A stretch of 64,000 bases of DNA from Rozella allomycis CSF55 (Eukaryota), in contig KE560523.1 in assembly GCA_000442015.1 (NCBI GenBank), forward strand, positions 1-64,000. The letters run 5' to 3'. Shown here piece by piece: positions 1 to 64,000 of this stretch. The notes under the pieces are model-generated. The model made no database searches, was not told where the DNA came from, and saw only the letters and a list, made by a program, of their open reading frames with translations. How positions within the stretch are numbered: the first letter of the stretch is position 1; the number at the start of each line of letters is the position of its first letter. The translations under genes and the position numbers were made by a program.

Positions 1-605
1 TCGCAAGAAGACTGGTTTAATTAAAATGGAGGATAATGGAATTGCCGATATATTTGTCCATGGTACAGCAAAAGATCTTTTTTTATCGTATAGGCAATGG
101 TATGTCACTAGACATAGTTGTAGCTCCTCAGTTAACAAATATATTACCATCTGTTGCACCACCTGAAGGAAAGCACCCTTCCGCTGTTGGTGAAAGAAGT
201 TACAATCTTCCTGTAGAGCCTGTCCAAACTGAAGTGGTAGAAATGATAAAAACAGAATCTCAAAAACCTGGAAGGGCATTTATCGTGGAAAGGGTTGAAT
301 GTCGCATCCACGATCTGTCTTTAAGAATCATCGATACAAAGCACGAGTAAATTATTGTCTTGCTTTCTAATCAAAGTTGGCTTTATAGCATTTTAATGCC
401 TTATATTAAAAGCAAAGTTCGTAATTCTATTGAAAAGTCTATTGAACAAAATGTCAGTCAATTGCTATTTAATTTGGATGAAAAAGTCATGGAAAGTGTA
501 AACCCGACAAGTGTGGAAGAAAGGCATCGGTAAAAACTATGTTTGTATCATATTATTAGCATTCTACCTGAATGGGCAAGCACTGCATATGACCCTATGT
601 CTTGA
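1..605 (+). CDS. 3' part of a HAM1-like (DUF4449-type) protein, 5'-truncated by the window
   Basis: Spliced product RKKTGLIKMEDNGIADIFVHGNGMSLDIVV...FIVERVECRIHDLSLRIIDTKHDWLYSILMPYIKSKVRNSIEK resembles the HAM1-like C-terminus; ~30-nt introns (e.g. 63-93); stop at 603-605. Confidence 0.55.
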
Positions 606-1141
606 ATTTATTGTGATTTTAATAAATGTATAATACTCTAACTACGTAATAATAATAATAATCATTTTTAATTATTCTCGTTGTGATTTATTAAAAACTT
701 ACACACCATACTACTTACTAGATGTCTGAGATGGATGCAATGGATGTCCAAACATATGTATTAGANACATTTTAACTTTACTCACTTTTACATAATTATT
801 ATTAAATTTGCAACCCGAACTTTGATTTATTAGGACCATTCTACCATTTGTTGGATCTTGATGAAGCATTCTTAAAGTCCTTAGAATATACTATGCTCAC
901 GACCGCTATAATTAAGCCAAAGGTTGATTCCACAATAATCTTTTCGGTCATTTAGGATTAACTTACGTCATATGGCAAATTACAGTGATTTATTGAGTGG
1001 GTATTCAAAAAATCTATCCAGAAAGAGTACATGCATATTACGCATTTTGGATGATAACGCTGAATGCAAAATGGAAAATATAGCTAAAGCGCCAAACGCT
1101 TTGAAAATCATTGAAAAAGAAGATGCTGAAATTTCATATCT

Positions 1142-1946
1142 TTATTCGATTCTTCTTTTTCTTATCTGTCCTGATTTACTTTCACCTTTTCCTTTTTCAG
1201 ACTTATCAATATCCGTTTTGAATTTTAGTTTTTCTTTTTGATTATGTTTTCTAGTCTTGTGATTGCTAAATAAGAATGTAAACAATGAAAGTGCGACAAC
1301 AAAGAACAGAATAAAGGAAAATACAACTGATATATTTGCGAAAATGATCATCCAATCCCATTGATTAATTGGTTTGGAAAACTCTTTTGCGGTGTCCTAA
1401 ATTTTAAAGAAAACACAGCATGTACCAAAACATTTTGGCCTAACCAACCCACGAATGACATAAAATATCCGAATGGCGAGTAAGGTTGAAAGTATACTGG
1501 CAAGGGAACAAATTTTTCTTTCTGTAAGGCGTCAAGTACATCATCAGCTCTCAGTGTACCGTTGTAGAAGTAAGCGGCGCCATTTTTGATCCTAATTTTA
1601 TCGTATATGTATTTGGTACAAATATATGGAGGGCAAAGTTGTAACAAAGAACCTCGCGGATAAAACTATTACTATAAGACTAATTCCTCCTTACTTTGGT
1701 TTTCTTCAATATCTACATTTAACCTTTTGATGTTTTTGCTTAAGTTTTTGTCAATCTTTTCATATTCAGATTTGAAAGCATTGCAAGCTGCACACCAGTT
1801 TGCATAACTATTTTTGTATCACAAAATATTTACAATTTCACTAGTAATGTGTCTTTCCAAACGTCATGTTTTAAATCATTATTTTTGATATTTTGTATGG
1901 TGCATAAACTTAGACCACAAAGTATCGCGACTACTAACAATTTCAT
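1142..1946 (-). CDS. Thioredoxin-related transmembrane protein (TMX/PDI-like)
   Basis: Signal peptide MKLLVVAILCGLSLC, spliced FYANWCAACNAF (WCxxC), SARFFVTTLPSIY, C-terminal TM helix and basic tail; 4 mini-introns. Confidence 0.8.
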
Positions 1947-1989
1947 ACCTGAAATTTACTAAATATAATCGTTAAAAAATATACATTTA

Positions 1990-4225
1990 TTAAAGTACAA
2001 GATGCCCAATTATTAATTCAATTATATTTTTGAATACCATTGCATTCCCTGATATCCGCCTAAATTTGATGCCGTGAATTTTAAGTAGCCAAACTTTGCA
2101 AATTTCAATTTCAAATACAACTTCCTGATTGACTCCAGAGACATATCGGCAATCAATAACGTAAGATGAATGATGGTTAAACATTAGGTTCTGCTGGGCC
2201 AAAATTTCTATCAATTGATTAATTAAATCATCGGGGGGCTTCACACTAGTCGTATTTGCGGAAAATGCGAATCTAACTGTACGAATCGGAGTTTGTCGAG
2301 GCACTTGAGTCGGAAAAGAAGGTGATATTTCAGGGCTGGGAATATCCGTCTCATAAACCACATTTGTGTTCACTTTTAATGAATCTCTTCTAGAACTATT
2401 GCTCTCTGACCTTGTTTCGAAGGATTTTCTTTGATAAGAATCTGAATTAGAGTTTGATTTTGGGCGCATTTTTGACGTCAGTGAAGCATTAGGTAATTGG
2501 CGCATAGGAGTTGTACCGAAATCTGCTTGAAATGTAAATCTTCGATTCCTTTGCATTGCTGGTTCTGGTGCTGCTAAAGTAAATCTGATATCTTTTTGTT
2601 CATTTGAAGACTTTCGACGAGCGTCAAGATTGTTGCCGCTTGCTAGCATAATGCCTTCCTTTTTATCTTCTAAACCAACATCAAAGTCCGAAGTTTCTGA
2701 CCTTGAACTAATGGTAGAAAATACACTTTGCTTTCTACCAGGAAGGTCAGTTGGCAGTAAGGAAGCTCGCCTGTCCATTGCTTTTATGGCATTCAATGAT
2801 TGCGTTATTGACTGTCTTCTATTTTGAATCATTCCCGGAGGTTGATTGAAGTTATAAATAACAACGTTATCAGACTCATGATTGATGCCTTGAATGCACC
2901 CACTGTATTTTTTATCCAAAGGAGTTTCATCTTCATTTAGAAACTTTGGTGGCAGACGTATCGGGGGGCCATTTTCATCTTTGATCACCCATGGATGATT
3001 TCTTAATTCCTCCATTTTAATTCTCTTTGAAGGATCCCTTACAAAAATTTTATTTAACAAATCAACAAACACTATTAATAACTGAAATGAGATATTACGT
3101 GGCGAAAGATTGTCAATTTTCCTATATTCGCATGATCTTATTTTTTTATATAACTCGCTCAAATTGTCGCCTTTGAAAGGGGCTTTCCCTGTCGCCATTA
3201 TGAACAAAACAACTCCGGAAGACCAAATGTCGCTTGGAGGACCAATATACTTTTCACCACTCACAATTTCAGGTGAAGCATAAAGCGGCGTACCACAAAA
3301 CTATATTAATAGTAACCGAAATTGTTACAGTCCCCAGTAAGTGATTTTTACCAATAAACGATCTACCGAGTCCAAAGTCTGATATTAATATATTATTGTC
3401 TTCAGTAAGCAACAAATTTTCCAGTTTTAAATCATCTTTAAATCGATATTATGTCTTACCTCGATGAACTACACCTGCTTCATGGCAATGGTCGATGGCT
3501 GAAATGATTTGTCGATACAATCGCCTGGAGTCTTTTTCAGTTAATGATTCTTTCGTGGTAATGTAGTCGATCAGCTCTCCACCTCCAGCATATTGCCTAA
3601 AAAATTCTAAAAAAGTTAGTACATTATAACGAACAATTCTGTCGGTGTATCAATTAATTGATAAAGTTTAACTATATTCGGATGATTTAATCTCATTAAT
3701 AACTTAACTTCTCCACTCAAATGCCTTAGGTACTCTGGGACGTAATTTGGATTTGTAATGGAGTATTTTGAATCATCTGCTTTTTTCGAAATAGAATTTA
3801 TCTCTTCAGTATTTGATATATTTTCGTTGGATTTTTTAATATCGCGTTCTTTTGTTTTCAACGTATTCGGTTCGGCTTGAGGTTCGGCTTCCTTCCCCGC
3901 CATATCCTTTACATCCTCTAGAGTATTCTCTTCTGGTATAACTGGCTCTTTTTTCCGGGAGACAACCTTGTCTTCAGAATGAACACTTTTTGAAAAATCA
4001 GATTTCACAGATTTGGAATCAATCTTTTGAGATTTCACGCTTTTATTTTCTGATGCTTCCATGTCAGCTTTCACGAGAACTTTTACAGCTACCTGAATGT
4101 TAAAAATGACCAATGTTCACCTTTTCATTTGTCACAATGTGATAACCAAGCTTTACTTTCGAAAAGGCGCCTTCGCCAATGGTACGACCTAGCTGATAAT
4201 CTCCGACAATTTTTCTCTTAAACAT
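1990..4225 (-). CDS. MARK/Par-1/Kin1-family Ser/Thr kinase with C-terminal KA1 domain
   Basis: GDYQLGRTIGEGAFSKVKLG, VAVK, HPNIVKL, HRD-LKLEN, DFG, FCGTPLYASPE, DIWSSGV; KA1 FEIEICKVWLLKIHGIKFRRISGN. Confidence 0.9.
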
Positions 4226-4955
4226 TTCTTTATAAATATTAGAACTAAAAACGATTGTTTATATCTCCGATGAAACAAATAAATAAAACAATGGCCAATA
4301 ATAGTAATTCGAAATTGATTACAACTTATTTATTATTCATGTATAATTTTCGCATTGCCTTGATCCTATAATTCGCCAACTGTTTTCAAGGTGTTGGTGC
4401 CTTTAGAAATAATGGGGAAGCATACGTTTAATTGAAAGCAAAAGACCTAAGTTCTCTGTCTGATCAATGAAAAGGAAGAAAAAATTGCTTGATATCTTGA
4501 TACCTGCTGATGTAAGATTAAAAATAGAAAACTGGAAAAATGTGAAGGCACGCTGCACGCAGTAAAGATTAAGAATAGTCAGAATCGCTGCTGACCGCTC
4601 CCACTTGAAATTAACGTTTTTAGGAGCATTTGAAATTCAAGTTTGATTTGGCTACTCGTTTACCCAATACCATTTGCCACTCGCTCCGTATTTTGTCATG
4701 ACTGCGGTATATTGGTCGACATAGGGGGCAGAAACGCAATATTGTTTCTTCTGTCAATTTTTTTAATTTCTAGTTACAAAATTGGTCATGATGCGATTGA
4801 TGAGCAAACGATCAATAAAGGTACTTCACTGTTAATAGTCTTTAATAACATATTCATTTTTATGATAAAAATGTATATGTGACATGCATATGTTATCCTT
4901 AGTCTGTAGATATCTTTTTCCATTAAACCATTCTTAAACTGTTTCCAAGGTGAAC

Positions 4956-6342
4956 ATGCCTTTGAACAACCAGAATAGGAAACTGAAAGTGTTTGTGATT
5001 CACGGTGACCCTAAAAAGTATAATCCTATTCTTCCTGGCGGCTATTGGGACGAGGATGATTTTCTTTCCTTGAATAAAGCCAAAGACGCTCTGAGTTCTT
5101 TATCCAATGATTATGATTTCACATACTATTGTAATCACGACACTTTATTAATGGATTTAAAAGAGAATAGAGATAATATAGATCTTGTTCTCCAGGTATG
5201 ATCTAGTTGTATCTTAAACGTAGCTTTGCGACGAAGGATGGTTTAACCACCCGAAAATGGAGATGCATGTCGTTTCATACTTAGAAATGCTCGGAATACC
5301 GTATACTGGGTCTGGTCCGCAATGTCTCGCAACAACCTATGATAAGCAAACGGTACTTGAAATCGCGAAGAGCATCAATGTCCCCATTCCTTTGTCAATT
5401 TTAGTTGAAAATGACAGCGAACTAAAGAACCATGGTTTAGAATACCCTGTAATCGTAAAGCCAAACTCCACAGATGGATCCTTTGGAATCACAGCCAAAN
5501 TAAGAGCATCAATGTCCCCATTCCTTTTTCAATTTTAGTTGAAAATGACAGCGAATTAAAGAACCATGGTTTAGAATATCCTATAATCGTAAAGCCAAAC
5601 TCCACAGATGGATCCTTTGGAATCACAGCCAAAAATGTTTGCAATTCTTATGAAGACCTTCTTATTGCATTAAAATCAATTAGAAGTGAGTTTGGAATTG
5701 ATGGCTCTGTTTTAATCCAAGAATACCTTCCAGGACCTGACATAAATGTTGGTCTTATTGGCAATGAGCCAATTGTATTACCTATAACTGAGGAAGATTA
5801 CTCTTCGTTGCCTGATAATTTACCTAAGATTTGCGGATTTGAAAGCAAAGTAATATTTCTATTCCACAATAATCAGTGGGAAGACTCATCACCTTATTGG
5901 AACATTAAAACCAAACCAACGTCTTTGGACGAAAATAGGCAGAAGATTATAATCGACGCATCCAAGAAACTATTCAAGCGAATTGGTGTCAAAGATTATG
6001 CGAGATTTGATTGGAGACTAGATAGAAATGGTAATCCTAGATTCATTGAAGGTAAAAATAAAAATTATGCATCATGAAGCCAATCCAAATTGTGGTTGGT
6101 GCTGGGATGGGCATCTCCCCAAAACAGCTTCTCTTTGTGGAATAGACTATCCTCAATTCTTCCGCCTCATAATTGAATCTGCATTGGCTAGATATTCACA
6201 ACTTCGAGCGTCGTCATATAACTACAAACTGGTCAAGTCCAAAAATACCACATCTGAATTATCAGGAAAGCCTGTTCCCTTAAATCCTATATCGTCTTCC
6301 ACTTATCTGTTCATAAATGAGCAAAATAAAGTTAAAAATTAA
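4956..6342 (+). CDS. D-alanine--D-alanine ligase-like ATP-grasp enzyme
   Basis: LEMLGIPYTGSG, DKQTV, YPVIVKPNSTDGSFGI, VLIQEYLPG, DYARFDWRLD, FIEANPNCG; introns 5196-5223, 5850-5876, 6052-6079; duplicated segment at N5500. Confidence 0.85.
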
Positions 6343-6405
6343 TTTGCTTACAATGAAATACAGAAATTTTAATGAGAATTTAGTAAATTTAATAGTTATC
6401 TCTTA

Positions 6406-7054
6406 ATGCTAAGCGAAGAAGATGTTTTAGATTATGTAATACAACAGGGTAACAATGAAAACGGACTACCTGATTGTGCAAACAGTGTAGCTGAAAGCAT
6501 AAACCAGGACGAATCTAATCATGATAACCTAGTTTCATTGGAGCTACGTGAGCGCGAAAAAGGCTGCATTAAAATGTTTGAAGAAGGCAGTTGCTCATTA
6601 GATTACTTAATAAATGAGTTTTCATCAATCATCAAGGACCATCCACGTTATGCGTCAGCGTACAACAACAGGTACTGCTTTGATATTTTCAAAACTAGAG
6701 CTCAATGTTTTCGACTTCAAAAACAATGGGAGAAATCATTGAATGATTTGAACAAGGCTATCGAATTCGGAGACATTGAAGTAAAAAGAAAAGTAAGTTA
6801 CCATTTCGNCATTGCAGTAAAAAGAAAAGTAAGTTACAATTTCGCTATTTACCGAGGCTAATTTACAACGTGCTATTGTGAAACATCACTTAAACGATGA
6901 AGAAGGTTCGCATTTGGACTATGAAAATGCGTCTGCTTATGGTGGAGGAAACAATTTTCTTGCAAAGCAAATGGCGGTGAAAACCAACAAATATGCAGCA
7001 ATGTGCAATAGCATGATGGCCGAGTTGATGTCTAAATTATATAAGAATAAATAA
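6406..7054 (+). CDS. TTC36: TPR protein, TTC36-like
   Basis: YASAYNNRAQCFRL TPR and C-terminal KTNKYAAMCNSMMAELM typical of TTC36; N-join at 6809. Confidence 0.75.
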
Positions 7055-7071
7055 AAACGGGGCTTTTATTT

Positions 7072-7784
7072 TTAGAATTTATATATTAGAAACAGAAACA
7101 TACACACAGCACCTACTAACGCCAATATAAGCATATCACGGCGACGTCGTAATCTAATGCGATTAATTAAGCCTTCAACGGCTGGAAGTCTTGCTAGAAA
7201 ATGAATATTCAATGAACTTACTAAGAACGCCAGAAGCAATATTTGATGAAGAAAGTAGTCTTTGTCTTTGAGTATCCAAATTTGCTCTTGTTGCATAAGC
7301 GTTACCTTAAAAAATGCAATATAAGATTACTTTAATAAGTCATCAGCCATTGAATGTGAATTGTCCAATGCCATCCGCTCATCTAGAAGCATCATTTCAT
7401 CTGTTTTATTTCCTCGTACATTTCTGTACTTTAAAATATAGTTATTTACTTGTTGTACGACTTTAAAAGTTCTTGTTCTTCTTTTTTCTGTCTAAGCACA
7501 TCTTGAATTCTTCTAAATTCTTTTTCATAGTTGAATGCACCATCCTTGTGTCTCTGGAGTGTTTTTAAAAGGATAGTGTTTTCTACAGGTAGACTTTCAA
7601 TGTATTGATTCATTTTTGCTATTTGATTATTTAAATTTGATAGGTTGGATATTATTTCTTGCGCCAAAGAATCAGTACCGGATAAATCAGTAGCCATCAA
7701 TGAAGTTATTTTGGATATCTGGTTATCTATAGCAAGTTCGACCATTCTCGTTTCTTTTCGTATACTGTCCCAAGATGTGTTCAT
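7072..7784 (-). CDS. GOS1: Golgi Qb-SNARE Gos1/GOSR1
   Basis: MNTSWDSIRKETRMVE, LQRHKD, ERMALDNSHSMADD..AYATR, RLPAVEGLINRIRLRRRRDMLILALV plus C-terminal TM. Confidence 0.9.
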
Positions 7785-7848
7785 ATGTACTGATTAAACG
7801 ATCCTTTGAGTTTCCGTGACCAGGAATTTTCGGAAACCATATTTTTTG

Positions 7849-10800
7849 ATGTCGAATTTTCTCTACTCTACGATTAATTCTCTGGGGAGTTTGTATCGTC
7901 AATCTAGACATTCAAATTCTCAGCGATCCAGTAAAGCAGCAAAGCTTCCTGTGAGCTCTTTTAAAGATCAAATTATGGATGCCCTTGAAGACAATACTGT
8001 TGTGATCATATCTGGTACTACTGGTAGTGGGAAAGTAGATATATTTGATGGCTTTTATATTAGAGTACTCAAGTCCCCCAGTTTATTTTGGACCATGACA
8101 AGTCGCATGTCAAGATAGCATGTACGCAACCAAGACGATTGGCCGCTGTTTCATTAGCTTTACGTGTAGCTCATGAGAGAAAAGATACTAGCAGGCTTGT
8201 TGGTTATCATATAAGTGGAAAGAATAATTGCTCAAAGGCTACAAAGTTGATGTACATGACAACTGGAGTTTTGTTGGAACAAATCAAGAGTGATCCAAAG
8301 CTTGAGAGATATACGCATATAGTGCTGGATGAAGTTCATGAAAGACATGTGGATGATGATATTTTGCTGTCGTATTTAAAAGAGATTTTAAAAGTGAACA
8401 AGAATCTTAAAATTGTTATTATGTCGGTAAGGATAAATTTATTTGTTTGAAAGGCAACACTTGTCCCTCAAAAATACCAAAACTATTTTTCTGAATTTGG
8501 ATCAGTCCCATTTATTCACATTCCAACAAAGATGCATGAAATAGAAATTGTTTATGTTGAAGATATTTGTGACAAGTTTAAAGCGTCCCATGAAGTAAAG
8601 AGTGGTGTTTTGGAAGCTCCAGACCGACCCATGTTGACTCCATCAAGGAAGAATCTTTTGGCTGATATGATAATGAGCTTACATAAAAGTTTGCCACTAA
8701 ACCAAGCGATTCTTGTTTTTCTATCTGGATTGTCACCAATTTTAGAAATAGCAGATAAGCTGACTTTATATGAGAATTCAGAATCGATGCAGATTCATTT
8801 ATTGCATTCATCTATTACAATTGAAGAACAAGCGCAGATAGTGAGACCCCCAGCCAAAGGAAAGAGAAAAGTTGTTTTATCAACAAATGTCGCTGAAAGC
8901 TCATTGACGATTGCTGATGCTAGGATTGTTATCGACACTTGTTTGAAAAAAGATATGGATTTTGATGTTTCGTTTAATGGATTTTCTTTGAATGAATGTT
9001 GGGTTAGCAAGAATTGTGCAGAACAAAGAAAAGGGAGGGTTGGTAGAACATCGCCAGGGATTGTTTATAGATTGATTACAAAAAATGAATTTGAGAAATT
9101 GAGACAAGAACAACTTCCAGAAATCCAAAGATCTGAACTCTCTAATTGTGTTTTGAGGTGCCTTTCAATTCCATCTCATCCATTTTTTGAAGTTCTATCC
9201 AGCTGTATGGATCCTCCTCTAAATAAACATATAAATGAAGCTTTAAAGACGTTGATTTCTTTAAAAGCTGTTTCTTTTAATAATGGATCTTACTCAGCCA
9301 CTCGACTTGGCCACATCTTATCTACTGTGCCACTTAATGTGAAAAATTGTTTATTGGCTTTGCATGGAATAATATTTGGCGTTGGAGAAGAAGCAATTAT
9401 AGCAGCTTGTATACTTCAATTGAAAAGTGTGTTTATTGAATCACCAGTTTTGGAATTGGAAACATCGAAAGCAATGGCCAGTTTTGGTTCTTCAATTAAA
9501 AGAGATAAAATGGAAATTTCTTCAGATTTAATTTCAAATCTTCGTGCGTATTTATTTTGGAGAGAAAATTATCCTGAAAACGACAAGGAAGAATTTTATT
9601 TGAAATATTTTCTAAGTAAATTCTTTCTACAAGAAGTCCACGATTTAATTATTTTGGTTCGTGAAGGTTTTAGTAAATTTGGTTTATGTGAACCACCAAG
9701 TGACGATGAAAGAGCTAGTTTACACAAGAAATTCAAATCTTTAATGGTTCATTCTAGCCAAGTTGACGATTTCGATAATTTTGATTTCATGGATGATTTT
9801 AATCAACAAGAATCTCAACAAGTTGAAAGTTTTGTTCAAAAATTTAATGAAATTTCTTTTAATCTCTCAAACAAGAAAATTTTCGAAAATGGAAATTCGA
9901 TTTTTCACATTAATGACCCTGGTAGTAGAGTAACCAAAGGGGAAACCATAAAACTGAAAAAGGAACCAAATATTTTTACATTCTCTATTATTCTTTGTGC
10001 TTCATTTTATTCTAATGTTCTTAAATTTGACACTTCTGAAAATCCAGAATCTTGTGCTTTCCCATCTGAATTTGATTTAACACGCTCGGTAGAATTTGGC
10101 GCAGATATTCTCCCTTCTATTCCTGATATGCTTCAATTCTTGAATAATAAAATTTCACCAGTTTCGAAATACTTGATAATCAACAATAGAATTCAAGTGG
10201 AATTCCAAGGTAATTTTACATTCTTTCATTAAATTAGATAACAACAGAATTTGGGACTTTACATTGCCATTTGATAAATCTAAATTTCGCCCTCAAAAGA
10301 ATAACACCTTGGGTTGGAGGGATTATGATTCTGATGAATCTGATTTTGAAGATGATGACATTGAAACTTTTATTCCTTCTGATTCCATTTTCCTTTCTCA
10401 TAAATTGAGGCTTACTTGGAAAGCGGTCAACACGTACAACAGATACATTCCTGGACAAATTTGGTTACCTCGACTATCTTCCATTAGATCAGCTTACAAT
10501 TCGGCTTCTTATGTTCCCAGTTTTCACAAACATTCTTCAGATTCAAAAGTTTTTATTAACAGAATCTCTCTTTGTTATCCATGCATTGTGTCAGACTGCC
10601 ACAAGACTTCGTTCCATTTTATTCCTTGTAAAATGCAAGCAGTCAATCAAGGCTCCCGCTGGTTGGCTCATTTTGTTTCTTGCTTGAAATTGGATTCATT
10701 TTTAGCAGTTAATCCTATTCACGCAGTTTTGTATATTTTATATGGCTCTGATGACAGCTTTACATTCACATTACCATANGCTTTACATTCACACTGCCAT

Positions 10801-10994
10801 ATACAAGTGAAAATTATGACGTTTCTTCTCTTGAATTCTGCAACTCTAGCGTATTTTCCGAAATTAAAAATTTAAAAACTCAAATCGATGCTTTTCTAAC
10901 CGGAGAATCTGACGCACTAGCTCCTCATACACTCGATGATTTTACTGAAAACCAAACAAAACTCGATGGTTTAATTCATGAATTGCTTAAATAA
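7849..10994 (+). CDS. DEAH/RHA RNA helicase, spindle-E/TDRD9-like helicase core
   Basis: GTTGSGKSTQ, TQPRRLAA, YMTTGVLL, DEVHER, MSATL, LHSSITIEEQ, STNVAESS, QRKGRVGR, HA2 region; 3 mini-introns; N-join at 10779. Confidence 0.85.
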
Positions 10995-11078
10995 ATTTAA
11001 TTTATTTACGGTTATTTTAACATGATTATTCTATCAATTTGATATTTGTCGGATGAATTACCCTGGCCAATACTTTTT

Positions 11079-11660
11079 ATGCCTTTAAACGACATTACAA
11101 ACATTGCTTTGAGACATCATCCAAATGTGTTTAAGAACGATAATTACAATAGGAATATCAAAATACAGTCATTGAAAAGAGTTGTGAATGGAACCCATTC
11201 TTCTCCTGCTCCATCAGATTTACAACCTCTATTAACTCACAAGAAATCAAAATCAACAAAACCAAAACTAGAAATATACTCTGATTGCTCTATAAATTTA
11301 AATGTAGATGAGTCGATTCCAAATAATAGTGAACAGCTATTAACATCTTCAACCTCTGTGCTAGAAATTAATCAACCAGAAAACAATAAAGAACCAGAAC
11401 ATCAGCCTATACCGTCAGAGAAGTCAGAGTCAGAGGAATCTATTGATGAAAATCATGAAATCGACGGCAATGATGAAAAATCCACACCACTTCCTGTCAA
11501 TGATGAATTCCGTATAGTCCCAGAAGAAGAAAACATTTATTTTTCAGCAACTCAAGAAAGAAGATTTCCATTAGACAAAATATTTGTCAAGGAAACATCA
11601 ACTGCATTGCCTACAACAGGTTGCGATGCCCACATATTTTCAATGCACATCGCTAAATAA
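11079..11660 (+). CDS. Hypothetical low-complexity protein
   Basis: Open 194-codon frame from the first in-frame ATG, stop followed by AATAAA; no recognisable motif. Confidence 0.45.
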   Translation: MPLNDITNIALRHHPNVFKNDNYNRNIKIQSLKRVVNGTHSSPAPSDLQPLLTHKKSKSTKPKLEIYSDCSINLNVDESIPNNSEQLLTSSTSVLEINQPENNKEPEHQPIPSEKSESEESIDENHEIDGNDEKSTPLPVNDEFRIVPEEENIYFSATQERRFPLDKIFVKETSTALPTTGCDAHIFSMHIAK

Positions 11661-11752
11661 ATAAATAGATAAATAAAATCTAATTTAAATACTGTGGTTC
11701 TATAGTCCTTCATTTCATTTCGCCTTGTTTTGTCTAAGCCATTCAGCCAATC

Positions 11753-12527
11753 ATGTCGGCACCAAGACCTTTAACAGATGAAGAAGTCCAAAATGAAATG
11801 AAAAAAATGGTGGCCTTCATTAAACAAGAAGCGATTGAAAAAGCTCGCGAGATTCAGGTCAAGGCAGATGAAGAGTTTAACATTGAAAAGGCCAAACTCG
11901 TTCGCCAAGAGACTCTGGCAATAGAAGCAAACTATGCAAGAAAATTTAAACAAGCTGAAGTGTCCAGAAAAATGTAAAATCTCATTCTTCGTTTCAACAG
12001 AGCACAATCAACTCACTTTAATAAGGCCAGACTCAAAGTATTACAGACCAGAGACCAAATGATCGAGGAATTATATAACGATGCTAAAAGTCGGTTGCCG
12101 ACACTTGCCAAAGACCATCAGCAATATCAAGCCATTTTGAATGATCTAGTTTTGCAATGCTTCTACCAACTCATGGAGACAAATATTGTCATCCAATGTC
12201 GTAGACAGGATGAAGAGATGGTAAAAAATGCTATCCAATACGCTTGTGAGCAATACAATTCACAGTTGCACAGAAATGTAAATGCAACAATTGATTCTCA
12301 ATATCTTTTTGATACTTGGTAGATAACATTTAAACTTTGTATATTTAGTGCTGGTGGTATTATAGCGTCTGCAAATGATGGAAGAATCAGATGCGCAAAT
12401 ACTTTTGAATCTCGTTTGGAATTGCTCTCGCAACAAGTAAACCATGATTTTAAAATTGGAAAAGATGTTGCCTGATATTCGTTTGATGTTGTTTGGTCCA
12501 TCAGAAAACCGCAAGTTCTTTGATTAA
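11753..12527 (+). CDS. VMA4: V-type ATPase subunit E
   Basis: EMKKMVAFIKQEAIEKAREIQVKADEEFNIEKAKLV ... LFGPSENRKFFD; 3 mini-introns. Confidence 0.97.
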
Positions 12528-12717
12528 TAATAAAGGAATCACTTTTTCTGTGTAATGTTGTGAATAATATATTTGATTTCCTTTACTGCATACTTACTTT
12601 GTAATATTTATTAATGATCACAAAATTTATCTTAAAAAGTGCCTTTATTAGTTGTATTTGAATTGCTAGAGAGTTTCATTTCGACTCAGCCTCGGCTGTA
12701 GCATTAATCATACAAAA

Positions 12718-13408
12718 ATGGCTGCAAAAGCATCAAATAAGAAAAGAAAAAAATCTGAAGTTGATGAAAAGTTAGAAAATGGAAATTGTGATACAAAAAC
12801 GAATGTTTCAACTGAAGAACAACCTCTAGCTGAACTTGAAGCAACGTCGTTACCAATAGTTTTTCAATGTTTAAAATGCAAGACAATAGTATCTGATTCA
12901 ATATCTTGGAATGGCATCGATATGAATCTCATGCTGATGAGTGTGAAATCAATAACGCCATTTGCGCGTAAATCGGATAAAACTAAATCAGATTCTTCAA
13001 AAAAGTATTTATCATTTGCTTATGTTATAGTAAATACATGGATGTGGAGTGCGGTAATTGTGGAGTTGGCATTGGAAAATATTATATCGAAACAGAGCCT
13101 GACATGGCGGACCTTTTCAGGTATGAAAGATATTTTATGGACATAAGAGGTCAATATGCATTAGAAGTTTCTAAAATTTTAACGTAATTCAATATTAAAT
13201 GTCTTCATTGAAGATATCAACTGGGGATGTATCTAAATAACCCAAAAGAAGCGGAAGAAACCTACGAAAGTCTTTTTGGGTGTACTCATGACGGCGAAAC
13301 AGAAGAAAATACTAAAGTAATTAATGTACAAATGCAAGATAGGTTATCGATAGGATAATTAAAATAGAAGAACGATTAAATCAACTTGAAAAACGGTTAA
13401 TAGATTGA
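12718..13408 (+). CDS. MIS18: Mis18 (Yippee-Mis18 zinc-binding) centromere protein
   Basis: IVFQCLKCKTIVSDS ... VECGNCGVGIGKYY ... LTYQLG and a C-terminal coiled coil. Confidence 0.75.
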
Positions 13409-13436
13409 TTAATAAACTCGCTAACAAAAAAATTCA

Positions 13437-13787
13437 TTACTCTTTCAGAAGTTTCTGTAATTTCCCACTGTTGAAAGCTTCATAAGTATCGTCGCATCCG
13501 CCTAGATGATTTCCCTTGATGAAAATATTTGGGACAGTTGTTTGGCCTGTCATTTTGGCCAGCTCGTTTTGTATTTCAGAACCGTTGCCTTTTTTAAAAT
13601 TAATACCAATATATACTTTCTTGGTCAAGTTCTAATGCAAAGTACGAAACATTGATGTTCTCAAACAACTTTTTCGCTTTTTTGCAGTAAGGGCAATAAG
13701 ATTTGCTAAATATCTTTGCTTTCATTTAGATTTGCTTATTACCATTACGTTATTTTCAGCTATTAACTTTTTCACTAGTGCGTTCAT
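13437..13787 (-). CDS. Dithiol glutaredoxin
   Basis: Spliced IFSKSYCPYCKKAK, TGQTTVPNIFIKGNHLGGCDD. Confidence 0.95.
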
Positions 13788-13855
13788 TTGACCAGCTTGT
13801 ACAAGCCACAACAATTAGAATTCCTTTTGATGTTTATGTAAGGGAAATTGTTGCT

Positions 13856-16287
13856 ATGCCAGAAGCGAAAGTAAAGAGGTAGAATGCAAAATGTTAAAAT
13901 GAAAGAAAAATTAAGCCTGGAAAAATTGATGTGCATCCAACCGATGATGCGATAATTGTAAACTATACAGTTGAAACACAACTGATTGATGAGCAAGATA
14001 TGGTCCAGGTGCAAAAATCAAGACAGCAAAAGTGGTAAGTATATATTTTAAGAGTTTATAGTATAAATGTGACAAATTTAAAAGATTTCGAATCTGATTT
14101 TGCGTCATTGGCATTGGAGATTGTTGAGCAATCTAAATTGATTCACCCATCAAAAGTAAAGGAGGTTGAACAACTACTTTATTACCTTTTGAAAAGAAAG
14201 AAGGAATCTTTGATGGGTAAATTTAAAGAGTTAATTTGATGTTAGAGACGGAGCAATTGTCCGCATTGGTATCTCAGATTTCAAAGACGAATTCAAATTC
14301 TGATGAGTTTATAAATGTATTTTAGTTCTTTAAATTTAAGAGGTGAATTTAGAGAACTTGGATGAATATATTGATCAGTTGTATGAAGATCTTGGCCAAA
14401 AGGTTGCAGGTACGAAATGCTTGTATTTTCTGGCTCACACGATGGATAATTTGTATGAATTGATTGTCAATGGTAAATGGATTATATTGCTAAAAGAAGA
14501 ATCATTTATGAATGCCGTTACGAGAGTATTATTGGAAGATGGAAGAAAGAGTATTGATTTGACATTTAACATTTGTTTTATTTTTTCTAATTTTTCATTA
14601 TATTCAGATTTCCATTCGATTATTCATCAATATAAATTGATTGATTTGATGTTGAAAACTTTTAATTTTGAAATGAAGCGTGGCGAAGTTATTTTAAGGG
14701 AAGGGTCATCGAAACAAAAAGCGTTACAAAAGCATAACAAATTGATGTGTGGTAAAATAAAGAATATACAGAAATTAGTGTTAATAAATTTCTTCTTGAA
14801 TGTTAGTGAAGATATCTCGGTTGAAATGTCACTAGCAAAAGACTCGATGATTTCTAGATTATTGACCCTTGTTTTAAGAGAAAATTCAGACCTTCAGATT
14901 ATTTCATTAATTTATTTAACAAAACTCTGCGTATTTCAAGAAAACATTAAAGTTTTGATTAATGATTCTGAATCTCTATGTAATTCTATTGAGAGTTTAT
15001 TTTCTTCAAAATCAATCGTAGAGATTATTGAATAGAAATAATTGTAGGAGGTTTTAAAAATTTCCGTTCGATTTCTTTTAAATATTTGTCATGAAGTTCA
15101 AATCAGATTAATTTTATCGAGATTGAATATTCTTCCAAAAATAATCCAAATTTTAAACTATCCGATTTCACCAGAACCAATTCTTTGTTTATTGTACTTG
15201 TTGAGTATTGATGACAAGGCTAAATCGTTCTTTGCGTTTACTGAGATTGTCCCATTTGTAAACCAATTTTAATATTGTTGAATTAGTTGATGAAAAATAT
15301 TTTAGAATGCCCAGATCAAAAATTACCATTTGAGCTTATGGGTTTATCAATAAATATTGCTTCAAACCCACAAGTGGCAGAATTGATTGTTCAAAATAAC
15401 GGTCTAAAGTTCTTAATAAAGAAAGCAACAAAAACTCTTGATAATCTTTTACTTAAATTTATTCGCAATTTATGCCAACATGATCTCACTAAATCTCTAA
15501 TTTTGGTAACATTTATTCTACTTTATTACAGGATTATCTTGATGAATTAATGATTCTTCTTGTTCATGAAACTAATCAAGATGTTTTTATAGAACTATTA
15601 GGAATATTAGCAGCTATAGACATTGAAGGAATGGATTATGCGAAATTGGTAGACAACTATGATCTACTTGCATTTATAAACCAACTAATCATAAACAATG
15701 AATGTGATGATGACATTATATTGGAAGCTGTTATTTTCTTTGGAGTTTTACTACGTAAACATTTCATTCACTTTAAACCATTTAGAAGATGAGGCTGTGG
15801 TATTGAAAGTATTGCAGTCTAAAATCTTTGATAGTCTTTTCACTCTTTTATCTAGAAAGAAATATGATGAAGAAATTATATTTCAAGTCATTTATGCTTT
15901 TNTTCAAGTTATTTATGCTTTTTACAATATTCTTCTATTTGAATTCTCTCATCCAAAAATTATTGAAAGCAAAGGTATCTTTCCACATTAATATTATTAG
16001 ATTTGACCACCACACTGCTTGATTTCATGTATCACAACCGTCAAGATATCAGAATATTATGCGACACTTGTTTAGATATCATTGCCGTAAATTGTCACGT
16101 CCTTTGTTTCTTATAGGATGTCGATCAAGAACAACATGAAAAAATTAAACAGCAAAGATTCCATTGGCACAATCAAGAATGGATAAACTGTGTTGAAAAC
16201 AACATGGAAGAAGAATTTTCAGATAACGACGTTGATGATGAACTTTACTTTGGTCAAAATTTTATGCTGGAAGGACCAGATTTTTGA
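13856..16287 (+). CDS. KIFAP3: Kinesin-associated protein 3 (IFT kinesin-2 accessory subunit)
   Basis: KRKIKPGKIDVHPTDDAIIVNY, KLIHPSKVKEVEQLLYYL, LDEYIDQLYED, EDGRKSIDL, RFHWHNQEW; more than 10 mini-introns. Confidence 0.92.
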
Positions 16288-16416
16288 CTCTAATAAAAAC
16301 CATTTTTGCCATGAATGGTTTTATGTATATGATAAAATTGTTTTGTGCTTATGTTCAAATTGTTTTCGTGATTTGATTAAACATAGCAAATAATCGTTAC
16401 TCAGCCACATATTTTT

Positions 16417-17421
16417 ATGCGTTGTTCAAACTGTCCCGAACCCTCTTGCAAATACAAGTGCATCAATTGCCATAACTATACGTAATTATTAAATATCTTT
16501 CAAGATAGTTGTTCATTAAAATGTTTCAAGTTACACAAGAACACATGCGATGGAAAAGTTGTGCAAAATACGATGCACTTGGAACAAGAAGAGACCAATA
16601 TGAACCACCAAATTACTTCGTGTGATACAAATGCACAGACAAATGATTCGGAAAGCTTAAATGATCACTCTACTGTTCATACTACTCTAGTCAATGACGA
16701 AACAACCATTCAACCTAATCCAGTACCCACTACATATTTTGACGACGAATCTTCATCTGGTGAAGATGATAACATTGTTGAAATTAATTCCTTGATGAAT
16801 CAACAAGGCCAAGGTATTTTCTTACATACTCGAATATTCAGATCCCCTATCTTTAACTGGACAAAATATAGATTTTATCAGCTCTATCAATGTGGAAATG
16901 CAAGATCGTTTCTCAAACCAAGATGCTACTATTATTGCAAACTCTATAAATAATTCTTCTAGAGCTCCAACAAACACCTTACTTTTAAGAAACAAGCCAA
17001 CTAAATGCAAAGTCTGTTCTGTAACTACAGGAAGATACAAATGTCCTAAATGTAGATCTATAATGTAAATTGTAATCTTCTTTATCACAAGTTGTTCCCT
17101 AAATTGCATGAAGGCTCATGAAGATACCGACTGTTTTCTTGATATGCCTCTTACAGAAGAACCAGATGTACCCGAAGAAGATCATAGTGCTGACAACCTT
17201 TTGACAGAAGAAACACGAGAAAATTTGCGTAACTTTACCTTCTTTTTGAAATTCTAGTCAATTCAAAAATAATCGCGTCATATCTTAAAAACGAGTCTTT
17301 AAAAGATTTGATCAAAGAAATTCGTAACAGTGAATCGCCAAAAGAAGTCTTGATGCGCGAATTCAAAAATAACACGCAGGGCATCCAAGATTTTGTTTGC
17401 GAAATCTTGAAATTTTTGTAA
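16417..17421 (+). CDS. ZNHIT3/Hit1-like protein with two zf-HIT domains
   Basis: CSNCPEPSCKYKCINCHNYTCSLKCFKLH at the N-terminus, acidic linker, CKVCSVTTGRYKCPKCRSIICSLNCMKAH, then a Hit1-like helical C-terminus; continuous frame after removing 4 mini-introns. Confidence 0.75.
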
Positions 17422-17478
17422 TAAATCCACTTTTTCCTTTGCTTTGTTTGTTTATCGGAGTTCGTTTGTTATTAATTT

Positions 17479-18231
17479 ATGACATCGAATCAAGAATACA
17501 AAGGCGCGGGAGAGGCTAAAAAGAACACGTAATATTGAATACCGTGTTTAATATAGTGTATTTGTAAAGGTTGGGATGGTTGGTGATAGTCAAATTGGCA
17601 AAACATCACTAATGGTTAAATATGTAGAGGGAACATTCGACGAAGACTACATTCAAACACTCGGTAAAAGGAAGTTATTTTAATAAAAGGTGTTAATTTT
17701 ATGGAAAAGACAATTTCGATTCGTAACACGGAAATCACATTCTCTATTTGGGATCTAGGAGGTACAAAATTTGTATAGTCTACATTAGGCCAGAAAGAAT
17801 TCATCAATATGTTACCATTAGTATGCAATGACGCTATAGCGATTTTGTTTATGTTTGATCTGTCACGAAAATCAACATTGAATAGCATCAAGGAATGGTA
17901 TAGACAGGCTCGAGGATTCAACAAAGTAAAAATTGTACATTGTGAAAATTCTAGTCGGCAATTCCCTTTTTGATCGGAACTAAATACGACCAATTTACTC
18001 AATTGTCCCGGGAAGAACAAGAAGATGTCACCATGCAGGTAAACTCGTGAATGTTTAGGAAATCAGTCTCGAAGATTCGCAAAAGCAATGAAGGCGCCAT
18101 TGATATTCTGTAGCAGCGCTAGAAATATAAATGTACAAAAAATTTTCAAGATTGTATTGAGCAAAGCATTTGATCTAAAATGTTCTATACCCCGGGAAGA
18201 AACAATCGGTGCACCCATAATTGAATATTAA
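17479..18231 (+). CDS. TEM1: Tem1/Spg1 septation/mitotic-exit GTPase (missed by the ORF track)
   Basis: [66 protein letters not shown]; 5 mini-introns. Confidence 0.95.
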
Positions 18232-18280
18232 TAATAATAAATATAGCAATAAGTAAAATAATAAACTTGTAAAGATAAAT

Positions 18281-19037
18281 TTAATCTTGACGACATTTTA
18301 AGGTTCTAGTGATAACTTTATCTGCTGTACTAATTTAATCACGTGTTATCAATTTACATTATGTAGACAACAGCACCCCAACCAGATAAGGCATCTCTAT
18401 CGACTGCATTTACTAATGCTTGGGAGACTATTTCAAACAGTTCTTCTGGTTCCTAACTTGTAACTTCAACGTAAAATTACCAAGTCAGGTTCATAGAGTG
18501 ATTCACACATACCATACAAATTGGGACCACAAGTACCACCAACAACAAAGTCTTTGGCAAAATTTATGCACCCAATAACATCCATTGAACAAATAAATGG
18601 TTCATTTGTCTTGGAATTCAGTCCTGCAACAATTGGCTCACAGTAATATGGTCCGAAACGTTTTTCATACAGAGTAGAGGAGACCATGTTTGCAAAAGTA
18701 ACTGGTTCAATATCGCGTTCGTGATTCAAACTATACATATTGACTTTGTACCTAAAAGTTTCGCTCAAAGTAATAACGTCAGTCGCTAGACCCTAAAAAT
18801 TGTAGTAAATGTATTGTACACTCAAACCCAAGTAAAGTTTATCATGTATAGGGAACACCTAGATAATTAAACTAGTAAAAACATACTTTAGGAAATTCAG
18901 TGCTGACTGTGAGGGCTTGTTGGCCCAAACGTTTATCGGATGCAATAGCCACACACCCCTTTCCTTTCATAGCTACAACAGCACCTCCGTTATATTGCAT
19001 GATAGACTAAATTATAAAGTTGAGGGATCTTTACCAT
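18281..19037 (-). CDS. PUP3: 20S proteasome subunit beta-3
   Basis: [49 protein letters not shown]-terminal LKCRQD. Confidence 0.96.
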
Positions 19038-19356
19038 TTGGATGATTAAGAATTTTCGTAATTGAAGGGGGGGAGAGTTTAACAATTTCAGAAGTAAATT
19101 CGGCATGGCGCATCTTTAAAATTGATATTTTTTTAATTAAATAATTTAAATCTAGCGACATGATACATTTAATTCATGTCATTTTAAAATTGTGGCGAAA
19201 ATGCAGTGGTAATCCATCATTCGAAGTTTTAAGTTTATAACTTTATTGCACGTTTGCACTTAATACAAGGATGTGATAGCATTGCCTATTAATTTGGATT
19301 TTTTGTATTGAAACCCAAATTAAGAAACCTGAAATTTCAAAGTCCCAACTCCGATT

Positions 19357-21473
<2,117 letters not shown>

Positions 21474-21513
21474 ACACTGTTTATATATTTTACGAAATTT
21501 TCTTTTTTCTTTC

Positions 21514-22581
21514 ATGGCTATCTTGGAGGTAAATTTACTACATCTAAGGCATTAAGATACTTTCAGTCATAGCATTGCTAACTACTCCATTCATTTTACT
21601 ATTTTTAAATATCTTTATATTCATTCATTACCCATGGATCTTTCCAATTTATTATATAGTCCGCTTTATTCTTCTTTCATCTCACAAAGATTATACATCA
21701 ACTAAATTAAGATCAATGGCTTTATTTAATCATGCAAGAGATTATTTCCCAGTCTCTATAAATATTGAAAGAGCCAAGGAACTGGACCCAGAAAAAAGTT
21801 ACATGATTGGATACCATCCACATGGAATCATTGGTATAGGATGCCTTGTGAATTTTATGTCCGAAGCAAACAACATTTCCAGCATTTATCCTGATCATAA
21901 CATTAGAGTCGCAACATTGAATATGCATTTTGCATTTCCAATCTGGTCAGAATATTTCAAGGCGCTAGGGTTCATTTCAGCCAATAAAAGCTCTATTAAA
22001 AATCATTTAACTAGAAAGTGTTCAAAGGGCAAAAAGTACTCTGTCGTAATTGTAGTTGGCGGGGCGTCGGAAGCGTTGGTAAACAATCGCAGAGTGTTTA
22101 AAAGGATGCACATCCAGGTACATTGGATTTGACTCTGAAGAAAAGAAAAGGTTTTTTTAAACTAGCACTACAGACTGGGTAATATGACATAATGAATGAT
22201 AAAGCACCTCCCTGGTACCCTGTTTATCATTCGGAGAAAATGATGTCTTTAATCAGATAAACAATGGACATGGAACCTTTCTTAGAAAAGCACAAAAATG
22301 GCTGACAAAGATATTCACATTCTCATTGCCTTTGGTTTATGGCCATGGGAAACTAATGTGTATGCCCGCCAAAACGCCAATCACGACCATTAGTAAAATA
22401 CGCAAGATAAAATTAAACAGTGGGGAGACCCGTGATTGTCAAGGAGCCCATTGAACATCCTACCGCAAATGAAATCTTAGAGTTGCAAGAAAGATATATG
22501 GCTGAACTAAAGGCAGTATTTGACGAACATAAAGAAAAATTGGGAAAGAATTTGAAAACTCCATTAAGATTTGTGCATTGA
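21514..22581 (+). CDS. DGA1: Diacylglycerol acyltransferase DGAT2 family
   Basis: N-terminal TM, RDYFP, GYHPHGI, IVVGGASEAL, KRKGFFKLAL, LVPCLSFGEND. Confidence 0.92.
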
Positions 22582-22634
22582 TTAGTAACTTGAAATAAAT
22601 AGTTTACGGATGGTCCTTTTTGTAAAATTCCTAG

Positions 22635-24948
<2,314 letters not shown>

Positions 24949-24971
24949 AAATATAATTTATTGATTTGGTT

Positions 24972-25474
24972 TTAGTTTTCAGATTTCTTATGATGAACAT
25001 TGTGAGGTCTATAATTGTCATCCTTGTCAAAACTGGTTTTATTACCCTTCTTTTCTTGCTGTCGCTTTCTCAATGTTTCATTCTTCTTTTGAATCTTTTT
25101 CTTTCTTTGATCTGAATTTCCACCTCCTCCAGCAGTAAATTCTACATTTATTTGTCTTCCTTGAAATGGAGTCTGATGGCAAGCTAGGGCTTTCTAAGAA
25201 CACTATTTGTAATTAAATACCTCCATAGAAATATGATCTTTAAATTCAACAAATGCAAAACCTTTGGATTTACCGGTTTCTTTGTCAGTCATCAACCTAA
25301 CTTGTTTTAAATTACATCCTTTCTTTTCGCCAAAGTAGACTTCTAAATCCTTCGTGGTTGTACTAAATGGAAAGTTTCCTGTTTTTAAAAATATTAAATC
25401 TTACCCACAAACGCTAAATATCTTTTGTTTTCTATGATCTTTCTCTGAAATGGTACTTTCTTGACTTTGGACAT
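24972..25474 (-). CDS. NOP6: RRM protein, Nop6-like (missed by the ORF track)
   Basis: RYLAFVGNFPF (RNP2), SKGFAFVEF (RNP1), GRQINVEFTAGGGGNS followed by a basic tail. Confidence 0.8.
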
Positions 25475-25590
25475 TGCTCAGCCACCAAAATTTGAAACTA
25501 TTTTCAAAGTCACATCCTTTGGTTGTCATAATTATTAGAAAATAAGATAACAGTCATAACAGTCTAAATTTCAAAATTTTATTGTGAGGT

Positions 25591-26842
25591 TCATTCAGTC
25601 TCAAGAAGTCTATTTATCTTGGCTAACTGACTTGAAGCACTCAAAGTAAACTTATTCTTTTCACCTAATTGTGATCGATACAGTTCATATGCCTTTGAAA
25701 CAGCAGGAATAGCTTGTCTAGCTACTTCTTTATAAATATGACGTGGTATCTACTAAAATTCAGTTCCATAAATATTACTTCATGCTTTAATCTTTCATGC
25801 ATACCTTTTCCTTTTCTTTTAAGTCTTGCATTATGAGATACAATCGACTATTTAAATATCTCTTCCAATTTTACCGTCACAGCACTAACAATTGAACGCT
25901 TCCTATCGACATTCTTTCCTGGCGATTGTTCAGCATTCCTTGGTATCAATAGAGATCTACCATCCATTGATATTTGTGAACCTCTTCTATGAAGTCCTTT
26001 TTCGACAGGTAAATGAGGTGAGCCTGGAACTAATATCTCCAATGTGTTGGGGCTTGTTGGCCTTTCAGCATCCTTGCTATGGTCTTCAAAAACAAATGAT
26101 TCTAACGTGACCATAGGAAAATCAGCTTTCGGTTCCTCAAGAGTAATCTCTGGTGATTTTCGAACACTTTCTGTCTCGTCGTCAAGACGTTGCTTCATAA
26201 ACCATTCAGTAACTTTGCTCACAGTAGATGATGAATGACCTTCAGTCAATGTTTTGGTGGAAAACACGTCCAGTTGGCTAGACGCACTGGTGAATCTTGG
26301 CGGTTTCATCGTATCTTGTTCCAAAACAAGTTATATTTTACTTTGCATAAGTGATCCTTCCAAAGATTTAATAGTCTTAAAATTCCCTGTACTAGCAGCT
26401 ATTTCACCATCATCTGCATTGATAATTAGCTCAGGTACTTTCCATGCTAGCTTTTCTTCGTCTACAGTATTATCAACTCTTGACTGCATGACAGAGGATT
26501 GCTTTGAATCATCCGAAAATATGAATAATTGGCTTTTTGTTCTGACTTTACTCGTTAAACCATCTACGGCGTTAAGAATTTTGTCGTAACGTCCCTCATT
26601 GCTTTCAAATGAGAGCTGCTTATAAAGTGTTTGACTTCGTTTGAGAAGACTCTCTAAAGAAATTAACTTGGCAGAATCGTACCTTTAGATGACTTACATT
26701 TTCCAAGCGCCAGGGCTATTACTGGGTCTACTTCGCGATCGATAAATTCCTTTGAAGTATAATACTCAAAGTTTGGATTAAACCTTAAAATTTCGTTTAT
26801 GTCACATTCTTGTCTTCCTCGTCCAAATAAGTAGTCACTCAT
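25591..26842 (-). CDS. Hypothetical protein
   Basis: Continuous frame from MSDYLFGRG across mini-introns into ORF 25848-26324; no family recognised. Confidence 0.45.
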
Positions 26843-26937
26843 CTAATTTGAAAAATTTACAATATCAATATGATTGCGGAGTATAGTCGATATGAAAGAC
26901 TTTTGTGACATATTTCAAAACTCATTCAAAGTATCAA

Positions 26938-27010
26938 GCCCGGCTAGCTCAATCGGCAGAGCGTGAGACTCTTAATCTCAAGGTTGCGAGTTCGACCCTC
27001 GCGTTGGGTG
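26938..27010 (+). tRNA. tRNA-Lys (anticodon CTT)
   Basis: GCCCGGCTAGCTCAATCGGCAGAGC..CT-CTT-AA..GGTTGCGAGTTCGACCCTCGCGTTGGGTG cloverleaf, 73 nt, followed by a T-run. Confidence 0.96.
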
Positions 27011-27140
27011 ACTCTCTTTTTGTTTGCATTTATTTGCAGCGTCTTTTTACAATTTAACAAATACTTTGATAACAAACCCAATAATTTTTTTATAAACTGA
27101 CTTCTAATTATGAATGGTTATCCTGGTCGTTTACCGAACC

Positions 27141-28405
27141 ATGCAAGATATAATCCCAAAGGTGCTTATGAAATATGTAAGATATTTTAGAGTGTATGTT
27201 CTACAAATTGCCAAATATTTTCTGCATCTTCTACTTCAAACTTTGAGTGGATATTTACCGCTGGTGAAGATGGTAACATAAGAGTATATGATTTTTTTAA
27301 CTCTGTAAACTCTGCACATCCCATTCCACAATCTTTAAGATCACAATATTTTGAAACAATAGACTCTGTAAGATTATGGATGAAATGCTTATAGAATATT
27401 GTCAACTTGTCAGATTATTGCCTATATGATTCAAATAAGGCAAGTACGTAAAATATCTTACTATAATAGTCCAAATACCAGTGTTCTCAATCTTATCGCA
27501 AAAGGACGCGGCGTTTCTTGCTGCTGGAATGGAGGTAAAAGAGGATTGTAGTTTACGTAGAATGGTGACATTCATCTTAGCACTATTAGATTTGACCGCG
27601 GTAAAGTGTTTCACACATTAAGCGGGCATCAATCAACGGTTTCAGAGTTGGCCTTTTTGGACAATGAAACAAAATTATTGAGCGGATCCTGGGATAAAAA
27701 TATATCTGTAAAGTTTGTTTCATCAATAATATGAAGTTGTGGGATTTAGATACAGGTTCTTGCATCAAGACTTACACAAAGCAACATGTTTCACAAATAT
27801 CTGCGATTGATGTTTTAAATGAAAATCTCTTTCTAAGTGCAGGTGTTGATGGTTTTGTTTGTCTTTGGGATAGTCGCACGTCACAGGTTGCTCACTTGGG
27901 GAAGGATTTGAAATCCACTTGGTGTTTCACAGTAAAAGATGAGGGTAATATTTAAAAAATAGGCATCTTGGGCTCGTAACGGGGCGGCCATAGTTGTAGG
28001 AAGAAAGAATGGTTACTGTAAGTATAGATAAAATCTATTTTGATAGGTGAGATTTGGGACTCAAGAAAAACTGATTCCCCCGTTCACATTATTAAATGCC
28101 CGTTAGATACTGGCGCATTACACAAAGCAAAATTCTATCGCAATAATGATACCCTAGTCCTGTAATTTTTATTTCATTTACTGAGTAGGGCCTACCATGA
28201 TTTTTTGCGTTTGTACTCCTTGTCAAAAGAGGAGTTTTACATTGTTCCAGGTTATGCTACTACTGCAATAAGTTCTTTACGTATCCTATATATTTTTCTT
28301 TTAATAGTCGTCGATGAATCGAATGAATTCGTAGTGTGCACATCAGGCGACAGAGGTTGGAAATCGAATTCAACAAATCAAATAGTTTTTTATGTGCATA
28401 ATTAG
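27141..28405 (+). CDS. SPT8: SAGA subunit Spt8-like WD40 protein
   Basis: DIIP..WIFTAGEDGNIRVYD, PVFSILSQ..AGMENGDIHLSTIRFDRG, LLSGSWDKNISLWDLDTG, IVPG..TSGDRGW motifs match Spt8. Confidence 0.8.
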
Positions 28406-28446
28406 AGAATAATAAACAATTCCTTTTTTGAAACTATAATTTTTTG

Positions 28447-29584
28447 ATGGTATTGGATTTAGGATTTTTCATGAACGAGAATCATGAATATTACCCAGGA
28501 ATGCTCACACAAATGGCTTCACAAGTTGATCCACATGAAGATCCATTTACGAAACTAGCATATCAGCTTGCCCAACAAGACTTAAATAAAGAAAATCGCG
28601 CCAGCAGCAATAGGCGCCCTTTAAGTCCGCTAAACAATACATCATCATCTGCATATGTGTTAAAAATAGACAATAGTAAGATTAGAAGAGAGAAAAATTA
28701 TAACTCGCCTGTGGGGACACCTTTTCGAGACTTGAAAAAGATTGACCGACTCGAAAATAGAAAAACACCTGAAAAATCAACAGCCAAATCAAATCCAGTC
28801 AATGAATCATATTATGGAACTCCAAAGATGGGGCGAATTGAAAGCGTAGAAAAGATCACACCGAGTCCACTCTCCAGTAGTAGTAAAAGCAAAGTAACTA
28901 ACTTCTGATAATGTGATTAGTCGGATCTTTTATTTGAAGTTGTTACCCCTTCTATAGAAAAACTTCGTCAAGACAGACTAAAAACACCATCACCAACACC
29001 ATCCAGTTCATCCAAGCAATCATCATCGACTTCATTCTCCCTTGGAAAAAATAAAAGTTCTAAACCAGACTTTGTCACGTCTTTTGCAGTTATTTCCCCG
29101 TCAGAAAAGACAAGGAGCGGACTTTCCTTAAAAACATCAAAAGGAACTTTGGAAATCGCATCAATTATGGAATTAGAGAAGAAAGATTTGCGTATGATTA
29201 AAGCATTAGAAAAGATAAAACTTGAAAAGAAACAACAAGAAGAACAAAAGGCTAAGAAAAATAGATACTCTCACATTCAGTCAAGATACAAAGTAAATTA
29301 ATAACTAATTTAGGAAAGAACATTTTGAACACACAAAATGCAAAGACAAAGAAAGAGAATGCTGATAATACTTTAAAGACGATATTGGATAAACGTCAGT
29401 CAATTCCGGATCTGCTAGAATCATCGGAAACCAATAAAAAATTGGCAGAAATTGAAGGAAAACTTTATGAAAACCAGATTTCAAAAGACGCATGGATAAA
29501 TTTAAAAATGGCAGAGTATGAGAAAGAATTGAGTAATCTTTCGCTTTCAATGTAATTTTAGAGAAAAAATTTGACCTTGAATAG
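28447..29584 (+). CDS. Hypothetical Ser/Pro-rich protein with C-terminal coiled coil
   Basis: Frame kept across 3 mini-introns; many SP/TP sites; no family recognised. Confidence 0.5.
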
Positions 29585-29659
29585 GCTAAAATTAAAAGTA
29601 TAGAAATAAATCTTCATTTTTTGGTTACTAAAGTAATTTTTTTGACATAAATTTCCAGT

Positions 29660-30566
29660 ATGCAACCTAGATTGAAAAAATTAGTTGAATCGCTTAACAA
29701 AATTGCTCCGATTTCCTTGGCTGACCTCTCTTGGGATAATGTAGGATTGTTGATAGAGAGTCCAGTTTTGGTTAACACTGGAGTTTCAAAAGTTCTTGTG
29801 ACAAATGATCTGACTTTAGAGGTTTGCCAGGAAGCTATCCGAAAAACAGCAAACTTTATAGTGACATATCATCCAGTGATTTTTTCACCTATGAAGAGAA
29901 TAGTTTTGGGACACTCTGCTTGCCAAACTATTACGTCATTGTGCTTGGCTAACAACATATCTGTTTTTTCACCGCACACGGTATTAAAAATTATATCTAT
30001 TAAAATAGTCTCTAGATTCAGTGAAGCATGGTGTGAATGACTGGCTAATTCAAAGTGCATTAAGTGAGGACCCGGTGCTTGTAAAGCCGATTGTTCCTAA
30101 TTCTGAAAACGTTAATCAAGGAATGGGTAGAATAGCTCATTTACACACGCCGCAAAAAATTAAAGACATATTGCAACGCTTGAAGTTGGCAGTGGGTGTT
30201 AAACATTGTAATTATATTTTAGAAGAGTAAACAATAGTGCGTGTCTCAGTATCAAAGAATCATCAGATTGAAGATGAAATAATTAATGGGATAGCTGTTT
30301 GTGCTGGTTCAGGAGGATCATTGTTTAAAAAGATAGAGGACGGAGATTTGGAAAAGGTTGATTTACTCATCACTGGAGAAATGAGCCATCATGATATATT
30401 AAGCTGGAGATTCAAAGGAAAATCTGTCATTCTTTGTGAACATTCAAATTCAGAGCGTGGATTTCTGAAGAATGTTTACGCAAAAAGAATCCAAGAACTA
30501 TTACCTTCCGACGAATTTACAGTTGAATATAGCGAGGACGATCATGAGCCTATTCAAATAATTTAA
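29660..30566 (+). CDS. NIF3: NIF3 / GTP cyclohydrolase I type 2 family protein
   Basis: SWDNVGLLI, YHPVIF, SPHTSLD, AVCAGSG, ITGEMSHH, EHSNSERGFL. Confidence 0.95.
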
Positions 30567-30590
30567 AAACTAAAATATAATTTATTTCAC

Positions 30591-30866
30591 ATTTCATAGC
30601 ATTTTTGACATGTAAGGTCCATCTAATTCGTATCCCAACTTTCTGTAATAATGCCTTGTTCCTACACCTGCTATTACAGCAAGTTTCTTTGATCCATGCT
30701 CGTCTCTAGCAATTCTTTCTGCTTCNCCATTTCATAGCATTTTTGACATATAAGGTCCATCTAATTCGTAACCCAACTTTCTGTAATAATGCCTGGTTCC
30801 TACACCTGCTATGACAGCAAGTTTCTTTGATCCATGCTCGTCTCTAGCAATTCTTTCTGCTTCTTC
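30591..30866. repeat. Diverged ~135-bp duplicate across a single N (probable allelic assembly join); the same pattern occurs at N5500, 6809, 10779, 15902, 37500, 42385, 46515, 58745 and 60628
   Basis: The two copies flank N30726 and differ only at four synonymous third positions of ELP3. Confidence 0.85.
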
Positions 30867-32526
30867 CATTAATAAGGTTCCGAATCCCTTAGATTAACAC
30901 ATTGAATCTTTTATACTTGATGTTGAAACTTAACAGGGTCTCTGCTGTGAAGTGGAACGACACTTCCATAAACGTGCAATTCACGAACAACAGAGCAAGC
31001 CCCTTGTAATTCTGGTCTAAATGTAGCATCCCCACATTTTCGGAGTCGTAAAAGACCAATTAGAATATCTTGTTGTGGATCTTCATATGAGAGAAAAGTT
31101 TCCCATCCATTATTAGCCGCATAGTCACGTCGAATTAATTCCACTTGGTCAGGTTTCACCTTGTGATGAATATCTTGAATGCCTTGTTTCAATACTCTCT
31201 AATTCTTACCAACTTCGCGCGTTCTCACATCTCTACAAGTCGATCCAAGATCTCTCATCCTCTCTAAAGCTAATTCTCTCAGGTTGCCATGTTCAACTCC
31301 AGAAGTAACCAAAGGCATTGGAATATCTCGTTGAACACGATAAATTCTCATCCAAGGTGGAACCATGGCTAGAATTTTCGCTATTAAATCAACAAGAGCA
31401 TTAGGAGAATAATTTTTATATCTTCCTGTCCTCCATAATTCATACAATCCAGTTCCTCGAATTACAAGGGTCGGGTAAAGCTTTAAGCCATCAGGCCTAA
31501 AATCAGGATTCTCAAAGAATTCCTTAAATTGTTCTAAATCTCTTTCCATTCCAACGTTAGGTAAGTCAGGCATCATGTGAGCTACAATCTATAAATAATT
31601 TTACTTATATATTCCTACTTTATAACCAGCGTCTTTAGTAAGTTGAAAGCATTCTATCACCGATTTGACAGTATGCCCTCTGTTAGTGTCTCTGGCAACA
31701 TCTTCATAAACAGATTGCACACCAATCTCCAATCGAGTACATCCATATCTTAACATTTGGGAAATATGTGGCTTCAAACAATAATCAGGACGTGTCTCAA
31801 TTGTTATCCCGATACATTTTGTTTTGCTTTGCTCAGAAAATCTTATAATTACACAAATCAAAATCTATTACTTGACGGCTTCGTCGACATTTCTAGATAC
31901 ATGCCCTGATAAGGAATCATGAAGGTTTCGCATAAAATAATCTCGATAATCTTCTGAAAGGCACATAAAAGTCCCTCCCATAACAATAAACTCTACCTTG
32001 TCAACTGTATGTCCAAGCGATTCAAGTTGGTCAACACGTTGTCTAGCTTGTTCATAAGGATCATATCTAGCTCTGATTGCTCTCATTGAAGTGGGTTCAT
32101 AGCCAGTATAGGATTGGGTGGAATAATCAAAATCGGAGTCCGGACCCCCGGGACAATACACACATATATTTCCAGTCATAGCAATGTGGGGGCATCTATG
32201 CGGTTTTGACATAACAGCAACAACGGCTATACCACTGGCCGTTCTAATAGGTTTTGCTTTCAATCTTTTTCATCTATATAAAACACTTACTTGGGTAAAA
32301 GCACAGTTTTATAATTTTCTGGTATTGCTGCAATAATATCAACAAGTTTTGGTTGTGTTGGTAATTTGTATTGTCTAGAAACACGGGATTTCACTCCATT
32401 CAAGTTTACATCGCGATTTTCTTTGTGGGCTTTTATAAGTTCAGAGACAATATCTGAACATGCTCGCACAAGCTTAGTAGCACAGACATTTTCTGTGTTA
32501 TTTTTCTTGTATAATTTACCTTTCAT
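30594..32526 (-). CDS. ELP3: Elongator complex protein 3 (radical SAM / acetyltransferase)
   Basis: [50 protein letters not shown]; 3' end duplicated across N30726. Confidence 0.98.
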
Positions 32527-32596
32527 TTTTTGTTGTGGCTAGGTTGGCGTGAAACATTATTGCAAAATATATATTTTAAACGATTATAACGAGTTT

Positions 32597-33385
32597 TTAT
32601 TGTAAGAGATTCCAATTAGGACTTGGCGATTGATGAAGCCAATTGAAATCTTGAATTCTATTCCAACAGTTTCGTTCCTTTGCAAAGTTTGATATTTTGT
32701 AATCTTCCTCTATATTGGGGTACTCATAAATATATTTCCCAAAGCCTAAATCTTTGCAGTCTTCAATAATTATATCACTCATAGTATGAACAAAAAAATT
32801 AGTCAAGTGAGTATCATGTATTCTAATCTGATGACTAGCAATGTTCAGTTCTGAATTGTAGCATTTCTCCACAAAAGCTGAGCCAGATATAGGCCCAGTA
32901 TATATTTTGCAGTCTTTGACATTTATTATTCGTAGAGCTGAGAGAGAAGAATTTAGATAAACCTTGCATGAACTCAAATTTTGAATTGTATAATCTTTTC
33001 CTGTTTGATTCGAAATTACAATTGTTTCATCACGCTTATCATGCAAATTAACTTGCTTTAAACTGTTTAATGGCAATACGTCACTTCTTTCTGATTTATT
33101 ACAAGTTTCTGCTGGACGCTCTTTTTTCACATTTCCGCGGTTGAACAATATTTTAGGCTTTGAAACGGTACTTTTTTCCAAAGATTCGGATAGTGTTTTC
33201 AGTTGTAACGTGTATTGTCTATGATCGTAGGCTGGAATAAAGGCTAATGCTTCTACCGTCTTGTTCTGTAGGATATTTAGCAAATCCTTGGCTTTTCGAA
33301 GCTCTTTTTTATCCATGGCATCTTTTATAACTGCTATTTTATCTTGGAACTCGTCGAAGTACAATTTCGCTGCATCACTCAACAT
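32597..33385 (-). CDS. TBCC: Tubulin-specific chaperone C
   Basis: IPAYDHRQY, GPISGSAFVE, ASHQIRIH, IIEDC, WNRIQDFNWL..PSPNW. Confidence 0.92.
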   Translation of the reverse strand: MLSDAAKLYFDEFQDKIAVIKDAMDKKELRKAKDLLNILQNKTVEALAFIPAYDHRQYTLQLKTLSESLEKSTVSKPKILFNRGNVKKERPAETCNKSERSDVLPLNSLKQVNLHDKRDETIVISNQTGKDYTIQNLSSCKVYLNSSLSALRIINVKDCKIYTGPISGSAFVEKCYNSELNIASHQIRIHDTHLTNFFVHTMSDIIIEDCKDLGFGKYIYEYPNIEEDYKISNFAKERNCWNRIQDFNWLHQSPSPNWNLLQ

Positions 33386-33418
33386 TGGAAATTTTGCGAA
33401 TTCATAATCGACTCCTAC

Positions 33419-35369
33419 ATGCAAGAAACTAGAAATTGCATTGATTTCAAATACAGTCTGGTTGATTTAATGAAGTCACATGGTGTCCCAGTTACTAAAT
33501 CAGAAGAATTTGATGAAATCCTTCTAAAATTGGATGATTTTCTCAAGGCGGCTTTCAGAAATTTAAAGATTTACAAATCTCGCTATAAAGCATTACTAAA
33601 ATCGGCAAATATTGATGACGACTCGCATCCCGTAATTCATGTTGCTGATGAAATTGAAAAAGAAAAGGAGAGAGAAATAAATTCAATGGAGGAAGATTTA
33701 ATTATACCAATATTCAGAAGATGCATTGCAACACAGTCTGAAAATGATGAGACAATAGTCCAGCAATATCAAGTATGCAATTCACTCATTTCTGTTCAGT
33801 CTCAGATCAGAGAATTATCGGAAAAGATAATTGGTCTGGAAGGTCAATTGAAGTCTCAGAATATTTTTTTTCAAAAAAATCTAGAAAATAAAGAGAAACA
33901 ACTCGATATATTAAATTCAAAATTGAAGGAGTCCGATAAGGATAGAGGTAAACTTTAGTTTCAAATGATTTAGCGAATATCAATGTTCAAACGGATGAAA
34001 TAGAATGTGAAAATAAAATTGATGAAATGAAAAATGAATTAAGAAGCCTTCGGGAATCAAATAACAGAATCAATGCCGAATTGGTAAATCAAACATTATT
34101 CTTAAATGAGGAACAATTGGTTAATGATCAAGCTAGCAATGTTAACTTAATAAATGATATTGCGATCGGTTTAGAAAAGTTTGTTGAAAGCGATGGCGAG
34201 TTTGGTCATCTCTTCCAAGTTATTCAACTCTTTAATATTTGCATACCCATTGATTTCGATATAAATAGAAAATATTCAAAATACAGGCAATTACGCGATC
34301 AATACAGTCAAACAGACTGCGAAGCATTTCGTTCCACTTCAACACAAACGATTTTTGCTGAACAGCAATGTCGTGAATGCAAAAATTTTGAGATTCTTCG
34401 AAAAGAATTGGATTCACTTTCACTATATCTGCATTCCGAAAAATGTCAGCGGGAACAACTTGTGAAGTAATAACATCTATGTAAACTAATATAAGATCAA
34501 ATAAACATCAATTAAGAAAAACTTTATTGGAAAAAGAGTTTCTTGAGAGCAAAATAAAGAAATTTGAATTGCAAAGTTTGGAATTAAGTAATTATAGTCA
34601 AAGGGTTTTGCAATTGGAGGCGTCCATGAAGAAGAAGAAAAATGATTTAGAGCAGAAAACAGAATTAATTAAAATGCAGAAAGATAAAATAAAACATTTG
34701 GAGGATCATATTTCTTCAATGGAATCCGAAATGAGTGATCTGAAAAAAGTAGATCTAAACAATAAGTAACATGCATTTACGATATTCGAAAGACAACTGA
34801 TTTTAATCAAAGAACACAAATTGCGTATCGCTTCAAAAAATCTGGCAACCTTTAACAAAATGGAAGAAAATGAGTTAGATTTCAAAAATCAGATTGATAA
34901 CTTAAATGACGAAATTCAATCATTAAAAAAGACATTGTCAATAAAAGAACAATTAATGAAAAATGTATAATGCATTTTTTTGATTTATTAGGGTTGTCCT
35001 GGGTGTCGAAAATTGAAAGATGAATTAGATGTAATAAATAAAACATTGGAAGACCACACTAATAAAAGAAAGAAAGAGGTCTTAAAACTTAATCGTGAAA
35101 TCAAAGTATTGAAAGAAATGCACAAGTTTCAAGACCATAATAAAGAGAATAAATCATGCCAAATTTCAGGGCCGAAGAGTTCTACAAACAATGATAAAGG
35201 AAAATCAAATTTTGGCGGGAGAAAAGTCCTTTTGGATACTTCTACATTTGGAGAAATGACTCAAATTTACACCCAGGTAAACCTAAAAAAATTTCAAAAT
35301 AAGTTATTTCAAGCAACGGAACGGGAAGCTGAAGAGTTTTTAATGCCTTCGATTGACATACTCTATTAA
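33419..35369 (+). CDS. Long coiled-coil protein of unknown function
   Basis: E/K/L-rich heptad ORFs joined by mini-introns; start codon uncertain (33419 or 33470). Confidence 0.6.
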
Positions 35370-35402
35370 TAAATTTTTTACCATACTACCCTTGCACTAT
35401 AA

Positions 35403-36596
35403 ATGATAAAGATAGGAACACATTCTGGCAAGTACCTTTAAATATTTGAAATAACAGATTTCATGCTGATGAAGCTTTGGCTTGTTTCTTTTTGAAATCT
35501 CTTCCTGAATACGCCTCAGCAAGTAATTTTGCGCGATTATCAAAAGACTTAGCTATTGTAAGATCTAGAGACCCCACAGTCCACTCAACTATGGATGTAT
35601 TAGTAGATGTTGGCGGCATTTATGATCCCTCTACGTAAAAATATTCATAAAGGACTATAGTCATCGTTATGATCATCATCAACGAGAATTCAAAGATACA
35701 TTTTCTCAAAATCATTCGATTAAACTTTCTTCGGCAGGGCTTGTTTACAAGTAACATTAATTAGACCTCTTAAAAGGCATTTTGGTGAAAAAGTAATAGC
35801 CAATAGTCTAAACATTGACATTTGTGATGCACGTCTGAAAACGCTATATTTGAAGCTTTACAATGTAAATATTTTAACTTGGGATAAAAAAGTCATTTGT
35901 TATGCCACTGGACGCCATAGATAATGGTATTGAGTCCGTTCCAGAAGATGTTTTACCACTTTACAAGGATTCTACTACGCTGGCAGCGAGAATAGGTAGA
36001 TTAAATTCTAACTGGAACGAGCCGGATAATGTAATATATTGCGATTCTCTACATAAGGATGATGAAAGATTTCTTAAGGCTATTGATGTTGCCGGCGAAG
36101 AGTTTACTTCTCAATTGTTCTATTATGCCAACGCATGGCTTCCTGCCAGGGAACTTGTAGTAGAAGCGTTGAAAAACCGTTTTAATGTCCATGAAAGTGG
36201 GAAAATACTTTGCTTCGAGGTTTCTTGCCCATGGAAGGTATATAGTTTGTTTTGGGTAAAAAAGGAACATTTACTCACACTTGAAGAAGAGCTAAATATC
36301 GAAGACAAGCCATTTTATGTTCTTTATCCGGACAATTTACATGGACAATGGTAATTATTACTTGTATTCTGGATAGGCGTATCCAAGCCATTCCAATTAG
36401 AGAAGGCTCATTTTTAAACCGTTGCCCTCTGCCAGAAAATTGGAGAGGCCTTCGATTTGACGATCTTGACAAAATAACAAGTATTGAAGGGGGTGTTTTT
36501 GTTCATGCCAGCGGTTTCATAGGAGGACACAAAACTAAAGATGGGGCTCTTCAACTTGCTATTTTAGCATCTAGAATGAAAGACAATAAACATTAA
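35403..36596 (+). CDS. MYG1: MYG1 exonuclease
   Basis: IGTHSGKFHADEALAC, VDVGGIYD, YDHHQR, LSSAGLVY, DAIDNG, FVHASGFIGG; 8 mini-introns. Confidence 0.95.
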
Positions 36597-36657
36597 ATAA
36601 AATTTGTGAACCTATTTTCTTACAGGGTCTATTCTTTGTAGTTTAGAATTTTACTAA

Positions 36658-37981
36658 ATGCGATTTTCTCAGTCTTTCATTCGTTTTGTCATTTCCTCAT
36701 TATGTCAGCAACAAGGCTTTGATAGAATATCAGTTTCCGCATTGAATATATTAAGCGACTTATTTGTACATTATTTTGAAAGCCTAATAAAAACTTTGAA
36801 AAGATCTTCAGAAGACCTGGATCAAAGGACAGTGCCGACAAATCAAGACATCTTAATAACATTTGAAATAGTTTTGAAGGATTTACAAATGAATTTGAAA
36901 GAGTTGTCGGTTTTTGCACTCTCGCAACCCTCAATACCATACATATTTGCGATTAAAAGTATAGAAGAAACGGCTAAAGTTGAGAAATATATAAACAAGT
37001 GTCCAGTAAGCAAGGAGGGAGTAATTCCAATATCGTTTCCACCATTTCCCCAGAATTTAAACGTAGAGTTTTACCAGCGTTGTGAAGATGAAGAAAATAT
37101 TGAATCATACTTTATTTATTTGAATTGTAGTGAAATAGAAGAATTTTACACGATTGAGGATCTTTCAGACGATAAACTACGGAATCGTTGCGTAGAACTC
37201 AGTTCTTTTAAAACTGTTAATAACAAGTTAAAGGAAGAAAAAAGTAATATCGTTAACAATAGTGAAGAAATAAAGGAATCTAATAATCCGATGCCTTCAG
37301 TCGACCCAAGTCTACGGTTTAATCCTTTCACTTCACTTCACAGATTTAAGCCAAAGGCCTGCTCAAATTTACTTAAAAGATATATAAACCAACTTAAGGA
37401 CATTCAGCTGTCGATGAGCGTTGATGATTCGAATGACCTTGAAAGGCTGAGGATCAGCCCGAACGATGTTGTGAGACTACGACAATCGAATAAAAGTGAN
37501 GGATATTCAACCGTCGATGAGCGTTGATGATTCGAATGACCTTGACAGGCTAAGGATCAGCCCGAACGATGTTGTGAGACTACGACAATCGAATAAAAGT
37601 GAAAACACGCCATCTCCTTTAGATATGACCAAATTAATGTCTTCTATCGACATGCCACATTATTTTCCGGTGGTGCCACCCATACAACAACCTGTTGAGA
37701 GCATACCATGGGTTAATGAAGCTGCATCCTATACTAAATATACAGGACATGGGCTAGAAACGCTAGATGAAGTTTTTGGAAAAATGCGCGTAGCACCTTT
37801 AAATGAACCGAATCAAATCTCATCGATAAGGAAGAATAGAAACGCTATTAAAAGAAGTCAAGTATATTTTAATAAAGTACCTGTCAATGAAAACGAAAAG
37901 AAAGATGAACGTATAGATAATCAAAAATGTCAATCGAATGACACACCGATTGTAAAATTAAGGCTAGGGAATAAATTGTAG
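36658..37981 (+). CDS. Bromodomain-associated histone-fold protein, TAF8-like
   Basis: N-terminal GFDRISVSALNILSDLF histone fold, IPISFPPFP; the split into two ORFs is caused by the duplicate at N37500. Confidence 0.65.
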
Positions 37982-38164
37982 AATTCATTAATTCATTAAC
38001 ATTTTAAGTATTTTGCTATTTTCTATAATTAAATTTCTAAATTCTGAAAATAGAATGTTACTATTTTGGTTGACGCTTGTTTGTAGCCATTTTCACAATT
38101 TTTTTTCGTTAAATAAGAGTGTGTTTATATTATGAAGATAGATATCTGTGAAAAAGGATATTTA

Positions 38165-38230
38165 TCACGTGTATTTATTGAAAAAGGAAGCTAATTGAAA
38201 ATGACCGGGGTCACCCTTGTAGCTATAAAA
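38165..38230 (+). promoter_or_regulatory. Putative NTT promoter elements: CACGTG E-box, TGACC-GG-GGTCA palindrome, TATAAAA
   Basis: CACGTG 38165-38170, inverted repeat 38202-38213, TATAAAA 38224-38230 about 30 bp upstream of ATG 38261. Confidence 0.35.
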
Positions 38231-38260
38231 GCCTCCATTTTTTCTCAGCACCCCTGTCTG

Positions 38261-39994
38261 ATGTCTGCTATTGAAAAGTCTGCACCTGACGCTGTCAGGA
38301 AGCCAACCCTCAGAGAAAGGTTTTGGCCTATTGAAAGTCATGAACACAAGAAATTAGTTCCACTTATTTTGATGATGTTCTTGATCTGTTTTTCGTACAC
38401 TCTCTTGCGTGATTTGAAGGATGTTATGGTGTTGCAAATTGGAACATCCGAGTCTATTTCTTATATGAAGTTGGGAGGAGTATTGCCATCGTCTGTTATT
38501 TTTATGATGATTTTTACAAAGTTGTCTATCAAGAATACAAAGAAGTTTGTCTTTTACTCTATGTTATCTATCTTTATGGTTGTTTTCGGACTTATTTTGG
38601 TCTTGACCTTTTTTGGAGACCATGTTCACCCAGAACCAGGTTCTTTGACTAAAGGAGTTACTGGAGGATTATTGCCAGTGTTAGTTTTATTGGAAAAGTG
38701 GACTGTTGTTCCAATCTATATCTTTGCTGAAATGTACGGAACAGTTTGTTTGTCTTTGTTGTTTTGGGGATTTGCCAATGATATCTGTACTGTCAATGAA
38801 GCACGTAGATTTTATCCATTGATCAGTTTGTTTGCTAATGTTGCATTGGTTATTCTTATGTTTGTCATGGTTGGATTGAACGACTTTGTTAAGAACAGCA
38901 AGGATTTGTTTTGTCAAATTTCACTTGTCCTCGTCCTTGTCTTTGGTGCGATGGTTGCTTATATCTACAATTACATGCAAAAGAATGTTTTGACTGATCC
39001 AGTGTTGTACAACCCAGACTTGTTGAAGCCAAAGAAGAAGAAGGCTAAGATGGGAATGATTCAATCATTGAAGTTTGTTTTGTCTAGTGGATACGTTGCA
39101 AAGATTGCTGTTATTGTTGTTGCTTATGGTATGGTCATTAACTTTTTGGAAATCTACTACAAGAACGTTATCGGATTGTACTGGCTTGCTTCATTGGTTA
39201 CTGCTAAGGGTGTTGAATCTGGTCTTACTGGATTTATGGTTATTATTTTGTCTTTGAGCATTGGATCTACTGCTGTTAAGAGATTTGGATGGACCAAGAC
39301 TGCTTTGGTTACTCCTTTGATTATTGGAGGACTTGGAATTCCATTTTTGGGTATTGAATGGTACTACAAGCAACCTTTGATGGAAATGGGATCTCTCTTT
39401 GGTTCATTCAAGGGTGTTGATGGAAGAAAGTCAATCAGCGCTACCTACAAATTTATTAAAGACAAACCAGAAATTGTTAAAGAAATGATTGAATTGAAAT
39501 GGTTGACCGAAAGTGGTGAAAAGATTGACGGAATTAAATTCCCTGAAAAGAAACAACAAACTGAACAACAAAAGGAAACAATGAAGAAAATCGCTGATGT
39601 TATCGCTGATGAATTGACTGGACATGAAAGCTACAGCATTGTTACTCCAATTTACCTCTTTGGTTTCTTGGCTGTTGTCTTTGCTAAATCATTCAAATAC
39701 TCATTCTTTGATCCAACCAAGGAAATGGCTTACATTCCTTTAGATGATGAAGTTCGTGGTAAATCAAAGGCTGCTGTTGATGTCGTTGCTGCTCGTTTCG
39801 GTAAGTCCGGTGCTTCTGGTATCTTCGTTCTCTTCAACACTATCATCAATCCAAATTCATTGAACTATGTGTACATTATCCTTATTCTCTTTATCATTGT
39901 CTTTCTTTCCTGGATGTCCTCCACTGTTATGCTCGGTCGTGAGTTCAACAGACTCAACCAAAAGAAAAACGAAGTCCAAATGACTAAAGTTTAA
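38261..39994 (+). CDS. NTT: TLC/NTT family ATP/ADP nucleotide transporter
   Basis: Multi-TM protein with YTLLRDLKD, AEMYG..LSLLFWGFAND, EARRFYP, KYSFFDPTKEMAYIPLD, GKSKAAVDVVAARFGKSG; intronless. Confidence 0.96.
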   Translation: MSAIEKSAPDAVRKPTLRERFWPIESHEHKKLVPLILMMFLICFSYTLLRDLKDVMVLQIGTSESISYMKLGGVLPSSVIFMMIFTKLSIKNTKKFVFYSMLSIFMVVFGLILVLTFFGDHVHPEPGSLTKGVTGGLLPVLVLLEKWTVVPIYIFAEMYGTVCLSLLFWGFANDICTVNEARRFYPLISLFANVALVILMFVMVGLNDFVKNSKDLFCQISLVLVLVFGAMVAYIYNYMQKNVLTDPVLYNPDLLKPKKKKAKMGMIQSLKFVLSSGYVAKIAVIVVAYGMVINFLEIYYKNVIGLYWLASLVTAKGVESGLTGFMVIILSLSIGSTAVKRFGWTKTALVTPLIIGGLGIPFLGIEWYYKQPLMEMGSLFGSFKGVDGRKSISATYKFIKDKPEIVKEMIELKWLTESGEKIDGIKFPEKKQQTEQQKETMKKIADVIADELTGHESYSIVTPIYLFGFLAVVFAKSFKYSFFDPTKEMAYIPLDDEVRGKSKAAVDVVAARFGKSGASGIFVLFNTIINPNSLNYVYIILILFIIVFLSWMSSTVMLGREFNRLNQKKNEVQMTKV

Positions 39995-40020
39995 TTTAAA
40001 TTAATAAACTCATTTAAATC

Positions 40021-42176
40021 TTAAAAATCAAATATCTTTTTTATTCTTTCTACTACTTGCCTTTCTTTATCAGAGCAACAATCATTGAGTTTAATCCTCT
40101 CGCTACATGTCTCCAAGTTCACTTTCTTCGTCGCACTAAAAACTTCCCGCGCTTTTTCACATTCTTCTTTACTCACAACTTGGCCATTAAAAGTAGTCAA
40201 ATCAAACTCATTCAAAATAACCATCTTCAAAAAATTATTCTTTACAACTTCATTATGTTGACTGTTAATGATCATCTCTTCTACAGTTGATGGCACATTA
40301 TCCAAATACTTCATCTATCATATACTCCAATCATTTTTACTTGCACAAGCCTATCAAATAAATTAAACGAAAATTCTATTGTCTTTAGGCTGCTAAATCT
40401 TTCCAATTTTAGTCTATTGAAAACAGACAACTCCACATAACTAGCACCAATTCTTTTAACACTCTCAGATTCAAATGATACCAGCACATCATTAGTAACA
40501 TTGCCATATCTATTTGTAAGATAAACGCACTTTACAAGAACAATGAATCTCCTTGTTGATCCGCGTACCAAAACGAACTTGCATTTGTATCATCTTGTAT
40601 CCCCAGCATCTTTTTAAAAAACATCTCTCTAATCTTTTGCAGCATGGAATTCCTTAATTAATACTGCCATCAACTTACTTTTCATCTCTCCTTTGCATCT
40701 CTTTCTCTTTGGCTCTCTCCTTTAATATATCTCGTTTCGCCTCGCGTTCTGCTAACCTTCGCTCCTCCTCACTTACCTTTCTACTTTCCAACATTTTCAA
40801 ATGTTTCAATCCATAAATCACAAAGTTTTTATAGTTTGGCTCGTTTTTGCTTATCGGGTTGCCGTAGAGTGATAATTCTGTTCTTAATCAATGCGGGGGT
40901 TGTTTACCAATCAATCCATTCAACTTGAAGAGACCGAGTATATTCTTCATTTCGCTAATCTTGTTATCAGCCAATAATAGTCGTCTTAAACTAGGTAATC
41001 CAATACTTTGTTTGATTTCATTGATATGATTGTTCTTGAGATTTAAATCAACTAGAGTCGAACAAGGCGTAAATATTTGGAAATCTTGTATACAGTTACT
41101 CTCCAGGTTTAACACTTTCAAACTCGTCAAATTTTCTAATCCGCCTGGAATCACTCCTGGATACATTTACTTATATATTGGATGTTATTTCTTGCCAAAC
41201 ACACATTTTCTAAATGTGACATTCCTGTAATATCCATTCTCTCTATCAAATTATCTGAAAGGTGTAAAACTCGAATATACTTCATTCTGTTCAAATCACT
41301 AATGTCTTTTTCATTAAATTCACTGCATTTACATTAATCTTGTTGCACGAAGCATTTAAGTGTATTAAAAACATAAAAGAAGCAATGTTTTGTAAATCAA
41401 CAAGCTGGTTGTTTTTCACGAAAAGAGTCTTGATCTCATTGCTCGATTCAATCATGGGAATAGACATTAAAGTGAAATAGAATCTTTTACTTTAAGCTTT
41501 TGATTTGAGCAGTCTAGCTTGTCCGATACTTTGGGTAGAGCTTCGTACTTGGAAAAGGTAGTGAATGCGTCCTCGACAGGCATCTGTAAAGTGGCATCAG
41601 CAGTTTTACCTGTGGAAAAATCATCAATTTTTTAGTTTCAGTGATACTTGATTCTATAGTGTTAAAGGACGATGTAGATGAAGCGGACATGCATCTAGAA
41701 GGGCCACTACTTTTCTTTCTGCTAGTTTTGTCAAATGATGTTATTGGGCGATAATTTTCTTGACGGGTTCTATTTCGCACTTTTAGATAATCTTGATAGC
41801 TTGATGCAAATGTCAAAGATGTTTGTATTTGTTTAAATAATATGCCTTTTGACTTGCTCTTTTTTGGTTCTTTTTTCTTTTTCATATTAGCTTACCAGAA
41901 GCGATGCCGGTCCTTTCTCGTGACATTTCTGCTGGCTTGATGACACTCTTTGTCAACTGATCATCTTGATTACTGTCTTGTTTTTGTATCTTTTCAATAT
42001 GTCGTCAACACTACTTTTTTCTTTTTTTCGTTGATTCTTTTGGTACCATGATATTTTCTTACATTCAATAAGTAATCCAATGCTGAATCTACATTCCTTG
42101 TGTTCAATGTAGTAAAAATAGCTTTTTCGCCATCATCATTTAATATCAGATTTTCTCTTCTCTTATGTAAAGACAT
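40021..42176 (-). CDS. LRRC49: LRRC49-like leucine-rich-repeat protein (tubulin polyglutamylase/centriolar)
   Basis: LRRs (LKVLNLESNCI, LRRLLLADNKI), ELSLYGNPI..RKVSEEERR, GDSLFLYG and C-terminal NEVV..FNGQVVSKEE..AREVF resemble LRRC49; 5' extent uncertain. Confidence 0.7.
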
Positions 42177-42219
42177 AGCAGACAATGTTTACAATTATCA
42201 AATTTCATAATAGCCTAAC

Positions 42220-43122
42220 ATGGTCGTCAATATTAGAACTTGCATTTCAAAGTTTAATTTAATTAATTTTAAGCGATGCTATATGACTCCAGTGGTCATT
42301 GACAATGTTGTAACATAGCAGTTTGCATCAATTCACACAGGCTGGTATCGAACGGCATTTTGATATATATTCACGCTTATTAGCNGTAACTTAATTAAAT
42401 TTAAGCGATGTTATATGACTCCAGTGGTCATTGACAATGTGGTAATTTAGTAGTTTACATCAATTTACACAGGCTGGTATCGAACGGCATTTTGATATAT
42501 ATTCACGCTTATTAGCAGATAGAATTGTTCTAATGTTTGGTCCCGTAATAATTAATTCTAAAGAAAACAAGGTCGATACACATTTGGCAAGAACAGTCAC
42601 TGCGCAGTTACTTTTTCTAGAGTCTCAAGGCAAAGACAAACCCATTCAGATTTATATAAACAGCCCTGGAGGTTCGGTTTCTGATGGTTTAGCGATTTAT
42701 GATACAATGCAAGTAAAGAATGTCCAACTTCATCAAAAGTATATCAAATGCCCAATTAGCACTGTTTGTATGGGTATGGCTGCATCCATGGGATCTTTTC
42801 TTCTTGCATCAGGAAGAAAAGGAATGAGATATGCTTTGCCAAATTCTAGAGTCATGGTTCATCAACCTTCTGGTGGAGCGCAGGTATTGATTTTATCGAT
42901 CCTTAAAAGGGACAAGCAAGTGACATTGCCATTGTAGCTAAAGAAATTTTGCAAACAAGAGAAAGATTAAATAAAATATATTCTTTCCATACCGGTCAAG
43001 AAGTTTCAGAAATTGAAAAAGTTATGGAAAGGGATACTTGGATGAATGCCGAAGAAGCTAAAAAGTTTGGAATCGTAGATCATGTAATAATCAAAAATGA
43101 AACTGATACTCCAAAGAATTAA
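42220..43122 (+). CDS. CLPP: Mitochondrial ClpP protease
   Basis: Presequence-like N-terminus, [34 protein letters not shown]; 5' part duplicated across N42385. Confidence 0.95.
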
Positions 43123-43131
43123 TAAATTGTT

Positions 43132-44300
43132 TTATTGGACATAAACATCAGCTATTTTGTCATGTTCTGATATTTTATGCTCGTTTTCAAAAATGCACAA
43201 ACCTTCGAGAGAGAAAAACCCTCTTGAAATTGGTAGAAAGGTATAATCTAAGGAGATACTTTCCCCTGCTTTCAAATTAGATATGTTCTTCTTAACACTA
43301 CCTTGAATTAATAATGACTTCATTCTGTCTCCGTTCCAAGAAAATACTACGTTCCTTAAATCTTTATCTTTATTATTTTTGACAGAGAATGATGCCACAA
43401 AACATTTTTCAAAGCAAACATCTGAGTGGAGTTTCTCTAGTGAGACTTGAATATCTGGGAGTTTAGGTGCCTTTCTGGTCAGAGCACTGGTTTGAAGCCT
43501 ACCAGCCTCACCGCCTGATGATCTCCATTGAATATCAAGCTTTCCAAGAACGTTCAAATCAGCATCTGACTTGGGTTTTAGATGAAAGAGGTATTGCCTA
43601 ATGTCGTCAGGATTGAACAGCATAGAGCGCTCATAAACCTTTGTGTTTTCATCAAGGAATTGCAAGTCTTTAACAATAAAATTATTGCTTTCCAAGTAAA
43701 GTTTTTCCATCACCACAGGATATGACATCAAGTTCTGTAATTGCACTTCCAAGAGAATGCTCGAGTCCGAAACGATGTTATTTACCTTTGTTTTAACAGA
43801 CATTGGATTCAAAACCTTTCTATATGTCTTTTATTTGTTACTTGAAATTTATATAACTTTCTGAGGTTCCTCTCTTCTCCATTAACAACTATTACAGACG
43901 TACATACCATCATGTGTTGCCCAAATTCTTTTATTTCATATGATATAGTCTTTTGAAGTGATCCTTTTTCCTTTATTAATTCATTTTGAGCTTGAAACAA
44001 CAAAAATCGATTCGCAGTTGTGTGCAATTCTATTCTCATATCTGAAACATTAATGGCACAATCTTCACCATTCAATAAAGAAACCAGGCAAGATAAATTT
44101 TGACCCAAATATATGTTTCCAAACGTTTGTGATATGCTTAAGGCAGGGACAACCGGTGCTGGGCCATTTTCTGACAATGGATTTTGGAAGATATTATCTG
44201 ACACATTCTCTGGCATAATATTTGGTTTGTTCAAGCGAAATACTTTGAACGTTATAGGTTGCTGATCCTTTATGGCCAAGGAAGAAGCTGACGTTTGCAT
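43132..44300 (-). CDS. TRAPPC13: TRAPPC13 (DUF974)
   Basis: FKVFRLNKP, FGNIYLGQ, RKLYKFQVLNPMSVKTK, LGKLDIQWRSSGGEAGRLQTS; one intron. Confidence 0.92.
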
Positions 44301-44390
44301 TTAAAAAATTTCGTAGTAACAATTTGAGGTCCTAAAACTTAATTAATATTTACTATGAAGTTTTTAAACATTTTATTTATTCAAGATTAT

Positions 44391-45101
44391 CTATTTTTTA
44401 TGAGTAAAGAACGAATAAATGAGGCCAACAATAAACGCCCCAAAGAAAGGCGCCAATGACATTGTCGCTGCCCAGTTACCTTCTTTGTAAGCCCAGGGCA
44501 ATTTAGAATAAAGTGGGTTTTCTCTTTCTACCAAAGTGAGTGGATCTCCCTGATTATAATTAAAGTGGCTAGATGTGACTTGCTTGTAAGCTGGATAGGT
44601 GTAGCAAGAAAAATCTCCAGTTATTGGTGTTACGAATACCCTTCCTGCAATGTTAATCCAGGATACAAACATTATGCATCCATGAAGTGCTTTAAAAGTG
44701 ACCATTCTGTAAAGAGTAGACATTAATCTCGTTTTGGATTTAGTTGTTGGTGTCGGTGAAGATCTTCCAATTCTTCGTTGATGAAACGTTATTAAGATCC
44801 ATCCGATAGATAGTCCCAGCAAACACCAGAGAAATGAATACAGTACACCGATCGGCAAACCTGTGTTATGTATTAAAAGGGAAGTTGCCGTTCCCCATAT
44901 CATGAAAATGATGTAAAGCCTACCAAACCATAAATGAAACCTATAGAGCTTTGGCCATACACGCGTAACAAAACAAGCGACACCTGCCAACATTATCAAA
45001 TAGGCGAACACGACATGAGCGTAATAAAATGGGCGCCAGCATGATAAACTAGAAAAGTGGTAAGAAACAGAGAGGTCGGTGGTAGAATCCGAGTCAAACA
45101 T
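44391..45101 (-). CDS. Intronless polytopic membrane protein with His residues, DUF2306-like
   Basis: About 6 TM segments; AHVVFAY..FHLWFGRLY..LIHNTG..ALHGCIM. Confidence 0.6.
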   Translation of the reverse strand: MFDSDSTTDLSVSYHFSSLSCWRPFYYAHVVFAYLIMLAGVACFVTRVWPKLYRFHLWFGRLYIIFMIWGTATSLLIHNTGLPIGVLYSFLWCLLGLSIGWILITFHQRRIGRSSPTPTTKSKTRLMSTLYRMVTFKALHGCIMFVSWINIAGRVFVTPITGDFSCYTYPAYKQVTSSHFNYNQGDPLTLVERENPLYSKLPWAYKEGNWAATMSLAPFFGAFIVGLIYSFFTHKK

Positions 45102-45223
45102 GCAAATGAAGTCTCGGAACAAATGACGTCATTACCAAAAATAGTAAAATAAACAATATATTCTCGATAAAAAGTAGATCAAAAATTGAATAAAAAGGGT
45201 AAAATGATAACTAAAATGTTATT

Positions 45224-45296
45224 CACCCAACGCGAGGGTCGAACTCGCAACCTTGAGATTAAGAGTCTCACGCTCTGCCGATTGAGCTAGCCGGGC
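45224..45296 (-). tRNA. tRNA-Lys (anticodon CTT), identical to 26938-27010
   Basis: Exact reverse complement of the 73-nt tRNA at 26938. Confidence 0.96.
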
Positions 45297-45338
45297 TGTT
45301 GATGGCATGAAAATAAAATAAATTTATTGATAAACTCA

Positions 45339-47970
45339 TTAATCTGAGTCACTCTTGTATTCTAGCTCGTAAAACAAAGATTTGACATTTGCTGAATGAA
45401 AATCACTTCTCAGTGCAACAAAAGGTAAAATCAAATCAAATGAAAAAGATGACAAAATTCCCTGTTCAATTATTGATTTGATGTTTTCTGGCCTTACAAT
45501 GTAAATGTTGGACAAATCTTTTAGCATTTCAAAGCCCTTGATTACATCTAACTTTAATTGAAGGTTAAACGCGAGGTTGTAATAGACGTTGAAATCCCTT
45601 GTGTTATGGTCAATATTAAATTACTTTGATAGAAGCATACCCCCGATATCAGTAAATGTAAACTTTTTAATGTGAGCCAATAGTTGACTAAATTAATTTA
45701 AAGGTTTGAATTACTCTTGAAATGAAGAAAAAAGATCAGAAAAGATTGAAACAAAAAGAATTTTATCAATATTTGCTTGTGCAGCTTTTGTGACTTCCTC
45801 CAAGTACCCTGTAATTAATTTGCAAGTCTTTTTCTTTAATTCAAACTATTTTACATCAGAGCAAGGGATTGACAGAACATTCGCTTCATCTTTAGGCTTA
45901 AAATCAGTTTTCTTTTGTTTATTTAGAATGGATGAAATTTGATTCAAATGAACTTTTATTTTCGATAATGACATCTTTACCGTCAACAATTGAATTCAAT
46001 AAAGAATTACACCAAATTTCCAATTCCTTAAAGAAATCTTCTTTAATTTTTGTTAATTGTTTTTCATTAAGATTATTTTCTTTAACTGTTTCCTCAATAA
46101 GCGCAATTGAGTCCATGACGTTCTTTATGAAATCATAAACTTCAATAATCGAGTCCATTTTATTTAATTCTTCTTCAATTCTTTATTTATCATCAAATTT
46201 ATTTACAATTCAAAACAACTTTTAAAGAATGACGTAAAATTGGATGCAAGAGCCCGCCATAACTCTAACAAGGCAAATTCACTGTTTCACTTTTACTTTT
46301 CATATTACTTTGAATCAGCTACTAACATTGTAATTCTTTGAATGGACTGTGAAAATAGTCTCAAGCATTGATGGATACAATCTGTATTCACAAGTTTAAA
46401 AATATTTGGTGGATTAGAATTAGCCAAAGGTTTTCCTTTAAAATTAAACAGCTTATCAAATTCAATTTGCGCTGAACTACTTTGAGGCTGCAATCCTCCA
46501 CCCCTAGAAAACATNGCTGCAATCCTCCACCTCTAGAAAACATACCCTTTTGTTTATTAGACTGTTTGGTATTCTCACGTGAATTCCAGATTATAAAATT
46601 ACAATAAAGTTTTGAAAAGGGGATAGTATTAATAAAACTATCGTATTTAATGCATCTTTTTCATATTCCAGAATTTTAGATTTTTCCAAGTATGGCGAAA
46701 ATATTTCATCAATGAATCTATTAATTTTCACGTATATTTTATCCCCAAAATGGTTTTTTAGAACGCAATCAAATTCTTTTCCAATTTCAATAGTGGCGAT
46801 ATATGATTGATGTAGGCAACGCAAATAAGCAACTTTTGAATGACTCAATGAGGAATGCAAAATAGATTCAAGGTAGATTTGAATCTTTAAAGAATAATAA
46901 ACAATTTTACTGGATGCTCGAATATTCTTTGAATAAAATATTCCAAAGCCATTGAAGGTCTCGGGAAAATGCTCTGAATAATTGAAAGATCTTCTTCCAA
47001 TGCTAATTTGGCTTCCCTATAAAGCATCTCAAGCCTAGGATCAGTTTTCTCAGTTTGATTTAATTCAATAGAAATCGGTTGTCTTTGTCTAACGTATTTA
47101 ATCTTTACCCATCATTGAAATGAATGGATTCTTTTGGAGTCATTTTTATTGCTTCATTAAGAAATTCTTTTTGATTAAAATATGCTTGAATGCATGATTT
47201 GCCACCGTTATATTCGAATAGAATCTCTGCTAGTGTTTTCATTTGTCTCGTATCATTTTCTTTTGTTGCTTTTTCAAATTGCTGAATTAAGTTATTTTCA
47301 TAGTCTCTAAATAATTTCTGTGCAGATTCTTTAAACTTTCATTCTACAAATCATTCAAAATTACCTTCTTGTCACATTCATCCTCCAATGTTGCAAGCAT
47401 TAACTGGCGCGCTATGATGGCTCCTTTAACTTTTTCCTTGGGATCTCTAGAGTACAAAACTTCTTTAACACACTCCAATTGGCCCTCACAAATACTCTGA
47501 AAGAATACCACTAGCCTTTCTGCGTGAATAGCTCTCTCTCTTTGCTTATGAAGAGATTCTAATTGCTCCCCTATTCGGATCGCCGTCTGTCCTACCCGGC
47601 CGATTCTAGTCTCCAACATTTCTAATGACTGCATTTGTCCCTTTCTTTTATATATGTTTTTATTACTTGACATTGATCTAACATTGTTTCAAATTCTTTT
47701 CGAACCTTGGACTTTCTTGATGAAAATTTATCTTGCAAAGTGTCTTCCTTTTTTAACATTTCCTTTCTCATTTTTTTCAACTCATTTATATTATCGTCTG
47801 TCATTTTCGCCATATCCACAATCACTATGTCTTATACAATCTTTGCATACTTTTCCCTTCAAGCCTTTCAAAAAAATTGTCAATATACTTTTCTACATTA
47901 AATTCTACCTAAATTACATAGCGAAAAATGTCACTACTTTTTCAAACTCTAACAATGGCAACTGAACCAT
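45339..47970 (-). CDS. SEC10: Exocyst subunit Sec10/EXOC5
   Basis: AIRIGEQLESLHKQRERA, FEYNGGKSCIQAYFNQ, KQKKTDFKPK, GGMLLSKDF, NIYIVRPEN..FVALRSDF; many mini-introns. Confidence 0.9.
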
Positions 47971-48042
47971 TAATACTCCAAGTACTTGGAAATTTCAAAA
48001 TGTAAGATATGATGATTCAATGAAAATTTCCGTCGACTTTAA

Positions 48043-48678
48043 ATGTCTAGCTCCGTTATTTCATCTAGATCATCTTCTCCGTATTCTTTTAAAAGATATT
48101 TTGTTTTCCCAGATTTGTTTCTCGAATTTCTGCAATCTAATGGCGTAACACCCAGTGATGTTGTTGATGACTTGAACACAATATTAGAATTAGATCAATT
48201 AGGAGCTGGAATCGATAATGTTGCGCGTTTAAATATCATTATATTTATTCTCCTTTTTATATATTTAGTGGTCAGATATATCAATTACAACGTTTACAGA
48301 AATTTTGGCTCTTTTGATATGATGATTTTCCCGATGATAACAATATTTGTCTATTTGTCAAAGAAGCAGTGCAATTATATCCTAATGAGATCAAGAAAAA
48401 TATTGGAATATCGTTTTGTTCTGTTGAAGCTGGCTTACCCTCAATTGTTACTGAGAATAATCAAATTTGAATTTTTAAGCCATGAAATAACTGTCGAATG
48501 TGTAAATCCTCGGACAATGAACATTGACATTACTACTTTTGTTCAAGACTTGATTTCTTCAACAACACCAGGCGTTTCATTCGATCCAAATCATGCTCCC
48601 CCTGAAGAAAATGAAGAGCTACCAAAATATGAAAAGTCATCAATTGACATACCTCCTTCATACGACAATACGCAATAA
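48043..48678 (+). CDS. Intronless two-TM protein with C-terminal PY motifs
   Basis: 211-aa ORF, two hydrophobic helices, C-terminal LPKY and PPSY. Confidence 0.6.
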   Translation: MSSSVISSRSSSPYSFKRYFVFPDLFLEFLQSNGVTPSDVVDDLNTILELDQLGAGIDNVARLNIIIFILLFIYLVVRYINYNVYRNFGSFDMMIFPMITIFVYLSKKQCNYILMRSRKILEYRFVLLKLAYPQLLLRIIKFEFLSHEITVECVNPRTMNIDITTFVQDLISSTTPGVSFDPNHAPPEENEELPKYEKSSIDIPPSYDNTQ

Positions 48679-48718
48679 AAAAGTTAGAATATAAATCATA
48701 TTTTATTACGTGTAATAT

Positions 48719-49218
48719 TTAAGCTGATTCGACTTTTCCCTCAGCAACTTCTTCAAAGTTTTCAACAAGATCTGGAACTTCGTCGTCGTTTTCTGCACCT
48801 GCAGCTTGTTGTTGACTAAAAGTTTCAGCAAGCTTTCTTAGAGTGTTGATGGAATCTGGTCCAAGTTGTGACAAGATACCTGGAACAAGCTCATTTAATT
48901 CTTTTATAATATAATAACGTCATCATTACCTTTTTCCTCGGAATGTCCTGAAATGGCAAAGGTATTTGACCCTGCACCGCATGCTTGGACTTTTGGTGCG
49001 GCAATGTGAATAATCTTTCCATTTTCTTGGAACATGTTGACCTCTTCAATTCCAGCAACGGTTTGAGAGTTTAGTTTCTTCAAAGCGCCTTGAAGCTTCT
49101 TGTCATCAGCGACGGCAGGCTTGGACACTTTCTTTGTCTTACGGCGAGGGGTTCCCTTTCCTCCTATACGTACACTCTCTTTGAGTTTATTTAGTTGTGC
49201 AAGTTTTTCAGCGTTCAT
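48719..49218 (-). CDS. EGD1: Nascent polypeptide-associated complex beta subunit
   Basis: [47 protein letters not shown]. Confidence 0.96.
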
Positions 49219-49413
49219 GGGCAAGAAAAATGTGGCTTGGGTTGTAAAAAAGGGAAATTCTGATGTTCAATATAGGGAAAGTAAAATACTGCATGATGCG
49301 ATGAAAATTATTTACATTAATTATTACCATTAACCAATTTAATAACAATCTCGTTTTTTGAAGAACACATTTTTTTCCAAAATTTCATTGCTGAAATTCA
49401 CCTTTTTCAATTC

Positions 49414-49899
49414 ATGATTTACTCACTCTATATTGTGAATAAATCAGGTGGATTATCTTATCAACGGGATTTCAATGAATCAGGGCATCCAAAACTTAGT
49501 ATTAACGATTATTTAGTCCTTGCAAGTACTTTTCAATCGTACGTGAATGTATAGTATGTAGACCTAGGTAAAGTCTACAGCATAACAATAAAGGGTGCAT
49601 GCAATATCAGCACAGATATCTCCTGTAACTGGGTCAAGTGGTATCGAAGTTTTAGAAGCTGAAACGTTCAAATTACATTGCCATCAAACTCCAACGGGTA
49701 ATAATAATGTCTTATAATCTAAGTAGGTGTGAAATTTTTGATTACTACTGACTTTAATCAAAATAATGTAGAATTCGTAACAAAAAAGATTTATGAAGTG
49801 TACTCGGACTTTGTTATGAAAAATCCATTCCAAACATTAGAAATGCCTATTAAATGTGATTTATTTGATCAGGCACTACTTCATTTAATGAAAGAATAA
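49414..49899 (+). CDS. TRS23: TRAPP subunit Trs23/TRAPPC4 (missed by the ORF track)
   Basis: [75 protein letters not shown]. Confidence 0.93.
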
Positions 49900-49904
49900 A
49901 TATG

Positions 49905-50878
49905 CTACTTATTTTTGGTCACAAGTGAATTATAATGTGCACCAAGTCGATAATAATGCAGGTGATATCTATGTGAGAAAAATAAACTTTAATACGATAG
50001 CGAAAGAGTATCGGGTGAATCGTAATCAGGATTCATTTCAATTGGCGATTGCAATCCTGCTTGATATATCTTTATTTTCAACTTGAGTGATTTCGCAATT
50101 GCTTGAACCTTCGCTACGTTCAAATTTTATATATTACCTCAATTTGACCACCCCAGGTTGCTGTTTCAACAATATTTTTGCAATACTTTTCAAAAGAATC
50201 TATAGGAAGGAGAGACTAGGTGCCTACGATCGTTTAAAATATCGCCGTTATCATCATACAAAAAAGGGATGAAATCATCCTTATGATCTTTGATGTAATC
50301 TGATGCAACTTTTCGTAAATCATCCACCGAGTAATCTTGATTGAGGTGAATCTTAATTTGATGCGAAATAGAATTATAAAGACAATGACCGTCCGCGGGA
50401 ATCTATTTTGATCGTTAAATACGTATGTGGTACGTCAAAAATCAATAGTCCTAAAGGATCTAAAATTCTTTGAAGATCATTCAGTTCTTTTTCACGCCGA
50501 TTCACAATTGGATCCTCCATAGATGCCGCATTTTTCATATCCTCTAATTCTTGTTTTTTCTTCATCTGAACTAATGATGAAATACTTTCTTACTTTTCTT
50601 TTCTGCTGACGAGAAACTCTTTTTGGCTGAATTTCATCCACGATTGAGGAACTCTCACTTACCACGGGTTGAGAATCAGACACTGACGTCATAATATTTT
50701 TTAACTCTAAACCATGCCTTTCTTTAATCTCTTTTTCCATATCCTCGATATTTTTGAGAAGATCCTTTTTCTTCATCTTAACCTGTCCGGAAGAAACAGC
50801 TTTCTTCAACGATATAATTTTGGAATTTAGGTCTTTAATCTCTGCCTTATGTCTTGCTTGGAGTTCTTCAAGCTCCAT
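49905..50878 (-). CDS. OTU2: OTU deubiquitinase Otu2/OTUD6B
   Basis: RHKAEIKDL N-terminus, IPADGHCLYNSI, WGGQIE, SYHLHYYRLGAHYNSL. Confidence 0.93.
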
Positions 50879-50989
50879 AATATTATTACTCTGACCCAAG
50901 CCGCTAAGTTATGATACAAAATTGAAACATATTTATTTTAAACTTGGAAATCAATGATAGTTATTAATTATAGTCATATTGCTAAGATT

Positions 50990-51441
50990 CTACTGCTGGT
51001 TCCCGGTTTGCTTTGATGACGGACGAAATTTATATAAATCATCAGGGATTAGTACTCTACGTTAGATGGCAAGTGGTTCAATACTTTTTTCCAAGCTTCC
51101 CAGCTTTTTCATTGATCTCACGCAATAACTTTTTCTGGTTTTCATGCTGATCATGGATGAATGCCGAGACTACATGAAATTCTATATGTTGTCATACCAG
51201 CAGAGAGTATATTTACTTCTGAGTTTGCTTGATCTATGTGTACAGAGTAAGATTCAGGTAGCAGACTGTTTAATTCTGCATAAGCCAGTTTTATATTCAA
51301 ACGCCTCTTTTGCTCCGACGCAATGTGATTAACTCTTTTTTCTTCAACGCTTAATAACTTTGAATTTAAACTATTTCGATTGTATCTGTATGGCAGAGGC
51401 TTAATTGAACTACTTAAAGAATTCTGTGCCTCTCCTATCAT
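50990..51441 (-). CDS. bHLH transcription factor (Ino4/Mlx-like)
   Basis: LSVEEKRVNHIASEQKRRLNIK..ELNSLLP..SEVNIL; 2 mini-introns; start uncertain. Confidence 0.8.
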
Positions 51442-51464
51442 TCACTAAATTTCACATTTTCCTA

Positions 51465-51903
51465 ATGTCAGATCTTATCATTTTAGAATCCCTGAAGAAG
51501 TATTCTAAACCCATAGGTACATTTTATATATTTATTTTATAGGAATACACAAGCACTTAGTCACCTTGTGCATTTATTGGCAAATCAATGAACACTACCA
51601 AATGTCTATTTCAGAAGTATACAATAAAATTTTGGAATAGTAAAAAGATGCGATAATTGAAATAGTTACAATCTGGATGCGTTAGAAGAACTACAGGAAT
51701 CTAGGGAGCTATCGGACGTATTTATTCCATTCGATGGGAAAGACGAAGTCGAAAGATTGAACAAATCGCATGATGTTTCAGAGGATGAAGTATCTAGCAA
51801 AAAGAAACTAAAAGTATCAAAAGGAACTCGTTCAGCTGCACTGAACACTCCGCAAAGAAATAACGCCCAAACCAAAAGACCAACTCCTAAAAGAAAACGG
51901 TGA
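51465..51903 (+). CDS. EAF7: NuA4 subunit Eaf7/MRGBP-like (missed by the ORF track)
   Basis: Spliced KPIGIHKHLVTLCI ... VYNKILEYYNLDALEE, basic C-terminal tail. Confidence 0.7.
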
Positions 51904-51940
51904 ATTGAAAATAAATTGTAATATAATAAAGCAAGATTTA

Positions 51941-52639
<699 letters not shown>

Positions 52640-52774
52640 AAGTAGTGGCTGTGTGTTTGTCAAAATTTATAAAATCAATGCTAATCAAGACATGAAACAA
52701 AAATAATTGAGTTGTAGAGAAACTCTATGATTAATTTGTGAATATGTTATTGTAAAATTCCATTTTCCTGTATC

Positions 52775-53966
52775 ATGCTAGCAGGCTCTGTAGGATTTTA
52801 CCGCCGACATTTAATATTTTTAACAGGTAGAATGAGCCTTTTTCTTTAATAGGAAAACATTCATGGCCTTCAAAAGTTGAAGAAACGATATTGAAACCAT
52901 TCAGTGAATTGAGAAATGTAAAGTTAACAGCAAGCACAGGAGCACCTTCCGACGATAAATTATTTGATGCCTTTCTGTATCCCGATAGAATAATGTTTAG
53001 AAAACTGGACGAAACGCATATACCAAAACTTGCTGAATATCTAGCAAAAAGTCGATTACCGTACCCGTTACACTCACCTGCTCCTCTAATAAACGCACAA
53101 ACACTTTATCAATGTGGACTCGATGCGAATTGGCAAAACATACACATGCATGAAACATGGCTGGTGTGTATTCACAAGGAAAGGGATCAATGCTGCGGGA
53201 CCCATGGCCCTAAAATTCTTGAATATCTTAGATCTGAATTGAAAATAAATGAGACGGAGAAAGATTTCTTTAATTTTAAAAGAGGATCTGTTAATGTGCT
53301 AGGATGCTCTCATCTAGGAGGCCACAAGTATGCTGGAATAATGCTGCATTATCCGTCTGGCCATTGGTTTGGAGATGTTAGAGAGCGCAGTGATGTGAAT
53401 AAAATTGTGAATTCTATGAAGAATGGGTTAATCCCGGTCGAATTTTGGAGAGGGCGGTAATTGGTAGCAATCAATTTGATAGAATGGGACTATCACAAGA
53501 GCAGCAATTAAAATATTATGAAGTATTGAAAAGGAATGCAGGGAATATTTCACAAGCGGATGATAATTTCTATTCTACTGAAATGGTGGTGGATGCTGAT
53601 GATATAATTGTGCAAGTTGTTGAGAATAAATTATTGAAAGAGTTGAAGGGTCGCAAAGGGGATCGACTGTTTGAGTTACTTAAAAGACATGACATTGATA
53701 TCGATTGTAACATAAACTTTAATAAATTGATTAGGTACTTGTGGTGGAAATTTAGAATGTGCGACTTGCCATGTTTACATTGAAAGTCCAGAACATAGTT
53801 TTTTGTTAAAAGATATTAAAGATGATGAAATTGATATGTTAGAATACGCGCAAGGCTACACAAACAAGTAATTAAGAGATATACTAATTCAATTAGATCT
53901 CGACTGTCTTGTCAAATTAAACTAGAAAAGCAACATGAACGATTAAAAATAAAAATACCGAAATAA
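52775..53966 (+). CDS. Apd1/Aim32-type sucrase/ferredoxin-like domain fused to an adrenodoxin-type [2Fe-2S] ferredoxin
   Basis: VCIHKERDQCCG..SHLGGHKYAG..WRGRMGLSQEQQ continues in frame into TCGGNLECATCHV..EIDMLE..SRLSCQI. Confidence 0.85.
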
Positions 53967-54015
53967 TTATCTTTTCATTTTATTTTTTATGTTTTTTTCA
54001 ATCTTTCTATCAAGT

Positions 54016-57000
54016 TTATTGAAATTTCCATTCAATGATTTCGTTTCTTGAACAAGTGAGAAGCCAATCTAAATTTGAATCCAAAATAACAAATTTGGCT
54101 TCTTCACTGTGAGCCAGAATATCATGAAATGCGCCAGACTCTAAATCAATTGCAGTGATGAATGGCGAATTATTGCACGCACCAATGGCAAAATTCATAC
54201 ATGGAGAAATTTCAAGTGAATTTAAAACTCTTGGCAATTTCAAAGTTCTAAAAACCTGCTTTAGATTAATTTATAGTTAATACTTTCCGTTCAGGTATTG
54301 AATACATTTGGATTACTGCATTGGAGCTTGTCAACACTATTGAATCGTGGCCAATGAATGCACCAATTAAATTTCCCGTCTAATCAGCAAAGATAAAACA
54401 TAATTTACATTTAAATTATTGAATGTGATCCAATCCACTAGTAAATAATCATTAGAGGTCCAATTCATTTCCCACAATGATGAACGATGGTCGCTGCAAC
54501 AAACAAGCATAAACGAACAATTTTCTTTGAATGGATGATCTTTGATATTTATGCAATTTATTTCAGATCCCTTGTGTTCTTTAAGAACATTGAGAGTGGC
54601 TCCAGTGTGAACATTTGACAAGCTGACAAACCCTTGATCGTTTCCACTAATTAAAATTGAATCATTTAATAGATTGAAATATTTTTTACTTGAATAAAAT
54701 TTAATGTTTGTTATTTTTGATTTGCTTGGTTGGAATTCGCTAATCTTTTTTTCAGTTTCAATGTCAAAGACTTTGATTGAACCATCACTGAATCCTACAG
54801 CTACCAGAGTTTCATTGGAAAGAGAAATTGATGAACAATTCTTATTTAAATTATTAAAAGAATTTTACTTTTAAATCTTCAATGTTTAAAGTTTTGCAAT
54901 GCCATTCATCATCAATTTTGGTTCTTAAACAAAGTTTTCCATTTTCATGAATTGACGCAACAATAGAATCATTGCTAGTAATATCTACTAGATTTTGAAA
55001 GGAAGAAATAAATTCAACAATTTCATTTCCATCCTTTTCAGACGCTTGCCAAATAGACCCATCGCTTAAACAAACAAACCCCTTCCATTTAAAATTGAAT
55101 GCTTATTTACATCGTTGTTATCATTGAAATCAATTAATTCAATTGAAAGATTAAAATTCTTTTCAAAGATTAAAGAAACTTCATTTTCTATAAAATTTTG
55201 TTCATGTTTCTCAACCCATTCAGCAATTTTCCAACACCGCAAAGATCCATTCAAATTTCCAGTAAAGATTTTCCTGTCAATTACATAAAGAGAATCTTTT
55301 AAATACTTTTAATTAGAATTACTTATTGCAATGTTATCAACAGACCATGAGAGAATGCATTGACCTTTCCTTGAATCCCATAATCCAACCAAACCATTAT
55401 TGGTGGTTGTTATTAAAAGATTGCTGGAATCTTGTTTGAATTTTATATTTGTAAATTCACATTCTGTCCAATCACAAGGCAAAATAGATTCTCTCTACCA
55501 TTTGAACATTATTTCATTTCATACCATGAAAGTCAATTTCTCATTGTAAATTCTCCAGAATAATAATTTATTTTTACAACAAACAACAAATTCATTATCA
55601 CAGTTGGGATCAAATTCAAAATTTTTAATCTCTTCATCCAAATCAACTGTAGAATGTATCACCCCTGAATTATAGTTTATTAAATTCATTTGATTGGAAA
55701 CAACAAGAATAAATGGATTATTAGGAACAAATTTTATAAATTTTATATAATCAGAATTGCAAGTTAAAATTCTTTCACAAATTGCTGTTTCCAAATTCCA
55801 AAGTCTAATTATAGAACCCCGGTTTCTAGATTCAACAGCCGCTAAAATAATCTTTTAAAAGGAATTACCAATGTATTCCATATTGCAACAAAAAGAAGAA
55901 ATTTTGTTTACATAATTTGAAGCTTCTCTGTAAATTTTCTGATTTTGTGTGGCAATCTCTTCAGCTACAATTAAATTCCCACAAGAATAAATTATTTGAT
56001 TATTCTTTTAAGGATGTCAATGTAAATTTACTGATTTGTTCCAATGAAAGGGTGTTTGAATTGTTGACTGTGAAGATAAAACTTTAACGATTGAAACACA
56101 ACAATCTTCACTTGGCACAAGAAAACTAATTTTAAAATAGATTTAATAAATTACGCATCTTGAGTTGTTAATTCCTTTATTTCACTTGTTTCAATTTCAT
56201 TAAATTCTATTTCTGGTTCTGGTAATGCAATTTGTTGTGGTAATTCGATTTGTGGATCCTTCCTTGTAAGGTTAAGAATGGAATATTCTAGAATGACGCC
56301 ACTTGTATAGAAAATGTAAAGATTATTTTTAATGATTGAAAGATCAAGAATATTTGAATTTGGTATTAAGATTCTCTAATAGAATTGAAAAAGAAAAAGA
56401 TTTACTTGTGGGAGTGTGAGCTTGTCTGAAATGATTGAAATGTTTAATTCATTAGGATATTCATTTAAAATGTAGAAAATTTTATTCTCATTGAATGTGA
56501 AATGTTTAATTGTTTCGTCTGATTTGAAAATGTTAATCTTTCTTGTAACTTTAAATGATTCTCTATCAACAAATAAAATTAATCCATTTCTATAAACAAA
56601 TATGGCACTCTTTAAACTCATCAAACATAGATTTACTTTATAATATTTAGAATAGAAAATCTTTAAAACATTTCTAGCGTCAATCTTTATTTTCCCAATT
56701 TCATCACTCTCAAAATCTCTCAAAATAAAATAATCTTCAACCCCTTCATACCCATGCAATATAACAGATCCCAATGTAGAAACTAAACTAAACTTTCTTT
56801 ATAATCAAAACACAAAACTAATACCCTCTCCAATCTTTTTTAACAATGCCACACTTTTTAAACCCATTTTGATCTATTTTATAAAATACTAGTTTTGTTT
56901 CTCCAAACGTCATAAAACTTTTTTCATCGTCGGAGATTAAAATTCTAGTAACACGTGAGTTGTGTGGCTTTTGTTCTGAAATATATTTAGAATTGAAATC

Positions 57001-59154
57001 AAACAACTTTATTATTCCATTTTGATAACCAAAAATAATATATTTAGAAGAAGCAGCGAGTGATGAAACAGATTCAAATCCATTTTCACTCTTCCATCTT
57101 CTTTGATTTCCATTCTTTAATAAATGCGAAATCACTCCATTTTCATAACAAAGAAACGCTCCATTGTTTTTTGATAATGAAAAATATTTCAACGTTGAAT
57201 TACTTTGAGACCAACTCTGAATCTATTTATTGAAAGTAAATCTAAATTTTTTACCTTCTTCTTATCCAACGTTTCTTTACTGTAACAAATCATACTTCCA
57301 CTCTGGAATAAAACAAGAATTCCTTGATTCGTTTTAAATAGTTTACAAGGGCACTCTTCCCCAGTCAGATCTAATCGTTTAGAATAATACAATTCATTAT
57401 TTCTTATTATTGACAATTTCTTATCTCTTGTTGAAACTAGAATTGTTTCCTTTTCAATTAAAATATCAATAATGGGGCTATACATTTCAATTGTTTCTAC
57501 CAGCTCTCCATTGTCATGATTCATTAAATACAATTGACCCAACTCTGTTCCAACTACAATTAAATAAATTCCATTCTATCTTTATCATTAATAACATTTA
57601 CTTGCTTTATAAATTCTATCTTTTTAATTTCACTCGTTGATGGGAGTTTAAATGAGAATGACTTTAACCTTGAATCTCCAATAGTCCAACACTTGATTCC
57701 CAAATTTCCAACAGTATAAAATGTATTTGATTTAAACTTTGATGCATAGAATTTATAAACAACAACATCCCCATAGAAATTCAACTTCTTTTCTAATCTA
57801 ACACCCCTGCCATCTTTCACAACATTATACACAACAAATGATGTTCTATCTACAATCTATTAAAAGAATTTAATCTACTTTGTGATTCTCTTCCCCTCAC
57901 AATTATCATCGATTGATCCACACTTGCTATAATCCCAAGTGGATTCTCAACACACGAAAATACATTCAAACATTCTTTGCTTTTAACATCCCACACCCTC
58001 AACAATGACGGCTTTGTCTGGACAGAAAATATAAAATCATCTGTAACACAAACATCAACTATTTCCCCAGAATGTCCAATTATCTCTTTATATTTATTAG
58101 AATTCAAATTAAAACTAATCATNTAAAATCTTCTTGGCTTACAATATACTCATCACTGCCCTCATTCACTCTAAACAATTCGCAATTCACACATCCTAAA
58201 ACTTTATTCAATTCAACTCCACAAGAATAATTCATCAAATTATTTTCAGATCCCTCATTCTTGGAAATAATCTCATTATTGGAAATACTCGCATTTTCTA
58301 TCACTGGATACTCCACACCCAATCTCTGCTCATTAACACCCTTCGTCGCAACATTGTATTCTTTCCACGATTTAGTAAACACATTCGCCTCATTCAAAGA
58401 ATACCAATCATACCAATCATCCCACTGTCCATCCTTAAAGTTTGGATACTTTACATCCCTAGGAAACGTCTTTCATCACCCTAATCAATTCTTACCATTC
58501 TCTTCAGCGCATTCTGTGACAATATTGCATCCCTAAATACTATACTAGAACCTATTTTTATTTCTTTTAAACCGCGATAGCCCCTCCTAGTAAATCTCAT
58601 CGCCAAATCATTCAAGTTCAAATACAAAATGCTCCAATGACCCTTTTTGGATATCTCAATTAATATATTGGCTTTTGTATGTTCCTTATTAATTAAATCC
58701 TATTAATATACAATTTTGGTTTGCTTGATATTGGTCGAAATGTTNTTTTGGTTTGTTTGACATTGGTCGAAATGTTTATTCTAAATGACATTCCACCCTC
58801 CACCTGCATCGCAACTTCCATACTCAAATCCAGATTGTCAACAGGCTTCCACTGCAAATACAAGTGCCCTCGTTTATGAGATAACCTCGTCAACGTTTCA
58901 GATGGCAAAATTGTGTAATTGTTGTGTACTGAATGCTTTCCTTTGATTCTAAACACTGGCTTTCCTATAGTCCTATCCTGTCTGAAAATTATGAAGCGAG
59001 CGTACCATAATTTGAGTCACATTGCCCTTCTTTTCGAGCCATTGGTTATCAGATTTAATTGATAATTGTTTCAAGAGGGATATGACAGATTCTGATGAAT
59101 ACAAAGCATCTTTTGTTCCTTTTAAATTTTAATTTCGCTATCACCTTCTGTCAT
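54016..59154 (-). CDS. WDR90: WDR90/POC16-like centriolar protein (CFAP20-like N-terminal domain plus WD40 repeats)
   Basis: KKGNVTQIMDRTIGKPVFRIKG..NNYTILP..GHLYLQWKP..RINISTN, followed by many WD40 repeats; about 18 mini-introns. Confidence 0.75.
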
Positions 59155-59416
59155 GATGTTTTGATTTCAATAATTTCGCAAATGGCAAACAAGGAGTATG
59201 TGTTTTAAAACTTATTCTAAAGATTGTATCTTAATGGAAAAATGATTTAATGCTACCTTTTTTCTCTGGGTAAATCAAGATCGGAAATGATGAATAAAGA
59301 GTATCATATTTTCTCTGCTAATATAATTATGTCTAATTTATCACCCAAAATTGCCATACTATTATCTGGACCAATCATGCCAATGAAGTCAAATGCTGAG
59401 CCTCACAAATTGCGTC

Positions 59417-60426
59417 ATGTTAAATTCCGATGAATTCAAAATTAAAGCGGGTTTGGCTCAAATGCTAAAGGTAAGTACTCTCAGCCTATTAAACTCAAGG
59501 GTGGTGTTATTATGGACGTAGTAAATGTGGAGCAAGCAATGATTGCGGAAAAAGCTGGCGCTTGTGCCGTAATGGCGTTAGAGAGAGTGCCAGCGGATAT
59601 AAGAAAGGATGGTACACTACAAATATTCATGCAACTAAGGTGGAATAGCAAGAATGAGTGATCCGTCAATGATAACTGCCATCAAAAACGCAGTGTCAAT
59701 CCCAGTGATGGCAAAAGCACGTATTGGCCACTTTGTTGAAGCTCAGGTAAAACAAATCTTTTAAATTCATAGATTTTACAAGCATTGGATATAGACTACA
59801 TTGATGAAAGCGAAGTGCTAACCCCGGCTGATGAAAAGAATCACATTGAAAAGCATTCGTTTCAAATACCGTTTGTATGCGGTTGTAGAAATTTGGGAGA
59901 AGCTTTGAGAAGAATATCTGAAGGCGCTGCTATGATAAGAACAAAAGGAGAGGCAGGGTAATTCGTTTAATTCGACATTTTTTAGAACCGGAAACATTGT
60001 AGAAGCTGTTCGCCACTGTAGGGCATTGAAAACTGAAATAAAATACCTTCAATCTCTGGATCTTTCAGAGAGATATGCATTTGCTAAAGAAATTGGAGCC
60101 AGTATTGAATTAGTTAATGCCACTGCTAATTTGGGACGATTGCCCGTAGTCAACTTTGCAGCCGGTATCTTTTATCAAAATTATCAAAAGGTGGTATTGC
60201 AACGCCAGCAGATGCTGCGATGATGATGCAACTTGGAATGGATGGAGTGTTTGTGGGATCAGGCATTTTCAAATCTGAAGATCCAGCGGCGAGAGCTAAG
60301 GCGATGGTTATGGCTGTAACTAATTATGATGATCCAAGCGTTTTGGCTGAAATCAGCAAGAATCTAGGCAGCGCCATGGCAGGATCAAACATTGATGATA
60401 AAACGTTCTCTAATAGAGGATGGTGA
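59417..60426 (+). CDS. PDX1: Pyridoxal 5'-phosphate synthase subunit Pdx1/Snz
   Basis: [68 protein letters not shown]. Confidence 0.97.
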
Positions 60427-60502
60427 TAAACTTTGAATAAATATTTTATTAAAACTCCTATAGCATTTGATTTGAACTTGATTCGACCTTGATTGTGATG
60501 AT

Positions 60503-61070
60503 TCATCGAACGGAATGAAACGATCTTCTATGAGATGATTGGTTACTTCTCGGAAAGAGCGAATTTCTAACCGGCGTCAATGGTGGAACATAGCTTTTAA
60601 TCTTAATCATTTGAAAATTAATGTTATNAATATAGTTTTTAATCTTAATCATTTGAAAATTAATGTTATACTTGACTATATCTTTTGAATTTCTGGCCAC
60701 GTTTAAGAAGTTCTGTTTGAATGGTTTGAGCAATATGAACATGTATGTAAGATGTTGGTATCTCTTGAAAAAAGTCATCGTCTTCTAACTCTGTGTCTGA
60801 CACCAAGTCAACTATTTCTATTGACGCGTTGTTGCTGTTCTTGAACTTTGGCTGTACAGAGTTTGTCTTTATTGGAATTTCAAGCATTTCTTTGAAAGAT
60901 TTATTGTTTATGATTTCATTATTATTAATAGGTTGTTCTAATTCAATAAGATCGTCTTCGGCTTTTTTCTGTTTAGTGGTACTTTCAAATTCGCAGACTG
61001 GTTTGCACAAAAAAGATTTTGTTGAAAGTACAAAGGTTAAACCCTGTATTTCATATGTTTTAAGTGACAT
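60503..61070 (-). CDS. Hypothetical protein
   Basis: ORF MSLKTYE.. plus a spliced last exon; N-join at 60628; no family recognised. Confidence 0.4.
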
Positions 61071-61166
61071 TAAAGTCAAAAAAAGATGAAATCTTAAATA
61101 CGAAAAATCGGGCGGTGATTCAACAAAAAGGGCAAAGTTAGATTTATTTATGGAAGAATCAAAAGT

Positions 61167-64000
61167 CTACGCTGATTGTTTTCTATGTCTCGGAATATTG
61201 TGTTGATGAAATTGATCGGCTGTAAGTTTTACCACCTTATAAATCCAACCAGCCTGTGTTTCAATTTAAGTAAGATATTACTTGAGGCGTAGATATGATA
61301 ATTTGTCGTTTCTTGGTATAATCATCTACCGCCATCACAAATAAATCTGTAGAGGAGTTCGTAGTGAAAGAAGCCAAATATTTGAATGGAACGAAGTCTT
61401 CTACGATTGAATCGTCCTTTCTAATTATATGGACACTTGTGTTATTGCATGCGATCCAAACGTCAGTTGAACTGGCTGGAAGACTCTTTCGGCCTCTTGA
61501 ATCTTGGACCTTGTTTTGCTCAAAAGAAGATATTAAAATTCCATGAAAGAATACAGACCCATAAAAATCAAATTTATGACAGGTACGAATATACTGAAGA
61601 GCACACTCTGCCTGTGACACTCCATTAAGTAAAGCATATGACTCAATGACGGCATTTCGGAGGTCACTGGGCTTATTTTCGCCTATGAAATAAGGAGGAA
61701 AAAGTCTCGGAATGAGTTTACTGAGTATGTACTAAAGTAATGTGTACCTTATTTTGCCGATTGTTTCTTTTTCATCAAGAAAATCCCCTTCGGTAAATTG
61801 CAAATATAAGGCAGCCAAATGACCCAGTATATTAAGTTCTCTGCATGGATATTGCCCTTTTATTATATGGTAATGTGCCTGTGGTAATATTTGAACATTC
61901 ATACTTGATGCATTAGTAACCGCAGTGCAACAGGATCATTTATATATTCTTCGTCAATAGACCTTATGCTAATTCTTTTTTTGAAGTTAAATGTCATGGC
62001 GGGCGTTTCGGAGTTTGGATGTATTTGAGCATATTTTGAGTAGCTTTCAGTCCATTTATTTTCTACTCTTGAAATTAACAAATCTTTGCTTAACGATATT
62101 TCTATTTTATGCGCATATGATGGACCTACCGAAAGTCTCGCAGGCCGCCCAAAGTGAAAATAGCCTATACGAGGATTCCAGCAAGCCTAACTTTGAACAA
62201 ATTAATTCGAATGCTCTTGCAACTGTCACATTCTCAGATACACATATTGTAACAATAGCGTCATCGCAACATTTTACATTGATTGCCTTATTTTCGAGCA
62301 TTTTTGCCTATCCGATATTTTATATTATAGTAGCATACAAGTTTTCCCGTCTTCTTTATTAGTGTGTATTTCTGAAAGGCTTCTAATGTGCATAGCAGCG
62401 GACATTCATCGTCGTCTAGAAATCTGATAATGTCGCCTAAAGTATATTAATCGGGTGCAACGTACCATCTTTAGCAATGCATAATGCGTATCTTGTATAC
62501 TCTTCTACTGGAATTCGGTATTTTTTCAAGATTAATTTTATGACTTCTGATGTAATATGTTCATCGGTTATTCTGAGTGTTTTCATGGGTTCCGATGGCC
62601 TTATTTTATCTGCATATACTAGAAACTATAATGCATTGATCATACTTTTTATTTCTCTTATCTTTTAAATTTGAACATTTCACTTACTGTAACTGGCGAT
62701 TCCGGACATGGATTAAGGTTGTGAGCTGTGGATATCCTTTTTAGTTTGAATAATCCTTTCCCTTTGGGGTCAATACTACGAGAATTATGAGTAAAAGAAT
62801 TTCTTCGTCTTGTAAGATCAACAAATGCATTAGGTTCTTTAGTTTCGGATGCACTTCTGTTTCGTGCTTTAGGTATCGAGTCACCATTATTTTGACTCAT
62901 TGGAAATTGATTCCCTGTAAGCTTTACAACATTTGACGTACTATAATTTGGAAATCCTTCCGCGGACTTCTTAACCAACGTGCGATCTTGTCTCCCATCA
63001 GGTATAAAAAAGTCTTCATCAAGTGACTTTATTTTCGATTTCATCTTCCCTTTGACCGTATACGCTTCATAAAATTGATTTTCCTTAATAATATTTGATA
63101 ACTTGACTGTTTCATCATCATAAACATTCGAATTGTCATTTGTCGGTACTGCATCTTCACGCTCGCAAATTACATCTAACGCAAATGATTCCATAACTTC
63201 TGTTATTCGATCCTTGAAGTTAAATATTGAATATCTCTTATCGATTTCGCTAATGTAAGATTCTGAATAATGCAATGCCTGTAACCATTGTATCCACTCA
63301 ATGTCATTGGTGAAATAGAAAGTACAGTCGTTTATTACCATGCTTGGTAAAACGGTAGCTTTATTTTCAAAAATTATGTCTTCTCTGCATAGAATGTATT
63401 CTGCTATGCTTTGTTGCATAAATTCCTTGTGCAATGTCAGAATTCCTTCAGACAGTTCCATGAAGAATGTATACAACTTAAAAAGTATGAAATTTGATAT
63501 TACCTGGTTATTTTCTGAATAATAATATAGATAGCTCATATACTCACCATTGTCAATGTTTATGTACTCATCTCTTTGTTGTAAATAGTCATTAGTATTT
63601 AGGTGTTCCAATTTTTCTGCAATATAGTAATTATACAATGCCTTTGTTAAAGCTGTTTTCCATTCATAGACTTTGGCATCCGAGATGCATTTCAGATGAA
63701 CTTCGAAAACACCAGGGACAACGATCATGAATTCGTCAGAGTCAAGGCTTTCGTTGACCTCTTTAGCCAAAAATTTTGAATTAAAAGAAAGCTATTGTTC
63801 ACTTATTAGATCAACTTTACTTGGTAACATTCCATTTCAATTTCACTCTCATCAGATGTAAATCTCAACAAGCAATTGTCTCGCAGCCAGAATATATAAA
63901 GAAAGAAATTGTTACTTGAAATAACCATACTTATAATCTGATGTCTTGTTGAATTTGTATGCCAGATAGGTTTCTATTGAATATTTTTCTATTTCAACCA
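61167..64000 (-). CDS. PH/RA/FERM-domain protein (KRIT1/FRMD8-like FERM C-terminus), 5' end outside the window
   Basis: PH-like EWKTALTKA and QWLQAL; FERM DPVALRLLMHQAHYHIIKGQYPC..LAALYLQ and YIRTCHKFDFYGSVFF. Confidence 0.7.

What the first reader, a model, noticed from the sequence alone, without database searches (positions are those of the whole stretch)
3433..3459. Second ..ATG acceptor, inside the kinase catalytic loop (HRD|LK)
Seen (minus strand): CAT CGA G|GTAAGACATAATATCGATTTAAAGATG|AT TTA AAA. The canonical AAG gives a 24-nt intron and HRDDLKLEN, an insertion in the invariant catalytic loop. A 27-nt GT-TG intron restores HRDLKLEN. Elsewhere in the window AGs at +24 are skipped, which favours the TG acceptor. 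Otherwise this is a pseudokinase or a splice-controlled on/off switch.
Basis: partly seen in the sequence, partly recalled or inferred. Interest (0 to 1): 0.7.

Follow-up and report, generated by a model that had tools for sequence, protein, structure and literature searches.

The report
TG-ending mini-intron in Rozella kinase
A 27-base intron in a conserved protein kinase gene of the fungal parasite Rozella allomycis most likely ends in TG instead of the near-universal AG, because the AG three bases earlier makes an intron shorter than this organism seems able to splice and would put an extra residue in the enzyme's catalytic loop.

Summary
On the minus strand the sequence reads CATCGAG|GTAAGACATAATATCGATTTAAAG(3436)ATG(3433)|ATTTAAAA. 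The gene is a MARK/Par-1-type kinase (Pkinase + KA1) of Rozella allomycis CSF55. Both public gene models (EPZ36535.1, RKP18109.1) splice at the AG and read HRDDLK. All 18 other homologues that cover the loop read HRD[LI]K, and solved MARK1 and Ssp2 structures align with a gap opposite the extra D.

My own gene finder predicts 140 introns in the window's well-scoring genes. 136 are 26-31 nt, none is 25 nt, and the kinase intron is the only 24-nt one. 135 of those 136 use the first AG at 26 nt or more from the donor. Earlier AGs, including three frame-determined ones at +24, are skipped.

Best reading (0.65): a constitutive 27-nt GT-TG intron that bypasses an AG too close to the donor.

No RNA data exist in the runs offered, so use of the TG is inferred, not shown. 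A 245x DNA contig confirms the genomic sequence.

This scan already reported TG-ending mini-introns in other windows of this genome. This is one more instance, and it adds a length-rule explanation. I found nothing in print on Rozella TG acceptors.

The parts
1990..4225 (-). Coding region of a MARK/Par-1/Kin1-type Ser/Thr kinase with a C-terminal KA1 domain. It has six exons; the ATG is at 4225 and the stop codon at 1992-1990.
   Evidence: exon and intron coordinates, open 699/700-codon reading; Pfam on public model P0027: Pkinase 213 bits, KA1 50.8 bits; P0027 = EPZ36535.1, the window's own public model.
3433..3459 (-). Proposed 27-nt GT-TG intron (GTAAGACATAATATCGATTTAAAGATG), phase 1, splitting the Asp codon of HRD (G|AT).
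   Evidence: removing it gives HRDLKLEN; the length fits the 26-31 nt class.
3436..3437 (-). AG ending 24 nt from the donor. It is used by both public models and is probably bypassed in the cell.
   Evidence: HRDDLK in P0001 and P0027; the only 24-nt intron among 140; 135 of 136 use the first AG at >=26 nt.
3433..3434 (-). TG dinucleotide proposed as the 3' splice site (context GATG|A).
3460..3596 (-). Exon 3 (QYAGGGEL...HCHEAGVVHR + G).
3329..3432 (-). Exon 4 under the TG reading (AT TTA AAA ... = DLKLENLLL...DFGLGR...LLGT). Under the AG reading it starts at 3435.
4093..4120 (-). Intron 1, 28 nt, GTG...CAG.
   Evidence: the junction NEK|VAVKVL matches the homologues.
3597..3622 (-). Intron 2, 26 nt, GTACTAAC...TTTAG. 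An AG at +16 is skipped.
3301..3328 (-). Intron 4, 28 nt. It gives LLGT|FCGTPLYASPE.
   Evidence: the homologues read TFCGTP without an insert.
3072..3098 (-). Intron 5, 27 nt, with no in-frame stop. Both public models splice it (NLSP|LFVDLL).
   Evidence: (read by eye). In one search I removed 3073-3099, one base off, in both isoforms alike.
41465..41490 (-). Second TG-ending candidate in the window: a 26-nt GTAAAAGATTCTATTTCACTTTAATG in a leucine-rich-repeat gene, joining LDCSNQKLK|SIPMIESS.
   Evidence: with it, two AG-only gene predictions fuse into one 621-codon frame; public model P0028 starts at an internal Met and matches the LRR_9 profile only from position 63 of 175.

Best explanation
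The interruption at 3433-3459 is one of Rozella allomycis's standard mini-introns, 27 nt long, with the normal GTAAG 5' end but a TG where AG normally stands. In this organism the 3' end of an intron seems to be set largely by distance. Introns are 26-31 nt, with no visible branch-site motif, and the cut falls at the first AG lying at least 26 nt from the donor. The AG at +24 is therefore too close to be used (inferred). No AG lies in the allowed span, so the second catalytic step takes the G at +27, which is preceded by T (inferred). The mRNA then encodes an ordinary, probably active MARK/Par-1-type kinase with the canonical HRDLKLEN catalytic loop. Both public gene models, which allow only AG, carry a spurious extra Asp. 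Shown: the sequence, the homology, the length rule and the skipping of early AGs. Inferred: that the TG is the site used in vivo, and that distance is why the AG is ignored.
For: (1) Homology. Of the 26 hits, 19 cover the catalytic loop. 18 read HRD[LI]K, and only Rozella's own model P0001 reads HRDDLK. A profile of 14 homologues scores the TG isoform at 544.2 bits and the AG isoform at 537.9. Solved MARK1 (6c9d_A) and Ssp2 (3h4j_B) align with a one-residue gap opposite one D. (2) The other catalytic motifs are intact in the sequence: GEGAFSKV, VAVK, DFG, GTPLYASPE. A degenerate pseudokinase is therefore unlikely. (3) Length floor. With a flat length prior of 20-45 nt, my gene finder predicts 129 introns: 109 at 26-31 nt, 33 at 26, 1 at 25 and 7 under 26. 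After training, genes scoring >=25 hold 140 introns: 136 at 26-31 nt, none at 25, and this one as the sole 24. The lone 20-nt case is an artefact of an N inside a 28-nt intron. (4) 135 of 136 introns use the first AG at >=26 nt. 25 of 136 carry an AG ending at +20..+25 that is skipped. 19 of these are out of frame, with a median of 7 open codons after the early AG against 76 after the used one. (5) A second TG-ending 26-nt intron is needed to keep an LRR gene whole at 41465-41490. (6) The DNA is right: the X1 contig at depth 245 has no gap over 1139-4304, and a second assembly's model has the same exon letters.
Against: No RNA evidence exists. No listed RNA run holds the locus. The AAAG at +24 looks like a typical Rozella acceptor: A at -3 in 40% and A at -4 in 57% of 140 introns. 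Only its position argues against it. The length rule comes from my own unvalidated gene finder on one 64-kb window. In humans TG 3' sites were found only as alternatives to a nearby AG, never as the sole site (PMC2374985, abstract and section 12). Here an AG lies 3 nt away, so mixed use is conceivable. A crude test that let each non-AG dinucleotide compete did not single out TG: 3 picks, against 8 for AA and 5 for TT. TGs lying at >=26 nt just upstream of a used AG are not depleted: 6 seen, against 11.5 expected from the interior rate over all 224 positions. By my own count only about 64 of those positions can hold a TG at all. TG is therefore at best a fallback. The genomic GATGAT could also be a 3-nt slippage duplication that truly added an Asp.
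Confidence: 0.65

Rival explanations
1. The AG at +24 is the real and only 3' splice site. The kinase carries HRDDLK, a one-residue insertion in the catalytic loop, and is a pseudokinase or an atypical enzyme. The insertion may come from a GAT slippage duplication in the DNA (AAA-GAT-GAT-TTA).
For: AAAG is a typical acceptor context. Both public models choose it. The genomic GATGAT tandem is visible.
Against: It would be the only intron under 26 nt among 140. None of 18 homologues has the insertion. The profile score drops by 6.3 bits. All other catalytic motifs are kept. The slippage history needs an ancestral 24-nt intron, which breaks the same length floor.
Confidence: 0.12
2. Both sites are used. 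An AG-TG tandem 3 nt apart, like NAGNAG or the human TG-AG tandems, gives an active HRDLK form and an impaired HRDDLK form, possibly as a regulated switch.
For: In humans TG 3' sites occur only together with a nearby AG, within 28 nt, and the ratios can be tissue-specific (PMC2374985, abstract and section 12). Here the two sites are 3 nt apart and in frame.
Against: Early AGs at +20..+25 appear to be ignored in 25 of 136 introns, and most would be lethal to the frame if used. There is no RNA to show two forms.
Confidence: 0.13
3. The locus is defective. It is either an assembly or consensus error at the acceptor, or a recent AG-to-TG mutation in a gene that no longer makes a working product.
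For: The window holds 12 single N's and differs from the run contigs at many places. The nearby LRR gene shows two awkward junctions.
Against: The X1 contig at word depth 245 agrees over 1139-4304 with no indel. A second assembly's model gives the same residues. The 699-codon frame and all motifs are intact. Other agents of this scan report similar TG ends in several conserved genes of this genome (not checked by me).
Confidence: 0.07

Closest known systems
TG 3' splice sites of human U2-type introns (Szafranski et al. 2007, PMC2374985: abstract and section 12 read; GNAS and TSPYL2 examples in passages of PMC4176328)
   Same: A GT 5' end of U2 type, TG in place of AG at the 3' end, and an AG close by (here 3 nt upstream; in humans within 28 nt).
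   Different: In humans TG is never the sole site and is a minor alternative in long introns. Here TG would be the main or only site of a 27-nt intron. The neighbouring AG looks unusable for reasons of distance. The LRR-gene case at 41465-41490 has no AG in the allowed span at all. Use in RNA is validated in humans and not here.
NAGNAG tandem acceptors (recalled from general knowledge, not looked up)
   Same: Two in-frame 3' sites 3 nt apart that differ by one residue in the protein.
   Different: The second site is TG, not AG, and the first lies below the apparent minimum intron length.
Genomes with very short introns and a sharp length minimum: Paramecium, Stentor, the Bigelowiella nucleomorph (recalled); microsporidian short introns, and a remark that two R. 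allomycis S23 introns are about 30 nt (PMC6349667, passages)
   Same: A narrow length class (here 26-31 nt), weak internal signals, and a hard lower bound.
   Different: I know of no report that those systems use TG routinely as a 3' end. Rozella's length class and its first-AG-at-26-or-more behaviour are not described in the papers I could search.
MARK/Par-1/Kin1 branch of the CAMKL kinases
   Same: A Pkinase domain plus a C-terminal KA1 domain. The best solved match is MARK1, 6c9d_A, E 3.8e-56. The closest homologues are named Par-1/MARK/CAMKL.
   Different: There is a roughly 130-residue low-complexity insert between VAVK and helix C. As publicly annotated, it has an extra Asp in HRDLK.

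Membership tests
U2-type GT-TG intron | U2-type 5' splice site beginning GT | tested here: met
   GTAAGA. The window consensus is GTA(A), with 97% A at +3 and 69% A at +4 in 140 introns. It has no U12-type ATATCC/GTATCC box.
U2-type GT-TG intron | Intron ends in TG and the exon junction keeps the reading frame and the conserved protein | tested here: met
   The TG is at 3434-3433. The junction gives HRDLKLEN, as in 18 of 18 other homologues that cover the loop.
U2-type GT-TG intron | The TG junction is seen in transcripts | not testable with these tools
   No RNA run holds the locus. The one RNA run laid (X10) gave only 18-26-nt pieces.
U2-type GT-TG intron (human type, Szafranski 2007) | TG used only as an alternative to an AG within 28 nt | tested here: inconclusive
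   An AG lies 3 nt upstream, but at +24, below the 26-nt floor. Whether it is used at all is unknown.
Rozella 26-31-nt mini-intron class | Length 26-31 nt with a GTA donor | tested here: met
   It is 27 nt if cut at the TG. 136 of 140 predicted introns fall in 26-31 nt. Cut at the AG it is 24 nt, which is not met.
Rozella 26-31-nt mini-intron class | Ends at the first AG lying >=26 nt from the donor | tested here: not met
   No AG ends between +26 and +59. 135 of 136 class members obey the rule. This is the departure that makes the finding.
MARK/Par-1/Kin1 kinase | Pkinase domain followed by a C-terminal KA1 domain | tested here: met
   Pfam PF00069 at 213 bits (cut-off 31.7) and PF02149 at 50.8 bits (cut-off 23) on P0027.
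MARK/Par-1/Kin1 kinase | Canonical catalytic loop HRDLKxxN | tested here: inconclusive
   Met with the TG junction and not met with the AG junction. Which mRNA is made is not known.
Pseudokinase | Loss of one or more of the catalytic motifs (VAIK Lys, HRD Asp, DFG Asp) | tested here: not met
   VAVK, HRD, DFG, the GxGxxS loop and the (A/S)PE motif are all present in P0027. Only the spacing within HRD-LK is in question.

The most novel reading that the evidence does not exclude
Rozella's spliceosome sets the 3' end of its mini-introns mainly with a ruler: the first acceptable site at least 26 nt from the donor. It can use TG as the sole, constitutive 3' splice site when no AG lies in the 26-31-nt span. 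This goes beyond the human rule that TG sites work only beside an AG. It would make Rozella a natural system with relaxed recognition of the A at position -2, perhaps tied to spliceosome reduction on the road to Microsporidia.
Probability: 0.45. Interest if true: 0.75.

Novelty: new variant of a known kind. Interest (0 to 1): 0.55.

Why it matters
If the TG is used, both public protein models of this kinase (EPZ36535.1, RKP18109.1) are wrong by one residue in the catalytic loop. Kinome surveys could then misclassify the protein as aberrant. The same AG-only assumption splits or truncates other Rozella genes; in this window the LRR gene's public model lacks its first repeats. More broadly, consider a genome in which about one to two in a hundred mini-introns end in TG (here two candidates beside 140 AG introns) and early AGs are ignored by distance. 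Such a genome would give a simple natural test bed for how the second step of splicing picks its site. It would also be a caution for annotating other early-diverging fungi and relatives of microsporidia.

Tried and rejected
RNA evidence:
- No RNA holder was listed for window 1500-11000.
- I laid X1, X5, X6 and X10 on 1-20000. X10, the only RNA run, gave only 18-26-nt pieces. X5 and X6 do not cover 3433-3459. No intron-sized joints appeared in any run.

Whole genome: none is held, so I could make no genome-wide intron census and no search for splicing factors.

Dinucleotide competition in my gene finder: TG got 3 picks, AA 8, TT 5 and TA 4. Gains per site were 5 units or less, and several sites accepted almost any dinucleotide. 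The test cannot discriminate, so I dropped it.

Branch-site motif: I found no positional TRAY/TAAY peak and only weak k-mer enrichment (TTTGA 14 against 5.6). I could not place a branch point or say whether the floor is set from the donor or from the branch.

In-frame bias of TGs just upstream of used AGs: 5 of 6 are in frame. I rejected this as evidence. By my own count, 41 of the 64 positions that can hold a TG are in frame anyway.

Relatives in metagenomes: 4 loci at 35-40% identity, too distant to compare intron positions. I did not follow them.

Earlier notes by sequence and by place near this window: nothing. A word search with seven words: nothing.

Other boundaries for this intron were read:
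- Donors at 3472 or 3469 with the AG at 3436 give 37 or 34 nt and delete VVHR or break the frame.
- The next AG, at +60, deletes DLKLENLLLTE.
- A cut at +30 gives HRVKLEN.
All were rejected.

Literature searches: I found no paper on Rozella nuclear splice sites or TG acceptors.
- 64 papers held the terms and I saw the top 20 listings.
- 2 papers.
- 13 papers, none on Rozella.
- PMC5701793 holds no 'intron'.

Full report
**What is there.**
The donor is at 3459, an AG ends at 3436 (24 nt) and a TG ends at 3433 (27 nt).
- The stretch cannot be coding, because an in-frame TAA follows HRGKT.
- Cutting at the AG gives HRDDLKLEN. Cutting at the TG gives HRDLKLEN.
- No other boundary works. No GT lies 26-31 nt upstream of the AG. 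The next AG ends at +60 and would remove the catalytic loop. A cut at +30 gives HRVKLEN (read).

**Organism and gene.**
- The last exon finds 'Pkinase-domain-containing protein, partial [Rozella allomycis CSF55]' at 97% identity.
- Its 90% cluster holds two NCBI records: RKP18109.1 (P0001, contig 5,837 nt) and EPZ36535.1 (P0027, 703 aa, contig 114,481 nt). The second is the window's own model.
- Pfam finds Pkinase (213 bits) and KA1 (50.8 bits).
- The closest named homologues are Par-1/MARK/CAMKL kinases of Capsaspora and chytrids. The best solved match is human MARK1.
- The gene has six exons and introns of 28, 26, 24/27, 28 and 27 nt.

**Homology.**
- Both public models splice at the AG and read VVHRDDLKLEN.
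- Of the 26 hits, 7 do not cover the loop. Of the 19 that do, 18 read HRD[LI]K; only Rozella's own model has the extra D.
- A profile built from 14 homologues scores the TG isoform at 544.2 bits and the AG isoform at 537.9. In that script the fifth intron was removed one base off, identically in both isoforms.
- HMMER alignments to MARK1 (6c9d_A) and S. pombe Ssp2 (3h4j_B) open a one-residue gap opposite one of the two Asp residues.
- The glycine loop, VAVK, DFG and GTPLYASPE are all present. The protein does not look like a decayed pseudokinase.

**Intron rules in this window.** No genome is held, so I wrote a small Viterbi gene finder. It uses codon log-odds from 13 long ORFs and GT...AG introns.
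- With a flat length prior of 20-45 nt it predicts 129 introns: 109 at 26-31 nt (26:33, 27:20, 28:20, 29:19, 30:11, 31:6), one at 25 and seven under 26.
- After training, genes scoring 25 or more hold 140 introns: 136 at 26-31 nt, none at 25, one at 24 (this one), one at 20, one at 32 and one at 41.
- The 20-nt case is an artefact.
- The short introns of the flat run were all replaced by solutions of 26 nt or more that keep the frame.
- The signals are minimal: GTA(A) at the 5' end, (A)(A/T)AG at the 3' end, and no positional branch motif.
- 135 of 136 introns end at the first AG lying 26 nt or more from the donor.
- AGs ending at +20..+25 occur in 25 of 136 introns, at about the interior rate.
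  - 19 are out of frame with the used site. Using them would meet a stop after a median of 7 codons, against 76 open codons after the used AG.
  - Two of the six in-frame ones also hit a stop at once, and four are undecidable.
- Three frame-determined skips are exactly at +24: 14317-14342, 18480-18453 and 50137-50109.
- The AG at 3436 therefore sits where this organism's AGs are ignored, and 27 nt is an ordinary length. This rule comes from my own predictions in one window and is not checked against RNA.

**A second TG end in the window.**
- At 41465-41490 (minus strand) a 26-nt GTAAAAGATTCTATTTCACTTTAATG separates ...LDCSNQKLK from SIPMIESSNEIKTLFVKNNQL....
- Together these make a typical leucine-rich-repeat start. 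Retention gives a stop, and no AG fits the frame.
- With this intron allowed, two AG-only gene predictions fuse into one 621-codon LRR gene.
- The public model (P0028) starts at an internal Met and matches the LRR_9 profile only from position 63 of 175.
- A two-gene reading, with the downstream gene starting at the Met of SIPMIESS, is not excluded. The next junction of that gene is also awkward (see the passing notes).
- A third candidate (63888-63915, ending CTG) lies near the window's end, and I did not resolve it.

**DNA and RNA checks.**
- Fifteen runs were listed. None that holds the stretch is on record as RNA.
- In X1 a 3,168-nt contig (word depth 245) covers 1139-4304 with no gap and one difference, at 3958. 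X1 differs from the window at many other places, so it is at least partly independent.
- X5 and X6 do not cover the site. The RNA run X10 gave only 18-26-nt pieces.
- The second public assembly encodes the same residues after the AG. A sequence error is therefore unlikely.
- Use of the TG remains inferred.

**Mechanism.** The most likely account (0.65) is as follows.
- The 5' end is recognised as usual.
- The spliceosome cannot reach a 3' site closer than about 26 nt.
- Within the reachable span it normally takes the first AG.
- Here none exists, and the G at +27, preceded by T, is used.
- From general knowledge of second-step structures (recalled, not looked up), the last G pairs with the first G of the intron and the A at -2 contacts the branch adenosine. 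A change at -2 would thus be the more tolerable one.
- A single A-to-T change in an ancestral AAG at +27 would explain the origin.

The rivals are:
- the AG is used after all (0.12);
- both sites are used as a 3-nt tandem (0.13), which is closest to the human cases;
- the locus is defective (0.07).

**Comparison with the known.**
- Human TG 3' sites (36 genes) are validated, conserved and sometimes tissue-specific. They are 'never the sole 3' splice site' and lie within 28 nt of an AG (PMC2374985, abstract and section 12). GNAS and TSPYL2 are cited in PMC4176328 (passages).
- The Rozella case shares the GT-TG form and a neighbouring AG. It differs in intron size, in the likely constitutive use, and in the AG being out of reach.
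- Searches for Rozella with intron, short introns, intron length or splice site, and for GT-TG, found no description of Rozella's nuclear splice-site rules. One paper remarks that two S23 introns are about 30 nt (PMC6349667, passage).

**Standing within this scan.**
- Other agents have reported TG-ended mini-introns in PEPCK, USO1, aprataxin, myosin V, TERT, delta-COP and others of the same genome. One report has a TG three bases after a TAG, and one has a CG end. All lacked RNA.
- I did not check those loci.
- This finding is a further instance. It adds the 'first AG at 26 nt or more' rule as a reason why the nearer AG is passed over.

**Verdict.**
- Observation: confirmed.
- First reading: supported but unproven.
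- Novelty: a new variant of a known kind.
- Interest: 0.55.

Noticed in passing
window 3301-3328 (minus): Public model EPZ36535.1 (P0027) reads LLGTVTISFCGTP, which implies a 16-nt intron (3316-3301). RKP18109.1 (P0001) and all homologues read LLGT|FCGTP, which fits the 28-nt intron. The EPZ model seems wrong here too, again by using an intron shorter than 26 nt.
   Followed up: partly
window 41465-41490 (minus): A 26-nt GT...AATG intron candidate in an LRR gene. The public model O9G_001542 (P0028, 288 aa) begins at an internal Met and lacks the first LRR_9 positions. With the TG intron the locus reads as one 621-codon gene.
   Followed up: partly
window 41306-41348 (minus): The next junction of the same LRR gene is ambiguous. 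A canonical 26-nt GTG...CAG intron gives LNAS|EFNEKDISDL. The repeat consensus (LNASCNKINDISDL) would instead need a 26-nt GT...AA intron, or a one-base error beside the A-run.
   Followed up: partly
window 63888-63915 (minus): A 28-nt GTAACAATTTCTTTCTTTATATATTCTG (ending CTG) could join an upstream open frame (...DYKYGYFK) to LRDNCLLRFTSDESE. Alternatively the gene simply starts at the ATG at 63928. It lies too near the window's end to settle.
   Followed up: partly
window 58115-58149 (minus): A single N at 58123 lies inside a normal 28-nt intron (58142-58115) and made my gene finder call a false 20-nt intron. The window holds 12 such single N's.
   Followed up: yes
window 6803-6838 and 5423-5556: Contigs of three DNA runs (X1, X5, X6) skip 36 bases at 6803-6838, where the window has an N at 6809. 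X5 also skips 134 bases at 5423-5556, with an N at 5500. These are probably assembly differences or small repeats.
   Followed up: no
window 3072-3098 (minus): Intron 5 of the kinase is 27 nt with no in-frame stop, so retention would add nine residues silently. Not every multiple-of-three intron here carries a stop.
   Followed up: no
window 14317-14342 (plus): A 26-nt intron that ends GAG (G at -3 is seen in about 1% of introns), although a good AAG ends at +24. The frame demands the GAG: 230 open codons against 1. This is a striking case of position beating sequence.
   Followed up: partly
whole window: Gene density is very high: about 50 predicted genes in 64 kb. Predicted introns show no recognisable branch-site motif.
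   Followed up: partly

What the first reader, a model, noticed from the sequence alone, without database searches (positions are those of the whole stretch)
41465..41490. GT-TG non-canonical mini-intron required in the LRRC49-like gene
Seen (minus strand): ..CAAAAGCTTAAA|GTAAAAGATTCTATTTCACTTTAATG|TCTATTCCCATG. Read-through hits TAA. The only internal AG is at +7, and the next AG downstream gives a stop. A 26-nt intron ending in ATG restores KLDCSNQKLK-SIPMIESSNEIKTLFVKNN, in register with the LRR pattern. Inference: the 3' splice site is set by distance and tolerates TG.
Basis: partly seen in the sequence, partly recalled or inferred. Interest (0 to 1): 0.75.

Follow-up and report, generated by a model that had tools for sequence, protein, structure and literature searches.

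The report
Tiny Rozella intron ending in TG
A conserved leucine-rich-repeat gene (LRRC49) of the fungus-like parasite Rozella allomycis makes a normally built protein only if a 26-base intron ending in TG instead of the near-universal AG is removed, and about one in a hundred or more of this organism's tiny introns look the same, though no RNA data were available to prove the splicing.

Summary
Confirmed. The 26-nt GT...TG stretch (41490-41465, minus strand) is intron 5 of 11 in a 621-aa LRRC49 gene of Rozella allomycis; 10 of 11 introns are 26 nt. A contig from another study carries TG unchanged, so it is not an assembly error; one minority haplotype there stayed unseen. In 874 kb, introns have a floor of 26 nt and an A at +23 from the donor whatever their length. 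A gene model with no TG preference made 22 clean non-AG calls, 14 with an in-frame TG, at least 1% of introns; homology fixes three more TG junctions exactly, one in a kinase HRDLK loop. Intron 6 is polymorphic AG/AA. U2, U2AF35, Prp18 and Slu7 are present. No RNA run was listed. This scan reported the same TG class before on other pieces of this genome. I found no paper on it; human TG acceptors are rare and always alternative.

The parts
41465..41490 (-). Intron 5 of the LRRC49 gene, 26 nt, GT...TG, phase 0
   Evidence: best junction against 38 homologues; letters unchanged in run X6
41465..41466 (-). TG 3' splice site (in ATG)
41468..41468 (-). A at +23 from the donor, putative branch adenosine (inferred)
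   Evidence: A at +23 in 88% of 265 predicted 26-nt introns and 67-74% of 27-30-nt introns, background about 35%
41435..41436 (-). Nearest in-frame AG (56-nt intron); its use would delete 10 residues of the first leucine-rich repeat
   Evidence: 196.7 against 229.7 bits
41442..41443 (-). First AG downstream of the TG (23 nt further); its use gives a stop at residue 196
40021..42176 (-). LRRC49-like gene, 12 exons, 621 aa, no internal stop in the model; start codon at 42176 is inferred
   Evidence: homologues named LRRC49; public models P0001/P0006 cover only the 3' half, from an ATG at 41166 that lies inside intron 7
41307..41332 (-). Intron 6, 26 nt; ends in AA in the assembly and in X6, in AG in X1 and X3 (polymorphic)
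   Evidence: (41307 T>C on + strand)
41870..42062 (-). Introns 1-3 (42062-42037, 41973-41948, 41895-41870), each 26 nt GT-AG; predicted from frame and the self-trained model, little homology here
41584..41609 (-). Intron 4, 26 nt GT-AG; three listed variants inside
40315..41170 (-). Introns 7-11 (41170-41145, 40907-40878 [30 nt], 40678-40653, 40535-40510, 40340-40315), all GT-AG
41399..41514 (.). Unresolved heterozygous bubble in runs X1 and X3 around intron 5; outer variants inferred at 41429 and 41484, letters of the minor allele not shown
   Evidence: tables 2 and 8; depth arithmetic (422.1/422.1 and 295.2/295.3)
3433..3459 (-). Second GT-TG intron in the window, 27 nt, phase 1, inside the HRDLK catalytic loop of a MARK/AMPK-like kinase; the AG at +24 would insert an extra Asp
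   Evidence: the split codon is D129 of 8txy_A and D134 of 4ynz_A from both sides

Best explanation
This is an ordinary major-spliceosome intron of Rozella's 26-30-nt class whose only productive 3' splice site is TG. Shown: the letters, the gene model, the junction register, the 26-nt floor, the A at +23 from the donor, the TG excess among non-AG calls. Inferred: the 5' GTA(A) is the main signal; the branch adenosine is placed about 23 nt from the 5' end because the spliceosome cannot fold a shorter lariat; the second step then takes the first acceptable dinucleotide ending 3-8 nt after that A. AG is strongly preferred, but where none lies in that short window a TG (keeping the last G that pairs with the first intron G) is docked instead. 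The result here is a full-length LRRC49 with its first leucine-rich repeat intact. Efficiency at TG is unknown and may be below that at AG.
For: Junction best of 21 in-frame lengths tested for this donor and of 5 other donor-acceptor pairs, gap-free against 38 homologues. TG real in X6, and inferred on at least 63% of depth in X1 and X3. 10 of 11 introns 26 nt. Length floor, +23 A and first-AG rule in about 1110 predicted introns. With any non-AG end allowed at one flat penalty, 26 calls against 1232 canonical; 4 dropped for an N within 150 nt; of 22 left, 14 have TG at a frame-compatible end between +26 and +30 (15 of 37 such positions against 4 of 73 incompatible ones; without this intron 14 of 35 against 4 of 70, Fisher p about 3e-5 by hand). 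14 of the 15 TG cases (counting one at +31) have the +23 A. Three further TG junctions fixed by homology: kinase, muskelin, residues 236|237 of 8ttq_A, ING, split codon at profile position 32 from both sides. AG>TG is a transversion, yet TG dominates; the 16 non-GT donor calls show no matching single class. 11 of 16 listed exonic variants in the gene are silent, none is a stop, and 14 of 30 listed variants lie in introns that make up 290 of 2156 nt. Yeast spliceosomes can use UG ends (PMC10711555, passages).
Against: No RNA was laid, so removal at TG is not shown. An in-frame AG exists at 56 nt. The minor haplotype's letters at 41465-41467 are among 26 rows not shown, and 4 hidden A>T changes could include an AG allele. 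Intron 6 carries an AA allele on one haplotype where the next AG gives a stop at residue 243, so damaged splice alleles do seem to segregate in this gene. 8 of 22 clean non-AG calls have no in-frame TG at +26 to +30. Only 3 of the 14 other TG cases were fixed by homology; 13 were sent to Pfam and most gave a family on one side only or none. In people TG acceptors never work alone (PMC2374985). Prp18, Slu7 and U2AF35 are present, so no lost factor explains the tolerance. The gene model is self-trained, so its length spectrum reinforces itself; homologues were picked with the TG model as the query.
Confidence: 0.75

Rival explanations
1. Damaged alleles: TG is a splice-site mutation that gives little or no correct mRNA and is masked by another haplotype (three haplotypes are present) or sits in a decaying gene.
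For: Three haplotype depths 124.9/112.6/120.3 at 42319 and 1:2 bubbles. Intron 6 has an AA allele that probably is such a damaged allele. The minor allele across intron 5 is unseen and may be AG. The second public model differs at 5 residues of the C-terminal half.
Against: TG is on the majority of depth (inferred from the ranking of rows). Mutation load should give AA and GG ends and broken GT donors at least as often as TG; TG dominates instead. TG also interrupts a kinase catalytic loop, muskelin and ING in otherwise open frames. Exonic variants are mostly silent (11 of 16).
Confidence: 0.1
2. A canonical but longer intron: the donor at 41490 is joined to the in-frame AG at 41435 (56 nt) or 41429 (62 nt), giving LRRC49 without 10-12 residues of its first repeat.
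For: Both AGs are in frame and give open proteins. About 4% of predicted introns are longer than 45 nt (48 of 1110).
Against: Costs 33 bits against the homologue profile and removes residues that align without gaps in all 38 homologues shown. The skipped exon stretch keeps the conserved P-x-x-E pattern of the family. For the kinase the canonical alternative breaks HRDLK.
Confidence: 0.08
3. TG is used for ligation but depends on a nearby AG for the first step, as proposed for human TG-AG tandems. This differs from the best explanation in mechanism only; the mRNA is the same.
For: An AG lies within 28 nt in all four homology-checked cases (+23 here, -3 in the kinase, +7 in muskelin, +11 in ING), inside the human limit of 28 nt (PMC2374985 section 12). 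U2AF35 is present and ordinary-looking.
Against: An AG within 28 nt is expected by chance (AG ends about 5-6% of positions). In three of the four cases the near AG gives a stop, a frame change or a broken motif, so it is not a working alternative. The +23 A is tied to the donor, not to an AG.
Confidence: 0.25
4. Assembly or sequencing error (a dropped or miscalled A), or editing of the pre-mRNA to AG.
For: The assembly is a mosaic of haplotypes with N-joined allele copies. RNA editing to AG has been mentioned for GT-AA sites (PMC7072748, passage).
Against: X6 matches letter for letter with no gap; an inserted A would make 27 nt and shift the frame. U-to-A editing is not a known activity (own knowledge).
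Confidence: 0.02

Closest known systems
TG 3' splice sites of human U2-type introns (Szafranski et al. 2007, PMC2374985: abstract, sections 12 and 13 read; GNAS and TSPYL2 examples in PMC4176328, passages)
   Same: GT donor, TG in place of AG, major spliceosome; an AG lies within 28 nt here too.
   Different: Human TG sites are about 0.02% of acceptors and always alternative to a working AG. Here TG appears to be the only productive acceptor, in 26-31-nt introns, at about 1% or more of introns (14 of about 1250, a lower bound at a stiff penalty).
BG and HAU 3' splice sites in Saccharomyces cerevisiae lacking Prp18 (PMC10711555, passages read)
   Same: UG-ending, branch-proximal acceptors (AUG, UUG, CUG) are docked by a major spliceosome.
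   Different: There it is an error state of a deletion mutant competing with an annotated AG. Rozella holds a Prp18 gene and seems to need the TG product.
Ultra-short introns with a positionally fixed branch A: Stentor coeruleus (PMC9505925, passages), myxobolid myxozoans and Dicyema (PMC13644364, passages)
   Same: Near-fixed length, GTA donor, little signal beyond one A, canonical U2 branch-pairing motif. In myxozoans the A moves away from the AG as the intron lengthens, as here.
   Different: The passages read describe GT-AG ends; I saw no TG class in them. Stentor's A is fixed relative to the 3' end in the two length classes given (10th of 15, 11th of 16).
Non-canonical introns of the tunicate Fritillaria borealis (PMC13326754, abstract only)
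   Same: A natural genome whose major spliceosome accepts non-AG 3' ends.
   Different: There 95% of introns are non-canonical and divergent U2AF paralogues read them. Here about 99% stay GT-AG, and one ordinary-looking U2AF35 was found among 20 zf-CCCH matches (2 loci inspected).
LRRC49 (host gene)
   Same: Gap-free alignment over the first repeats with homologues, two of seven looked up being named LRRC49.
   Different: Divergent (about 23-35% identity); public models hold only the 3' 288 residues and name it hypothetical or U2A'.

Membership tests
Major (U2-type) spliceosomal intron | GT 5' end with the organism's donor consensus | tested here: met
   GTAA; +3 A in 98% and +4 A in 74% of 265 predicted 26-nt introns
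Major (U2-type) spliceosomal intron | Terminal AG | tested here: not met
   Ends in TG
Major (U2-type) spliceosomal intron | Branch adenosine paired by U2 | tested here: inconclusive
   A at +23 present and enriched genome-wide; U2 snRNA with GUAGUA present; no lariat data
Major (U2-type) spliceosomal intron | Removed from the RNA | not testable with these tools
   No RNA holder listed; the four runs laid showed no joints
Minor (U12-type) intron with odd ends | 5' consensus RTATCCTT and branch TCCTTAAC (recalled consensus) | tested here: not met
   Intron begins GTAAAAGA and has neither motif; a divergent U12-like RNA exists below the Rfam cut-off
Human-type TG-AG tandem acceptor | TG 3' end after a GT donor | tested here: met
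Human-type TG-AG tandem acceptor | An AG within 28 nt of the TG | tested here: met
   AG 23 nt downstream; expected by chance
Human-type TG-AG tandem acceptor | TG only as an alternative to a used AG, never the sole site | tested here: inconclusive
   The AG at +23 gives a stop and the AG at +30 deletes 10 conserved residues, but their use in RNA could not be measured
LRRC49 family (host gene) | N-terminal SDS22-like repeat block in register with LRRC49 homologues | tested here: met
LRRC49 family (host gene) | Orthology by tree or reciprocal best hit | not tested
   No tree was built

The most novel reading that the evidence does not exclude
Rozella allomycis has a natural major spliceosome that places the branch point by distance from the 5' splice site and routinely uses TG as the sole, constitutive 3' splice site in 1% or more of its introns (hundreds genome-wide, essential genes included), with U2AF35, Prp18 and Slu7 all still present; it may even accept AA at +26 on one LRRC49 haplotype. 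That would break the published rule that TG never serves alone.
Probability: 0.55. Interest if true: 0.72.

Novelty: new variant of a known kind. Interest (0 to 1): 0.55.

Why it matters
If true, Rozella is a natural test of how far the 3' AG is dispensable when intron geometry fixes the branch point, a question so far studied in mutants (Prp18 loss in yeast) and in rare alternative human sites. It also explains broken public gene models: both public models of this locus start inside intron 7 and lose the 5' half of LRRC49, which bears on gene-loss claims for the lineage next to microsporidia (placement from PMC8476143, passages). The single intron by itself is one more instance of a class, not a new machine.

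Tried and rejected
No RNA holder listed; this is no evidence on expression. X7 did not cover the site. A search of metagenome contigs for a 26-nt flank found 0 matches; the own genome holds one copy of the region, so the minor allele could not be read. A protein search with exon 6 found no candidate. The raw donor-to-TG distance spectrum in the window shows no peak, as expected for a class of about 1%. GC-AG and upstream GT-AG alternatives (donors 41518, 41548, 41497) score 17-36 bits lower. A controlled re-run at softer penalties was planned but gave no answer, so the TG tally is by hand and the rate is a lower bound; CG and GG ends reported in earlier scan notes were not tested (0 CG and 1 weak GG among my 22 called ends). 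For 13 further TG candidates, Pfam fixed the register for ING only; enoyl-CoA hydratase, Sec1/Sly1, SNF2-type helicase, biotin ligase and F-BAR/PH hits did not fix it. Loss of a fidelity factor was considered and not supported. U12-type status rejected on the 5' sequence. Literature: searches gave no paper on TG acceptors or intron geometry in Rozella; word searches inside PMC7072748 and PMC10639083 found no 'Rozella' in the main text. Their supplements and subscription papers were not seen and could hold such data.

Full report
What the window is. The stretch is from Rozella allomycis: a protein search with one exon returned the public model of this locus, O9G_001542, with one more member from a second annotation. 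Both are 288 residues and begin at an ATG at 41166, which in my model lies inside intron 7.

Observation. The intron reads GTAAAAGATTCTATTTCACTTTAATG, 26 nt, at 41490-41465 on the minus strand. Retention stops at residue 202 and the next AG (49 nt) at residue 196. A model from 42176 to 40021 with 11 introns gives 621 residues and no stop; ten introns are exactly 26 nt and one is 30 nt.

Which junction. A search with the public model gave 150 listed proteins. 81 hit my model at E 1e-15, and 38 that span the repeat block were aligned into a profile without any Rozella sequence (the 38 were picked with the TG model as query, and one looks like an unrelated repeat protein). Of 21 in-frame lengths from this donor and 5 other pairs, 26 nt with TG scored best: 229.7 bits, against 223.4 and 221.8 for 23 and 29 nt and 196.7 for the 56-nt AG. 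The alignment has no gap at the junction in any of the 38 rows. Of seven homologues looked up, two are named LRRC49, one outer dynein arm light chain, one hypothetical and three have no name.

Is TG real. Fifteen runs were listed, none of the holders on record as RNA. I laid 4 of them over 39900-42380. X6 has one contig over 39900-42091 with 10 differences, all listed and none in the intron, and no gap. X7 does not reach the site. In X1 and X3 the listed contigs stop at 41428 and resume at 41485; the leftover depth is uniform over 41399-41514 (422.1 and 422.1; 295.2 and 295.3), which marks an unresolved heterozygous bubble with outer variants at 41429 and 41484. Its letters are among 26 rows not shown. 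My bookkeeping of the records and the apparent ranking of rows by share imply that the assembly's allele holds at least 63% of depth; this is inference. Three equal depths at 42319 point to three haplotypes. So TG is on at least two of three, and the third is unknown. X1 may be the source of the assembly.

A result against a simple picture. Intron 6 (41332-41307) also needs 26 nt (best length) and ends in AA in the assembly and in X6, but in AG in X1 and X3. On the AA allele the next AG, one base on, gives a stop at residue 243. This is most simply a damaged allele on one haplotype, though use of AA is not excluded. Otherwise the gene looks selected: of 30 listed variants in the gene, 14 lie in introns (290 of 2156 nt), and 11 of 16 exonic ones are silent, none a stop.

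Intron rules of the genome. I trained a simple gene model on 874 kb (window plus fetched stretches, about 7% of 11.86 Mb). Of 1110 predicted introns 3 are under 26 nt although 20 was allowed; 265, 291, 241, 160 and 52 are 26-30 nt. Donors are GTA(A). An A stands at +23 from the donor in 88, 74, 68, 74 and 67% of 26-, 27-, 28-, 29- and 30-nt introns against about 35% elsewhere, a position the model did not encode for the longer classes. AGs ending at +24 or +25 are often passed over (25 and 7 of 291 27-nt introns); AGs ending at +26 hardly ever (1 of 241, 1 of 160, 2 of 52). The TG intron has the +23 A.

Is TG a class. I let any non-AG end, any non-GT start, frameshifts and stop read-through compete at flat penalties: 1232 canonical, 26 non-AG, 16 non-GT, 9 frameshift, 1 stop. 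Four non-AG calls were dropped for an N within 150 nt. By hand: 14 of 22 have TG at a frame-compatible end from +26 to +30; TG occupies 15 of 37 compatible and 4 of 73 incompatible positions (14 of 35 and 4 of 70 without this intron; Fisher p about 3e-5 by hand, positions not fully independent). Eight do not fit; one of them has TG at +31, one has a compatible AG, and two have an AG one base off, like intron 6. The non-GT calls are mostly near an N or a locus edge and share no donor. Homology fixes three more TG junctions: a MARK/AMPK-like kinase in this window (3459-3433), where both exons meet in the Asp of HRDLK and the AG at +24 would add a residue; muskelin, residues 236|237; and ING. The rate, about 1%, is a lower bound because the penalty was stiff and the softer runs were lost.

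Machinery. U2 snRNA is present with the usual GUAGUA, as are Slu7 and Prp18, a U2AF35 close to the fission-yeast protein and a U2AF65-like gene under the family cut-off. A divergent U12-like RNA scores 36.4 bits, under the cut-off of 53, but the intron has no minor-class 5' sequence. No missing factor explains the tolerance.

Mechanism. Shown: geometry and junction register. Inferred: branch at +23, then the first acceptable end 3-8 nt on; AG preferred, TG accepted where no AG is in reach, plausibly because the last G can still pair with the first intron G (model discussed in PMC10711555, passages). A nearby AG helping the first step, as proposed for human sites, is not excluded.

Against what is known. 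TG acceptors are known in people but at 0.02% and never alone (PMC2374985, abstract and sections 12, 13). Tiny introns with a fixed A are known in Stentor and myxozoans. My searches found no paper on Rozella TG acceptors; subscription papers and supplements were not seen. Earlier notes of this scan describe the same class and the +23 A on other pieces of this genome, with higher rates (3-6%, including CG and GG ends that I did not test) and likewise no RNA; they are unchecked notes, seen after my own tests, and not support.

Verdict. A real feature and a new variant of a known kind: probably functional (0.75), unproven without RNA. Interest 0.55.

Noticed in passing
window 41307 (intron 41332-41307, minus): Splice-acceptor polymorphism: AG in runs X1 and X3, AA in the assembly and X6; the AG one base later gives a stop. 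Either a damaged allele on one haplotype or use of AA.
   Followed up: partly
window 3433-3459, minus: Second GT-TG intron, 27 nt, in the HRDLK loop of a MARK/AMPK-like kinase, with a skipped AG at +24.
   Followed up: yes
window 42260-42520 (N at 42385); 12 single Ns in the window: The assembly places two allele copies in tandem around an N; such spots fake frameshifts and odd introns. Checked at this N only.
   Followed up: partly
window 42319 and bubbles at 40159-40321, 40449-40611: Three near-equal depths (124.9, 112.6, 120.3) and 1:2 allele ratios suggest three haplotypes.
   Followed up: partly
window 38195-39994, plus: Intronless TLC ATP/ADP transporter (PF03219) next to the LRRC49 gene.
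   Followed up: no
L089:4863-4995 (G000:C861:364863-364995): Full-length, divergent U12-like snRNA candidate, 36.4 bits against a cut-off of 53; may mean a remnant minor spliceosome.
   Followed up: partly
L104:7819-7845 and L104:9273-9301, plus: Two TG-ending intron candidates about 1.4 kb apart, beside F-BAR and PH domain matches, possibly in one gene.
   Followed up: partly
G000:C861:492544-492519 (-) and 198397-198370 (-): Two predicted introns where the model wants the cut one base before an AG, the same pattern as the AA allele of intron 6; perhaps further polymorphic acceptors.
   Followed up: no
introns over 40 nt: Long predicted introns cluster near 55 and 100-120 nt and still show some A at +23; many may be mis-joined pairs of short introns.
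   Followed up: no
window 40878-40907, minus: Intron 8 skips an AG ending at +25 and uses one at +30, a clean in-gene example of the 26-nt floor.
   Followed up: yes

What the first reader, a model, noticed from the sequence alone, without database searches (positions are those of the whole stretch)
50109..50137. Ruler-like 3' splice-site selection in tiny introns
Seen: across roughly a hundred introns that I could fix by protein conservation, lengths cluster at 25-32 nt with no obvious polypyrimidine tract or fixed branch motif. AAG and even GAG acceptors are frequent. Good AGs at 24 nt or less are bypassed where frame demands it: OTU2 skips TAG at +24 for GAAG at +29; glutaredoxin 13714-13742 skips AAG at +24; KAP3 14317-14342 skips AAG at +24 for GAG at +26; ELP3 32265-32290 skips TAG at +17. 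Inference: a minimum of about 25 nt and distance-based acceptor choice, which would explain both the non-AG acceptors and the double intron.
Basis: partly seen in the sequence, partly recalled or inferred. Interest (0 to 1): 0.7.

Follow-up and report, generated by a model that had tools for sequence, protein, structure and literature searches.

The report
Tiny Rozella introns with fixed geometry
The genes in this stretch of the fungal parasite Rozella allomycis are interrupted by very small introns of 26 to 31 bases, whose end appears to be chosen by position, as the first AG after a likely branch adenine 23 bases from the intron start.

Summary
The window is Rozella allomycis CSF55 nuclear DNA. 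A gene finder with a flat length prior of 15-120 nt gave 141 introns of 26-31 nt. Every other length sat at background, including 25 nt. All four cited introns are real. Junctions in ELP3 (5 of 5), DHX35 (8 of 8) and KAP3 align to homologues.

AG dinucleotides inside the introns occur at the background rate of 3.5% up to position +24. From +25 on there is 1 in 368 places, against 13 expected. "First AG ending at +26 or later" picks the acceptor in 136 of 137 introns.

A at +23 occurs in 99 of 137 introns (background 35%) and T at +21 in 75 of 137, counted from the 5' end in every length class. This is a UNA branch-like motif. The "ruler" is therefore most likely a fixed spacing from the 5' splice site to the branch point, followed by ordinary first-AG choice 3-8 nt downstream.

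GAG acceptors are rare, not frequent. No RNA data could be found, so the branch point is inferred. This is a new variant of the known tiny-intron regimes.

The parts
50109..50137 (-). OTU2 intron, 29 nt. TAG at +24 skipped and AAG at +29 used. Positions 23-24 are AG, so the skipped AG's A is the putative branch A.
   Evidence: (weak); frame logic
49969..49995 (-). Last OTU2 intron, 27 nt. It restores the C-terminal ...LGAHYNSL OTU motif.
13714..13742 (-). Glutaredoxin intron, 29 nt. AAG at +8 and at +24 skipped.
13589..13616 (-). Second glutaredoxin intron, 28 nt.
14035..14061 (+). KAP3 intron, 27 nt. AGs at +18 and +20 skipped.
14217..14245 (+). KAP3 intron, 29 nt. The junction lies in a variable region.
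14317..14342 (+). KAP3 intron, 26 nt, with a GAG acceptor. TAG at +9 and AAG at +24 skipped.
   Evidence: also used in public model P0121
15018..15047 (+). KAP3 intron, 30 nt.
   Evidence: gapless junction
15258..15286 (+). KAP3 intron, 29 nt.
   Evidence: gapless junction
15506..15531 (+). KAP3 intron, 26 nt.
   Evidence: gapless junction
15755..15785 (+). KAP3 intron, 31 nt (TAG). The gene finder's 34-nt choice leaves a 1-residue gap against all homologues.
15975..16000 (+). KAP3 intron, 26 nt.
16087..16116 (+). KAP3 intron, 30 nt.
17762..17788 (+). Small-GTPase intron, 27 nt. It keeps the WDLGGQKEF motif, which the gene finder's 36-nt choice deletes (GQK lost).
22789..22817 (+). DHX35 intron, 29 nt. 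TAG at +21 skipped.
22889..22915 (+). DHX35 intron, 27 nt, inside the GSGKTTQ motif region.
23212..23240 (+). DHX35 intron, 29 nt, after DEAHERS.
23274..23301 (+). DHX35 intron, 28 nt. TAG at +17 skipped.
23602..23628 (+). DHX35 intron, 27 nt, in a variable region.
23901..23926 (+). DHX35 intron, 26 nt, inside QRAGRAGR. AAG at +21 skipped.
24238..24265 (+). DHX35 intron, 28 nt. AGs at +11 and +14 skipped.
24435..24460 (+). DHX35 intron, 26 nt.
32265..32290 (-). ELP3 intron, 26 nt, with an AAG acceptor. TAG at +17 skipped.
31842..31871 (-). ELP3 intron, 30 nt.
31589..31618 (-). ELP3 intron, 30 nt.
31183..31209 (-). ELP3 intron, 27 nt (AAG). The public model removes 36 nt here and loses the conserved GIQ.
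30888..30916 (-). ELP3 intron, 29 nt.
52374..52400 (-). Rab-type GTPase intron, 27 nt, upstream of a 30-nt micro-exon (52344-52373) that encodes QERFRTITT.
52318..52343 (-). Rab-type GTPase intron, 26 nt, downstream of the micro-exon.
55842..55868 (-). WDR90-like gene intron, 27 nt. It replaces the gene finder's 60-nt call. AAG at +17 skipped.
25750..25778 (-). The single exception to the rule. It has tandem TAG-TAG at +26 and +29, both in frame. The gene finder chose +29. There is no A at +23, and the A at +25 could be the branch.
3433..3459 (-). Kinase catalytic-loop intron. Either 27 nt ending in TG, which gives HRDLKLENLL, or 24 nt ending in AG (3436-3459), which gives HRDDLK. No AG lies between +26 and +59.
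7301..7330 (-). Unresolved site. A GTA donor has AAG at +25 followed directly by GTAAC, with no AG at +26 to +31. All three downstream frames are open.

Best explanation
These are ordinary U2-type GT-AG introns of Rozella allomycis that have shrunk to a fixed geometry.

The donor is GTA (usually GTAA). The spliceosome appears to use as branch point an adenine about 23 nt from the 5' end, sometimes 24, in a weak U-N-A context. The spacing seems to be set by how closely the 5' splice site and the U2-bound branch site can be held together, not by a strong sequence motif.

The acceptor is then the first AG whose G lies at least 3 nt after that adenine, which means +26 or later. Selection keeps one within about 8 nt. 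AGs at +24 or before lie upstream of, or overlap, the branch adenine. They are invisible to the second step, and this is why they occur at background frequency and are skipped.

Shown: the length window, the AG cut-off, the 5'-anchored A/T signal and the exon junctions. Inferred: that A+23 is the branch nucleotide, and that the spacing is a steric ruler.
For: Organism: P0001 'Elongator complex protein 3 [Rozella allomycis CSF55]' is 99% identical to the exon query.

Length window:
- The window appears without a length prior.
- 141 introns are 26-31 nt, against 51 spread over lengths 16-118.
- Several of those 51 resolve into tiny introns around small exons.

Junctions:
- ELP3: 5 of 5 are gapless against 6 homologues.
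- DHX35: 8 of 8 fit 9 homologues, 7 of them in conserved motifs.
- KAP3: 5 are gapless, and one was corrected from 34 to 31 nt.
- In two cases homology overruled a longer choice in favour of the first AG at +26 or later. These are 31183-31209 against the public 36-nt model, and 15755-15785.

Acceptor rule:
- The first AG ending at or after k fits 136 of 137 introns for k = 25 or 26.
- It fits 131 for k = 24, 112 for k = 20, 85 for k = 12 and 96 for k = 27.
- AG frequency is 3.5% up to +24, then 1 of 368 places against 13.0 expected (P = 3e-5).

Branch-like signal anchored to the 5' end:
- A at +23 occurs in 37/41, 13/25, 22/30, 18/25, 6/9 and 3/7 introns of 26 to 31 nt. Background A is 0.35.
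- No 3'-anchored position exceeds 0.48 in introns of 27 nt or more, and 0 of 5000 shuffles reach 0.64.
- T at +21 occurs in 75 of 137.
- The A signal does not depend on codon phase: 48/65, 26/36 and 26/38. It is therefore not a stop-codon effect.
- The 27-nt introns that lack A23 mostly have A24.

In the 30 introns supported by homology or motifs, 20 have A23 and 25 have A23 or A24. Of their 30 skipped AGs, none is at +25 or later.

The short branch-to-AG spacing matches the microsporidian search pattern GTA[AG]GT...TAATT N(0-4) AG quoted in PMC3486916.
Against: No RNA evidence exists here. No RNA run was found to hold the sequence, and the one run laid gave no spliced contig. Splice sites rest on reading frame and homology, and the branch point on statistics alone.

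Other weaknesses:
- 38 of 137 introns lack A at +23.
- The 31-nt class shows the signal in only 3 of 7.
- The sequence motif is weak in 75% A+T introns.
- Most of the 137 boundaries come from my own gene finder. Its acceptor matrix was trained on the same introns, although it is 3'-aligned and does not favour A at -6 or -7.
- Introns whose length is a multiple of three and that carry no stop codon cannot be seen by this method.
- Three sites do not fit a simple AG rule: 3433-3459, 7301-7330 and 25750-25778.
- Only 64 kb of one genome was analysed.
Confidence: 0.6

Rival explanations
1. A pure donor-to-acceptor ruler. The second-step site is chosen by its distance from the 5' splice site, whatever the branch sequence. 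When no AG lies in the +26 to +31 window, a non-AG dinucleotide is used.
For: The length window is sharp, and the rule fits 136 of 137 introns.

In the kinase intron 3433-3459, Pfam places R at HMM position 122 and the second D at 123. Only a 27-nt intron ending in TG gives the canonical HRDLK. No AG lies between +26 and +59.

At 7301-7330 no AG lies at +26 to +31.
Against: The A at +23 and T at +21 signal is unexplained by a blind ruler.

A gene finder allowing non-AG ends at a penalty produced only 5 candidates. I judged at least one, 29633-29659, to be a merger of two genes, and none is supported by homology.

The kinase case has an AG alternative at +24 that costs one inserted residue.

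There is no RNA evidence.
Confidence: 0.15
2. Conventional 3'-anchored architecture. The branch point sits at a fixed short distance upstream of the acceptor, as in intron-poor protists and microsporidia. The narrow length range simply reflects deletion pressure. The apparent +23 signal would come from the abundant 26-nt class.
For: In 26-nt introns, +23 is the same position as -4, where A occurs in 37 of 41. Microsporidian and Giardia/Trichomonas introns are described as 3'-anchored (PMC10946202 passages).
Against: With the 26-nt class excluded, A at +23 is still 62 of 96. The best 3'-anchored position reaches only 0.48, and A at -4 falls to 13/30, 5/25 and 3/9 in the 28-, 29- and 30-nt classes.

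AG frequency drops at a fixed 5' coordinate, between +24 and +25, not at a fixed distance from the 3' end.
Confidence: 0.12
3. An artefact of gene-model inference. The boundaries are mis-set by my frame-based finder, and the regularities reflect its scoring.
For: The finder made errors, all towards other lengths. They include 34 for 31 nt, 36 for 27 nt, 60 for 27 nt, 83 for 27+30+26, and several false long introns that merge genes.
Against: The length peak appears in a plain enumeration of GT...AG pairs that bridge ORFs, with no scoring: 26:44, 28:45 and 29:30, against 25:11 and 23:8.

The junctions in ELP3, DHX35 and KAP3 that homologues could test agree at residue level.

Every correction moved an intron into the 26-31 window and onto the first AG at +26 or later.
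Confidence: 0.05

Closest known systems
Short introns of Microsporidia (Encephalitozoon cuniculi and relatives), the sister lineage of Rozella
   Same: The introns are very short: 22-76 nt in E. cuniculi (PMC3629993 passage). The donor starts GTA. The branch adenine lies only a few bases before the AG. The search pattern quoted in PMC3486916 is GTA[AG]GT...TAATT N(0-4) AG with a '3 nt threshold'.
   Different: Microsporidia have few introns, and these carry strict 5' and branch motifs. This window has about 140 introns in 64 kb with degenerate signals. PMC6349667 notes that two ~30-nt R. allomycis S23 introns lack the microsporidian motifs. In Rozella the branch-like A is fixed relative to the 5' end. 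Lee et al. [quoted passage not shown]
Tiny-intron regimes of ciliates (Paramecium about 25 nt, Stentor and Blepharisma 15-16 nt), the Bigelowiella nucleomorph (18-21 nt) and mikrocytids (16-17 nt)
   Same: Many introns share a narrow, single-peaked length range, are AT-rich and have weak signals. [quoted passage not shown]
   Different: This is a different lineage (Fungi/Rozellomycota) and a different window (26-31 nt). The published logos I saw described are for single size classes, which cannot tell 5' from 3' anchoring. Here six size classes show that the A is 5'-anchored. The nucleomorph has no discernible branch A.
Choice of the first AG downstream of the branch point, with bypass of AGs too close to it (the classical scanning or 'AG exclusion zone' model in yeast and mammals; recalled, not read here)
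   Same: There is no AG between the putative branch A and the acceptor (1 of 368 places). AGs upstream of or overlapping the branch are ignored. No acceptor is used at branch +1 or +2, since there are no 24- or 25-nt introns above background.
   Different: The branch-to-AG distance is only 3-8 nt. There is no polypyrimidine tract. The branch position itself appears to be set by distance from the donor.
Ultra-short introns of myxozoans and Dicyema (median 22-27 bp; PMC13644364, abstract and introduction read)
   Same: Convergent shrinkage below 30 nt in parasites, with reduced splice-site motifs.
   Different: These are animals. The introduction of that paper lists ciliates, Microsporidia and dicyemids as the known exceptions and does not name Rozella. 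I saw no acceptor-choice rule in the parts I read.

Membership tests
U2-type GT-AG spliceosomal introns | GT (GU) at the 5' end and AG at the 3' end | tested here: met
   All 137 introns, but by construction of the finder. Independently, 21 junctions fixed by homologues have GT...AG ends.
U2-type GT-AG spliceosomal introns | Removal restores a continuous reading frame that matches homologous proteins | tested here: met
   ELP3 5 of 5, DHX35 8 of 8 and KAP3 junctions. Glutaredoxin.
U2-type GT-AG spliceosomal introns | A branch-point adenosine upstream of the acceptor that forms a lariat | tested here: inconclusive
   There is a statistical A at +23 with T at +21. Lariat formation cannot be tested with these tools.
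U2-type GT-AG spliceosomal introns | Spliced form present in RNA | not testable with these tools
   No RNA run was found to hold the sequence. Run X1 gave no spliced contig.
Tiny-intron regime (Paramecium, Stentor, nucleomorph, mikrocytid type) | Single-peaked, very narrow length distribution below about 35 nt covering nearly all introns | tested here: met
   141 introns are 26-31 nt. Other lengths are at background, and several resolve into tiny introns.
Tiny-intron regime (Paramecium, Stentor, nucleomorph, mikrocytid type) | Introns more AT-rich than exons, with reduced splice signals | tested here: met
   Intron GC is 0.246 against 0.31-0.36 for the window. Information content is low outside GTA, A23 and AG.
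Tiny-intron regime (Paramecium, Stentor, nucleomorph, mikrocytid type) | Deficit of introns whose length is a multiple of three and that lack stop codons (translational control of retention) | tested here: inconclusive
   32 of 33 such introns carry an in-frame stop. The finder cannot see those without a stop, so the count is biased.
Microsporidian short-intron architecture | Strict extended donor GTA[AG]GT | tested here: not met
   Position 5 is G in 19% and position 6 is T in 43% of 139 introns.
Microsporidian short-intron architecture | Strict TAATT-type branch motif | tested here: not met
   Only T21 (55%) and A23 (72%) are enriched. The commonest 4-mer at positions 21-24 is TAAA, in 15 of 139.
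Microsporidian short-intron architecture | AG within a few bases of the branch adenine | tested here: met
   The acceptor G lies 3-8 nt after +23 in all 137 introns. This holds only if A23 is the branch.
Microsporidian short-intron architecture | Few introns per genome | tested here: not met
   About 140 introns in 64 kb. PMC8476143 gives 2.53 introns per kb of coding sequence for R. allomycis.
First-AG-after-branch acceptor choice | No AG between the branch and the used acceptor; AGs upstream of the branch are ignored | tested here: met
   1 of 368 places from +25 on, against 92 of 2603 up to +24.

The most novel reading that the evidence does not exclude
In Rozella the second catalytic step may be positioned by geometry alone. 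The spliceosome would cut 3-8 nt after a branch adenine that is itself placed by a 23-nt ruler from the donor. Where no AG lies in that window, it would still splice at a non-AG dinucleotide, such as TG at 3433 in the kinase HRD loop. That would make this an intron-rich natural system in which distance overrides the near-universal AG rule.
Probability: 0.2. Interest if true: 0.75.

Novelty: new variant of a known kind. Interest (0 to 1): 0.5.

Why it matters
How spliceosomes recognise introns far shorter than the spliceosome itself is an open question. PMC8997360's abstract says the mechanisms are 'poorly understood' for Paramecium, and the nucleomorph shows no visible branch site.

Rozella offers about 2.5 such introns per kb of coding sequence, spread over six length classes. 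That spread allows 5' and 3' anchoring to be told apart, which species with a single size class cannot do. The result is a simple, testable rule: branch at +23, first AG at +26 or later.

The rule has practical value. Public R. allomycis gene models break it and lose conserved residues. The ELP3 model drops GIQ, and a 1248-residue model fuses a kinase, a DGAT and DHX35. Re-annotation with a 26-31 nt intron model should repair many genes.

It also suggests that intron miniaturisation with a branch close to the acceptor predates the split between Rozella and Microsporidia.

Tried and rejected
- **Whole genome:** none is held for this window. No genome-wide logos and no inventory of U2AF, SF1, Slu7, Prp18 or the U2 snRNA could be made.
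- **RNA evidence:** no RNA holder was listed. The one run offered (X1, a metatranscriptome with the same species label) gave a single chimeric contig, with 21-22 nt touching two places, and no joints.
- **Rfam on the window:** only two tRNAs and no snRNA.
- **Earlier scan notes:** none for this genome. The word search returned only Ostreococcus notes, which do not bear on this.
- **Alternative genetic codes:** the standard code fits and no reassignment is needed.
- **Word-indexed KAP3 search:** it found only the Rozella protein itself. The exhaustive representative search supplied the homologues.
- **PDB check of the OTU2 junction:** the upstream exon matched Otu2 weakly (E = 0.94). The downstream exon matched nothing.
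- **Metagenome scan for relatives with the same intron type:** 80 ELP3 loci were fetched. None had 20-35 nt gaps, so there is no comparative test.
- **Non-AG gene finder:** 5 candidates, none convincing.
- **Stop-codon explanation for T21/A23:** rejected, because the signal does not depend on phase.
- **Literature:** six accepted full-text searches found no paper describing Rozella intron length classes, branch position or acceptor choice. James et al. 2013 (the genome paper) was never looked up. Lee et al. 2010 (PMC3809491) was not held. Their texts and supplements, which I could not see, may contain intron statistics.

Full report
**What the window is.** The 64-kb window has 31-36% G+C and reads with the standard code. 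It is densely packed with short exons. Pfam hits on 150 ORF fragments show a flagellated eukaryote with a chlamydia-type TLC nucleotide transporter. They include KAP3, a WDR90-like gene, ELP3, OTU, ClpP, a DEAH helicase and MARK-type kinases. The ELP3 exon is 99% identical to 'Elongator complex protein 3 [Rozella allomycis CSF55]' (P0001), and KAP3 and DHX35 hits carry the same organism name. The window is therefore R. allomycis nuclear DNA. No whole genome is held, and no RNA run was found to hold the sequence.

**The four cited introns.** All four are at the stated coordinates.
- OTU2, 50109-50137 (-), is 29 nt. The upstream frame stops 16 nt into it. The TAG at +24 would shift the frame, and only the AAG at +29 restores it. 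The upstream exon ends WGGQIE, like PDB Otu2, but that match is weak.
- Glutaredoxin, 13714-13742 (-), is 29 nt. Only this choice yields a 97-residue CPYC glutaredoxin. The AAG at +24 gives a frameshift and an early stop. The first residue of exon 2 aligns to Pfam position 3.
- KAP3, 14317-14342 (+), is 26 nt with a GAG acceptor.
- ELP3, 32265-32290 (-), is 26 nt, and its junction is gapless against six homologues.

**A systematic intron set.** A plain enumeration of all GT...AG pairs that bridge two ORFs, with no scoring, already peaks at 26, 28 and 29 nt. The counts are 44, 45 and 30 candidates, against 11 at 25 nt and 8 at 23 nt. An EM-trained splice-site model without a length term gave 26:26, 27:14, 28:16, 29:13, 30:10 and none at 25.

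A dynamic-programming gene finder with a flat 15-120 nt length prior, reduced to 41 non-overlapping models, gave 26:44, 27:24, 28:32, 29:25, 30:10 and 31:7. Every other length had about 1-2. I then made two corrections from homology and dropped 4 of 141 introns lying within 60 nt of an N. The working set is 137 introns. The 51 calls of other lengths are noise or mis-modelling. The ones I inspected resolve into tiny introns around small exons or into gene mergers:
- An 83-nt call in a Rab gene is 27 nt, a 30-nt exon encoding QERFRTITT, and 26 nt.
- A 60-nt call is a 27-nt intron.
- A 36-nt call is a 27-nt intron that keeps WDLGGQKEF.
- An 88-nt call begins with the 27-nt last OTU2 intron.

**Independent validation.**
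- ELP3: 5 of 5 junctions are gapless against six homologues.
- DHX35: 8 of 8 against nine homologues, seven of them inside conserved motifs.
- KAP3: five junctions are gapless in conserved context.
- Twice, homology overruled a longer intron in favour of the first AG at +26 or later. The public ELP3 model removes 36 nt at 31175-31210 and loses the conserved GIQ, while the 27-nt intron keeps it. My finder's 34-nt KAP3 intron leaves a one-residue gap that the 31-nt version fills.

**The acceptor rule.** Internal AGs occur at 68 of 1918 places for G positions 6-19 and at 24 of 685 for 20-24, both 3.5%. From +25 on the count is 1 of 368, against 13.0 expected (P = 3e-5). The rule 'first AG ending at or after k' recovers 85 of 137 acceptors for k = 12, 112 for k = 20, 131 for k = 24, 136 for k = 25 or 26, and 96 for k = 27. 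Of the 25 skipped AGs at +20 to +24 in the 139-intron set, 19 would shift the frame, 3 would run into a stop and 3 are ambiguous. The one exception, 25750-25778, is an in-frame TAG-TAG pair that I cannot resolve.

Aligned from the 5' end, position +23 is A in 99 of 137 introns, against a background of 0.35, and +21 is T in 75 of 137. The A is present in every length class: 37/41, 13/25, 22/30, 18/25, 6/9 and 3/7 for 26 to 31 nt. It therefore moves from -4 to -8 relative to the acceptor.
- With the 26-nt class excluded it is 62 of 96 (p = 5e-9).
- No 3'-anchored position exceeds 0.48, and 0 of 5000 shuffles reach the observed value.
- The signal does not depend on codon phase, so it is not an in-frame stop codon.
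- The acceptor matrix of my finder is 3'-aligned and cannot create it.
- The 27-nt introns without A23 mostly have A24.

U-N-A is the minimal branch-site consensus (established knowledge). In OTU2, glutaredoxin and KAP3 14317-14342, the skipped AG at +24 has its A at +23.

**Mechanism.** The simplest reading is a branch adenine held about 23 nt from the donor, a spacing probably at the steric minimum for this spliceosome. The first AG at least 3 nt downstream then serves as acceptor. This explains four things: the hard minimum of 26 nt, the absence of 24- and 25-nt introns, the invisibility of earlier AGs, and the lack of a polypyrimidine tract (pyrimidine fraction 0.51 against 0.54). The branch identity and the steric ruler are inferences. 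Nothing here shows a lariat.

**Open exceptions.**
- In the kinase at 3433-3459, Pfam aligns R to HMM position 122 and the second D to 123. The canonical HRDLK needs a 27-nt intron ending in TG. The AG at +24 would insert a D, and no AG lies between +26 and +59.
- At 7301-7330 an AAG at +25 is followed directly by GTAAC, and all three downstream frames are open.
A finder that allowed non-AG ends found nothing convincing.

**Comparison with what is known.** Tiny-intron regimes are known in ciliates, the chlorarachniophyte nucleomorph, mikrocytids, microsporidia, dicyemids and myxozoans (passages read). [quoted passage not shown] The microsporidian pattern places AG 0-4 nt after TAATT.

For Rozella I found only two remarks. 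One says two S23 introns are about 30 nt and lack the microsporidian motifs. The other gives a density of 2.53 introns per kb. A 2026 survey of introns below 30 bp does not list Rozella in its introduction. Six accepted full-text searches found no description of the length window, the 5'-anchored A or the acceptor rule. The genome paper (James et al. 2013) was never looked up, and Lee et al. 2010 was not held, so a prior statement there cannot be excluded.

**Verdict.** The 'ruler' idea is right in effect, but it is best restated as a 5'-anchored branch point plus ordinary first-AG choice. This is a new variant of a known kind. Interest is moderate (0.5), limited by the lack of RNA and branch-mapping data and by the 64-kb sample.

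Noticed in passing
31175-31210 (-), 30597-30890 (-), and P0271 covering about 19357-24948 (+): Public R. allomycis gene models look damaged by the tiny introns. The ELP3 model (P0001) removes 36 nt and loses the conserved GIQ. It also carries a duplicated C-terminal segment around the N at 30726. A 1248-residue model (P0271) fuses a kinase, a DGAT and the DHX35 helicase.
   Followed up: partly
Ns at 6809, 10779, 15902, 46515, 58745, 60628: Six of the 12 single Ns are flanked by imperfect direct duplications of 11-33 nt. These look like badly merged assembly joins and create small duplicated peptide segments, for example QVIYAF-X-QVIYAF in KAP3.
   Followed up: partly
38195-39991 (+): A TLC ATP/ADP transporter of bacterial (chlamydia-like) type is a single 599-codon ORF with no intron, in a window that averages more than 2 introns per kb.
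   Followed up: no
52344-52373 (-): A 30-nt micro-exon encoding QERFRTITT of a Rab-type GTPase is flanked by 27-nt and 26-nt introns.
   Followed up: partly
26938-27010 (+) and 45224-45296 (-): Two tRNA-Lys(CTT) genes have the same length and the same Rfam score.
   Followed up: no
3433-3459 (-): An intron splits the kinase HRD catalytic loop. The canonical HRDLK needs a TG acceptor at +27, while the only nearby AG (+24) would insert an extra Asp.
   Followed up: partly
7301-7330 (-): A GTA donor has an AAG at +25 followed immediately by a second GTAAC, and all three downstream frames are open.
   Followed up: partly
L065 and L071 (compost metagenome contigs): ELP3 loci from another organism carry four 40-49 nt introns each. 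This is a different short-intron organism, not Rozella-like.
   Followed up: no
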